Positions 1-64,000 of a stretch of 64,000 bases of DNA are shown here, piece after piece; within the stretch, counting starts at the first letter, position 1; each line of letters opens with the position of its first letter. A program made the position numbers and the translations under genes. The DNA is taken from NCBI GenBank assembly GCA_043228905.1, contig JBHGNT010000007.1, positions 16,616,001-16,680,000 on the forward strand, read 5' to 3'. The notes beneath the pieces were generated by a model. It ran no database searches. It saw only the letters and a program-made list of their open reading frames with translations, and was not told where the DNA came from. The stretch comes from Azolla caroliniana. Lineage: Eukaryota > Plantae > Polypodiophyta.

Positions 1-1
1 A

Positions 2-3000
2 GACACGTCCGATATAGTCGGTCTGAGACAAAAGAAGATGTCGTTTATCGCGATGCCGACTAATCTTCATGCCAAGTATGTGTCGTGCCGGACCGAGGTC
101 CTTCATGGCAAACTTCAACCGCAATTGCCGAATGAGATCGGCAAGTTCGCCCGCGTGGCGTCCAGAAATTAGCATGTCGTCCACGTAAATGATGAGGAAG
201 ATGGGTGATCCATCTTGAGCTGTGTTGGTAAAAAGACAATGGTCCTCATCGCTTTTTGAGAAGCCGATCGATTGGATGAAGTCGTCGAACTTCTTGTACC
301 ATTGTCGCGGTGCCTGTTTGAGGCCGTATAGACTCTTCCTGAGTCGGCAGACTAGATGTTCTTGGCCAGTTGCCACGAAGCCTTTTGGCTGCTCCATATA
401 AATTTCCTCTTCAAGATCACCATGGAGGAAGGCTGTTTTGACATCTAGCTGAATCAGCTCCAATTTGTCGGCTGCCACTACGCCGAGTAGAAAACGAAGG
501 GTTGTCATTTTCACCACTGGTGAAAAAATCTCGTCGAAGTCGACGCCATATTCTTGTCGGAAGCCCTTCGCAACTAATCTGGCCTTGTACTTTGGGGTGG
601 TCGAATCAGACGTCTCTTTTAGTCGATAGACCCACTTGCAAGGAAGAGCACGTCGATTCTTAGGTAATTCGACCAGATCCCAAGTCTTGTTTGCCCGAAT
701 GGAGTGCATTTCCGACTCCATCGCCAGATGCCAGGTGGCTGAATCGACAGATGTCGATGCTTCTTCGTAAGACGTCGGTTCGCCGGCGTCGGTGAAGAAA
801 ATTCCAGGAGAATACCTCTCCGGAGGTTGCGACAGTCTTTCGGATCGTCGAGGTATGATTGGACTGGTCGTATCGGGTATCGAGGTCGGATGGTCCGAAA
901 GCGAATTATTCTGCTGTGCCGAGTCAGAGTTGTCCGAGTCGGTAGTGTAAGGTTCAGCTACCCGTGAAGCTGACCGTGTGTTGAGAGCGGGGCTTTCTTG
1001 AAGGGTCGGCACATCGGAAAATGTTACCCTTCGGACTTCGATCGGTGTTTCGACTGATGGATTCATAGCCGACTCGTTGAACACAACGTCCGAACTTCGA
1101 ACGATTTGTCTGCGTTCGGGGTCCCAGAGTCGGTATCCCATTTCGCCGTCTGATCCATATCCAAGGAAAATGCATTTCCTGGACCGAGGTGCAAGTTTTC
1201 GGCGATCATCTTTCGGAATAAGGGCGTACGCCTCGCATCCGAAGATCCTCAGCTTGTCGTAATTCAGCTTACTGCCGATCCATAGTTCCTGAGGAATTTG
1301 AAGTCCTAGAGGTCTGCTTGGCGACATATTGATTATGTGTACTGCCGTGAGTAGAGCCTCTGCCCAGAAGCCATCCGACAGTCTGGAGTGTTGGAGCATG
1401 GAAACTATCCGTTCTTGGATTGTCCGATTCATGCGTTCTGCAATCCCGTTTTGCTCCGGACTGTGTGGTGCCGTAAATTCACGTCGGATGCCGCGTTGTC
1501 GGCAGAATTTGACGAATTCTTCTGATTTGAACTCTCCCCCATTGTCGGTCCGAAAGCATTTCAGTTTTCGGTCAGTTTGATTTTCTACCATAGTGAGCCA
1601 ATCGGAGAAGATCGAGAAGACACGATCTTTGGTGCGAATTGGATAAGCCCACACCTTTCGAGTCGAATCGTCAATAAAACTGACGAAGTAAGAGGCACCA
1701 CCGAGAGACTGATGCGGCATTGGGCCACAGACGTCCGAGTGGACTAAATCGAGAGGTCTCGTTTCTCTTGGTGCTGATGTCGGGTGTGATGCGGCTGCTT
1801 GTTTGCCATACTGGCAATGTTCGCAGAATTGATGGTCCGAGAAGGAGAGTTTAGGGATGTATCCGGCTCTAGATAGGTGCGTAATGCCGGCCTTGCTGAG
1901 GTGTCCTAATCTTCTGTGCCATAGTGATGACACAGGAATATCCACCAAAAACAGGTTACCCTCTCTGAGCGTAACATGTAACGGATACAGTGAGTGTATC
2001 TTGGGTCCTCTAGCAAGCAGGAGGTTCCCCCTGTGGAGTGTCCACCCTCCCGAAGAAAAACCGGCACGAATGCCGTCTTCATCTAGTTGTCCGACTGAGA
2101 TCAATGGCCTTGAGAGCTCGGGTACATGTCGGACATTGTGAAGTACAAGTGTAGAGCCACCTACAAGGTTGAGCTCTACTGTGCCGATTCCAATGATGTC
2201 ACAGTGTTGCGAGTTGCCGACTCGAACCGAGTCGGAGTGACGGATCGTATATTGCCAAAATTGGGATCGATGAGGAGTCACGTGAAATGACGCGCCCGAA
2301 TCTAAGAGCCGTGTGCTCGATTCTTCAGTCGTGAGCAGAACTTCTGATCCGACTGGATTTTCGATTGATAGTATATTCGGGTCGTTTGGTAGCACATCAG
2401 CTGAGAAGCTGACGTAATTGATCTCCTCATGCCGGCCACTCTTCTTGTCTGATTTCTGAGACTTGTCGTTCTTGTTCTTGAGTGCGCGGCAGTCGGCTTT
2501 GATGTGTCCGGGTTTCTTGCAATAGTTGCAGATTCGATTATCCCGTGACTGGCTCCGTCTTCGCTGATTGTTTGGCTGCCGTGAGGAATCTCTTCCTCGT
2601 ATGTTCGATCGGTCTGTCGAACCTTGTACTACATAAGCGTCGTCTGTTGAGTCTTTGGCGAAAGACTTTCTCCGAGCTGCTTCGGTCAGAATTGCGCTCG
2701 TGACTTCGGAGTATTTAACAACCGTGGTTGACGCGTTGCACACGGTTGTGACGAAAGTTTCCCATGATGAGGGAAGGCTGCTCATGAGTATCATTGCTCT
2801 GAGTTCATCCTCGATTGCCGTCCCCTGAGATGAGATTTGGGAGCTTATGCTTTCGTACTCATTGAGATGTGCTTGAACCGAATCTGATTCTTTCATCCTC
2901 AAGTTGTAGAGGCGCCGGATCAGGAACATCTTCGTTGCAGTGACCTTCTTTTCGTAGGTGTCCGACAGTGTTTTCCACAGTTCGAATGTTGTCGTACACG

Positions 3001-3235
3001 ATTGCACCGTAAAGTATACCGATTCCGATAGGTGCATCCGAATCGTGGCGCGGACGATTCTGTCCAGCTTCTGCCACTCAATTGGTTTGTATTCTTCTGG
3101 AGGTGCTTCACTTTCGATGGGATCGATTTGCCCCTTGACTATGAGATAGTCCTGCATTTGCTCCTTCCAGAAGTTGAAGTTCGATCCATCGAACTTTCGT
3201 AGACTCATTTCTGACGAGCCGGATGTTGATGTCAT
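2..3235 (-). CDS. Copia gag-pol polyprotein (partial, runs off window edge)
   Basis: ATG at 3235 is in frame with the RT residues DYIGRV at the window edge. The ORF track lists no closed ORF in this frame, implying no stop. Motifs: CNYCKKPGHIKADC, LDSGAS, GAG-pre-integrase/rve, YVDD. Confidence 0.85.
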   Translation of the reverse strand, partial: MTSTSGSSEMSLRKFDGSNFNFWKEQMQDYLIVKGQIDPIESEAPPEEYKPIEWQKLDRIVRATIRMHLSESVYFTVQSCTTTFELWKTLSDTYEKKVTATKMFLIRRLYNLRMKESDSVQAHLNEYESISSQISSQGTAIEDELRAMILMSSLPSSWETFVTTVCNASTTVVKYSEVTSAILTEAARRKSFAKDSTDDAYVVQGSTDRSNIRGRDSSRQPNNQRRRSQSRDNRICNYCKKPGHIKADCRALKNKNDKSQKSDKKSGRHEEINYVSFSADVLPNDPNILSIENPVGSEVLLTTEESSTRLLDSGASFHVTPHRSQFWQYTIRHSDSVRVGNSQHCDIIGIGTVELNLVGGSTLVLHNVRHVPELSRPLISVGQLDEDGIRAGFSSGGWTLHRGNLLLARGPKIHSLYPLHVTLREGNLFLVDIPVSSLWHRRLGHLSKAGITHLSRAGYIPKLSFSDHQFCEHCQYGKQAAASHPTSAPRETRPLDLVHSDVCGPMPHQSLGGASYFVSFIDDSTRKVWAYPIRTKDRVFSIFSDWLTMVENQTDRKLKCFRTDNGGEFKSEEFVKFCRQRGIRREFTAPHSPEQNGIAERMNRTIQERIVSMLQHSRLSDGFWAEALLTAVHIINMSPSRPLGLQIPQELWIGSKLNYDKLRIFGCEAYALIPKDDRRKLAPRSRKCIFLGYGSDGEMGYRLWDPERRQIVRSSDVVFNESAMNPSVETPIEVRRVTFSDVPTLQESPALNTRSASRVAEPYTTDSDNSDSAQQNNSLSDHPTSIPDTTSPIIPRRSERLSQPPERYSPGIFFTDAGEPTSYEEASTSVDSATWHLAMESEMHSIRANKTWDLVELPKNRRALPCKWVYRLKETSDSTTPKYKARLVAKGFRQEYGVDFDEIFSPVVKMTTLRFLLGVVAADKLELIQLDVKTAFLHGDLEEEIYMEQPKGFVATGQEHLVCRLRKSLYGLKQAPRQWYKKFDDFIQSIGFSKSDEDHCLFTNTAQDGSPIFLIIYVDDMLISGRHAGELADLIRQLRLKFAMKDLGPARHILGMKISRHRDKRHLLLSQTDYIGRV

Positions 3236-3762
3236 GACTCTGCCCTAAGTCGGCTACGAACTTTGGTGAAGTGCAGCGGTTTGGCCCACTCAGTGTCGTT
3301 CTAGCCGAAGTTGGACACAAGTGATGTTGATTACGGAGAATCGGGGATTTGGTTCGGATTGACTACCGACAACTGTCTTAGTCGAGTTGAACCTAGATTT
3401 AGCGATCCGACAGTACTTCAAGCCGATTCGGTTTCGGTTGACTGCAACGGTGAGAGCAATGGAACCGACTGGTCCTTCCGATTAATGTCCAATCGAATGA
3501 AACGCGAACTGGGGTTGTCCTTGAAGTCGTCGTTGTGCAGGAAGCCCACCTCAAGCAGTTACGATCAAGGAAGTAGAGTACAGCCGACTGGCTTACTCCT
3601 AGTGATGATCTAACGCAGCGAGATTCAAGCTTGCGTTTGCCTACTTTCTTCTCTGTTTCTTCGAATGACGCGAGAAACCGAATGCTTTGCAGACTAGGAT
3701 GAAGCGAAAGACCGAATACTGTGCAGGCTGTGATGACGGCCGACAGCGGGTTGAGGGACCAG

Positions 3763-3774
3763 GCTCTGATACCA
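3763..3774 (-). promoter_or_regulatory. Primer-binding site, tRNA-iMet (TGGTATCAGAGC)
   Basis: gctctgatacca on +, 2 nt from the LTR end. Confidence 0.9.
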
Positions 3775-3776
3775 AA

Positions 3777-4081
3777 TGTTGAAGACAAGGCCGTCAATGC
3801 GGAAGATCAAGTAGCATTCGATTGGGGTTGAGTACCTGCGTATGACAAATTTTCAAGATCGTGCATAGAGATAGAGAGAGAGAGAGAGAGAGGAGGCACA
3901 CAAGAATCTTTCTATTCAATAGAAACAATAATACAACCAACCTTACAAAAAGGTTATTAGGTCACTTTATATAGTGACCGACTTAGGGCAACTACCATTT
4001 ATGCTAATTACACAAATGGCCCAAACTTGAGCTATACAAAGGGATAGTGTGAATACGTCCATTATACACTTGTATTCGACA
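3777..4081 (-). repeat. 5' LTR of Copia-A (305 bp)
   Basis: TG...CA termini; similar to the LTRs at 19352 and 24511; contains a GA microsatellite and a TATA box. Confidence 0.9.
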
Positions 4082-7000
4082 CGCTCCGCTTTTCGAAGAA
4101 GGAACTGATGGAGTGGTCGAGAATCTTGGGAAGGGGAGGAACACATTGGTGCTCTTCTAGGAGTTCGAAAGACAATTCACGCGGTTCTCGACATTGGGCC
4201 GGACCGTGCTCGACACGAGCAAGGTCCTATTGTTTATCAAGTTGGTTGATCCACTTGACAAAGAAAAGGTGGGTTTCCTATTGGAGACAGATGAAGGGCT
4301 CATGACTAATTGGGCCGCGGTAAAGAGAGTATATAGCCGTTTCGACAAACGGCGAGAATGGAACGATGCGGGGTCATCGATGACCGGCTCGAGTGCCGAG
4401 AAGAAGTCGGAGGGATTGATTCTGGTGCGGACAAAAGAGACATGAAGATGGCTCGAGTTAGGCACGGTTCCAACTAACGTGGTCAAGGGCCCATCTGGGG
4501 TGCAGCTTTGAAGCAGCTGATGAAGATGGTGTGCGATCTCCAGATCGCACAAGCTCGAAGAGATGGCGGGGGACAATCGCGTGAGTAGAGGCCTCCGGTG
4601 GACCAATGATGCATGTGGTGCAATGCCGTCGGCCACATTCGAAGAGAGTGCGCCGATTTCGCCGAAGCACTTAAGAACAATGTTTTGTACCTTTGGAACG
4701 GGCGGCTACATGCGTGCGATACGTAAAGGCCCCTCGAAGTGAACACTGGACGAGGCGGCATGAAGAGGATAATGGAGGAAGCTGTGGCTTGGAATGCCGA
4801 AGCCATCCACTATTCGGTGTCGGCAAGGATCCAGGTAGGCGGAGAGAAGGGTGCTGCATCCGAAAGCAGTACGGGATTTTGGTCGCTTGTACTAGAAGGC
4901 CTCTCGGAAGTAAGACTGAGATAGGAAGAGGCGGACCTCGAGGAGAAGCGGGTCCAAGAAAGTTACCGAGTGGAGTGACCCGGTCGAAGAAAAAAATGGC
5001 TTTGTGGAGGCCGTGTGCCAGAATTACGAAGTTCTGGTAGAAGACAAACGAGCTGTGAAGAGCGGAGGAGTCGGACCGTCGAACCGTCGAACCGGTATGA
5101 TACCTGAAGTGTGCAGAAGAAGAATGATGGAGGTCCGACAAGCCCACGGGACGGGACCAAGCTGACGAGCTTCCGGTTGAGCTCGGAGATAAAGAGGGTG
5201 ACGGACCTACGAAAGGTCTTGGAGGAGCGGATCCTCAATAGCATAGTAGAGCTGTCATTGAGGGAAGTGCTAGGGATCTCAAAGAAGGAGTTCCACGACC
5301 CCATCATGGATTTGGTAAAATGAAAGTAGCACTAAACAAAGCCTAAGCTAGAGGAGCCCGTAGAGGTGAGAGCAGTACACATCGATGAGGCGACCGCGAC
5401 AAACGAGTTCTCGGCCAGCCACTATATGAAGCCGCACTAGGCGAGAGCGACAACTGAGACACCAATGGTGGCATTGATCGACCATGGGTCTGAAATAAAC
5501 CTAATGTCCATGGACTTCTACAAGAGGGGTAAATGGCCGATCAATACGAAGCACGGGTGGAAGATACGAGCGGCGACCCGCGCTACGGAGAAGCTTCACG
5601 GAGCGTGCCCAAACATCCGAATGAAGGTCAGGGATGTCGAGATTGATCAACACTTCTTTGTACATGAGACATCCTCCCATCCAGTGATTCTCGGCGAACC
5701 CTACATTACGGCATCTCGAATGGAAACAACGGTATTGGACAATGGCTTAGCCTACGCTAGGGTGAAGAGTCAGGACGACCGGCACTCGGTCCAATTCTTA
5801 ACGGTTCGATCGAACCATGAGGGGAATCGGGACTCTCTCTGCGGCGAAGGCTGAGAGGATTTGTAGAAAGCGCTATCAAGGCATGGGGCTACGGTAGTCT
5901 AGATGACCAGAGGAAACCCCACACCTGTACCATAGGTAGGAAATTTTGGCCCTCTGATTATGGGGGTTGTATCATAACAGACATCAGTGGCTGGGAGAAG
6001 AAGAGGGTTGAAAGATGTTTGAAGGCATGTGACTCCTTGGACTTTGAAGATGAGGTCAGCAACGCCGTGGAGGCGGTCTCATTCGATGACACTCTCGGGG
6101 AGATCAAGAGTATGGCCGAAGAGGACCTGTGTGAAGACGGATTATTCCGGTCGGTTCGGTCAAAATGTACAAAGTCATCGCGGACTTCGGAAGGATGGTC
6201 GGGTCGGATCGAATGGCCCTTATGAGCATGAAATACAAGACTGTGGACCGGAAGGTGAGGCCAGTCACAACTCCCTTGCTGGAGGACAGCTGGGAGCGGA
6301 TGAAAGGGGTCGCAACCGACCCAAGTTTACGAGATCCGGTCGACATAGGACAACGGTTCACCAACAAGACGCTATGGGAGCTGAAGATTGGTGGGGGGGC
6401 TTCCCACTACTCGCAGAGGAAGACCGATTTTGAAGAATGCTCAGAAGGCACGAGAAAGCGTTTGCTCTCTCGCCGGGTGAGATCGGGTGCATCGACCCGA
6501 CGATAGTGGAGCTAATGGTGATATTCTTGGTATCGCACGTATCGTGAAGTCTCAAGCCGGTTCTGGAGCCAAGAGCTCACATACCAAAGTTCATGGAGCT
6601 GCTCAAACAGAAGATCGAGATGGGGATCCTTGAGCCATCGAGCGTCCCATACTCGAATCGGTGTTTTACGGTGCCAAAGAAGAACGGTACATTGCGCTTC
6701 ATTCAGGACTTGCAGCCGGTCAACAAGGTGACCATTCAGAATGTAGGGGTCGGGCCGACAATTGACGAGTTTGTGGAGGCCTTCGCAAGAAGGTCGATCT
6801 ACTCAGTCGGTGACTTTTACTCCGGATATGACCAATTCCAACTAGCCGTAGAGAGTAGGGATATCACGACGACGCGAACCCCTCTCGGCTTGGTTTGCAT
6901 GTGTAGCCTCCCGTAAGAAGGGACCAACTCGGTGGCACACATGGTGAATGCAATGAACAAGTTCTTGCAGGACTACATCCCGGACATCACCATGCCTTTC

Positions 7001-9617
7001 TTGGATGACATCTCGACCAAGGGATGTCCGGAGGAAGCGAAGGACGAATCGGTCGGGCTAGATGGATGCCAAAGGTTTGTCGCAGACCACATCTTTGACT
7101 GCGAGAAGATACTGTAGAGGCTTGAGGGCGCTCGGCTTACCTTCTCCGAGGAGAAGTCGGCTTTCGGACAATCCGAGATCCTAGTAGTGGGGCACCTGTG
7201 TGGGCCATACAACCGAAAACCGTCTCAAGCAAAGGTAGAGGCCATCTCCGTGATGAAGGAGGAATGCAAGCCAGTCATGGAAGTTCGGCGATTCCTGGGA
7301 GTGTGTGGCTTCTACAACATTTGAATCCTATACTATGCGCACCTTGCCGAGCTGCTCTACGGGTTGCTGAAGAAGGGTCGGAAGTTCAAATGGGGCACAG
7401 AGCACACGAAGGCATTTCGAAAACTGAAGGAGAGGTTGACGGCAACACCGACTCTCCGAAAAGCGGTATACAAGGCGAAAACTCTGGTTTACGTAATGGT
7501 GGATACGAGTCAGACTAGAATCGGGTGGGTGGTTAATTAGGAAGACGAGGACGGCACATGGTTCACCATCCAGTTCGGTGCGAAGTTGATGAGCGAGCGG
7601 CAACGAGGATATGCCCAGGTTAAACGGGAACTCTGGGGTATCGTTTCGGTGGTCAAGGCCGATAAAGACTACCTGATTGGGACAGAAGTAATAATCGAGA
7701 CAGATTGCCTACCAATCCTCGGTATGGTTTGGACTTGGCAATGCTTAGGTGGATCACGTACATCAAGTCCCTGAATCCGGAGATACGACACATCTCTGGA
7801 AAGGACAACACTATGGCTGATATGCTCTTAAGAGCATGGTTCAAGAGCGAGGATGACATGGTGGAAGAAGACGAAGAGGTTGGCATGGACTTCTTCGATT
7901 TGGCTCGAATGTCAGCGAACAAGCGGAGCACTCCGGCCCTAATCACAACGAGGACTATGATGGGGAATGGCTTCTGATCGAAAGATTCGTGAGCACGATG
8001 ACGACGGATGCATCGTGGACGAAAGAAGAAGCGAGTCGACTCCGGAAGAAAGCTTACAAATTCTTCGTACGAGATTGGAAAATCTGGCGGCATCCGAAGA
8101 AGCGAAACGACGCAACACTCCGGGTGGTGACACGGGAAGAAGAGCAATCAGTGTTGATGACGGAGTTCCATGAGAGTCCTTGGTTCGGACATTGAGGGAC
8201 ATGGGCCACGTTCAAGAAACTAAAGGAGAAGTATTGGTGGTTGGGGATGGACCGGGGCGTGCACGATTTTGTAACGATATGAGAGAGTTGCCAAGTACAT
8301 TCCGGAGCCCGGCATCGAGACGAGTGACACCTGACCTACCCACCAGCCATACTTCAAGTGGATGGTCTACTTGGTGATGATGCCGATGGGGGTAGGACAG
8401 GTGCGATACCTAGTGCTCGTGAGAGAAGACCTGACGAATCAGGTGGAGGGCCAAGCATTGACTAACAAGACAATCGCGGCCGTGTGCTGATTTCTGATCG
8501 AGGATGTAATTTGCTAGTATGGATGTGTCTGTAAGATCGTGGCCGATCGAGGGGAGTTGGATGCGCAGGAAACCTAGGAGTTGTTCTCTGATTAGGGGTC
8601 AAGCTTTCCCTCACAACGACGTACAATCTGGAAGCCAATGGGAAAGTCGAGCACGAACATGGGCCGATCGTAAAAGCCTTGGTGTGAGCATGTGACAGAC
8701 GAGTCAGGAACTAACCAAGACTACTTTCTGATGTGCTTTGGGCCGACTGAACTACGCACAGTTTGGTGACCGGATACATGCCATCCGAACTTATGTTCGG
8801 ACAGAAACCGATCATGCCAATGGAAAGGATGATCTCTTCATGGTTGGCAGCTGATTGATCGGGGAAAATGAGCCAGGAAGAGCTATTGGCGGCGTGGATT
8901 TGACAACTTGAATGAAGACCGGAGGACGTCGAGCGAGCGACGGCAAGGATAAAAGAAGCATGGAAGAAGAACAAGGGTCGGTTTGACCGGACTCACCGAC
9001 TCTGGTCGAAGAAGATTGAGGAGGGCGATTGGGTGCTTGTCTACGACAAGAGCCTAGACAACTAGCACAGGTCGACCCAGAAGTTTGCGAAGAGGTGGTT
9101 CGGTTCGTACCTGGCGACGAGCACCAATGACAACGCGACATACCATCTTGCCGAGCTTAACGGGATGAGGGTTGTGGTGCCGATTGCAGGGAAGTGGATA
9201 AAGGCCTTCAAGAAATGGCACGAAGCAGAACCAGACCCGGAGACCGAAGACGGAGAGACCGGTGAAAGCGAGGAGCTGGATGAAGACTGGACTGTCAACA
9301 AATCGGAGGAGTAAGGACAGGGCCGGAATCCACCGCTACATTACTTGGCACATGCCGGAGGATGTGCGGTTTGGTGGGGGTGATGTCATGAAGGATTCCG
9401 GCCATAAAGAGAAACGGGGCTAAGCGCACGTTAACGGGTGTGTGCACCGATACACACGAACCAAGAAACATGTACAAACATAATGTAAATAGCATAGGAC
9501 TAGTAAGTACTAGGTAGTAGGAATTAAAGGGTACTATAAAGTCCCACACACATAGAGAGGATGCGGGGAATTTGATGTGAAGAAATCGAAAGAGAGAATC
9601 TCTGACACCGATCACGA
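4082..9617 (+). mobile_element. Degenerate Ty3/gypsy element G1 (same family as G2/G3)
   Basis: Fragmented gag with CMWC..GH...C knuckle, protease DHGSEIN, RT PFLDD, RNase H and integrase. PPT ggtgggggtga precedes a truncated 3' LTR starting TGTCATGAAG at 9384. Many CGA>TGA and CAG>TAG stops. Confidence 0.9.
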
Positions 9618-10441
9618 TGTAACTCTTTTAATGACTGGATCACCAGGACGAGGAGCTGGATACGAGCGTCATGATAATGCATCTGCTTTCCCCTGTTCCT
9701 TACCTGGACAATATGTAATCTTGAAGTTGAAACGAGTGAGGAACTGAGCCCACCGAGCTTGTTGTCTATTTAACATGTGAGCATTCTGGAAGTAGGCAAG
9801 ATTCTTGTGATCACTCAATACAGTGACTTGATGAGGAGATCCTTCTAAAAAATGCCTCCTTTCTGCAAAAGAGTCCACTATTGCTTATAACTCCTTGTCA
9901 TGTATCTCGTAGTTGATTTCAACAGTGTCAAATTTGCGCAAGTGGAAAGCCACGACATGTAGCTTCTCATCGTCGCCTTGCTATGAGAAAATACTACCGA
10001 GGGCGAAATCTGATGCGTCTGCCTCAATGATAAATGCTTTTTGCGGATCAACATGAGGCGATGTAAATGCTTTCTTGAGACCTTCAAAAGCCGTGTCTGC
10101 TTCCTTAGACCAAACAAACGTTTATCCCTTCTTTGTAAGTTGTGTGAGAAGTAAAATAAACTTTGAGTAGTCCTGTATAAACTTGTGATAGACATTTGCA
10201 AATCCATCTTGCAATGAACGTGGAGTTTGCCATTCTAACACAATTTCGACTTTAGCTAGATCCATAGACATGCCTTCCGAGGAGATGACATAGCCTAGAA
10301 ATTCCACCTGGTTACAGTCAAAACTACACTTTTCCAACTTTGCATAAAGACCATGTTCTCATAGTCATCTTAGTACTAATAATACATGAGAATTATGCTC
10401 CTCATATGTCTTTGAATAAACTTGCAGATCATCCAAGTAGA
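9618..10441 (-). pseudogene. RT-RNase H fragment of Tcn1-like chromovirus H1 (left part)
   Basis: YLDD, EKCSF, DASDFALG, SDHKNLAYF, QARWAQFL and ADALS motifs, broken by frameshifts; similar to ORF 61760-63982. Confidence 0.85.
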
Positions 10442-11256
10442 TGTAACATATGTTCGTGAACGTAATATGTAATTGAGGTATTAACCTCGTACGCATACGA
10501 CACTCATCACATATTATTAATATGTCAAACGAGGTATTGAGCTCGTGCACATATGTAAATGTTTTAGATAATCAATTAAAGACCACTACAACATCATTGA
10601 ATTAATGAAAAAAATTGACATATAAACTAAACACATGATTAGATGGGAGAAGAGAGAATAGAAAAAACATTCTGGAAAGAGTTACCGAAGTTCTTTGTTG
10701 ATCGTTGTCTGGATCAAGGCCGACCGCACATCAATCGATCAACATCAATCAAAAGACAAATGAAAAACAAAGGAACATTAGTACGTAAATCTGATACCAA
10801 ATATTATAGATCTTACTACTAAAGTAAGCTTAAGATAAGGATAAAGTAATGATAGATAGAAAGGAGAAAGAGAAAGAAGGGTGCCAATCCACCCGACCAC
10901 CCCCGAGCGAAGGGATCGAGATGGACTCGAGCCTCGATCGGCGTCCCATACCACCACCGTGGCGTCGAGTCGTACCTGGTGCTGGCGCGCTCGCTACAAG
11001 AGTTGACCCACCACACGAGCAAAGTCTCGATGTAGTCAAAAGATGATCAAATGAGGGTAGCTAGGCCTCTTATTTATAGCGATACCCAAGGCCCCCAGGC
11101 AAGTTCACACTTGACCTAATGGGTTGTCTCAATCCCGAGGATTAAAAGTAATCCTCCCCTTCTTTACACTCTCATTTAACCCTTACACTTATCCACGTGT
11201 ATAGAATAGTACGGTAAATTCTCACCACGGGATATTATATGGTCATGCCCGTAACA
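10441..11256 (-). repeat. 816-bp direct repeat of 29811-30626: T1 3' LTR (10802-11256) plus a second PBS and 360 bp of leader
   Basis: Ungapped match at offset 19370 with about 16 substitutions; tctgatacca at 10790-10799; PPT ctccccctc at 11259-11267. Confidence 0.9.
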
Positions 11257-14200
11257 TACTCCCCCTCTTTAAAACATTGCACTCTTGCAATGGAAAGTTA
11301 GGGAAGTTAGTTCTAAGAGTATTTTCGCGTTCCCATGTGGCATCTTTTATTGATTTATCCATCCATTTTATTTTAAATTCTCGGATTTCTTTAGTACGTA
11401 ATTTTTTTGTTTTAATATCGAGAATTCTTTCTGGTACATGTGGTTTAGAAGATAATTCTTCAGAAGTAACCAGAGTTTCAGTTGTAACTGTATTGTCGCC
11501 AGAACCTAGAAGTTCTTTTAGACGACTCACATGAAAGACTGGATGAATTCCGACACCATTGGGAAGAGCGAGACGATAGGCTGATGACCCAATGCGTTTG
11601 AGGACTGTAAAAGGTTCACAAAACCGTGGGGCTAACTTAGCGCACTTACCCGTAGACAATGTCTTAGAATTGTGAGGTACACGTAAAAATACCTTCTGTC
11701 CAGGGTTGAATACACGAGGTTGCCTATGATGATCGGCATAAAAACGCGCTCTATCTTGAGCTGTTTTTATATTATCTCGTGCAATATGCAACATATCTTG
11801 CATATCCCGAAGAAAGTTTTGCGTACTTCGAAACTCATCATGATGTATATTAACATCAATCGGGGCTCGTGGCTGAAAACCATACATCAACATAAAAGGA
11901 CTATATCCCGTCGACGTATGCTTGGAGCTGTTATAAGCAAACTCCAAGATTGGGAGATAACGTTCCCATTTTGTTGGTTTTGCACCAACATATGCTCGAA
12001 GCATGTCCTCAATAATTTGATTTACTCGTTCTGTCTGTCCATTCTGATTGAGGATGATCCGTGGAGCTCATGCTCAACGTAGTTTCTAACTTCTTAAAGA
12101 CTTGCGTCCAGAAGTCACTAGTAAACTTTGGATCTCGATCACTCATGATATCCATCGGTAACCCATAAAAATGAAACAATTCGTCAACGAATTGGTAAGC
12201 CAATTCAGGAGCTGTTACCGTGGTTTTAGTAGCAATAAATCTGGCCATTTTAGTTAGTCGATCAACGACAACCCAGATGGCATCATGAACTTTTTGGGTG
12301 CGAGGAAGGCTAACAATAAAATCCATGGATATACTTTCCCACTTATTATTGGGAATGTCCAAGGGATGTAAAAGTCCTGCGGCTTTAAGTCGCTCGGCTT
12401 TGTTAACCTAACACTGGTGACATTTAGTCACATAGCTATGTATGTCAGGACGCATCTTAGGCCAATAAAATTGAGTGGAGATGAGAACGAGTGTACGATG
12501 TATATTCCAGGGTGCCCTGCTGAGGGTGCATCATGGCATTCAAAAAGAATCCTCTTTTTGACCTCGGGTAAATTTGGAACACAAACCTTCCCATTAGAGT
12601 AGAGCAAACCATTAGCAATGTGGAAGTATTCCTTCGAGGATGTGGTGGTGTCTGTTCCAGACTCAACTCTTGCCCAGTATTTTGCGAAATAACTGTCATC
12701 AGGATACTTTCCTCGAAGGTGGTCATAAAGATCTGATGATATTTCAGTGAAGCTAAGCGTGTTAACTTCACGGATGCAACTTAGTGCATCAACGACAGTG
12801 TTCATGGAACCTTTACGATATCGTATGGAAAAATCAAAGTCCTGGATGAGATCAGCCCATCGTGCCTTACGACCTTTGAGGTCTTGTTGGTCACAAAAAT
12901 ATTTCAAGGACTCGTGGTCCGTAGTTACCACAAAGTGATTTCCATAAAGATAATGGCGCCATGTTTTGAGCGCATGTATAACTGCAAATAATTCCTTTTC
13001 TTGAACGGTATACCGACATTGAGCAGAATCAAGTTTCTTACTCTCGAATGCTATTGGTTTACCATCTTGATACAAGACAACACCTATAGCATAATCGCTT
13101 GCATCGATTTCAACCTCAAAAGGTTTTGAAGGATCAGGTAAAAGAAGTGAAGGAGCCTTGCAAACCAGGTCCTTGAGTTCCTTAAAGGCGATGTCTAGTG
13201 TAGCATTCCACACAATAGGTTTTGTAGACTTACGCGATTGACCTTTTAAAAGATCAGTAAACGGCGTCGTCAATTGGGAGTAATTACGAAGAGACTTTCG
13301 CAAAAACCCGACAAAACCAAGGAATGATCAAACTTCTTGAATATTCCGAAGAGTGGGCCAAAGCTTGATTTTCTCAATGCGAGAAGGATCAATTTCAACT
13401 CCTCGTTCGGTTATGAGATGTCCTAGATAAGTAATTGATTTCTTGAAGAACTCACATTTTGAGATCTTCGCATAAAACTGTTTGTCACGCAATGTTTGTA
13501 AAATAAAGCGGACATGTCTAGCATGTTCTTGTAATGTACGGCTATAAACTAAAATATCATCCAAGAAAATAACGACAAATTTTCCAAGTTGTTCTCGGAA
13601 AATGTCATTCATTTCTTGTTGAAAAGTAGCTGGAGCATTGGTCAAACCAAAAGGCATAACCAAAAACTCGTAATGGCCATAACGCGTACGAAATGCCGTT
13701 TTAGGAACATTGTCCTCACATATTCGTATTTGATGGTAGCCAATACGGAGATCAAGTTTCGTAAAATACTGAGCTCCTTGGAGACGGTCAATTAGATCGT
13801 CAGCCCAGGGCAATGGGTACGAATTCTTGATCGTCACTTTATTCAAGCGTCGGTAATTAATACACATACGCCATGTGCCCTCTTTCTTTTTAACCAAGAG
13901 AACTGGTGCACCCCATGGAGATTTACTATAACGTATATAGCCCATTCGGAAATAGTCCTTGAGTTGCTTAGATACCTCATCTTCTTCGGATCGACTTAAG
14001 CGATACGGAGGTATACTTATTGGTGCAACACCAGGTACAATATCTATACGATGGTCTATATTACATTTAGGAGGTAACCTATCAGGTAGTTCACTTGGAA
14101 AAACATCATGAAAATCATTTAAGATTTCATCAAGTTGTTGTTGTTCAAAATATGTTAATTGAACCGGGACATTATCGATATTGTAAATGTGAATGTCCGG

Positions 14201-14969
14201 ATCAAGTACATAATAAAATAATGTAGAACAAGACAACTCAGATATTGATGGACACGAGGAAACAATCGAGAGGGATTGTTTTTTTACACATTGAATAAAA
14301 TGCGTACAATCGTTCAGTACAAAAGAAATGGAATGATGAACCCAATCAATCAATAAAGAAGAGTTTTTATTATAAAACCAGGGATAACCCAATATTACAT
14401 CGGTGGTACAAAGATTCATTACATGGAAGTCTACTTCCTCTATATAAGTATCAATAGAAATTCCTAATGAATGAATCGCCCCGTTGATGTATTGTACTCT
14501 TCCATCAGCCAAGTGCACCGTGTAGGTGTGATCACTTACGGTGGGTTGGATTCCCCATATCTGAACCAAACGATCATTCACAAAATTGTGTGAGCTTCCC
14601 GAATTAAATAAAAATTGTACGGGAGATCCATTGATATACCCGTTTGCACGTAGTAAATCATTGGGACCCAATACATAGTGAGGGAAAGAACATTGACAAT
14701 TACTTAAATGATGTGTATAGACCCGAAGGACATTAGGAATCTGACCTTTATGGTCTGCAGCTTTAGCTTTGTTGTCGTGCTCTTTTCGTTGGAGCTTTCA
14801 ACATTGATCTTTTGTATGACCCTTCTTTTTGCAGAATACGCAAAAAGGATGTTGTCGCTTACAATCGTGATCCAGGAATTCGTTGGGTGTCTTGCGTTTC
14901 CCAACAAATTGCGACTGCTTAGTCCCGGGCGCTTCGTTGGGTTTGTTATGGTCCTTCTTCGAAGTGCGT
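11243..14969 (-). pseudogene. T1 gag C-terminus (CVFCKKKGHTKDQC) plus pol (PR, RT FLDD, RNase H, integrase, chromodomain), disrupted
   Basis: ORFs 13328-14671, 12428-13303, 12009-12362 and 11243-12004; protease catalytic D>N (FNSGS); C-terminal KIKW..DATWE chromodomain. Confidence 0.9.
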
Positions 14970-15857
14970 TGTCGTGAAGAATGTGCTTCACGATATAAAA
15001 ATGAGCTTAAATGTTGTATTTAATAATATTTGAGAGACTTGAACCCACATCCTTATATACGATGTACAATGTACATACCACTAGGCTAGGCTATTTATTT
15101 GTAAAAGTGTGTAATAAATGTGCTTCATGATATAAGAATGAAGCTATATATTGTATTAAGTAAAATTGAGGGACTTGAACCCTCAACCTTGTATACCAAG
15201 CACCAAGCATACACCACTAAGCTAGGTTAGTTATTTTAGAATGCATTTTGATCATTATAATTATCTCATATCTATTTTCATACATAGCCATCATTCATCA
15301 CATGCAATGCATGTGCGCCAAATGGCGATCATGCATTACATGTAACTCATGCATTGCATGCATGCCATGCTCCCATACATTACCATATGCATGGCAACAC
15401 TTATATAAAGAGGGGAAAGGGAAAACAAGGAGGAGAATCAAGAGAAAGTTAGAGAAATAAGATAATAAAAAAAACAAACAAGTTAGCTTGTTGGTGAAGA
15501 GGCTCGTGTTTCCAAGTTGGAGTCAAGAGTTCGAATCAAGGGTCGGTAGAGAAAGGGTTCATATTGCTACCAAACATTGTAAAGTTGGTAAAATCTTGTA
15601 TTCGTAATATACATCATGTTCATATCATATACTTTTTTGTCTTAAATCATACTTTGTCTCTATCTTGCGTCTTGAATCATACATTGCCTCTATCTTTTAT
15701 CTATACTAGTCTCTCTCTCACACATATTACTTTAAACTATTATTCGTCATATCCTTTATCTTCCTAACATTTGCGCACAAGCCTTATAAAAGTTCCTTCA
15801 ACTCCCCTTAACCTTAGTCCCTGCGACTTTGCCGCACGAACCACAACTACCCCGACA
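14970..15857 (+). repeat. G2 5' LTR
   Basis: TGTCGTGAAG...CCCGACA; TATA near 15402; direct repeat of 26887-27774. Confidence 0.95.
15031..15229 (-). ncRNA. Two tandem tRNA-like (A-box/B-box, partial cloverleaf) modules in G2 U3; not functional tRNA genes
   Basis: TAGCCTAGTGGTA...GGTTCAAGTC and TAGCTTAGTGGT...GAGGGTTCAAGTCCCTC with canonical arm spacing; acceptor stems absent; repeated at about 26948-27146. Confidence 0.65.
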
Positions 15858-15861
15858 CATT

Positions 15862-15879
15862 TGGTGAACCCGACGTGAA
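15862..15879 (+). promoter_or_regulatory. Primer-binding site complementary to tRNA-Trp(CCA)
   Basis: TGGTGAACCCGACGTGAA is the reverse complement of the 3' end of plant cytosolic tRNA-Trp (..TTCACGTCGGGTTCA-CCA, recalled from memory). Confidence 0.85.
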
Positions 15880-15896
15880 GGCGGCGACGAGGAGAA

Positions 15897-17993
15897 ATGG
15901 AGGAGCAAATGAGGCTTATGTGTACGATGATGGAACGAGTGATGCGCGAACAAGGGATGATGGCAAGCATCGACAAAGCCGTCGACAATATTCTCGCACG
16001 AGTAGGAATCTTCGAAGGTATAAATTTAACAAGATTTCTGAAGATTTATAATGAAGAAATGCTTAAACGTGGTGTCGACGAAGCTACAAAAATTAATAGC
16101 TTTAGTCGAGTCGCTGCGATTGGGCTACAAGAGAAGATCCAAGAGCTCCAAAGGGAGAATCAGACATGGACAACATTTGAAAGGGCATTACTCAATGAAT
16201 ACAACCTCAACGATATGTCAAGGATGACAAGGCGAGCTTTCATGGATGACAAGTGTTTTGGAAGTATTAAAAGAGTTTTCTGAAAGATTTGAGCAACTAA
16301 ATGTTAGAGATAGAAATATAATAGTACCAGATAAAGTAATATTGTTTCTACAAGCTACTAATATTAAAGATAGGAAGGACTTGGGAATGCTTTTAGAAGA
16401 TCAGAATAGTCCAAGTGGACTTACCGAAGACTGGGAGGAGGTGAAAAGGGCGTGCGCCCATTTCTGCAAAAGAAAGTTATGGTTTATGGAGTTGCCCGAC
16501 AGAAATGATGAAGAAACGGGGAACGAGTCGGGATAAAAGAAAGTAGAAGAATCACTCTTACACGAATTGGTGAAAGGCATGAAAGACTTGTCGATCAAAG
16601 TGACAAAGCTAGAATCGGGACAAAGCTCGACTTCATCAAGGCAGGGAGGTGGAATGGTCCGAAGGTGTATGTGGTGTGATAGTATCGACCACCAAAAGAA
16701 AGATTGACAAGAGCATAGGGATGCTCTTAATCATAATAAAATCTACTATCAAGAGGGCAAGATTCACTTGACAGAGACTCGACAACCACTTCAACTCAAC
16801 TTCGGGCGAGGAGGAATGAAAAAGCTAATGGAAGATGCCGAGAGAGAAACGACTCAAGCGATACAATCCGTGGCAACCTTAGGGTTGCGTGTAGAAGACT
16901 CATATGGTGGATCTGGCTTTTGGCAAGATGTGATGGATTATGCAAGAAAAGGGAAGGTTCGAGTGGATGAATTAAAAAGAGCGGGAGATGAAATACGAAA
17001 CTTCATAGGATGGAATGATCCAGTAGACGCGCTATCAGCATTCGCCCAAGTGAATGGACAAGATGTGCTAGTGGAAGAGAAGCGGAAGAGAGCTGAGGAA
17101 GCTGATCCGACAAAGAGACATGAGACACGAGAACAAAAGAGAAGGGAGATATAGAAAAGGGTGCTACTGAGCCGAAGGAAGCTGATAAAGTAAAAGGAAA
17201 GACAGGCCCATCTTTCAAGCTTGCCTCAGACATAGAAAAAACGACGGATATAAAAAAGGTACTAGAAACAAGAATACTAAATAGTAAGGTAGAATTTACT
17301 TTAAGAGAAGTGTTGGGTATAGCAAAGAAAGAATTTCATGAAGTTATCATAGATATTATTAGAAGGAAGAGACAGGTGACGGAGGAAATTACGGGAGGGT
17401 GTGCAACAACACTCCAAGATTTGTATGCTGGCACCATCAATGCTGCAAGTGTAAAAAACCAGAATGATGTTGGCGTCCATGAAGGGGATAGGAGTCACTA
17501 TACAAGGGACCATTGGGCTCGAGCAACAACGGAGGCACCTGCAAAAATTGGGGAGCAGCAAATTCCATGTATTGCTTTGATCGATCATGGATCTGAGATT
17601 AACATGATGTCATCGGAATTTTACGCTCGAGGACGATGGCCGATCGACAAGAATCATGGGTGGAAAATAAGAGCTGCCACAGAGACTATGGAGGATCTAT
17701 TTGGAGCATGTCCTAGTGTGAAGGTAACAATTGGTGATGTGTCGGTGAATCAAAATTTCTTTGTGCAGGATCGATCAACCTACCCCGTCATCCTTGGTCA
17801 GCCCTACATCACTGCAATGAGGATGGAAACAAAGGTTATTGATGATGGTTCGGCTTTCGCGAGAATCAAGAGTCAAGATGGAAGAAAGACTGTTCAATTC
17901 TTAACCGTGAGGCCCAACCATGAAAGAAACAAAGAATGCTTGAGGGAACATCCAATTCAAGAGATGGATGACGAGTTTTCCCAGGATTTTTAG
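15897..17993 (+). pseudogene. G2 gag-protease ORF (disrupted by indels and stops), ending ...SQDF-TAG
   Basis: ORFs 15897-16283, 16246-16536, 16768-17154 and 17310-17993; CMWCD..DH...C knuckle; LIDHGSEIN protease. Confidence 0.9.
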
Positions 17994-18046
17994 ATAGGGC
18001 TTTTACAGGTAGGGGCTGTGATAGCCCGAACATAAAAGAAAACCCC
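17984..18046 (+). other. Putative -1 ribosomal frameshift signal (G_GAT_TTT_TAG plus pseudoknot) of G2
   Basis: The -1 frame is open from the heptamer into the RT ORF at 18197; homologous signals at 5857-5920 and 55885-55950. Confidence 0.75.
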
Positions 18047-19351
18047 ATAAATAATAATGTAAATAAAGATATTCCTTGTACAATCTCATCTAATGGTGCT
18101 ACTTTTATACTAAAAGTAAATAATAATAAAATACAAAATGCTTTCAAGTACTTTAAGTGTTCTGGATTAATAGATGATGATGAAGAAATTCAGGATATGT
18201 TTGAAGAATTAAGTTTTGAAGATACAATAACTCATTTGGAAGTAATGGAAGAAGACAACGAAATCCAAGTTCCTGTCCATTCAATCAAGATGTACGAGGT
18301 CATTGAAGAAGTTGCTCGAAAGGATCATGAAGCACATGTACTAACAAAGTACAAGACAGTGGAGAAGAAGGTTCGTCCTATTGCTGCTCCACTTCCAGGG
18401 GATAGTGAAAAGGCAATCAAAGAAGCAGCCACAGAGCCAATGATCAGAGACCCACGAAAGGTAGGACATGTGTTTACTCCGGAAACAATACAAGGGATGA
18501 AAATAGGAGGGGGTGACTTCCTATTACCCGCTGAAGAAAAGCAGTTCAGGGAGATGTTAAAAAGGCATGGAAAGGCGTTTGCATTCCAACCGGAGGAAAT
18601 AGGGTGTGTGGATCCAGAAATTGTGGAGCCCATGGTTATATTCACTATCCCTCATATTCCATGGAACTTTAAGCCAATACCCATGCCTAGGGCTAGAATC
18701 CCTCAACTATTAGAACTTTTGAAAGAAAAGATAAGGATGGGTATCTTGGAACCATCGAACGCTCCTTACTCGAGTCGATGGTTCACTGTGTTAAAGAAAG
18801 ATGGGCGACTCCGATTTATCCAAGATATGCAACCCATGAATAAGGTGACAATCCGAAACTCGGGAGTAGGGCCAATTGTGGATGAGTTTCCTGAGATGTT
18901 TGAAGGAAGAGCTATATATTCAATGGGAGACCTTTATTCCGGGTATGATCAATTTCAACTTGCTATCAAAAGTCGAGATATAACTTCTATCAAGACACCT
19001 ATAGGGTTAGTATGGATGTGCACCTTGCCGCAAGGAGCGACCAACTCAGTGGCGCATATGATGAATGGAATGAACAAGGTACTTCGTGATTTTATTCCTC
19101 ATATTACAATGCCTTTTCTAGATGATGTTCCAATTAAGGGATGCAAGGAGGAAGAGAAGAACGAGGAATTGGACGAAAGTGGTTGCCGTCAATTCGTTGC
19201 TGATCATATCAAGGATTGTGAGAAGGTGCTATCAAGGATGGAAGAAGTGCATTTGACCTTATCAGGGGCGAAATCAATATTTGGGGCAAAAGAGATATTA
19301 ATAGTTGGTCATATGTGTGGCCCGTATGGGAGAAAGCCATCCCCAACCAAG
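17990..19351 (+). pseudogene. G2 pol part 1 (linker plus reverse transcriptase)
   Basis: YSGYDQ, LPQGATNS and PFLDD motifs; cut at GRKPSPTK by Copia-B. Confidence 0.9.
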
Positions 19352-22300
19352 TGTTGTAGACAAGGTCGTATATGCGGAAGATTAAGAAGCATTCGATTCT
19401 GTTCTGTACCTGCGTATGACAGTTTCTAGTTCGTTGCACAGAGATAGAGAGAGAGAGAGAGACACAAAACCACTTTCTTTATTCCATAAAGCAATAATAC
19501 AACCCAACCTTACAAAAAGGTTACAAGGTCACTATATATAGTGACAGACTTAGGGCAACTACCCTTTATGCTAATTACACAAATGGCCTAAAGGGATAGT
19601 GTGAATACGTCCATTATACACTTGTATTCGACACTCCCCCGTAATGGGCGTATACATGGGTTATCTAAGATTACAGGTATAAACTTAGGTTCTCGGACAT
19701 ATCAGTTTGTTCGAGTCGGCAGGGTCCGAAGGCAGAAGACCGAACTGGTCGGGTCGGAAGTGTCGAAGCCGATCATTAAGGAACTGATGTCGGTTGTCGG
19801 GAACCGTCCTGTGCTGTGTCCGGCTCTAACCGGACTGGTTTGTCGTTACGCCCATCTGATGCCGAAGGGACCGAAAGCGGTCTGCCGAAAGACACTTGGT
19901 CATTCCATCTGCGACATTGTCGGTTGTGGATATTTTCTCTAGACCGATTTTCCCTGAAATGACGCAGTCCCGAACGAAGTGATATCGAACGTCGATATGT
20001 TTGGAGGCGTTGTGGTGAACCGGATTTTTTGACAAGGCAACAGCACCTTGACTGTCGCTATAGACAACTGGAGCCGAGTCATGGTCGACTTGTCGAAACG
20101 TGTGCGCCAGCCGACCGAGCCACAAAGCTTCTTTTGCTGCGTCGGACGCAGCTACATATTCTGCTTCGGTCGTTGAGGTCGCTGTGCACTCCTGAAGTTT
20201 CGACTTCCATGAGATTGCTCCATTGCCGAATTTGAAGCAGTATCCGATTGTTGATTTCCGACTGTCTATACAGCCGGCGAAGTCCGAGTCGGTGTAACCG
20301 ACTACGCCTGAGGTTCGGTTCGGACCGAAAAGAATGTCGTGGTCTTTTGTGCCAGCCAGATATCTGAACACATGCTTGACTGCGTTCCAATGCGATCGGC
20401 CAGGGTTATGCATAAATCTGCTAACGACTCCTACGGCATGAGAAATATCAGGCCGTGTCGCGACCATCAGGTACATAAGGGAGCCGACTGCCGGTGCATA
20501 CGGTACCGACTTCATATCTTCCCCCTCCGAACCGGATGTCGGGCAGTCTCGCTGAGAGAGCCGAAGATTCATGGGGAGCGGGGTTGAAGCAGATTTGGCT
20601 GATTGCATGTCCGATATAGTCGGTCTGAGACAAAAAAAGATGTCGTTTATCGCGAAGCCGACTAATCTTCATGCCGAGTATGTGTCGTGCCGGACCGAGG
20701 TCCTTCATGGCAAACTTCAACCGCAGTTGCCGAATGAGATCGGCAAGTTCGCCCGCGTGGCGTCCAGAAATTAGCATGTCGTCCACGTAAATGATGAGGA
20801 AGATGGGTGATCCATCTTGAGCTGTGTTGGTGAAGAGACAATGGTCCTCATCGCTTTTTGAGAAGCCGATCGATTGGATGAAGTCGTCGAACTTCTTGTA
20901 CCATTGTCGCGGTGCCTGTTTGAGGCCGTATAGACTCTTCCTGAGTCGGCAGACTAGATGTTCTTGGCCAGTTGCCACGAAGCCTTTTGGCTGCTCCATA
21001 TAAATTTCCTCTTCAAGATCACCATGGAGGAATGCTGTTTTGACATCTAGCTGAATCAGCTCCAAGTTGTCGGCTGCCACTACGCCGAGTAGAAAACGAA
21101 GGGTTGTCATTTTCACCACTGGTGAAAAAATCTCGTCGAATTCGACGCCATATTCTTGTCGGAAGCCCTTCGCAACTAATCTGGCCTTGTACTTTGGGGT
21201 GGTCGAATCAGACGTCTCTTTTAGTCGATAAACCCACTTGCAAGGAAGAGCACGTCGGTTCCTAGGTAATTCGACCAGATCCCAAGTCTTGTTTGCCCGA
21301 ATGGAGTGCATTTCCGACTCCATCGCCAGATGCCAGGTGGCGGAATCGACAGATGTCGATGCTTCTTCGTAAGACGTCGGTTCGCCGGCGTCGGTGAAGA
21401 AAATTCCAGGAGAATACCTCTCCGGAGGTTGCGACAGTCTCTCGGATCGTCGAGGTATGATTGGACTGGTCGCATCGGGTATCGAGGTCGGATGGTCCGA
21501 AAGCGAATCATTCGGCTGTGCCGAGTCGGAGCTGTCCGAGTCGGGAGTGTAAGGTTCAGCTACCCGTGAAGCTGACCGTGTGTTAAGAGCGGGGCCTTCT
21601 TGAAGGGTCGGCACATCGGAAAATGTGACCCTTCGGACTTCGATCGGTGTTTTGATTGATGGATTCATAGCCGACTCGTTGAACACAACGTCCGAACTTC
21701 GGATGATTTGTCTGCGTTTGGGATCCCAGAGTCGGTATCCCATTTCGCCGTCGGATCCATATCCAAGGAAAATGCATTTCCTGGACCGAGGTGCAAGTTT
21801 TCGGCGATCATCTTTCGGAATAAGGGCGTACGCCTCGCATCCGAAGATCCTCAGCTTGTCGTAATTCGGCTTACTGCCGATCCATAGTTCCTGAGGAATT
21901 TGAAGTCCTAGAGGTCTACTTGGCGACATATTGATTATGTGTACTGCCGTGAGTAGAGCCTCTGCCCAGAAGCCATCCGACAGTCCGGAGTGTTGGAGCA
22001 TGGAAACTATCCGTTCTTGGATTGTTCGATTCATTCGTTCTGCAATCCCGTTTTGCTCCGGACTGTGTGGTGCCGTAAATTCACGTCGGATGCCGCGTTG
22101 TCGGCAGAATTTGACAAATTCTTCGGATTTGAACTCTCCCCCATTGTCGGTCCGAAAGCATTTCAGTTTTCGGTCGGTTTGATTTTCTACCATAGCGAGC
22201 CAATCGGAGAAGATCGAGAAGACACGATCTTTGGTGCGAATTGGATAAGCCCACACCTTTCGAGTCGAATCGTCAATAAAACTGACGAAGTAAGAGGCAC

Positions 22301-24792
22301 CGCCGAGAGACTGATGCGGCATTGGGCCACAGACGTCCGAGTGGACCAAATCGAGAGGTCTCGTTTCTCTTGGTGCTGATGTCGGGTGTGATGCGGTTGC
22401 TTGTTTGCCATACTGGCAATGCTCGCAGAATTGATGATCGGAGAAGGAGAGTTTAGGGATGTATCCGGCTCTAGATAGATGCGTAATGCCGGCCTTGCTG
22501 AGGTGTCCTAATCTTCTGTGCCATAGTGATGACACAGGAATATCCACCAAAATAAGGTTACCCTCTCTGAGCGTAACATGTAACGGATACAGTGAGTGTA
22601 TCTTGGGTCCTCTAGCAAGCAGGAGGTTCCCCCTGTGGAGTGTCCACCCTCCCGAAGAGAAACCGGCACGAATGCCGTCTTCATCTAGTTGTCCGACTGA
22701 GATCAATGGCCTTGAGAGCTCGGGTACATGTCAGACATTGTGAAGTACAAGTGTAGAGCCACCTGCAAGGTTGAGCTCTACTGTGCCGATTCCAATGATG
22801 TCATAGTGTTGCGAGTTGCCGACTCGAACTGAGTCGGAGTGACGGATTGTATATTGCCGAAATTGGGATCGATGAGGAGTCACGTGAAATGACGCGCCCG
22901 AATCTAAGAGCCATGTGCTCGATTCTTCAGTCGTGAGTAGAACTTCTGATCCGACTGGATTTTCGATTGACAGTATATTCGGGTCGTTTGGTAGCACATC
23001 AGCTGAGAAGCTGACGTAATTGATCTCCTCATGCCGGCCACTCTTCTTGTTGTTCTTGTTCTTGAGTGCGCGGCAGTCGGCTTTGATGTGTCCGGGTTTC
23101 TTGCAATAGTTGCAGATTCGGTTATCCCGTGACTGGCTCCGTCTTCGCTGATTGTTCGGCGGTCGTGAGGAATCTCTTCCTCTTATGTTCGATCGGTCTG
23201 TCGAACCTTGTACTACATAAGCGTCGTCTGTTGAGTCTTTGGCGAAAGACTTTCTCCGAGCTGCTTCGGTCAGGATCGCGCTCGTGACTTCAGAGTATTT
23301 AACAGCCGTGGTTGACGCGTTGCACACGGTTGTGACGAAAGTTTCCCATGATGAGGGAAGGCTACTCATAAGTATCATTGCTCTGAGTTCATCCTCGATT
23401 GCCGTCCCCTGAGATGAGATTTGGGAGCTTATGCTTTCGTACTCATTGAGATGTGCTTGAACCGAATCGGATTCTTTCATCCGCAAGTTGTAGAGGCGCC
23501 GGATCAGAAACATCTTCGTTGCGGCGACCTTCTTTTCGTAAGTGTCCGACAGTGTTTTCCACAGTTCGAATGCTGTCGTACACGATTGCACCGTAAAATA
23601 TACCGATTCCGATAGGTGCATCCGAATCGTGGCGCGGACGATTCTGTCCAGCTTCTGCCACTCAATTGGTTTGTATCCTTCTGGAGGTTCTTCATTTTCG
23701 ATGGGATCGATTTGCCCCTTGACTATGAGATAGTCCTGCATTTGCTCCTTCCAGAAGTTAAAGTTCGATCCATCGAACTTTCGTAGACTCATTTCTGACG
23801 AGCCGGATGTTGATGCCATCAAATTCGGTTTCGGTTGACGAAGCTCGGTTCGGAGTTGACTACGAACCTTGTTGGAGTGCAGCCGGTTGGCTCACCCGAT
23901 ATCGTTCTAGTCGGATTTGAAACCGAGTCGGTTCGGCTTCGGATATATGTACTGTTGAACTTGCTCGAATTGACTCCGGTAACTTGAGGGACAGAACCGA
24001 CTGGTCTTCCCGAATGTTGCCGAGTCGGAGTGAGCCCGGTTCGCTTCGGATATATATGCCGAATACCGATTATTGAAACCGATTGTCTGGACCGATTCTG
24101 CTTCGGGTGACTGCAGCGACGAGAGAGACGGACGGATCCAACTGATCCTCTCGAATGTCGATCAGCCGGATGAAGCACGAATTGGGGTTGTTGTCTTGAG
24201 ACCGATCTGCACCGAGTGGTTACAATGAGCGGCGAGCAGCGTTTGTTGACCTCTTCGGATGCCGTTTAACCGAGTGGAGCACGATCGTGTCAATGTTGCG
24301 CAAGGGGATTTCACCTCGAGCGGTTACGATCACAAGGAACAGAGTACAACCTGCTGGCTTACTCCAAGCGAAAATGATCTAACGCGATGAGATGCAAGCC
24401 TCGTTTTTCTTCTTCTTCTCTCTTCTTCGAATGACGCAAGAAACCGAATGCTGAGACGACGGCCGACAGCGGGATGAAGGACCGAATACTGTGCAGGCTC
24501 TGATACCAGATGTTGTAGACAAGGTCGTCTATGCGGAAGATTAAGAAGCATTCGATTCTGTTCTGTACCTGCGTATGACAGTTTCTAGTTCGTTGCACAG
24601 AGATAGAGAGAGAGAGAGAGACACAAAACCACTTTCTTTATTCCATAAAGCAATAATACAACCCAACCTTACAAAAAGGTTACAAGGTCACTATATATAG
24701 TGACAGACTTAGGGCAACTACCCTTTATGCTAATTACACAAATGGCCTAAAGGGATAGTGTGAATACGTCCATTATACACTTGTATTCGACA
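19352..24792 (-). mobile_element. Full-length Ty1/copia element Copia-B (5.44 kb)
   Basis: 282-bp LTRs at 19352-19633 and 24511-24792 (1 difference); 5-bp TSD ccaag (19347-19351, 24793-24797); PBS 24497-24508; PPT ctccccc at 19634. Confidence 0.97.
19826..23822 (-). pseudogene. Copia-B gag-pol with one premature stop (22731-22733) and one frameshifting deletion (about 20608)
   Basis: ORFs 22731-23822 (gag, PR), 20448-22706 (INT, RT) and 19826-20608 (RT end, RNase H: TDSDFAG, KHIDVRYHF). Confidence 0.92.
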
Positions 24793-24797
24793 CCAAG

Positions 24798-26894
24798 GTC
24801 AATGCAATTCAAAATATGCAAGAGGAATGTACATCCATCTCAGAAGTACGAAGGTTTCTGGGGGTATGTGTTTTTTACTGTAAATGGATTCCGCATTATG
24901 CCCATTTATCTGAACCTTTATATAGACTCCTAAGAAAAGGAGAGACATTTGAATGGAGTGAAGAGCATTCAGAGGCAATGAAGAAATTGAAGTACTACTT
25001 GGCACAAGCTCCACCATTAAAGCAACCAGACTACACCCGGCCCATATATCTCACAGTAGACTCTAGTCCCAATGGAATTGGATGGGTGATAAGCCAACAA
25101 GATAGGGAAGAAAGGTATCCAGTCCGATTCGGGGCAAAGGTTCTTAGTGGTCGACAAAGAAAATATGCACAGGTGAAAAGAGAGCTATGGGGGATAGTAA
25201 CAGCTGTAAAGACAGACATAGATTACTTAATTGGTGCTAAAGTAATAATAGCAACAGATTGTTTGGCTATTCTGGGTATCATAGCTAATTGTGATATTCC
25301 AGATCAAGCCATGTTAAGATGGTGTATCTATATTAGATCAATCAACCCTGAAGTTCGACATATCTCTGGGAATAGAAATGCAGTAGCAGATATGTTATCA
25401 AGAGCAAGGTATGAGGAAGAGGAGATTCTAGACTCGGACGATGAGGAAAAAGAACAAACAGTCCTTACCACAAGCATTACTCGGGAAGGAGGAATGCAGT
25501 TTCTAGAAGAGGAGTATGAAGAAGAATTCAAGGAAATAGGGAAATACCTACAAACCCCTGACAAGTACAAAGGTCGATCTGGAAAAGAGTTCGCACAGTT
25601 TCGCAAGAAAGCCCATAAGCTCTTCCTGCATGAAGGATATCTATGGCGACATCCAAAAACCAAGACTGGAAACCTGCAAAGAGTAATAGGTTCTGAAGGG
25701 CAAAGAAAGGAGATAATCAGAGAGCTGCATGACAAAGAATGGGCTGGTCATTGAGGAGTGTGGGCCACTTTCAGTAAGATTAAAGAACGATTTTGGTGGC
25801 CTTGATACTATGAGCAAATAAAAAAGTATGTGGAAACTTGTCCCACTTGTCAATATTATTCAAATGTAAAATTTTGTGATGAATTACACCCAACATACTC
25901 ACCGGGGGTGCATTACAAGTGGATGATAGATTTGGTAACAATGCTACTTGGAGGAGGACAAAAGAGATACTTGGTTCTTGCTAGAGAAGATCTAACAAAT
26001 CAAGTGGAAGGTCGTTCATTGCGAACAAAAGGGACATTAGGAGTATGTCATTTCATCTTGGAGGACATTGTTTGTAGATATGGACGTATCGGGAAGATAG
26101 TGGCAGATAGGGGAGAACTCAATTCTGCGGAAGCTCAAGATTTTTTCGACAAAATAGGAATTCGGCTTTCTTTGACAACGGCATACAATCCAGAAGCTAA
26201 TGGAAAGGTAGAAAGGGGACATGGGCCAATAGTCAAAGCTTTGGCAAAGGGATGTAGAGGATGGGTTAGTGATTGGCCAAAAACCTTACCCTATGCACTA
26301 TGGGCTGATAGGACAACTCACAGCACTGTTACTGGATATATGCCTGCAGAATTAATCACAGGACAGAAGCCAATAATGCCAATTGAAGAAAAGATAACTA
26401 CATGGGCTGTGTTGCCTTGGGAATCGGAAATGAGTAGGGAAGATTTACTTGCAGTTCGAATACGACAACTTCAATCAAGGATAGAAGACATAGAAAAAGC
26501 AGCTACTAGATTGAAAGAGGCAAGAATCAAGAATAAGGACAGATTTGACAAGATGAAAAGAATACGACCAAGAAAGGTGCAAGAGGGAGATTGGGTATTA
26601 GTATATGATAATACCCTAGATAATCAATATAGTAATATTCGGAAGTTTGCAAAAAGATGGTTTGGACCTTATGAAGTTAGGAAAATAACAGATAAAGCCA
26701 CATATTTCCTCAATGAATTAGATGGGACCGAAATTCGTATCCCAATTGCAGGAAAAAGGATTAAAATATTTAAGAGGAGGGAGTCATTAGAGCCTGAATT
26801 TTATGAAGAAGTAGAAGAACTAAAAGAATCGGAAGAAGTGTTGCATGAACTCTGCACAACCAATGTGCAAGTTCAGAGGGGGTGGGTGTCGTGA
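24798..26894 (+). pseudogene. G2 pol part 2 (RNase H, integrase), with two CGA>TGA-type stops
   Basis: ORFs 24816-25754 and 25830-26894; ADRGE, AYNPEANGKVERGH and WFGPY motifs; no chromodomain. Confidence 0.9.
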
Positions 26895-27774
26895 AGAATG
26901 TGCTTCACGATATAAAAATGAGCTTAAATGTTGTATTTAATAATATTTGAGAGACTTGAACCCACATCCTTATATACGATGTACAATGTACATACCACTA
27001 GGCTAAGCTATTTATTTGTAAAAGTGTGTAATAAATGTGCTTCATGATATAAGAATGAAGCTATATATTGTATTAAGTAAAATTGAGGGACTTGAACCCT
27101 CAACCTTGTATACCAAGCACCAAGCATACACCACTAAGCTAGGTTAGTTATTTTAGAATGCATTTTGATCATTATAATTATCTCATATCTATTTTCATAC
27201 ATAGCCATCATTCATCACATGCAATGCATGTGCGCCAAATGGCGATCATGCATTACATGTAACTCATGCATTGCATGCATGCCATGCTCCCATACATTAC
27301 CATATGCATGGCAACACTTATATAAAGAGGGGAAAGGGAAAACAAGGAGGGGAATCAAGAGAAAGTTAGAGAAATAAGATAATAAAAAAAACAAACAAGT
27401 TAGCTTGTTGGTGAAGAGGCTCGTGTTTCCAAGTTGGAGTCAAGAGTTCGAATCAAGGGTCGGTAGAGAAAGGGTTCATATTGCTACCAAACATTGTAAA
27501 GTTGGTAAAATCTTGTATTCGTAATATACATCATGTTCATATCATATACTTTTTTGTCTTAAATCATACTTTGTCTCTATCTTGCGTCTTGAATCATACA
27601 TTGCCTCTATCTTGTATCTATACTAGTCTCTCTCTCACACATATTACTTTAAACTATTATTCTTCATATCCTTTATCTTCCTAACATTTGCGCACAAGCC
27701 TTATAAAAGTTCCTTCAACTCCCCTTAACCTTAGTCCCTGCGACTTTGCCGCACGAACCACAACTACCCCGACA
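26887..27774 (+). repeat. G2 3' LTR
   Basis: Direct repeat of 14970-15857. Confidence 0.95.
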
Positions 27775-28488
27775 ACGTTGATAGCGAAGAACTATTTCAA
27801 CGGCCTCTTCGAAGGATTTTGGATCCTTATCGTGCACTATCCAGTGATAGTCCGAATTGGGGATGCCATTTACAAAACAAGCTATCAACCAATTGTCCCC
27901 TTCTAGACCCGATTTTTGGATTTGGGTTCTAGCATGGTGAACATAGTCTTCTAGCGAGGAAAATTTCCTGCTAGAGAGGTTCATTAAAGCTTGTGCTGCC
28001 TCGGTTCGAGAGGGAGGTTGCAGAAATTGGCCCTTAAAAACCGTGACAAAATCTGTCCAGGTATCGGGCAATTTCCCCATAGTACGGAGCCCACGCCACC
28101 AGGTAGCGGCCTTACCCCCGAGTTCTCGGCCGACATATGCAATCTTCGTACTATCTGGCGTGGGATAGAGCTCAAAATGAGACTCCCATCGTCCTAGCCA
28201 TGTGCAGATTGCTTCTTCGGTTCTTTCCTTTTTGTCTCCCGTAAATGGCTTAACGACAAATGATGGTTCACCTTGTCGCTCATCAGGTCTATTAGTCTCA
28301 CGTTGTAGACTAATGACACGTGCCTCGAGAGCACTTTGAGATTGCCGAAGTTCGGTCATCTGTTGAGCGGTGAAACTAAGGTATTGGGTTATTTGTGCCA
28401 AATACATCTCAGTGGACATTTGTCCAAGAGGATTCCCTTGAGTTTCTTCCGCTTGAGCGGATGACATCGGGTCGTTAATTTGAGCCAT
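27775..28488 (-). pseudogene. T1 gag N-terminal part (retrotransposon gag domain)
   Basis: PFTGD...W..RWESHF...AATWW; homologous to T2 gag at 32734-33460; continues in frame at 14969 after removing G2. Confidence 0.85.
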
Positions 28489-28603
28489 TAAAGATTATTT
28501 CTGGAAAAGAAATAGGAGAAGGTCAGAGAGATAGTCATAACATCATGTCGTGATGTAAACATATCATGGGCAAACATTAATCGATATCATGATCTCACGT
28601 CAA

Positions 28604-28751
28604 TACCCCTCTAGACGTATGAGATGAGGTTCAAGATCAGGTTACTATGGTAACACAAAGGTGTTTTAAAAACCATGGGGGTGACAAATAAATGTCTTTC
28701 CCTGATCTCTATATCGATTTTTTCATGGTGGCTCCCCAAGGCTCAACCATG
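28604..28751 (-). ncRNA. Conserved structured element in T1 leader (homologue at 33578-33729)
   Basis: Only alignable non-coding block between the T1 and T2 leaders; long stem with compensatory changes. Confidence 0.55.
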
Positions 28752-29669
28752 TATGTTCGCGTCATGAATAGTTTATACACGAAAAAAATGTTAACAATAA
28801 ACTATGTTTCGGTGCCCACATATGTGGTTTCGGCTCTTTAAGTCCTATTACGAGGACCCCGAGGTGCACTCAGACCTTAAGTCTAAACATGTGTTATAGT
28901 CATATGTATCAAGGATGTTGTATGGTCTTGGTCATATTTGAACTCGAGACCTCGAGAACAAATACATTAAACACTTGAGCCAACCAAGTAAGTTGCTCTT
29001 CTTGAATGCTTAATGTTTGATGCGTATAAGAGATATGCGAGATCATATATGTTTTTTTTTCAAAGAACATATATGTCAAGGGTCCTTATTTCGCCCTCAT
29101 TTACCAAAACTATGTTGGTACGTTACCTAACCTCAAGTCTCGTAATTACGATGGCATACGCCAAAGTGCAACCTAATGGTCAAGCCAAATGAGCCCTCGT
29201 TTCGTAGTAGGCTCACGTGGGCCATCACATGGTCACGTCATTACGAATGCCTCTCGTAAGAACGAGCTCATGGTGGCATCGTATCCATGTAACGAGGGAG
29301 GGCTGTTGGATACGTGCGTCATTGGAGCGACCTCACTTGAAGTGGGTCAAGCCCTACGTACTCAACATCATTATGGCTATTGGCGTTTCTTTACGTAACG
29401 AAATCGAGGTCATCAACGGGGTTATCAACAATAAAAAATTGTTGAAAAAGGGATGGTGACAACGCCATTCTCACAAAAATGTGAGGACGGCCACCAACAT
29501 CCTTTTCCCGACCAGGACAACTTTCGACATAATCATGTAATAACGAATATACACATATGTTTACTTTTCACATATATACGATCAAATACGTATATATGTG
29601 ACCACATATGCCTATATTAAACATATCGTTATATTAAATAGCCACAAATGATGTGATCGAGATACGTAA

Positions 29670-29922
29670 TCGAGGTATATACCTCTACGCACACGAAACA
29701 TCCACAAATAAGAGATCATTGTAATACGCAATTGAGGTATTGACCTCTTACGGATACGAGACCAACCGCATATCGTTTACAACAAATCAAGGTATTAAAC
29801 TCATACGCAAATGTAACATATGTTCGTGAACGTAATACGTAATTGAGGTATTAACCTCGTACGCATACGACACTCATCACATATTATTAATATGTCAAAC
29901 GAGGTATTGACCTCGTGCACAT
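29670..29922. repeat. Degenerate ~57-bp tandem repeat (5 units) with GAGGT-N4-ACCTC hairpin core
   Basis: gaggtat(t)(g/a)acctc...acgcatacga recurring near 29671, 29733, 29789, 29844 and 29900. Confidence 0.7.
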
Positions 29923-30171
29923 ATGTAAACGTTTTAGATAATCAATTAAAGACCACTACAACATCATTGACTTAATGAAAAAAATTGACATATAAACTAA
30001 ACACATGATTAGATGGGAGAAGAGAGAATAGAAAAAAAATTCTGGAAAGAGTTACCGAAGTTCTTTGTTGATCGTTGTCTGGATCAAGGCCGACTGCACA
30101 TCGATCGATCAACATCAATCAAAAGACAAATGAAAAACAAAGAAACATTAGTACGTAAATCTGATACCAAA

Positions 30172-30626
30172 TATTATAGATCTTACTACTAAAGTAAGCT
30201 TAAGATAAGGATAAAGTAATGATAGATAGAAAGGAGAAAGAGAAAGAAGGGTGCCGATCCACCCGACCACCCCCGAGCGAAGGGATCAAGATGGACTCGA
30301 GCCTCGATCGGCGTCCCATACCACCGTCGTGGCGTCGAGTCGTACCTGGTGCTGGCGCGCTCGCTACAAGAGTTGACCCACCACACGAGCAGAGTCTCGA
30401 TGTAGTCAAAAGATGATCAAATGAGGGTAGCTAGGCCTCTTATTTATAGCGATACCCAAGGCCCCCAGGCAAGTTCACACTTGACCTAATGGGTTGTCTC
30501 AATCCCGAGGATTAAAAGTAATCCTCCCCTTCTTTACACTCTCGTTTAACCCTCACACTTATCCACGTGTATAGAATACTACGGTAAATTCTCACCACGG
30601 GATATTATATGGTCATGCCCGTAACA
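30172..30626 (-). repeat. T1 5' LTR
   Basis: Repeat of 10802-11256; adjacent PBS tctgatacca; boundary confirmed by the homologous LTR at 59623. Confidence 0.88.
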
Positions 30627-32733
30627 CGTTTGCCAAATTTTCCTCTATGTAGGCTCGAAGAACTTCAACCTTGGTTGGTGACAAGTTGTAGATCGGTCCC
30701 CACAATGGCTCTTTTCCTGGTTGTAAATCAATGGGACAATCATACGATCGATGGTGAGGAAGAGTACTAGCTTTTACCTTACCAAAAACATCGGCATAAT
30801 GATGATACTTCTTTGGAAGTTGAATTGTTGACCCTTCCTTAGCGGTGTTCGAAGGTTTCACTGATAATGCGAATACAAACATTAATTCCTTGCATCCTTC
30901 CTCATGCAATTAATGTAACGAAATGGTTGAACTCTTGTGACTAGATTCTCGAGAATGTTGATACCTTATTTCTCTTGTTCTCTAATCTATGTTCGGGTTG
31001 TGTAATTTGAACCAAGGTAACCCCAAAACAATTGGATGCTCTGGACTACTAATTATATTAAATGATACCACACACGCCAAATGATTTAGGGCAACACTAA
31101 CCGTCTCTGACCCTTCTACGATATTTCCGGAAGCAATAGGGCGACCATCAATGACTACTATAGAAGCTAGGCAAGGGAGTTTTCTTAGGGATATCTGATG
31201 AGTTTGGGCAAAATTCCTATCCATGAAGCAAGAATTGGCTTCGGAATCTAGGAGTGTTAAGACATGTACTGGAGGGTTACTTTTAGTACTAATTGTTACT
31301 TGAGCTAGGAAGAAATTACTAACTTGCTTAGAGGGAATGGGACCACTAATGGGCTACACATATCTAGGGTTGTCCAACCTAACAACTCCTATTTTGGCTG
31401 AACTTAGTCGTTTAACTCTTCTTCTAGTTGACTGAGGACTTCAAATTTGTTTGATAGGCTTGGGCTATTAGAACTATCAGACACTCCTAATGAAATGGAC
31501 TCAGGTTTAGTACTAGCGGCTATTTGATTTACTTGTCTTCTTGGCCTATGAGGACAGTTCACTGCAATATGCCCCAGTCCACCGCAATAAAGACATAGTC
31601 GATTTTCTCGGTGTCGTTGCTTTTCCTCTTCCGATAATGGGCCATGACGACGTGTGGTGTCGTTTCGAACGTCGTTCAAAAAATCTGTTATCGCAACGTA
31701 CTACTCGACTGATTGCCTCTATCAGCGATTTTGGTTCTTCGGGGAAAGTCAAGAGTAAATCTTTGATATCATTTCGCAAGCCATATCGAAATTGCTCCGT
31801 CAATGCTAGGTCATCCCAAGGAATATCGACGGCGAGTAGACGGAAATCCGAAGCATAAGTTGAGGTTGGACGATCACCTTGATGCAATCTTCGAAATTTA
31901 TTGATTGTCGTCCTAACTCTATCAGTGTCCCAAAAATAGGCTTTAAAGTCGTTAATAAATTCCTCAAAATTATTTAACAATGGAGATCCTTGTTCTAACA
32001 AAGGAGTGAACCATGCCAAAGTTGTGCCACTAAGGAACATGCCTATTAATCCCACTCATGATGCATCGGTGGGATATCGGGAAGGATGCATTTGAATCAC
32101 AAGACGTACCTGATTAAGGAATCCTTTGAATTGTGATCGTGTTCCATCAAATTTTGTAGGAAGACCGATCTTGGGTTCTTTATGAATTCCTTGAGTAGTT
32201 GGTCCCTATTGTTGCAATGACGCAATGGTTGCTTCAAGTTGTTGCACATGTAATGCCAACTCTCTTTGTTGTTGTTGTGTTTGCTGCTTCTCTAGAGAGA
32301 TTTGTTGAAGATCCCCCAACAACCGTTGATTTTCTTGGTCTAGTACTAAAAACTTTTCTTTTAGGCACTGCAGCTTCGAGAAGATAGATTGGTATTCTTG
32401 AGCGCTAACAGTTTCCATAGAATTGGAGGAAGGAAGGATAAGAAGATTTGTATGAAGGGAATGAGGGAGACGAAGATGAGGGAAATTTGGTTCAAATTGT
32501 CAGGAATAGTACTAAAAATAGAGAGAGAATTAGTACTAGAGAAGGAAAAGTACTATGAGGATTAGTACTAAGAGGAAGGGAGTGTGTGGGACTCATGAGA
32601 GGAGAGAGAGAGAGAGAGAGTGAGAGAGAGAGAGGATGATGACAACAAGTGATATATTAAATGAAGAGAAAATACAAGAATAGTTAGGAGGCTTAAGACT
32701 GGCATTGAACCGAATTGGTTCTGAATAATGCCA
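30627..32733 (-). mobile_element. Tcn1/Tf1-like self-priming chromovirus H1 (5' part): truncated 5' LTR, gag, protease, RT start
   Basis: gag from 32418 (KFDG, CLYCGGLGHIAVNC); LLDSEAN protease; PIYNLS..LRAYIEENLAN; LTR edge at 32498. Confidence 0.85.
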
Positions 32734-35474
32734 TGTGCCTTTGGTTTATTGTGGTCTTTCTTGGAAGTCCTATGGTACTAAAGTACAATGTTGACGGCTT
32801 CCTCGAAAGTTGTGGGGTCCTTGTCATGGACAATTAAATGGTAATCCCCATTGGGAATACCATTCAAAAAGCAAGCAACAAACCATTTCTCACCCGTAAG
32901 TCCCGATTTTTGGATCTGGGTCTGAGCATGATGCACATAATCCTTGAGAGAGGTAAATGGCTTACTCGACAACGTGAGCAAGTGTTGCGCTTGTTCAGTT
33001 TGAGAAGGTGGCTACAAAAACTGTTTCTTAAAAACCTCAATGAAACCTTCCCAAGTTGTGGGTAAGTTCTTTGCAATCCTTAGGCCGTGCCACCAAGCAG
33101 CAGCTCGGCCACCTAGCTCGTGACCGACATAACCAATTTTTATAGCATCGGGCTTGGGGTGGAGCTCAAAGTGGGACTCCCAACGACCAAGCCAAGTGCT
33201 AATGGCCTCCTCGGTTCTTTCTTCTTATCTCCCTTGAATGGCGTTACTACGAAAGAAGGTTCACCTTCTTTCTTGGACTCAATAGTCAATTCTTGGAATT
33301 TCTTTTCCAATGCCATATTGGCTTGCCTCATTTCGGCCAATTGATTCAAGGTAGTAGTGAGCAATTGCTCAATAGTGATCTCAGCTTGTGTGTGAGATGT
33401 GGATTGGATTTGAGAGGTCTTAGTCAGAGAGATTGCTCCAACAACGTTCAAAACTTGTTCCATGGTGCAAGCTATGGGTAATACAATATAAATAAAGAGG
33501 TTTAGAAAATACACAAGCAAAATGAATGCTTGAAATTTTGATTGTAAGAACTTTACCAAGAAAGCATGTCACGTCTTTACCCCTCTAGACATATGAGGTG
33601 TGCTTTGAGATCCGATAACTATGGTAACACTATGGTGTTTTAAAAACCATGGGGGAAAACATAGCTAATATTTCTTTCTCGGATCTCTATCTTAAATAAT
33701 CATGGTGGCTCCCCGAGGCTCAACCATGGTTCTAACATCAATGTAGTTTCCTAGTTAGCCTTATATTAGAATGCCAAGCCAACATGTATTGATATGGTTG
33801 AGAAAGTGTATTACGTGAAAAAACAAGTGCACTCGCAAGTAATATTCTAGTCTTGTGAGTGGCAAGAAAATGTTATGAAAAAAAGAGAAAAAGAAGTCAC
33901 TGTCTATAAGAGTCAAGAAGTGACGAAAACAAGGTTAAAAAACCATGCGTTGTCTACTAAACAAAAATACCACCAATAAATGGATTTGTGATGTATGCAC
34001 CTGTCCATCCCAATATTGTGGTTGTAATTTGCACAATTAATACAAGTGGTGGTGGTGTTGTGAGCAAAGATGCAGTACTCAAATCTATAAGTAAAACATC
34101 AATAGGGGAACTCATGTGGTTTTACTCGGGTTCTAAGGCTTGATAATATGAGTTAAACCTAGATGAGCCATTGGAAAAAAATCATTCAAAAAATGACATG
34201 ATGCCCACTCAATACAAAAGAAATAGTCTACAAGGAAGCGTTACATCATAGGTAAACACACATAAATACTTTAAACATGAAAAGGAGGGGGGAAATGAGA
34301 GTTAATTGTGGGTGGGTAAATGACAATTACTAGAAAATCATACCAAAGTAAAATGAAAATTTGTGTAATTAGAATAATAATCATTTAGGTATATGAACAT
34401 TAAGCATACCCTAAGGTATGAAACCCTAAGGTAGTCAACATGCGCATCCTCAAGACCACCACATCCCATAGAATCGGCTAAGTGATAGCTCAATAGAGAG
34501 TAGAGTGGCATAGGTAGGCGACATACACCTCGTTTAAGACCACAACATCCCATAGAATCGGCCAAGTGATGGCTCAATAAAGGGAAGGGTGCCATACTCA
34601 ACATCATATGCAAAAGGGTCATGAGGTGAGCGTGTGCGATTAGGGCAAACACGCTCGACTCGATGCACAAGAATAATTATTATTGTAAGAGATGGCTCAA
34701 GAGAAGGGAGAGTTGAGATACATTGCAATATGCAAAAGGGCCATGAGTTGAGCGTGTGCAATTAGTGCAAACACGCTCGACCCGATGCATAAGTAGATTA
34801 ACATCGTATCATGGTAGAAAGAAGAAAGAAAAGAAAAGAAAACGTAATACCACTTCCATATGACCAAGAAGAAAGCATCATAGAAAAGAAAAGAGAGATC
34901 GAGAAAGAAGAATAGCAAGTTAAGAATGTTGTTTTGATCCTGTGAAGAGCAAGATGAGCCTTGTTAGATCCCCATCGCTCACATGCAAAAAACATCAAAA
35001 CAACAACAAAAAAATATATTAGTAAATGCTCTGATACCATTGTCAAGAGTCTATTACTAATCAATAGACCAAACTAAAGTAAAAGAAGGAAAATAGAATG
35101 GATAGAAGAACCCGTTCCACCCGACCACCCCCAAGCTACGATCTAGACATAGCCAACCTACCATGGATGTCCCATACTGTTGGATATTAGGATGACTAAT
35201 ACCTTGGAAGAGATAAACACGATTGTCGAGACGGAAGCCTAGCCCGCACCACCGGTGTCTAAGACAGCAGCCTTCCGACGTAATGTGCTTATGAGGGTAG
35301 CTAAGCCTCATATTTATACCTTTTCCTAGGCCCCTTGAATAGATGTGCCTTTCTAAAAGGGTCTCCATTCATTGGTTGCCCAAATCATGATAGTGCATGC
35401 ACCTATCATTCCTTCTATCCAATCACATTAGCCCCTTCACTAATGTAAATATTAGTTACCTACCCTCACCAACA
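32734..35474 (-). mobile_element. Truncated chromovirus T2 (relative of T1): gag fragment, long leader, iMet PBS (35028-35039), 5' LTR about 35041-35474
   Basis: gag homologous to T1 (EPSFVV.PF.GDKK, IVHDKDP.TFEEAV); gctctgatacca; LTR shares motifs with the T1 LTR (cacccgaccacccc, gagggtagcta.gcctc). Confidence 0.8.
34450..34790. repeat. Local tandem duplications in T2 leader
   Basis: aagaccac..catcccatagaatcggc.aagtgat.gctcaata x2; atatgcaaaaggg.catgag.tgagcgtgtgc.attag.gcaaacacgctcgac x2. Confidence 0.7.
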
Positions 35475-35499
35475 TTATGTGTACATAAGATATACCCAA

Positions 35500-36098
35500 C
35501 TATTTTCGAGTATGATCCACCACTTTGTATCATCCGTCATTGTGCATACAATAGGCCTTTCTCTGAAGCAAGTAACACCATGTTTGCCAACTCGGTGTGT
35601 CCCATATACATTCACCAATGCATGCGAAAAAATTCATCTGACATTCCATAATGCATGCAAAAAAATTCACCAATGGCCTTCCCGAGGGATGCAGATGTTT
35701 CCATACTCTCCTCTTTAATCCCACGGATGACAATATTCTTTGATCGTCGTTCACGTTCTTTCAATTCTCAGACATCGATGCTTTCTATATTCTTCTCTTG
35801 ATGCATCACATGCATATTAGATGAGTTTAATACCACATCCCCACCACATACATCGTCCCATGACTTCGTTGTACATAGTACATTTTTCATCTCACTTACA
35901 TCCCGCCTCATCGTATCCAATTTTTCTTCCTTTAATGCTTCCTTTAACTCAATCTTATTAACGCACTCATTTGTTTCGAAAGAATCTTTCTTACATTCAT
36001 GAATCTTATCTTCAAGCTTTGTAACCACTTTCTTAAGCCTTTCATTCTCAATTACACCAATTTGGAGCTTAGCATTCTCTTTGATTAATGTCCTAATC
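35500..36098 (-). pseudogene. Probable LINE ORF1-like fragment (coiled coil followed by ERERRSKNIVIRGIKE)
   Basis: ORF 35768-36190 and the in-frame continuation past a CGA>TGA-type stop carry an ORF1-type motif. Confidence 0.5.
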
Positions 36099-36462
36099 TG
36101 TGAGATAGAGATAGATAGAAACTGAGTGAGCAGACAACAACAAACACTATTACCAAAAGACTCAGTACATACAATGTGCTCACAGAGCACTTTTTATACA
36201 AACCCTGACGAGTGGGCTGACACAAGCACTATGAATACTTTAATGCTCATAAATGAGCCTGACACTAACTCTGCCTATAATATTCCTATTTGCTAAAATA
36301 GGAATATAGGCCCCTAACGACCTATCAGATTCCATCCGACTCAGTCATCCAATTCAGCTTTCGGCTTATTTAGCCGATCCAGGCCTAGCCGATCGATCTC
36401 CATTCGATCCTGCTCTCGATTTCTTCAGCCAATTGGCCCAAGTTTAGCTTTCTCACTCAACA
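36099..36462 (-). repeat. Possible LTR remnant
   Basis: TG...CA ends at the junctions of two unrelated coding fragments; TATA-like motif on minus; no TSD. Confidence 0.35.
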
Positions 36463-37320
36463 CTTCACCTACGGAGGAGGAGCAATATCATGGAGGTCAA
36501 AACTCCAAGAATGTACAACACTCTCCATAATAGAGACCGAGTACATCATGGCGTTGGAGGCAACAAAAGATGCAATTTGGCTACAACAACTATTGGCAGA
36601 TCTTTCGGCCAAGAGCCGAATCGAGCATCCTACTCCGACTTTGTGTTGTGACTCACAGAGCATAATTCACCTAGTATATCATGCGAAGATGAAACACATT
36701 GAGGTGAGGTACTACCACATTCGGGATCTTGTCATCGACAAAAGGCTTGAAATCTGACAAGTGGATACGAAGGTGAACATCGCCGATAATCTGACAAAGC
36801 CACTCCCAATTCAACACTTCGGAGCACTAAGGAGAACATATGGGATTACAATAGGAGAAAGAGAACAGGAAAGCTGAATTGGACGAAGCAGAAGAAGAAC
36901 TTGAGTCTAGCATCAGGCCTGAGAAAGCCGATTAGCAGAAGAGCCGAAAGAGTTGAAGGACTAGAGAAGCTGACCGAACCATCTTAACTACTTTTGATTC
37001 TAGGACTAGTTATTAATCTATATATTCTAATTGTAATCTTAAATTCAAATTGTATTTAAGTTCACGAGGGAGATTGCCCCCACACTTGTAACAATTAGAG
37101 TAGCCCTTTTACAAGGGAGTTTGTTGGGCTAAAAGTCCTACTCCACCCAATTGTATTCCTAATGTGAACACTCTCATAGTTAGGGCTTAGTTAACCTAAC
37201 TATATAAGAGAGAAGTCTATCTTGTAACAATAGTTTGAAGGGATTAATATAGCAAAAATCTTCTTGAGCCATAACCGTGTAATTGTCTCTCTCTTTCTCT
37301 GTGTATACTCTCTTCGACAA
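36463..37320 (+). mobile_element. Old Ty1/copia 3' fragment (RNase H, PPT, probable LTR)
   Basis: GGAISWRSKLQEC, EATKDAIWL, KHIEVRYYHIRD and NIADNLTKPL motifs; purine tracts then tgttggg and a TATA box at 37201. Confidence 0.75.
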
Positions 37321-38575
37321 TACACTATTTCACATCTCCATCATGTGCTTGCTTGCTAACTCCAAAGACAGATCCACACATGCTTCCACATTAGTCAGCC
37401 CATCATCACATCATAGCCGACCCAGACACACACAGACTCACAGTGTCAACAAGCATGTGAAAATTGGAAGCTTCTAAGCAGATTTAGTGTCACATTAAAA
37501 CACAATTGGGTAATGGTTTCCCTAAATGGAACCAAAACTATCAAGAAACTCTAAAACTCTAAAAATGTGTTCTCATTTCTTCACATAAAAAAAAAAATCC
37601 AATCTTTGGTGCCGTATACATTTTCGGTGATAAATAAGGGCTCATGCACAAACCACATCATTACTTTGATGTAAGTTTACCAATTATAATTCTTTTAACA
37701 CATGAGAAATTTTATTTAAAATTTTGAGCTTGTAGGGAGTTTATGTGACCTACCCTCCAACAAGTTACTTTATGCTCGGGTTTGATGATTGACTTGCGAA
37801 TAAATGCCCTTGGTTAAGGTTCATTCTGCATAAACGAGTAAGTCACAATGAGAGTTTGAATGGTAAGAAAGTTATGGGTCCAAGAAACAAAACTTTCAAT
37901 GACACATAAGTGCCAAATGGGTAGGTAGAAGTGTTGGGTCTAAGGTGGATGCAAAAGTTTTTAAGGTCTAATTGCTAAGACAATAACAAATGTATGGAAG
38001 TATACGCACATTGATTCCCTATGTCTAAAAGAGGGTTTGGTTGATTATTAGGCAAGTTATCTTCTACAAAAGCTACTTTTTTAAGTTCAATTTCAATAAG
38101 CTATTGCGCAAAGCACAAGGGTCAATGACGAGGGTCATGTTTTAAGTGCATAACACACGTAAATCAAGGAAGGGATGCATAATAATAAGAATAATAATAG
38201 TAACAATAAGATCGGAAATGTGATGAGAAGTGTGCACCTCGATGAACTTGCCATGATGAGTGATGTCCTAACTAACTTCACTACGACGTGCTTATTAAAA
38301 AACCGGGAATTAATTCATGGGTCTTATCACTCGCTACGTAGCGTGCAAAGGAAGCGAAGCGAATCGACATATCAAAAGCTTGTAGTTCTCAAGAGGGGAA
38401 ATATATGCATATATTTGTAGTTCCTCTAGTTTTAGTAAACTACCAAAATGGCCCTCCTGAAATAGAGACAAAAAACAAGGGTCACAAAAGAAGCCCTTTA
38501 GTTTCATTAAATTACAGAAATGACCCTCTAAAACATGACACACACAAATGAAGAAGATGAAGAGAGTATCTGCTG

Positions 38576-39271
38576 ATGATGACGAGCAGGAGGAAATGGA
38601 GATGGCGAGCTCTGAAACAGAGCTTCGGATCTGCTACTGCTGTTGCTCTCTTCCTCCTCTGCATCATCCTCATCCTTTCCACCCTCACACCATCGCCAAG
38701 ATCTGCACGCCCCCATCTCAGAGGTATCCACATTGCACAGGATAGGGCAGAAGAGAAGAAGAGGACGGATCAAGAGAATCTTGGTCTCTTTGGAGAACAC
38801 ATGTTAAGCTTCCTTCCGCTAGATCTTCCTTTCACAGTCTTCATCCCTACACCATCGTCGTTCCAAAGCCTGATGGACGCCATTGGAGATAGCAAACCAT
38901 TGAATACAACCTCGGACCCCGAAGTGCAGGGAAACAAATCTTATTCACTTCAAGAGGGGAACAGGAATCATGCTCTCATTTCAAGAATCTTCGGGTTCAG
39001 TTCAGCCCCTGTTCGCATAGAATCCTCTATGATTCCACCTGATGGCATCATCGTGGAAATAGAATCTTTGTCGGGATTCCGACTAAATTTGGTTCGTATC
39101 CCGCCAGAGGGTACCATACGTGTAAATAACCTTGTTTGTACTACAATGGACATCTCTAGGGGCTCCATTGTCATACATCTTGTGGAGGGTGTTCTCATGG
39201 AGGGTGAATTCGAGCGATCAGTTATGCCTTTTAAAGATGATGACGATGGTGTTGATGACAATGGGAACTAG
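38576..39271 (+). CDS. Single-exon FAS1 (fasciclin) domain protein with N-terminal signal anchor
   Basis: Basic N-terminus plus hydrophobic stretch; H1-like motif PFTVFIPT; H2-like motif IVIHLVEGVL; intact 231 aa. Confidence 0.85.
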   Translation: MMTSRRKWRWRALKQSFGSATAVALFLLCIILILSTLTPSPRSARPHLRGIHIAQDRAEEKKRTDQENLGLFGEHMLSFLPLDLPFTVFIPTPSSFQSLMDAIGDSKPLNTTSDPEVQGNKSYSLQEGNRNHALISRIFGFSSAPVRIESSMIPPDGIIVEIESLSGFRLNLVRIPPEGTIRVNNLVCTTMDISRGSIVIHLVEGVLMEGEFERSVMPFKDDDDGVDDNGN

Positions 39272-40323
39272 ATGTGAATATGTCCAAGAATTCATTAATG
39301 CCCTTCAGAGGTTGTGTGTACACACGGGTGATATATCCATGAATCTATTTGTTCATCCTGCAATTCACCAGAGAAGTCCCAACAATGCTTATACTGGAAA
39401 TGAAACAATTATATTAAGTGAGAGATTCAAGTATCTGTATATGTATACTAGATGTAGTCATGTTTATGAAAGAGCCCTTACATTACATTACATTAAGAAG
39501 GCTTGCAGTTTAATTGATTTTGGCAATGCAGATCTCCCACAATGCTTTTTACAAAAAAATTCATATTATACTATGCTATATCCATCTTGTAGCTGACATA
39601 TATTTGAGGGGAATTTGTTTAACAACGGAGTTTGTCAGATTCTTGACGCTCCAAAAATGAGGTCTTTCAATGTCTTGCAAAAGGGTCACAAACTTGTAGC
39701 ACATTTACTGGAGTTGTTTGTTAAATTTCTGAAAGATGACTCTGTTCCATCATTCTTCACATGAATTCATGTATGTATTCAGTTGCTAATGATGGTGTGT
39801 TATCGATCCGATGTCAAAACTTCTATTTGGGATGGAATGTCAACTCTCGTTCCATCTCTATAGTAACATCATTCATGTTTGCCTTAAAACGCAACAAATG
39901 TACATGGACTGCTGTTAAAACCTTTTGTTCATGATTTTCAATGATGTGATCCATTCATATGATAATCTCAATTCAAGATCTAGCATATTTGGGACTTATC
40001 GAAGCTTGTACGAAATACATAAACCAGCACGAAGTATATTATGTGCTATTCAGTTAGTCTTATTTACTTTTATAGTAACACCACATGGTAAATGATGCCG
40101 ATAGTGAAGGACTTTTGGCGGATGATATGGATGTATTTCGGACACATAAATGCATTAAATGACCCTAGGTCATGGGTCAGGCTAATCTATATTAGTACCA
40201 ATCACTTGACTGACAAACTACTCCTTTCATGGGGCATGGCAGTTAGTAACATTATAAACACAAGAATTCGCAATGGTGAGGCTCCATCCATGCCTAAAGG
40301 CTAACCCTGTAATGGGCTACAAG

Positions 40324-41586
40324 TCAAGATGGACTAAAGCAAAGAGCAAGATTGCAGTTCACAGCATTGGGGAGATCGAGCCATTCCCATTTCTCGTGCA
40401 TCACATGGAATTGCATTGCACGTGGCGAGCCAACCGCCATGACCACCACGAGATCGCCATGCCCACAATAGCAGACAGACACTACGGGCGTGCTCCTCCG
40501 CCATTCCCACGCATTGTCCACCAGACCTTTGTTCATCTCATAGGGACAATGGGCAACCTCTCTCCAACAATCTAGCTTCTTGGGCTCAAGCTCCCATACA
40601 ACACCCACTGTCACTCTCTCATTGTAGGGGCTGGTGTCACTACCACCAGTGATGGTGTCTGGTGATGACGGACACTTTGTTGTTGCGCCCACGAGCAAGA
40701 CACGGCCATTCCAGCCTTGGAGGAGTCTTGGTGGCGCTTCGAGTGACCGATGCCTATCAGCCATCGTGCAAAATACTAGGTCTTCGGGGAGTTTGGCTGG
40801 AATGAGGCTCCATCTTCCCCTCCTCACATCAAAGGTAATGATGTTGCGTGATTCCGGATTGATGGAGTAGATGAGCTCGCACATACACTCGGCAGTGCTG
40901 GAGAATGACAACAAATGCCCACCTGTAGATGTCTCAGGGACAGGCATCAAGTGCCATTGCCCGGCCTCGGAATCGAAGATGTTTAGGTATAGAGACGTGG
41001 CTCCGGGTCCGGGTCCAGGAATATGCAGCTGGACGAGGACAAGGACCCAAAAGTGGGGGCGGGTACATGGGGAATAATCCGGCGGGGTGACTATGGCCCA
41101 TAGCTTCGAGAGGGGGTAATTGCCCGGGGGGTCGGGGATGGGCACCCATTCTTTGGAGAAAGGTGAACCGACCATGAATTGGTGGGGGGGACGAATATAG
41201 GCCATGTCGGAACCAGTATGGATGCAGATGAGGCGGGAGAGGGGGTGACCCACCCACTCCCGGACCGAAGGAGTCGGCAATGCCATCTCTACCCATCTGC
41301 ACCCCAAGGTGTTGGTGTAGGAAACCTTGATGTTGTAGTTATAGAGTAGGAGCGTGGGTGGGGTGCACCCCGTGCGAACTTGGTCTTGTAGTTTGCGGAA
41401 CCATGGGGTGACCACACATGACCGCCATGCTCGGCATACCAGTTGTACTCGAGTTGCGTCGACAAAGGAGAGACGGGTGAGAATTAGATCAACCACCTCG
41501 GATGGTAGTAGGGTCCAGAGATCTCGAGAACATGGCATTCTTGATTCATTAACTACATGAGGCATGTTTGAATGCATAATTTCCAT
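40324..41586 (-). CDS. Intronless F-box protein with kelch/FBA-like C-terminal region
   Basis: LWTLLPSEVVDLILTRLSF...VCRAWR F-box motif; IFDSEAGQW and FDVRRGRW beta-propeller-like repeats; first in-frame ATG at 41586 (alternative start 41538). Confidence 0.88.
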   Translation of the reverse strand: MEIMHSNMPHVVNESRMPCSRDLWTLLPSEVVDLILTRLSFVDATRVQLVCRAWRSCVVTPWFRKLQDQVRTGCTPPTLLLYNYNIKVSYTNTLGCRWVEMALPTPSVREWVGHPLSRLICIHTGSDMAYIRPPHQFMVGSPFSKEWVPIPDPPGNYPLSKLWAIVTPPDYSPCTRPHFWVLVLVQLHIPGPGPGATSLYLNIFDSEAGQWHLMPVPETSTGGHLLSFSSTAECMCELIYSINPESRNIITFDVRRGRWSLIPAKLPEDLVFCTMADRHRSLEAPPRLLQGWNGRVLLVGATTKCPSSPDTITGGSDTSPYNERVTVGVVWELEPKKLDCWREVAHCPYEMNKGLVDNAWEWRRSTPVVSVCYCGHGDLVVVMAVGSPRAMQFHVMHEKWEWLDLPNAVNCNLALCFSPS

Positions 41587-43559
41587 ATAGTGCACAGACA
41601 CCCAATGAGTTAAGTTAATTGTAAGTCAAATTTGACATGAGGTCAAAAAAGAGTTTGAACATCGCATTGATACATGAGCCTATGTTGCATAAGCTCAATT
41701 TAAACATAGATATCCAAGGAATTAGGTTAAGTATTTCGGTTGTAAATGGGGTGAGGAAGCGGAGTTATCTTAAGGAGATAGAAAAAGAAGAGGTGAAGAA
41801 CTTGTTGCACATGAGGGAAGACTTCTCCACATGGAACACAACACACTATCATTCTTAGATAGAAATAAGCGTTTTATTACTACAACCTCTTCTAAGACCA
41901 AGTTTGTTGTTTTGAATAAGATGAAAGCTTTTTTAAAATAATGATTGCATGATATTTAATTTTATAACTGCTTTTAAAAAGTTAAGTCATCATAACATAT
42001 ACAAACAATATTGACTTGTGCTTCATCTTTTCTTCTCGTATGACTTTTCGTATACAAATTGAACTTGTACACATTTCAAATATTTTAAAGCTTCTTTCCT
42101 AATTCTAGTTTTGTCGACTTACACACAAAGAAATGTGACACTCGCTATTTGAAACCTCATCATCCATTCATGACATGTGCATGTGTTATAAAACAACCAA
42201 ATCATAGACTATGCTTGTGTTCCTATGTCATTGCATATGCCATCATATACCTCCATAATATCTTATCACCTTTGCTTTTGGGACGTGGAGCCTTACTATT
42301 GAGATGAAATCCTATCTAGTCATCCAAAGAAATGTCGTATTCTTTCTTTTTTTTCTTTTTCTTTTTCCAAAAAAAATCCTCTTTCTTTAACTTCATTATC
42401 TAGTCATGATATAGCAATGTTACTTTCGGTCACTAAATAAAGACATATGGTGCACACATGAACACTAAACATGGAGTGCAATGATCTAAATGTAGTTTAA
42501 AGGGATTTCTCTCTCGATCCTTAGTATCCAAGAGTAACCATAGCAACTCATACACCAAGCCAACCACATTGTTGGCACTAGATAAAGTCAGAGGATGCAC
42601 ACACGAATACTAAACTTGGAGTACATAGTGAGGAAACGAAGATTATTATACCATTAACAAAGTGTTGAAGCACGATTACAACAAGGAATTTGAAACACCT
42701 TAACCTCATGTTCTCCTAAGTGACCAAATATAAAAGCACTAATACTAGAATGTATTCTAAGTTTCATTTATATATAATGAATTGTTAAACTTAAAAAACT
42801 AACCCATCTAGCATATTCAATGCACCCTACTTTTTGTTCACATGTGAAGCTCTTGTTCACACCTAGCACTCAAGCACTTATGCAAATGATGTCATCCAAT
42901 TCAGTTTAGATTTTGCATGTGATCCACTTGCACACTCCTAGAACATTTGGTTGCCTAAACTTTTGCATCATCTAGCTCCATTTGCTTGGTCTTTTTTACA
43001 ATAGTTGGAATTCTCCTGCCTAAATGATTCACAATAGCTTCTTAATGTCCTTTACAAAGATATCTATACAATTGTCTTTTGAAGTTCATTAATCCAACTT
43101 CATCTTCCCATTTGAATTGAACTATCATATGAAGTGGTATTGAATCTTGACATGTTTGGCTTTTACAATAACAATATGATGTTATCTACATTAGCTCCTC
43201 CATTACCATCTTGATTTTTTTGAGAAGCTTTCTTAGCCACAAAACTTTCAATCTTGTACTCCACTTTTGTCAAAGGCAACTAGATATTGCTCAATTATTT
43301 GTTCTCTTTATAAGGAAATATTTTAGCTTCTGTTGTAAACATGGGTTACGATGGAGTCCTTGAGAGCATAGATCCTACCACTAGGATAAAGTATTTTATA
43401 TTTAAAATAAGTGTATTTCTTGTAATGTAGTCAAATAACCGTTATATGTAAGCAAAGTGTGACAACCAAGTGGCATCATGCTTGTAAGCTATTAGTGCAT
43501 CTGAGACGAACAATCCTTTTAATCCTCCATCATCACTTGTGGATTGAGGCCCAGTGCTA

Positions 43560-43577
43560 CCCCCCCCCCCCCCCCCC
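43560..43577. repeat. C18 homopolymer
   Basis: Direct read. Confidence 0.9.
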
Positions 43578-43715
43578 AAACGGAACTGAACTAAAATCCA
43601 AACCATTTATAAAAACTTGAACTTGAACCGAATCGAATAATTTAAACCGTTAAGCAAGAAAGTTGCGGTTTCACGATTCAATTCACTTCAAACCAATCAA
43701 ACCGTTGCCGATTAC
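43578..43715. repeat. AACCG/CGGTT-rich repeat, likely DNA-transposon or MITE subterminal region (related copy at 50535-50690)
   Basis: aaaaacttgaactt.aac.gaa..gaa...tttaaacc...gcggtttc.cg.ttc shared by both copies in the same orientation. Confidence 0.5.
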
Positions 43716-44344
43716 TATTTATGTTATATTACATATTAGGCTAAAAGCATGGGAATAAGAATAATTAGTAGTGTCCTTTTTCCACAAAAACTATACTCCA
43801 TTGGTATTAAAATTAACAATGCCAAAGGCAATATACAATTTGTACATAATAGTTTCTACTCCACAAGTGTCTATAAAAAGACCAAATATAAATGATGGGA
43901 TTTGTCAAGATAAGGCTAATTATGTCTATGAAAACTCTCTCAACCTTTGCCAACAAGACCCATTCTCAACCTATAAACAAATTCCTGTGGTCCAAGAGAA
44001 TACATATGTTTACATATCTTGTTGGTAATCCTAGTCAACATATCTTAGCTGTCCACCCTGGCTAGTAGACTAAAAAATCCTTATATGCCTTTGAGTTTGC
44101 CAATACTGGAGTTTTTCACCATCACCTGACTGTCCACTAGGGTGATGCTATTTGACAAATGTTTTGTACACAACAGTTCAAGACACCAAAATAGTCCATG
44201 ATGCACCTGACGCTTGGGTAAAACGTGATGGGCTGCCATGGATAGCCCCCATGTATCATCTCCCAAATCAAAACGACCATGTCCTTCATCTCCACGAAAA
44301 TTGAAATGTACTTGTAATAATCTCCCTATAAACAAGATGAACTA

Positions 44345-45490
44345 TGTCCTCCACACCTCACACCATCTGCTTCGATCCCTACACCATCTTCACTCTTAAG
44401 AATAGACAAATTGCTTCATTCCATCCACATCAACCATCTCGCCGAATACCACCAATGTCTTGTGCAATTAACAACAAAATAAGTGAAAAATGGTTCCTTA
44501 TCCCCTCATGATCTGCTTCGGTCCCCCCCACCATCATCACTCCTAAAAACAGACACATTGCTTCATTCAATCCACATCCACCATCTCGCCGAATACCACC
44601 AATGTCCTGTACAATTAACAACAAAATAAGTTTAAAATGATTCCTCATCCCCTCATGATCTTCTTCAGCCCCCACACCAACACCACTCATCCTCTCGCCG
44701 TGACAAACATGCTTCAAATCCCATTGCCATCATCCCGCAACCTATGAGAACCATAATATCTTCTTAACTCAACCCATATCCGGAGCATCTCCCTGACCCT
44801 ATTCCATCTCACCGATTACAGCGATCCTATACTAACAGCCAAAAAAGAGTGAAAAACAATTCCTCACCTTCTCATAATAATCTGCTTCAGCCCCCACACC
44901 AACATCACTCATCCTGATCACAAAAACATAAAATTGGCTTCGTCATGTCCCCATCTACCATCTCGCTATCTCCGATTCTCTTAGGATTCCTGCCTATTAC
45001 TGCTAAATTCCACCGAGGTCCTGTGCAAATAACAAAAAATAAGTGAAAAATGTTTTGTCCTCCACTCATGACATGCTACAACCCTCACACCATCACCACT
45101 CATCCTCTTGTGATGACAGATATGCTTCAAACCCCATCACCATCATCCCTCAACCTATCAGAACCATAACATCTTCATAAGTAAGCCCTGATCTGAAGCA
45201 TCTCGTTGACCTTCTTGCCATATCGATGATTACCTCGAAAATCCTGTTACACTAACAGCCAATCAAATGAGTGGAAAAAATCCGCACCTTCTCATAATAA
45301 TCTGTGACAACCCCCACCAACATCAGTCATCCTAATCACAAAAACAGAAAACCAATTTCCTCATGTCCTCATCCACCATCTCGATGTCTTCAATTATCAC
45401 AGGAATTCCACCTCATACCACTAAAATCCTTCTTATACTACTCTGCTTCAGCACCCACAACATCATCCCTCATCCTCATGTCTTCATCCA
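44345..45490. repeat. Degenerate tandem/segmental repeats (about 130-bp and about 420-bp periods)
   Basis: ccatctcgccgaataccaccaatgtc x2; atgcttcaaa.cccat..ccatcatccc.caacctat x2; ctgcttcagcccccacaccaaca recurring. Confidence 0.6.
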
Positions 45491-45539
45491 CCATATGGCT
45501 ATCTTCACTTGTCATCAACAGCTTATACATTAAAATAGC

Positions 45540-48500
45540 CTTCCTACATGCTGCAACCGTCTCCTCCATGTTGGCTCATGTTGATCGCAATAAGAATGGT
45601 ACCGGTGGGGGGGAACAACCAACGAGGTGGTACATAGTTCCACCTAACCTCAGTGCCTGCATCTAACATTATAGGAATAGTTGACCAAACTCGTCGAAAT
45701 CTCCTTCTTTTTCGAATAGATGTGTTTCCAGAGCCCTTATAAGTGTCATACTCACCTTTAACCGTATGTACTAATAAGTTCCAAAAAGACTTTACCTGAT
45801 CCACAATGTGATTGTCTTCATCATTGTATAGCTTGGAACACCTAGCTTTCCAAAGAACCCATAGAGACAACGAGGAGACAATCTGCCAAACATAACTCCG
45901 CGAGAAGAACTTGATTTCCTGCAAGGAGCTTGAAGTAGAATATACCTGAAAAATTCTTACATGTAAAGACAAGGAAGAATGATTATAATGATAAAAAGCC
46001 CTTTGTTGATCCAACATTCCCCAAAAGACTGCACCCCACGTGAAAATAGTCTACCTATACTTACGACATAGAATCCTAAGAATTCGACACCAAAAACTTT
46101 TTGTGGAAACACATTCCCAAAAGACATGAGGCAATGTCTAATCCGCAAACCCACACATAATACATGACCGATTACTCACCGATCCCCTCAACAAATCACC
46201 TACTGGCAAAGCATAATGAATCATCAACCATCGAAAATGCAATATCTTATTCATGCATTTAATTGACCAAAACTGTTTCCAAAACCGTATCACCATATGA
46301 GCAGATGAAACATTACCTTCCTCCCAATACTTTTTTCCAGCAAGTATCGGCTCAGTCTGCTTCAACATAAAATTTCTGCCAAATGCCACTAAATATGTGA
46401 AGAAAGGAAGGACCTTATTCGAAGAGTCAGACATGGACAATTTCCAACCATAATCCGTTGGATCCCACTGCAGGTCATCAATTGGTTTAGAGTCTAACAC
46501 CGAAATATGAGATGAGAAATTAGCAATTAGTGGACTAGGATCGATATATATATTTTTATCTAATCTAGCAATTACTCTCATTGGAAATTGCTTCGCAGCG
46601 TATATGATTGGAGACTCCTCATCCACTAGTATCAACCTACCATTGTCCAAAACTTCATAAAAATAGAGGTTGCCATTTTGATGATATAACCGAGCTTCTA
46701 TGAGTATATTGAGTGTCGAGAACATACCGTACCAACTCTGAAAATGATCGAATTGCAATGTTGGCATTGTGACCTGATACACCATGGACAATTGTGATAA
46801 CATGATCTGAGCCCCTCTTAAGTTAGATAACCTATTCCTTTGATCCTGTGTAGAGGACTGCATAAACTTTATCCAATCCGCAACCGTATGTGTTGGTCCA
46901 CTGTCCATTGCAGCCCATGATAACCTAGGGTGTAAACCCAAAACACATGCAACTTCATCAGTAAATAAAGGATTCCATATCAATGGTTGACGCATAAATT
47001 GATGATAGCTTTTCGGTGGCAAGAAAATAAGTGTTTGCCGAAGACTTTCCCATGCCCAAAAAAATCCATTGAAGAAACGCAAGGATCCATCATTGGACTT
47101 AGGTAGCTGGAAATCTGCATTAAAGAACCATCTAAGACTATCCTTCCATTGACCACCTACTGAAGGCTTGACCTTATGTAAATGTTAAATCCATAGCTTT
47201 TTCCATAACTCCTCTCCTAGCAATAAACTCCTAACAACATGTTTAGTAAGTAAAGCTTTGCTTTGCATAAATGGATCAATCAAACCTAAACCTCCTTTTT
47301 GTTTAGATTGTATCAAAACAGACCAAGCTACCTTTGCTACAGAATTGTCTGACCTATTGTTCCCCCAAATAAAATTTCGTACTAAACATTGAACTTTCAA
47401 CATTATCGACTTAGAAAACAACCATGTAGATGCTATATACCAAATCGGGGACAACAACACCGAATTAGCTACAACTACCCGTCTAGCTAAGGATAATTTT
47501 TCGTTATTCCAATATACTAATTTATTTCTTAATCTTAACAATAAGGGCACAATCATATCTTTTGTCTTTAATCCCACACTCACTCGACAACCTAGATACC
47601 TAATGGATTGACCTTGAGGTATCCATGTGAATCCTAAGGAAGGTACATTAACTGGCTGATCTCCCGAAGCGACCCAAAAACCTGATGATTTATCCCAATT
47701 TATCAATGCACCCGATGCATCTGAGAAATCATCCATGGCCTTTTGCACCTATAACAAATTACAATGTGAGGCCTAAACATATAAAGCTGTATCATCAACG
47801 AATTCGCTATCCACACCAGCATTTGCCACTGGTAGTGCTAAACCTTTAATATTTACATATTGAGAATTTAAATGTATAGAAAATGCTTCAGATACTAGCA
47901 AAAACAAGAAAGGAGCAAGTGGACATCCCTGCCGTACAGATCTTGAAATAGAAAACCGCCTACCAATGTCCCCTGCAAATAAGAGAGAACTATTTGCATT
48001 ACGATATAATGCTGAAACTCCTCGTATCCATGTGCTTGGGAAACCCATCCTGAAGAGTGTTCCCTCGATAAAATCCCAGTCCACTCTATCGTAAGCTTTT
48101 TCAAAATCAAGAAATAACACTGCCAGATCTTCCTGTTACCGGCCGGCAAAGTAGTCCAGAGTGTGAAACAGAGGAGTTATTTAATTATTAGGAATGGTTG
48201 TAAGTAAGCTATTAGTGTGGACGGATGGACCGGAATCGGTATGCCATTCCAGATCCGGACCGATCCCGAACAGGTGCGGATGGCACCGTTTTGTACTACA
48301 AACCGGAATCCTATTTAAAGGCCCGGATACAATGTAATGAGCAACGGTTAATTAATAAAGCGTAGTGTTTTTATCTCTCTGTGTTAATTGTCGTTCTGCA
48401 TTCATTGTTATATCTTACGCGTGTGATTATTAAGGACAATATTGCTAAGTAACCTAATTAAGTCGTATTAATCGTTGAGCCTAATCCTCTTGCCGTAACA

Positions 48501-49245
48501 CCCCTTTGGTGAAGTGTCTTCCGTAGACACCCTGTGTTAGGCCATTGTCCGGCCCTAAGAGTTAACACTTCCTTCTGCACTTCAGCGAAGGTCACCATTT
48601 CCCAAAAGAGAATAATATTATCAAAGATACTTTGCTCTTGCAAAAAACTAGTTTGGGTATCATGAATCAACTCCGAAAGATAAGGTTGTAATCGTCTAAC
48701 TATCGTTTTTGCCAATATCTTATAAATAACATTCAATAAGGTGATTGGTCTCCAATGGCTAAGCTCTTCTAACTGTCCACTTGTTTTAGGAATCATATAG
48801 ATTAAACCCTCCTTCCATTCTTGTGGCATATTTCCAGAATCTAAAATCTGTTGAAAGGCTTTGGTCAACCCATCACCTATCAAATCCCAATACTGGATAT
48901 ACCATTGAACTCCCAACCCATCCAAACCAGGACAAACATCCTTTGCAAGGGCTTTTACTGCTTTAAAAACCTCTTGAGGACTTAATGGTTGTAAAAGACA
49001 ACCTAAAAGATTTCCAGAAACCCTATTATGAATCCTAGTCCAGATCATGATGTCCCTCTTAACCAGGTCAGCCTCGGAAAAGGGTCTAGCTTTTAATGAA
49101 GCCTCATAATAATTAGAGGCTATTTGTCGCATTTGACTAGGATCAGTGGTATAGGAGCCATCAGGACATTTTAATCTAGAAATCCTAGTTGATGACTTAT
49201 GATGATTATGCACTGCAAAGAACAACTTATTGACCTTATCTTCAA
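45540..49245 (-). mobile_element. 5'-truncated L1-type LINE (ORF2 RT and zf-RVT), decayed, interrupted by a solo LTR
   Basis: CPGLDG, WRPITLLNVIYKILAK, LDFEKAYDRVDW, RQGCPLAP, FVDD, KVAW..GGLG and C-terminal C..C/H.F..C motifs. Confidence 0.9.
48134..48567 (+). mobile_element. Solo LTR (434 bp) with 5-bp TSD cttcc
   Basis: TGTTA...TAACA; TSD at 48129-48133 and 48568-48572; removal restores LINE EVQKEDLAVLFLDFEKAYD; TATTTAAA and AATAAA on +. Confidence 0.9.
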
Positions 49246-50534
49246 TTAGTTGTGTCCTTGACATAGCGTATTGTGCAAAAGCATATGTAATCTAGTTGTT
49301 TGGCCTCTTATGGTTCTTATCCAAATTGATCTCAAATAAGGGCATAAATAAATGTGTACTATAAATAGTAATCTTAATCTATTAATAATATAGGAAATTT
49401 ATAGGTGGTGGATTTAATGCCCCATTATGGACAATCAATTACTAAGGTAATGTTTGTGATATCCCCACGTTCTTGTTGTTCTTGTCTCATCCTTGATCCT
49501 CCATCTTGTCACATTCTTGTTTGTATTTAACATCCCTACTTCCAACCTCTACAAATAGCATTGCCATCATCAGTCTTTCCTACCATCACCATCTTATAGA
49601 ATAATAACAAGAGTAGGGTATCGCCGAATAAGAAGGATTAGTGCACAAATTATTTTAGAAGGATTCAATGCCACAAACCTCCCATTCACCTTTGTGACGT
49701 AACTCAAGTATATACATCTATGGAAACATGCCTCTACACTTATTAATTAGTCATTTATCTTTGTCCTTTGATAGCTAATCTCTAAATTAACTATTAGTTA
49801 AACATTTAAGTATTAACTATTTCTTCTATATAGGGAATTGTTAACTTCAAATGGAAAGATCATTGGTCTAATTAGTTAACACTAATTTAACTCTTAAATT
49901 TGTATCTAATAAGATGAGATCATGAGTTGTTAATTAACATTAACTTATGAGAATTATTGTGATATACATAACTAGTTAGCTATTATTCCTATACATCACT
50001 TAGCTACTTAACTAATAAACTATTCCTTGTCAATTAGCCAATTAGAACCTTGTCTCCTCCTAATAACCCAAATTAACCAATAAGCTAAGATCACTCACTA
50101 TTAGTGCTTCTAATTGTTAGAATTAGCATTATAGTTACATAGCTATATTAGTGGTCAACCATAACTTTATTGTATTTATCATATACAAATGAGGTTTCTC
50201 AAGGATTTGGTTAACTAACTATGTCATCATAGGCTATAGCTCCTCACTTCATGATGCAGTATACACTTATTAATGTACTTGTCTATCAAACCATTGACAA
50301 AAAAATAATGCATCAATACATGCTTACAAATCAATGAACGATCTTTTATATTCAATATTGTGTCCTCAAGGATTTGAGGTTATCTTCCACCATTACAAGT
50401 GTGTCATGGGTATATATTCAATATATGGTTCTAGATTTATATGGTATTCAAAAGAACTATGTAGTGAAATTTTAATACCTTTTAAATTTAAAATTATGGA
50501 GTCAACTTATGAAGTCAAGGTATGTAAACTATCG

Positions 50535-50690
50535 TTAAACCGTTTAAATCGTGGTTTCTATTTGTTGAAACCGAACCGAATCGTTTAAAAAACTTGAACT
50601 TAAACTGAAGTGAACCGTTTAAACCATCAAGTCGTTAAGCCGCGGTTTCGCGGTTCTGTTCGGTTCAAATTGAACCATCGTCAACTGTTA
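50535..50690. repeat. AACCG-rich repeat, second copy
   Basis: See 43578-43715. Confidence 0.5.
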
Positions 50691-50737
50691 ATGTAAATAT
50701 TAAACAGGTTCTTCCACTAAACTAGTTCAATTCTAAA

Positions 50738-51543
50738 TCGTGTGGGTGATCAGCCAGGAGGACGAAGGCGGAACGCGGTTCGCCATCCGATTCGGAGCGA
50801 AAATACTAAGTGAGCGACAATGAGGATACACCCAAGTCAAGAGAGAACTATGGGGTATCGTTTCGGCGATAAAGGCCAATAAAGATTATTTGATCGGGAC
50901 GGAGGTGACTATTGAGACGGATTGTCTCCCGATTATCCGGATGCACGACTCCACATTTGGCCATGCTCAGATGGATTGCTTACATTAAGTCCTTGAGTCC
51001 GGAAATCTGACATATATCCGAAAAGGACAATACCATGGCCGATATGCTATCGAGAGTAGGATTTGAGGGAGAAGATGACATGGTATCAGAGGATGAGGAA
51101 GTCGAGGTCAATTTCTTCGAGTCGGCTCAGTTGACGGCGAACAAGCAAAGCACTCCGACCTTGCATACGTTTAATGAGGACAACTACGAAGCGGAGTGAC
51201 TTCTGATCGGAAGGTTCCTAAGCACAATGGCGATGCACACGACATGGATGAAGGAAGAGGCCAATCAGATTCGAAGAAGGTGTACGGGGTAGTCTGGTGG
51301 CATCCGAAGTAGCGGAACGGAACGCCACTCCGAGTGGTGATGCGAAGGGAGGATCAGTCGGTGTTGTTACCTGAATTTCATGAGAGTCCCTGGTCTGGAC
51401 ATCGTGGAACTTGGGCCACATTCGAGAAGCTCAAGGAGAGGTACTAGTGGTCGGAAATGTACAATGATGTGCACCAATTCGTGATGACATGTGAACGTTG
51501 TCAAGTGCACTTCGATGAGTTGCATCTGACCTACCTGTTGGCA
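50738..51543 (+). pseudogene. G-family fragment G4 (RNase H to start of integrase)
   Basis: IRFGAKILSE, QVKRELWGIVS, IETDCLP, ADMLSR and HESPWSGHRGTWATF motifs, with stops and deletions. Confidence 0.85.
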
Positions 51544-52453
51544 TGACACAGTGACATGAAATACATATTTGGTGAGTATTGAACCTACAAGTTCACATCA
51601 ACAAAATATCATGCTCAACCATTTTGATATAAGCATTCATTTGTATTTTAATATGTATTCTATAGTCTAGCATATAGTACATTTCAGAATCAGAATATTC
51701 TAGTCGTTAGTATATTCTAGAAATATTATACGGTGTCGAGGTATTCCTCGCGGATGCGTGGAATGAGGCGGGACCTCGGGGGTCTTGTACCGAAGAGCAA
51801 GAGAGAAAGGAGAAGGGAAGAGACCCACTAGGTGCGAGCGTAGATCCACAGGGACACGGCCCTTCGACACGAAGACGCGAGCGGGAAACCAACACAGAGA
51901 GACACGAAGGTATGTATCTATATATTAACAGAGACAAACAACAAGAAGCACGAAGTCGGTTACAACTGAACAGGCCAGCGAACAGATGCCGATGCTTGTT
52001 TGCAAACGCTCAGAAAGAAAGGAGTAGGTTGGAGGTGCTGCCGGAAGCACTCGGGCATTCCTCAGAGCAGCGCGAGCCTCACGAAACCTGCACAGAAAGA
52101 AGCTACGGAGTATGGAAGAGAGAGAAGCCTTCGATCGACAACCCGACAGCACTTCGTCCTCTCTGATTCCGCGATTCCCTCCCCATTCCTCGTCTCCGTC
52201 CTTTTTATAGGCAAGGAAGGAGCCGTTTCCCATTAACTTCCTACCTACCGAATCTACCTACCTAGGATCTTCTATGTACCTAATTCTCTCTTATGTACAA
52301 CATAAGACGTTCGTGCATGAAGAGCCGGTTCCTACGCTACGGTGCACCGATTCCGCTTGTGGACGGTTTTCTTCACGACATCCGCCCCCACCTAACCGCG
52401 CATCCACCGGCATGCGCCAAATTGAGTTGGGACGGAGAAAACCGGTCCAGCCT

Positions 52454-55400
52454 TCATTCCCCGCCCGTCGGTTCTTTCTCGGTTTCGGATCGTTCGCTGT
52501 CGCGGTCCAGGTTAACCGGATCCGGCTCGTCGTTGTGACGCTTCTTGAACGCTTTGATCCGCTTCCCAGCTACCGGTATTGCCATTCTCGTGTCGTCGAG
52601 TTCTGCCAGATGGTACGTCCCGTTGTCGTTGGCGCTTTGGACCACGTAAGGCCCGAACCACCTTCTTGCGAACTTCCGTGTCGCTCGGTGCTGGTTGTCG
52701 AGGCTGCTGTCGTAGACTAGCACCCAGTCGCCTTCCTCGATCTTCTTTGGTCGGAGCTGGTGCGTCCGGTCGAACCGGGCTTTGTTCCTCGTCCTTGCCA
52801 CCCGAAGCTTTCCCGCAGCCTGCTCCACGTCCTCCGGTCTTCGCTCGAGCTGTCGTATGCGCCCCGCCAACAATTCCTCCTGGCTCATCTCATCTTTCCA
52901 GTCCACGGTTGCCCATGAGGAGATCGTACGTTCCATTGGCATGATCGGCTTCTACCCAAACATGAGCTCTGCCGGCATGAATCCGGTTACCGAACTGTGC
53001 GTAGTTTGGTCCGCCCACAACGCGTAAGGCAACAGCCGCGGCCAGTTCCCGACTTGATCTCCGCATGCCCGAACTAACGCCTTGACGATCGGTCCGTGTC
53101 CGCGCTCCACCTTCCCATTCGCCTCCGGATTGTACGCAGTAGTAAGCGAGAGCTTGACTCCTAGCCGGTCGAACAGCTCCTTGGCCTCTTCGGCGTCCAA
53201 CTCCCCGCGATCAACCACGATCTTCCCGACGCACCCGTACCGGCATATCACGTCCTCGATCAGGAACTGACATTCGGCCGCAGTCGTTTTGTTCTGAAGG
53301 GCTCGGCCTTCCACCTGGTTCGTCAGATCTTCCCGAGCCAGGACCAGATACCGCATCTATCCTACTCCCATCGGCATTGTCACTAGGTCTACCATCCATT
53401 TGAAGTGGATGGTCGGAGGGTACGTAGGGTGAAGCTCGTCCCGATGTTGGACTATGGAGTGCATCTGACAGCTCTCGCAAGTTGTCACGAACCGATGCAC
53501 GTCTCGATAGAGTCCCGGCCACCAGTACTTCCCCTTTATCTTCTCGAACGTGGCCCACGTTCCACGGTGTCCAGCCCAAGGGCTGTCGTGGTAGGCCGTC
53601 AGCAGCTCCTCCTGTTCTTCCTTCATCGCCACCACCCGGAGCGGGACGCCGTTCCTCTTCTTCGGGTGCTTCCATAAGTATCCGTCCCGGAGACAGAATC
53701 GGTATGCTTTCTTTCTCGTCCCTCGTCCCTCGTCCATGACGCATCCGGCGTCATTGTCCTCAAAAACCCACCGATCTATAGCCACTCGCCGTCGTACTTG
53801 CTCTCGTCGAAGTCATTAAGTGTCGAAGTGCTCGTCCCATCGGTTGTCAAGTACGCTGCGCCGAAGAAGTCCACGCCGACTTCTTCGTCCTTCGAAACCA
53901 TGCCGCCCTCGTCATCAAACCTTGCCCTCGAAAGCATGTCCGCCATGGCGTTGTCTTTTCCGGAAATGTGTCATATTTTCAGGTCCAGGGACTTGATGTA
54001 CGCTATCCACCTGAGCATCCCCAAGTCCGGTGTCGCGCATCCGGAAACCATACCGAGAATTGGCAGGCAATCTGTCTCGATAATCACTTCTGTCCCGATC
54101 AGGTAGTCTTTGTCGGCCTTTACTGTTGAAACGATACCCCAGAGTTCGCGTTTAACCTGGGCGTACCCTCGTTGTCGCTCACTGAGGACTTTTGCGCCGA
54201 ATCGGATCGGGAACCGAGTGCCGTCCTCGTCTTCTTGGTTGACGACCCATCTGATCCCGGTCGGACTTGAATCCACCGTTATGTATACCGGGGTACCCTT
54301 CTCGTAGACAGCCTTTCGGAGCGCCGGTGCTGCCGCTAGAGCTTCCTTCAGCTTCCGGACCGACTCCGTGTGCTCGTCTCGCCACTCGAATTTTTGCCCC
54401 TTCTTCAGCAACCCGTATAGCGGCTCCGCAATGTGGGCGTAATGCGGGATCCATATGTGGTAGAATGTGCACGCCCCCAGGAACCTGCGAACTTCCGTGA
54501 CCGAGCTACAGTCGGTCTTCATCGCGGAGATGGCTTCCACTTTTGCCGGAGACGGCTTCCGGCCATATGGTCCACATAGGTGTCCGACCACCAGGATTTC
54601 TGATTGCTCGAAGGCCGATTTCTCCCCGGAGAAGGTGAGCCTCGCAACCTCTAGCCTTTGTAGCACCTTCTCGCAGTCGTCGATGTGTGTTGCCACGAAT
54701 CGCCGGCATCCGTCTGGCCTGAGTGTCTCGTCCTTCTCTTCCACCGGGCACCCCTTTATCGGGATGTCGTCTAGAAATGGCATGGTGACGTCCGGGATGC
54801 AATCCCTCAGTACCTTGTTCATTGCATTCACCATGTGGGCCACCGAGTTGGTCCCTCCTTGTGGCAGGGTACACATTCGCACTAGGCTAAGGGGAGTTCG
54901 CATCGTCGTAATGTCTCTGCTCTCCACGGCTAACTGGAACTGGTCGTACCCCGAGTACAGATCACCGACCGAGTAAATCGACCTTCCGGCGAAGGCCTCC
55001 GCGAACACGTCTATGGTCAGTCTGATTCCTGCGTTCCGAATGGTCACTTTGTTGACTGACTGCAAGTCTTGAATGAAGCGCAATGTTCCGTTTTTCTTTG
55101 GTACAGTAAACCATCGGTTCGAGTATGGGGCACTTGACGGTTCGAGAATGCCCATATCGACTTTCTGCCTCAATAGCTCCATCAACTTCGGGATGTGAGC
55201 TCTCAGTACTGGAATCGGCTTGAGATTCCACGGTACATGCGGTACCGTGAATATCACCATCGGCTCCACGATTGTCGGGTCTACGCACCCGATCTCTTCC
55301 GATGAGAATGCGAAGGCTTTCCCGTGCCTTCCGAGCATCCTCCGAAACCGGTCCTCCTCCGCCGGCAGTAGGAACCCGCCCCCACCGATTTTGAGCTCCC

Positions 55401-55944
55401 GGAGCGTCCCGTTGGTGAAGGTGTGTCCTATGCAGACCGGATCTCGCAAACTGGGGTCCGACGCACCCCCTCTGATCCGGGACTCGCTGCCCTCCGATAA
55501 GGGTGCCGCGACTGGCCTTACCTTCCGGTCCATAGTCTTGTACTTCGTGCTAACCCGGGCCGTCCGATCTGGCTCGAGCCCCTAACTGAAGTTCGCGATG
55601 ACTTCGTACATCTCTTCGGAACATACCGGTATCGTCCGGTCTTCATTAAGGTCTTCTTCGGCTACCTTCCTCAACATCCCCAAGGTGTCGTCGAAGGAGA
55701 CCGCCTCCACGGCTCCGCTGATTTCCTCGTCCGGGCCGAGAACTCCGCACGCTCGAAGTCGCTCCTCCGCCCTTGTCTTTTCTCGGCCAACGATGCCGAC
55801 TATCATACACCCTCCGTCGTTGGAGAAGCAAAATTTTTTACCTATCGTACAATGTTTCTTCAGTTTCGGTTCTATCGTACAGCGGTGGGGTCTTTCCCGA
55901 GTGTCAGGACTGTCTCGGCCCCACGCCTTGGCAGCCCTCTCTAA
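52454..55944 (-). pseudogene. G3 pol (linker, RT, RNase H, integrase) with several in-frame stops
   Basis: ORFs 55582-55806, 53971-55533, 53357-53785, 52952-53356 and 52454-52942. Confidence 0.9.
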
Positions 55945-55950
55945 AAATCC
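55885..55950 (-). other. Putative -1 frameshift signal of G3 (G_GAT_TTT_TAG plus pseudoknot)
   Basis: S1 GGGCTG/CAGTCC, S2 GTGGGG/CCCCAC, 6-nt spacer; pol is in the -1 frame. Confidence 0.78.
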
Positions 55951-58066
55951 TCCCGGTTCTCGCCACCGAGGGATTCGCGGTTTCGCTCGTGGTTCGGTCG
56001 CACCGTCAGAAATTGGACCGAATGGCGTCCGTCCTGGCTTTTGACCCTGGCGTAGGCCGAACCGTTGTCTAGCACCTTGGTCTCCATCCGCGTTGCTGTG
56101 ATGTATGGTTCCCCTAATATGACCGGGTGCGAGGACGTCTCCTGTATGAAGAAGTGCTGGTCAATCTCGACGTCGCTGATCTTGACTCGCACGTTCGGGC
56201 AGGCCCCGTGCAGTTCCTCGGTGGCGCGCGTCGCCGCCCGTATCTTCCACCCGTGCTTGGTGTTGATTGGCCACTTTCCCTTCTTATAGAATTCCATGGA
56301 CATCAGGTTTATTTCCGAACCGTGGTCCACCAATGCCACCACCGGTTCCTGAACATCTCCGATCTTTACCGGGGTCTCTGTGGTCGCTCGGGCCCAGTGC
56401 GGCCTCGAATAGTGGCTCTCCGCCCACTCATCTTCCAGCGCCAAGTCGTCGATGTGCGTCGTCCGCACCTCCACCGGCCTTTCCGGTTCCGTCTCCGTCG
56501 ACAGCCTCTTCCGCTTCACCAAGTCCACATGGAGTTGTGGAACTCCTTCTTAGCGATCCCTAGCACCTCCCGTAATGACAACTCCACTTTGCTGTCGAGG
56601 ATCCGTTCTTCTAGGACCTTTCGTAGGTCCGTGGTCCTTTCTATTTCCGTCCCCAATCGGTATCCGCCCTTCCTGGGGTTATCTTGCGTGCTGGACCCAC
56701 CGGCATCGTTCCGTCGTTTCCCGAATCGGGTCTCGTATCGTTGTGAGGGCCCGGCCGCCCCGGCTTTCCCCACTTGTTTGTCTTCTACCAGAGCCTCGTA
56801 GTTCCGGCAGGCGGCTTCTACGAAGCCCGTCTTCTCCTCGACCGGGTCGCTCCACCCGGTTATTTCCCGGACCCGTCTCTTAGCGTGGTCCGCTTCATCT
56901 TTCCTCAGCCGTGCGCCGGCGAGGCCTTCCAGCATTGCCGACCAGAATCCGTCTTTGCTCTCCTTTCGGGCCTCGCTGCCCTCGACCCGAATACCGGCCG
57001 ACGCCGAGTAGTGGATGGCCTCCACGTGTCGGGCCGCTGCCTCTTCCATCAGTCTCTTCATACCTCCTCGCCCGTTGTTTCGGTTTAGGGCCCTTCTGGT
57101 ATCGCCGGCATGCACCCGGCCTTCCCACAGGTACACCACCCGGTTCCTCAACGCCTCTGCGAAATCGCCGCAGTCCTTCCGAATGTGGCCGACCTCGTCG
57201 CACCACATGCACCTGTTCCCTGCTGCCGGCCGTCGGTCACGAGCCGGTTTGCCGCCTTCCCTTCGAGTCTAGGCGATCTGGAGATCCTTTATCGCCCGCG
57301 TCAACTCCTCCAGCGCTGCTCCTCCGGACGAGTCATTGACCATGCCGGTCGAAGCCGAACCGGTTTCGAGCCACTCCCGGGTCTCTGCCCTTCGCCCTTG
57401 CGGTGCCGGTTCAAGCCTCCTTGCTATGACAGAGCCCGCACCGGCCGCCCCGTTGTCAGCCCATTCTCGTCGTTTGTCGAAACGGCCACAGACTCTCTTA
57501 ACCGCAGCCCAGTCGGTCGTCAATCCGTCTTCGGTTTCCAGCAAGGAGCCGACTTGATCCCGGTCCCGCTCGTCCACCGACTTGACGAACAGTAGGACTT
57601 AGCTCGTATCCAGAACGGTTCGGTCAAGCGTCGAAAGGCACGCAAAGCGTTCCTCAAACTCCTGGAGGAGTGCCGACGCGTTTCTTCCCTTGCCGGGGGA
57701 CTCCACCCATCCCATGAAGTCCCGTTTCAAAAGCCGGAGCGCGTCGTCTAGCCCGTATTTTTCTAGGAGTCGGCCTTCGAACTCCTCCCAGGTACGGCTC
57801 TCCGCCCGTACCTTGAGCACCTCCGCATGGATGCTCAGCATCGCCACTCTAGGGAACCCGGCAAGACGCCTCTCTACCGGAATGTCCCGCATTAGCATTT
57901 CTGCCCCGTACGACGCCAAATACTTCGTAGCATCCTTTCCGCTGAACCGGCCGATCATATCGATGACCACCTCAATGGCTCTGTCGAGGGCGCCGGTGCC
58001 CTCGCGTGCGCTCAATATCCGATCCACGGCCGAAGCCATGGCCTCCGCAAGATCCGACCCCTTCAT
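55941..58066 (-). pseudogene. G3 gag-protease, ending ...REDF-TAG
   Basis: ORFs 57599-58246, 57269-57577, 56516-57208 and 55941-56528; CMWCDEVGHIRKDC; VDHGSEIN. Confidence 0.9.
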
Positions 58067-58088
58067 CTTCTGCTCTTCTGCCGCCTCC

Positions 58089-58106
58089 TTCACGTCAGGT
58101 TCACCA
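58089..58106 (-). promoter_or_regulatory. tRNA-Trp PBS of G3
   Basis: TGGTGAACCTGACGTGAA, one CpG transition away from the G2 PBS. Confidence 0.85.
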
Positions 58107-59489
58107 AGATGTCGAGGTATTCCTCGCAGATGCGTGGAATGAGGCGGGACCTCGGGGGTCTTGTACCGAAGAGCAAGAGAGAAAGGAGAAGGGAAGAGAC
58201 CCACTAGGTGCGAGCGTAGATCCACAGGGACACGGCCCTTCGACACGAAGACGGGAGCGGGAAACCAACACAGAGAGACACGAAGGTATGTATCTATATA
58301 TTAACAGAGACAAACAACAAGAAGCACGAAGTCGGTTACAACCGAACAGGCCGGCGAACAGATGCTGATGCTTGTTCGCAAACGCTCAGAAAGAAAGGAG
58401 TAGGTTGGAGGTGCTGTCGGAAGCACTCGGGCATTCCTCAGAGCAGTGCGAGCCTCACGAAACCTGCACAGAAAGAAGCTACGGAGTATGGAAGAGAGAG
58501 AAGCCTTCGACCGACAACCCGACAACACTTCGTCCTCTCTGATTCCGCGATTCCCCCCCCCTTCCTCGTCTCCGTCCTTTTTATAGGCAAGGAAGGAGCC
58601 GTTTCCCAATAACTTCCTACCTACCGAATCTACCTACCTAGGATCTTCTATGTACCTAATTCTCTCTTATGTACAACATAAGACGTTCGTGCATGAAGAG
58701 TCGGTTCCTACGCTACGGTGCACCGATTCCGCTTGTGGACGGTTTTCTTCACGACAACAGTATATTCTAGACGGGTATATTCTAGAGAAATTTCTCGAGC
58801 ATATTCTAGAGATATCCAATCTCGGAACTTGTATAAATACTTATAACCTCCTTGGTCCCTATCAAGGGATTTGACGCTAGTCATTGACACATCAATCTAG
58901 TATTCTCATTTTGCCCCATCTTGTCTCCTCAATCTTCCTCTCTGTCTTCATGCTCGTGTCCTTCCTAGCTTCTTAAGTTCCACGCTCTTAGCCCCATCAT
59001 CCGTGCTCCGTCCCCGTCCGCGGTTGGTGTGTTCGTCACAGTTTGAATCCCTTCCAACTAAAAGCATCACCCATCTTTTTCATTGCCCTTGCTTCTAGAT
59101 TTACCATCGTCAGAATCCTTGCTTCCAGAATTACCGTCATCAACATCCTTGGTTTTGGAGAACCTTCCTCATCATCGTCGTCTTTGTTGCCTTGCCTTCG
59201 ACATCATCATTTTTGCAGCTCTTGTTGTCTTCATCAAATGCTACTTTGCCCAACCTTCATTGTCATCAACACTACTTTGCATGGATTGATTTCAATCACT
59301 CACATTCACAGTTCCAGTGGGGGTTACAACCACTCACTTTCTTGGTGCGGATCAAATCATTGCTCATTTGCACTCCATTTTCATTTCGGTTCAAGTTTCA
59401 CTCCACTTTCCTTTGGCGAGGGTCGATTTTGATCGCTCACATGATAGAAGAAGTCGAGTCACCTGCTTCACCTGCACTCTTTCTCCCGT

Positions 59490-59622
59490 TGTTGTTCTAA
59501 TTCCCGGTGAGGACCGCATATGGTGACTCACACCCGTTCGTGTTCCAGTTCCAATTCCCGGTGAGGGCCACACATGGTCGCTCATCTCCGTTAGTGTTCC
59601 AATTCTCTATGAGGACCGCATG
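59490..59622. repeat. About 50-bp tandem repeat (3 units)
   Basis: gttc.aattcccggtgagg.cc.ca.atggt..ctca recurring. Confidence 0.65.
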
Positions 59623-61218
59623 TGTTAGAGCTAGCTACTAATGTAAGCATGAGATAATGATATAATAAATATAAAATAAAAAAGGAGAGAGAGAAAGAAA
59701 GGTGCCAATCCACCCGACCAGCCTTGAGCGGAGGGATCGAGACAAACTTGAGCCTCAATCGGCGTGCCATACCACCGTTGTGGCGTCAAGTCGTACCTGG
59801 TGCTGGCGTGCACGCTTCAAGAGTTGAACCACTACAATGACGGAGTCTCGACGTAGTCGATAATGTATCAAATGAGCATAGCTAGGCCTCATTTTTTATA
59901 ACCAAAACAAAGGCCCCCAAGCAAGTTCACACTTGGCCTAATGGGTTGTCCCAATCCCAAGGATTAAAAGTAATCATTTCCTTCTTTACACTCTCATTTA
60001 ACCCTCACACTTTATCCATGTGTATAGAATACTACGGTAAAACTTACCATGGGATATGGTCATGTCGGTAAAATACTCCCCGGGCTCTTTAAAATATTGC
60101 AGTCCGGCAATATTAAGTTAGGGAAGTTAGTTCTAAGAGTATTTTCGCGTTCCCATGTGGCATCTTCGATAGATTTTTCCAGCCATTTATTTTTAAATTC
60201 TCGGATTATTTTAGAACGAAATGTTTTGTTTTGAACATTGAGAATTCTTTCTGGTACATGTGGTTTAGAAGAAAATTCTTCAGAAGTAACCAGAGTTTCT
60301 TTTGTGACTGTATTGTGGCCAGAACCAAGAAGTTCTTTTAGACGACTTACATGAAAAACTGGATGGATTTCAACATCATCAAGAAGAGCGAGATGAAGTT
60401 GATGAACCAATGCGTTTGAGGATTGTAAAAGGTCCACAAAACCATGGGGCTAACTTTGCGCACTTACCCGTAGACAATGTCTTAGAATTGTGAGGTACAC
60501 ATAAAAATACCTTTCTGTCCAAGTTTGAATACACGAGGTTGCGCACTTACCCGTAGACAATGTCTTAGAATTGTGAGGTACACGTAAAAATACCTTCTGT
60601 CCAGGGTTGAATACACGAGGTTGCTTATTATGATCGGCATAAAAACGCGCTCTATCTTGAGCTGTTTTTATATGATCTCGTGCAATATGCAACATATCTT
60701 GCATATCTCGAAGAAAGTTTTGCGTACTTCACAACTCATCATGATGTATATTAACATTAATCAAGGCTCATGGCTGAAAACCATACATCAACATAAAAGG
60801 ACTATATCTCGTGGAGCTCATGCTCAATGTAGTTTCTAACTTCTTAAATACTTGTGTCCAAAAGTCGTTAGTAAACTTTGGATCTCGATCACTCATGATA
60901 TCCATCGGTAACCCATAAAAACGAAATAACTCACAAATTGGTAAGCCAATTTAGGAGCTATTACCGTGATTTTAGTAGCCATAAATCTAGTCAGTTTAGT
61001 TATTCTATCAACCACAACCCAGATGACATCATGACCTTTTTGGGTGTGAGGAAGACTAACAATAAAATCCATGCATATACTTTCCCACTTATTGTTGGGA
61101 ATTTCCAAGGGATGTAAAAGTCCAATGGCTTTAAGTCACTCGGGTTTGTTAACCTGACATTGATGACATTTAGTCACATAGTTATGTATGCCAGGACGCA
61201 TCTTAGGCCAATAGAACT
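59623..61218 (-). mobile_element. T-family chromovirus T3: 3' LTR (59623-60073) and integrase-chromodomain remnant, interrupted by H2
   Basis: Alignable to 10802-12470; internal tandem duplication at about 60458-60622; about 150-bp deletion at about 60810. Confidence 0.88.
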
Positions 61219-61505
61219 TGTCGTGACTCTTGAGTAGGAAGCAGAGAGAGAGAGATGGCGATAGAGATAACGATAACGATAGAGATGGCGAGAGCGGTAG
61301 AGATAGCGATAGCGATAGCAAAAGAGAGTGAAAGAGGGAGAGAGTGCGAGAGAGAGAAAAGTATAAGTGAGAGATAAGAAATGGGAATGCGATTATATTA
61401 TGAGAAAGAAGATTACAAGGAGTAGGCTAAGGGCTAAAGACTGGTGTTGAACCGAATGAGTTGTGATGAGTGTATGGACTCTTATTTATAGGCCCTTATG
61501 GAGTA

Positions 61506-61606
61506 TTCTAGAATGTTCTAGAATATTTTAGATATTTATGAATAATAATAATAATAAATATAATCATGAAATATTCAAGAACATTCTAGAATAATCTAGA
61601 ATGTTC
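61506..61606. promoter_or_regulatory. Heat-shock element arrays in H2 U3
   Basis: TTCTAGAATGTTCTAGAA (61506-61523) and alternating nTTCn/nGAAn units (61574-61606) just upstream of the minus-strand TATA at 61482-61490. Confidence 0.7.
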
Positions 61607-61759
61607 TAAATATCTCGCCATAACTAAACATATAATTATTATGATTACATCTCACATATGTTATTACAATGGTTAAAGTACAATATGTAAACCAAGAGGT
61701 TATGGGTTCGATTCCTGGTTTGCCAAGATGAATGTCATGATAACCCAAGATGTATGTCT

Positions 61760-64000
61760 TCATGACATTATCCCCCCTTTTCGATGACGAGTTGCACGAG
61801 TCGGAAGAAAAGAGTTCAGACTTGGTTTATGAGGATATTGGTTGTGAAATGCAACAACCATGTCGGAGGCATTGGCAAGATGTTCGGCAGGCTCCCATGT
61901 TCGATCATTAGGTGTATAGCCTAACCAATCAACCAAGTAGTATAGTTTGTTGCGAATGATCTTGGAGTCGAGGATAGCGGCAACCTCATATTCAGAGCAA
62001 TTGGAAACGTCAATTGGAGGTGGGGGAGGTGTAACACGACCCGGAATAGAGCTCGTTGTGTAGGGCTCCAAAAGTGAAACATGGAAGACCGGGTGAAGAC
62101 GCATATGAGGAGGAAGATCAAGACGAAATGTCACATCATTGATCTTACCACTTATGACATATGGGCCAAAACGTTGATAATCCAATTTGTAGCAAGGTCG
62201 GGTCGTTTTAATGCTACCTTGTAAGAGCCATACACGATCGCCTACTTGAAATGTAGTCGATGAATCACGCCGATGACGGTCAGCAATCTTCTTTTGAGTG
62301 TTTTGGGCTTCACATAAATGATGCAAAAGCATATCCTGAACTTCTTGGAGTCGAGTGAGCCGATCTTCAGCAGCTGGGTTTTTTGGGAGTTCAGGATGTT
62401 CAAGCATCGTCCAACGAGGATGGTACCCAATGTTTGCGAAAAATGGGGAATATCCAGTAGAAGAATGCTCGGAGTTGTTATAAGCAAATTCTGCCAAAGG
62501 TAGTAAATCCACCCAATCATCTTGTTGATAGTTGACAAAACAACGTAGATATTGCTCGACTGTTTGGTTGGTGCGCTCACTCTGCCCATTAGTCTCTGGA
62601 TGGTAGCCGGAAGAGAGTTTACAAGAAGTATGTAAGAGTTTGAACATGTGCCGCCAAAATTTCGAGATGAATTGGGGACCCCGATCACTGATAATATCAT
62701 CCGGAAGACCATGATGGCGAAACACCTCCCGCATGAGTAAATCAGCTGTCTCTTGACTAGTAATGGTCTTTGTGCATGGAAGGAAATGTGCCATCTTCGT
62801 AAAACGATCGACAACCGTGAGAATCGAATCAAATCCCTTGGAAGGTGGAAGATCCGTAATAAAGTCCAAGGAAATAGATTTCCATGGGCTCTCCGGAATA
62901 GGCATGGGCTGTAATAAGCCACATGGATGATGTCGAGGCTTTTTTGATCGACAACATGTATCACAGCTACGAACATAATCCGTAACAAAATGGCGAAGCC
63001 GTGGCCACCAATATCGGCGAGAAATCAACTCAAAAGTCTTGTGGATGCCGAAGTGTCCCGCCATTGGTGTGTCATGACATTGTTGCATGACTTTGAGTCG
63101 AGAAGGACCGTCAGGCACATACAAGAGAGTTTGTCGAAAAAGTAACCCATCATGCCAACTAAACTGGGTGTAGTCTAGACGAGGATTTTGAGTTTGGGAG
63201 CTAGATGCACGATTTGGGATAATATGGCTCAAAACCTCTTGGGCGAACGCATCAGTCGCAATCTGCTCACGAATGGAATCAAGAAGCCTTGAATCTCCCG
63301 GTGTGTTGATAGTATGCATTGCCATTATTCGTAGACGATCAGGACCTAAGAGGATTTGCTTTTGGCTTTCAAATGCGGCCTCTCCAGGTTGAAGTTCCAT
63401 ATACGAACGTCTAGATAAAGCATCTGCTTTTCCTTGTTGCATCCCAGGGCGATATAGAATTACAAAATCGAAACGAGTTAAGAACTGCGCCCAACGAGCT
63501 TGTCGTCGATTCAAGACTCGAGCACTTTGAAAGTATGTTAGATTTTTATGATCATTGTAGACAATAATCTGCTGAGAAGAACCCTCTAGAAAATGACGCC
63601 ATTGTTGAAAAGAATCCACAATGGCAAGAAGCTCTTTGTCGTGAATCTCATAGTTGATTTCTGCGGCTTCAAATTTTCGTGAGTGAAAAGCCACCGGGTG
63701 CAGTTCACCATCATCACCAATTTGGGATAGTACACTTCCGAGTGCGAAATCCGATGCATCAGCTTCAAGTATAAAGCGCCTCATTGGATCGACATGGATT
63801 AAGATTGGTGCGGATGTAAATGCTTGCTTTAAACCCTCAAATGCAGAGTTCGCATCTATACTCCATACAAATGATCGATTCTTGTGCGTCAGTTGAGTGA
63901 GGGGCAACACAATTTTTGAATAATCTTTGATGAACTTGCGATAAAAGTTTGCGAACCCCAAAAAACATTGCACATCTCGCACGGACTGTGGTGTTTGCCA
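61760..64000 (-). CDS. H2 pol (RT end, RNase H, integrase, canonical chromodomain), partial
   Basis: At least 740 aa uninterrupted; DASDFALG, HDTPMAGH..CDTC, SDRGPQF and EYEVAAILDS...YLVDWLGY..RTWEP motifs. Confidence 0.92.
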   Translation of the reverse strand, partial: WQTPQSVRDVQCFLGFANFYRKFIKDYSKIVLPLTQLTHKNRSFVWSIDANSAFEGLKQAFTSAPILIHVDPMRRFILEADASDFALGSVLSQIGDDGELHPVAFHSRKFEAAEINYEIHDKELLAIVDSFQQWRHFLEGSSQQIIVYNDHKNLTYFQSARVLNRRQARWAQFLTRFDFVILYRPGMQQGKADALSRRSYMELQPGEAAFESQKQILLGPDRLRIMAMHTINTPGDSRLLDSIREQIATDAFAQEVLSHIIPNRASSSQTQNPRLDYTQFSWHDGLLFRQTLLYVPDGPSRLKVMQQCHDTPMAGHFGIHKTFELISRRYWWPRLRHFVTDYVRSCDTCCRSKKPRHHPCGLLQPMPIPESPWKSISLDFITDLPPSKGFDSILTVVDRFTKMAHFLPCTKTITSQETADLLMREVFRHHGLPDDIISDRGPQFISKFWRHMFKLLHTSCKLSSGYHPETNGQSERTNQTVEQYLRCFVNYQQDDWVDLLPLAEFAYNNSEHSSTGYSPFFANIGYHPRWTMLEHPELPKNPAAEDRLTRLQEVQDMLLHHLCEAQNTQKKIADRHRRDSSTTFQVGDRVWLLQGSIKTTRPCYKLDYQRFGPYVISGKINDVTFRLDLPPHMRLHPVFHVSLLEPYTTSSIPGRVTPPPPPIDVSNCSEYEVAAILDSKIIRNKLYYLVDWLGYTPNDRTWEPAEHLANASDMVVAFHNQYPHKPSLNSFLPTRATRHRKGGIMS

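Follow-up and report, generated by a model that had tools for sequence, protein, structure and literature searches.

A predicted -1 frameshift signal between protease and reverse transcriptase in a Phygy-like lineage of plant gypsy retrotransposons

The 64,000-nucleotide stretch of Azolla caroliniana DNA studied here (assembly GCA_043228905.1, contig JBHGNT010000007.1, forward-strand positions 16,616,001 to 16,680,000; hereafter the window) contains three gypsy LTR retrotransposon copies of interest, G1, G2, and G3, all of them damaged. G3 covers 7023 bp (51734-58756), and its parts are listed in Table 1 together with the junction features of the three copies. The primer-binding site, which from its motif we take to be of the tRNA-Trp type, contains the sequence TGGTGAACCYGACGT, kept in 20 elements. 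Pfam places DUF4100 in ORF1 and reverse transcriptase (RT), one RNase H region, and integrase in ORF2; in five pol ORFs, four of them essentially full length, it finds neither a Chromo domain nor a second RNase H. In three-frame translation, the protease end (...REDF*) lies in one frame and the linker and RT in the -1 frame. The damage to G3 totals seven stops and two frame breaks: two stops and one break in gag, and five stops (55584, 53973, 53778, 53359, and 52954) and one break (at about 53750) in pol. The original prediction described the RT ORF as open except for one decay stop; this is correct up to RNase H only, since further stops and the frame break lie beyond.

Table 1. Features of element G3 and of the junctions in the three copies of the window
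Feature	Position	Strand	Remarks
5' LTR of G3	58110..58756	-	647 bp, TG...CA; 97.8% identity to 3' LTR
3' LTR of G3	51734..52380	-	LTR pair comparison
5' target-site duplication of G3	58757..58760	-	CTGT; 3' copy CCGT; NCGN type, one CpG-type mismatch
Primer-binding site of G3	58090..58106	-	TGGTGAACC...
ORF1 of G3, Gag (DUF4100) and protease	55941..58069	-	stops 57601, 57271; frame break at about 56528
Protease domain of G3	55944..56399	-	retropepsin fold, D-H-G catalytic motif (catalysis putative), C-terminus ...REDF
ORF2 of G3, -1 frame	52454..55949	-	linker of about 130 codons, RT, RNase H, integrase
Slippery heptamer G_GAT_TTT	55944..55950	-	in frame with ORF1
ORF1 stop TAG	55941..55943	-	TAG, TAA or TGA in relatives
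Spacer, 6 nt, TAGAGA, stop included	55938..55943	-	heptamer to stem 1
Stem 1, 5' strand GGGCTGCC	55930..55937	-	alignment pairing and per-sequence finder
Stem 2, 5' strand GTGGGG, inside stem 1 loop	55919..55924	-	alignment pairing and per-sequence finder
Stem 1, 3' strand GACAGTCC	55907..55914	-	alignment pairing and per-sequence finder
Stem 2, 3' strand CCCCAC	55885..55890	-	alignment pairing and per-sequence finder
G2 cassette	17984..18046	+	GGATTTT, TAG, 6-nt spacer; family differs from G3
G2 stem 1	17997-18006/18018-18027	+	
G2 stem 2	18012-18015/18043-18046	+	
G1 decayed cassette	5857..5930	+	GGATTTG TAG, damaged stems, many surrounding stops

G2 forms part of a nest of LTR elements at 10441-30626, in which a chromovirus (LTRs 10441-11256 and 29811-30626) contains G2 (14970-27774), which in turn contains a copia element (19346-24793). 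The same copia occurs once more at 4-3313, and the separate element at 11243-14797 has a chromodomain. The target duplication of G2 (GCGT/ACGT) is NCGN-like with one CpG-type mismatch. G3 had been named the best-preserved copy, which is not clearly so: the LTRs of G2 are 99.55% identical, against 97.8% in G3, and the -1 frame of G2 is open for 485 codons, up to the copia insertion. Elsewhere in the window, the sole host-like gene noticed is a 433-codon ORF with an N-terminal F-box (40324-41625, minus strand), and the regions 44365-45429 and 46138-49291 hold local direct repeats, after which come LINE-like fragments with zf-RVT and RT matches.

The heptamer, stop, spacer, and stems of G3 had all been placed correctly by the original prediction; the two stems are interleaved, and pol is in the -1 frame. 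Stem 1 had been given as a 6-bp pairing, which is present but forms part of a helix of 8 bp (55937-55930/55914-55907, with one C.A mismatch in G3). The 5' strands of the two stems are separated by AAGGC, CCGA stands before 55914, and a loop of 16 nt precedes CCCCAC. An additional CCGAG/CTCGG helix, also proposed for this site, is not conserved: 47% of cells are paired, versus 45.9% when the partners are slid by one.

The domain upstream of the stop has a protease fold, in agreement with the proposed placement of the signal after the protease. Its structural model (pLDDT 74.5) has as top Foldseek matches the RVP domains of Ddi1 (E = 9e-7) and retroviral proteases; the domain itself has no Pfam match and no PDB sequence match by profile. 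Some Riccia relatives carry a D-T-G motif and Pfam protease matches, and these together with the fold match indicate that the signal sits after a protease-fold domain. With respect to the retropepsin (A2) family, the fold is present and the D-[ST]-G motif is absent, D-H-G standing in its place. D-H-G is found in 241 of 274 motif-bearing proteins, D-T-G in 11, and D-S-G in nine. In G3 the D-H-G site lies in the region 56325-56317 (minus strand, motif LVDHGSEI); the protease is under strong purifying selection, and the catalytic role of the site is putative.

Relatives were collected from 80 metagenome loci, 35 with assembly coverage of at least 5 and 45 with lower coverage. The contig names all belong to a single accession series. 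Most families are therefore probably from one group of hosts, and only locus L081 and the protein C-termini are independent. Among the 35 high-coverage loci, GGATTTT stands in frame at the end of the protease in 29 and GGTTTTT in two; three have no heptamer, and one lacks the junction. The three exceptions in this set are L048 and L049, which are derivatives without pol, and L052, which ends before the junction. The corresponding numbers for the 45 low-coverage loci are 20 with GGATTTT, two with GGTTTTT, two with the heptamer out of frame, 10 with none, and 11 with the junction missing. The claim that the cassette is conserved is thus borne out, the same signal being found at G2, in decayed form at G1, and in the majority of related contigs. 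The heptamer stands immediately 5' of the stop in 48 of 71 scorable junctions; the stop itself varies (27 TAG, 11 TAA, and 10 TGA), and the codons preceding such heptamer-stop junctions specify 10 different amino acids. Wherever one of the 71 junctions ends in GAT TTT, the preceding base is always G. Intact relatives keep protease and RT in two overlapping frames, as had been anticipated, with an ORF1 of 709-761 codons, an ORF2 of about 1100-1190 codons, and an overlap as short as 10 nt. In L020, L042, and L043 the open pol frame reaches back no more than 10 nt from the heptamer end, which pins the frame switch to the heptamer. One intact family (L047:2491-2586) has its stop five codons after the heptamer and none adjacent, so an adjacent stop is usual but not required. 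These comparisons indicate that the junction signal is a trait of the lineage, not a product of decay.

Codon usage at the junction was examined in 18 representatives with protease identities of 55-97%, which were picked by hand and all have the heptamer; the coverage-based count of 35 loci is free of such bias. The last codons are GAT in 16 and GTT in two, followed by TTT in all 18, and the codon before GAT or GTT always ends in G, across seven amino acids. By comparison, both codons are used in all 27 other conserved two-fold columns. Under the codon usage of the family the chance is 0.074 per lineage, a figure that is not a P value, the lineages being related. In its first 31 codons the pol frame has no stops in the 18 representatives, versus 37 and 71 in the other two frames. 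From the heptamer to a conserved KYK motif it is stop-free in 17 of 18 (G3 has one stop), versus four to 24 stops in each of the other frames. Over 10 pairs, dN/dS is 0.02-0.06 for the protease, 0.24-0.50 for the linker, and 0.04-0.13 for RT; on these values the pol frame is under purifying selection.

The two derivatives without pol consist of Gag and protease of the L042 family (L048:1-2225 and L049:1-1737), and the deletion in L048 begins at the heptamer and rejoins near the integrase end. Their coverage (10 and 7) suggests several copies, as non-autonomous elements. In this one lineage the first G of the heptamer is replaced by A, possibly by plain CpG decay. No relatives were found in viral contigs. 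Two were found in contigs of prokaryote genomes, likely as plant contamination, and only one of them, L081, spans the junction; it is a retrotransposon of plant type, lies on a contig filed under a cyanobacterial genome, and probably represents contamination from the sampled habitat.

The protein databases give a similar picture at the C-terminus of ORF1. Of the 353 protease homologues, 241 could be scored and 112 could not. Among the scored products, 122 end in DF, 13 in another xF, 39 in DF plus five residues, and five in DF or VF plus one to four residues; 28 have other ends, and 34 read on past the junction. In all, 179 of 241 end at DF, at a like xF, or a few residues later. Those examined among the 34 are named gene models, with joins at varying places. 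The group ending in DF plus five residues (..VPL, ..MPL; P0122, P0125-P0142, P0163, and P0168) includes members from Physcomitrium and Adiantum, and its protein ends suggest that these elements probably keep the heptamer and have their stop within stem 1. Homologues with a named source are from Physcomitrium, the fern Adiantum, and the liverwort Riccia, which points to a seed-free plant as the host. A length window of 645-2053 aa, which spans a full Gag-Pol, holds 120 pol homologues, 37 of them Riccia gene models. Of the 83 others, 82 lack a protease; only P0275, on a long and distant branch, has protease and RT in one frame. In 26 of the Riccia models both protease and pol are present, and the place of the join differs from model to model, a pattern to be expected from intron prediction across a frame break.

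The pairing of the two helices was measured on an unfitted MAFFT alignment of 38 junctions. Overall, 90.2% of cells are paired (94% and 84% in the two helices), a level reached in none of 500 shuffles, and partners slid out of register are only 35%-49% paired. Two-sided changes occur in seven of 14 pairs (21 cells). Slid controls come near these counts (four to seven pairs and five to 18 cells), so the weight lies on the pairing level, and the covariation count alone is weak. An alternative hairpin in loop 3 was rejected as not conserved (55% paired, with 34 of 500 shuffles as high). A per-sequence pseudoknot finder, for which the spacer range was chosen after the data had been seen, beats all 60 shuffles in 13 of 15 families; one of 60 shuffles is as high for G3, and 15 of 60 for L017, where the finder picked a different stem. 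In 12 elements the score was matched by zero to four of 141-188 background windows. The spacer is 6 nt in all 10 deep -1 lineages listed. L081, which belongs to another collection and stands outside the 38-junction alignment, has GGATTTT, TGA, a 6-nt spacer, stem 1 (GCACACGTGG/CCACGGGTGC), stem 2 (GGGGA/TCCCC), and a -1 ORF of 927 codons; its stem 1 is unrelated in sequence to the others yet stands at the same place. Nested minimum free-energy folding is not significant for three of the five junctions tested, G3 (z = -0.29), L081, and L042, and predicts stem 2 alone, so that the sequence fits either a pseudoknot or two alternative helices. Rfam gave no match above noise.

Three poly(A) libraries of a related species, all from one study and each covered to about 12%, provide RNA reads at the junction. 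The region 55000-56700 is covered by 108, 71, and 194 reads, and 55780-56080 by 27, 19, and 43, with a depth at the stop of 8-21 per library. No splice joint or indel is listed at the junction at this depth, in line with the absence of splicing that had been expected, and none of the 40 differences listed, among a larger number, falls within the heptamer, stop, or stems. The reads are on both strands and mostly <90% identical to G3; given this and the low depth, they are weak evidence against splicing and no evidence for expression of G3.

We put at roughly 85% the probability that the Phygy-like lineage joins Gag-protease to an overlapping RT ORF by programmed -1 frameshifting on G_GAU_UUU, with a predicted H-type pseudoknot as the downstream structure. 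Four sequence features of canonical -1 sites are found here: a zero-frame heptamer (in its G_GA variant), a spacer within 5-9 nt, a conserved structure, and an open -1 ORF. The layout of two ORFs, the invariant heptamer with its adjacent stop, the two conserved interleaved helices, and the selection on the -1-frame protein are direct observations; with the varying identity of the stop and the lack of a conserved AUG or splice donor and, in the RNA reads, of a splice joint, they support the frameshift reading of the original prediction.

A first competitor, removal in some transcripts of an intron that spans the stop and joins protease to RT in frame, has a precedent in Ogre, which splices at the same boundary according to Neumann et al. 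2019 (PMC6317226), and gene models of Physcomitrium and Riccia do bridge the junction by predicted introns. Those joins, however, are scattered over many positions. Within the last 60 nt of ORF1 the GT dinucleotides differ in position; a common one 60 nt upstream is missing in six of 18 representatives, and L081 has none. Only one frame of the would-be intron is free of stops, its length differs by whole codons, and its protein is under selection; no splice joint is seen in the low-depth RNA reads. Splicing would also leave the invariant heptamer unexplained, and we consider it quite unlikely. Production of a separate Pol, by reinitiation or internal initiation at an AUG past the stop, is very unlikely. 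A Met in a ..S..MY.. motif near the linker end is common, and RNA structure in coding regions can have other roles, so the stems might serve, for example, packaging or dimerization; but the position of the first Met in the pol frame ranges from codon 2 to codon 109, the late linker Met is replaced in L019 and L020, and the pol frame is open and under selection well upstream of it. Packaging of Pol in retroelements relies on a Gag handle, which a free Pol would lack.

Addition of a base by transcriptional slippage on the T5 run (TTTT and the T of the stop), which would bring pol into frame, is in keeping with a T after the heptamer in at least 90% of rows. The stop codon explains this T, however, which is C in the intact L047; no indel is seen at the run in the RNA reads (at low depth), and slippage needs neither GGA nor a fixed spacer to a structure. 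We regard it as highly improbable. That the junction is a functionless frameshift mutation inherited by dead copies might be thought from the window alone, where all three copies are damaged. Yet families down to 55% protease identity share the junction with both ORFs intact, at the low protease and RT dN/dS values given above, and these intact two-ORF relatives refute this explanation, whose probability we take to be close to nil.

Under programmed frameshifting, the majority of ribosomes would terminate at the ORF1 stop and release Gag-protease. A minority would stall at the structure while GAU occupies the P site and UUU the A site, and the Asp and Phe tRNAs would slip back by one base, from GAU to GGA and from UUU to UUU. 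The shifted ribosomes would then read linker, RT, RNase H, and integrase, yielding a Gag-protease-RT-RNase H-integrase fusion that the Gag part would carry into the particle. Protease would thus equal Gag in amount, with rationing confined to RT and integrase.

Two loci depart from the -1 arrangement. At L036:2489-2584 and L037:2827-2922 the junction reads CAG GTT TTT with a 5-nt spacer, and both helices are kept; pol follows in the -2/+1 frame, and a stop ends the -1 frame within five codons. Both ORFs are open in L036 (761 and 1106 codons), and L037 has a pol of 1181 codons and one stop in ORF1. Their dN/dS is 0.05 for protease and 0.07 for RT at a saturating synonymous distance, which shows purifying selection on both ORFs and rules out a recent deletion. 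They lie inside a supported clade (96/98) of a tree whose root is unreliable, the chromovirus outgroup being a very long branch, and from which four Physcomitrium RT pieces were left out as too short; the other placed members with junction DNA use -1. AG_GUU_UUU matches the arterivirus -2 site RG_GUU_UUU (PMC5644247), and -2 shifting was found to be optimal at spacers 1-2 nt shorter than those for -1 (Lin et al. 2012, PMC3458567). The sequence of L036 (UUU_U) would fit a +1 slip, but that of L037 (UUU_G) would fit it poorly, and we therefore prefer a -2 slip. From the two contigs and the matching protein clusters P0169, P0368, and P0369, we infer that this derived subfamily reaches pol by a -2 slip on AG_GUU_UUU. 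The arterivirus nsp2TF shift resembles that of L036 and L037 in its motif (PMC5644247) and in its -2/+1 product frame, but there a protein complex acts and no RNA structure, whereas L036 and L037 keep two helices 5 nt downstream.

Several known systems resemble the junction in part. Dianthovirus and umbravirus stimulators are bulged stem-loops with long-range 3' pairing. These are RNA viruses, and in the elements described here both helices lie within 70 nt. Their heptamer is the same, and a stop stands at its 3' end or close by (PEMV G_GAU_UUU_UGG_UAG); the review of Atkins et al. 2016 (PMC5009743) contains both dianthovirus and umbravirus matches, with G_GA heptamers and spacers of 5-9 nt, in accordance with the original attribution of G_GAU_UUU to dianthoviruses. 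The same review cites a 2003 survey (Gao et al.) as having found only +1-frame cases in plants.

Beta- and deltaretroviruses shift at gag-pro as well, so that their protease is also rationed. MMTV and HTLV-1 have a -1 shift between protease and RT (for HTLV-1 pro-pol, see PMC5009743), but in the Phygy-like element Gag and protease share one frame. A pro-pol shift in Dictyostelium Skipper, considered as a precedent, finds no confirmation in PMC5006619, which gives two ORFs with the protease in ORF2.

Among plant LTR elements, Neumann et al. 2019 (PMC6317226) describe Phygy by a 4-bp NCGN duplication and a tRNA-Trp primer-binding site, with the ORF organization given as "ND"; their definition is from Physcomitrium only, with a size of 7656-9968 bp. 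The elements studied here share the NCGN duplication, carry a primer-binding site that is putatively of the Trp type, have no chromodomain and no extra RNase H, and are filled by their coding region, and named Physcomitrium protease homologues are about 59%-70% identical. G3, however, at 7023 bp is below the published range, and homologues here reach Adiantum and Riccia; with G3 shorter than that range and placed by its features, we call the lineage Phygy-like. Tcn1, a chromovirus, has a chromodomain after integrase, which is absent from ORF2 here.

According to additional file 5 of PMC6317226, a single in-frame stop separates GAG-PROT from RT-RH-INT in 49% of Retand elements, and in Ogre the spacer is spliced as an intron in 35% and a single stop is found in 14%. 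Both split Gag-protease from RT-RNase H-integrase at the same boundary as here, but these elements of the Tat group, to which TatI also belongs, carry an additional RNase H of archaeal type, and no overlapping frames are listed for them. In that file overlapping frames appear only between GAG and PROT (Tcn1, Selgy, and SIRE), with no plant lineage having them after PROT. Of the novelty originally suggested for plant LTR elements, the split itself was therefore already known from Retand and Ogre, whereas a different-frame overlap at this boundary is not listed in additional file 5. We found no prior description of this signal in the open-access literature searched.

Taken as a whole, the data make it fairly probable that in a gypsy lineage of mosses, liverworts, and ferns a -1 shift driven by a pseudoknot operates between protease and RT, as a third solution beside the stop of Retand and the intron of Ogre, and that one subfamily has switched from -1 to -2 (G_GAU_UUU to AG_GUU_UUU, with the spacer going from 6 to 5 nt), its shift driven by RNA structure and matching the spacer rule of artificial constructs.

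These results fill the blank on the coding organization of Phygy and suggest that the plant non-chromoviruses have three controls at the protease/RT boundary: frameshift, lone stop, and intron. They supply dozens of natural, compact plant frameshift cassettes with their sequence variation, and the -1 families with their -2 sisters would allow the mRNA-tension model of shift direction to be tested on natural material. Gene models of Physcomitrium, Riccia, and Adiantum seem to contain spurious introns at the junction, and pipelines that score such elements as frameshifted and dead would miscount intact copies.
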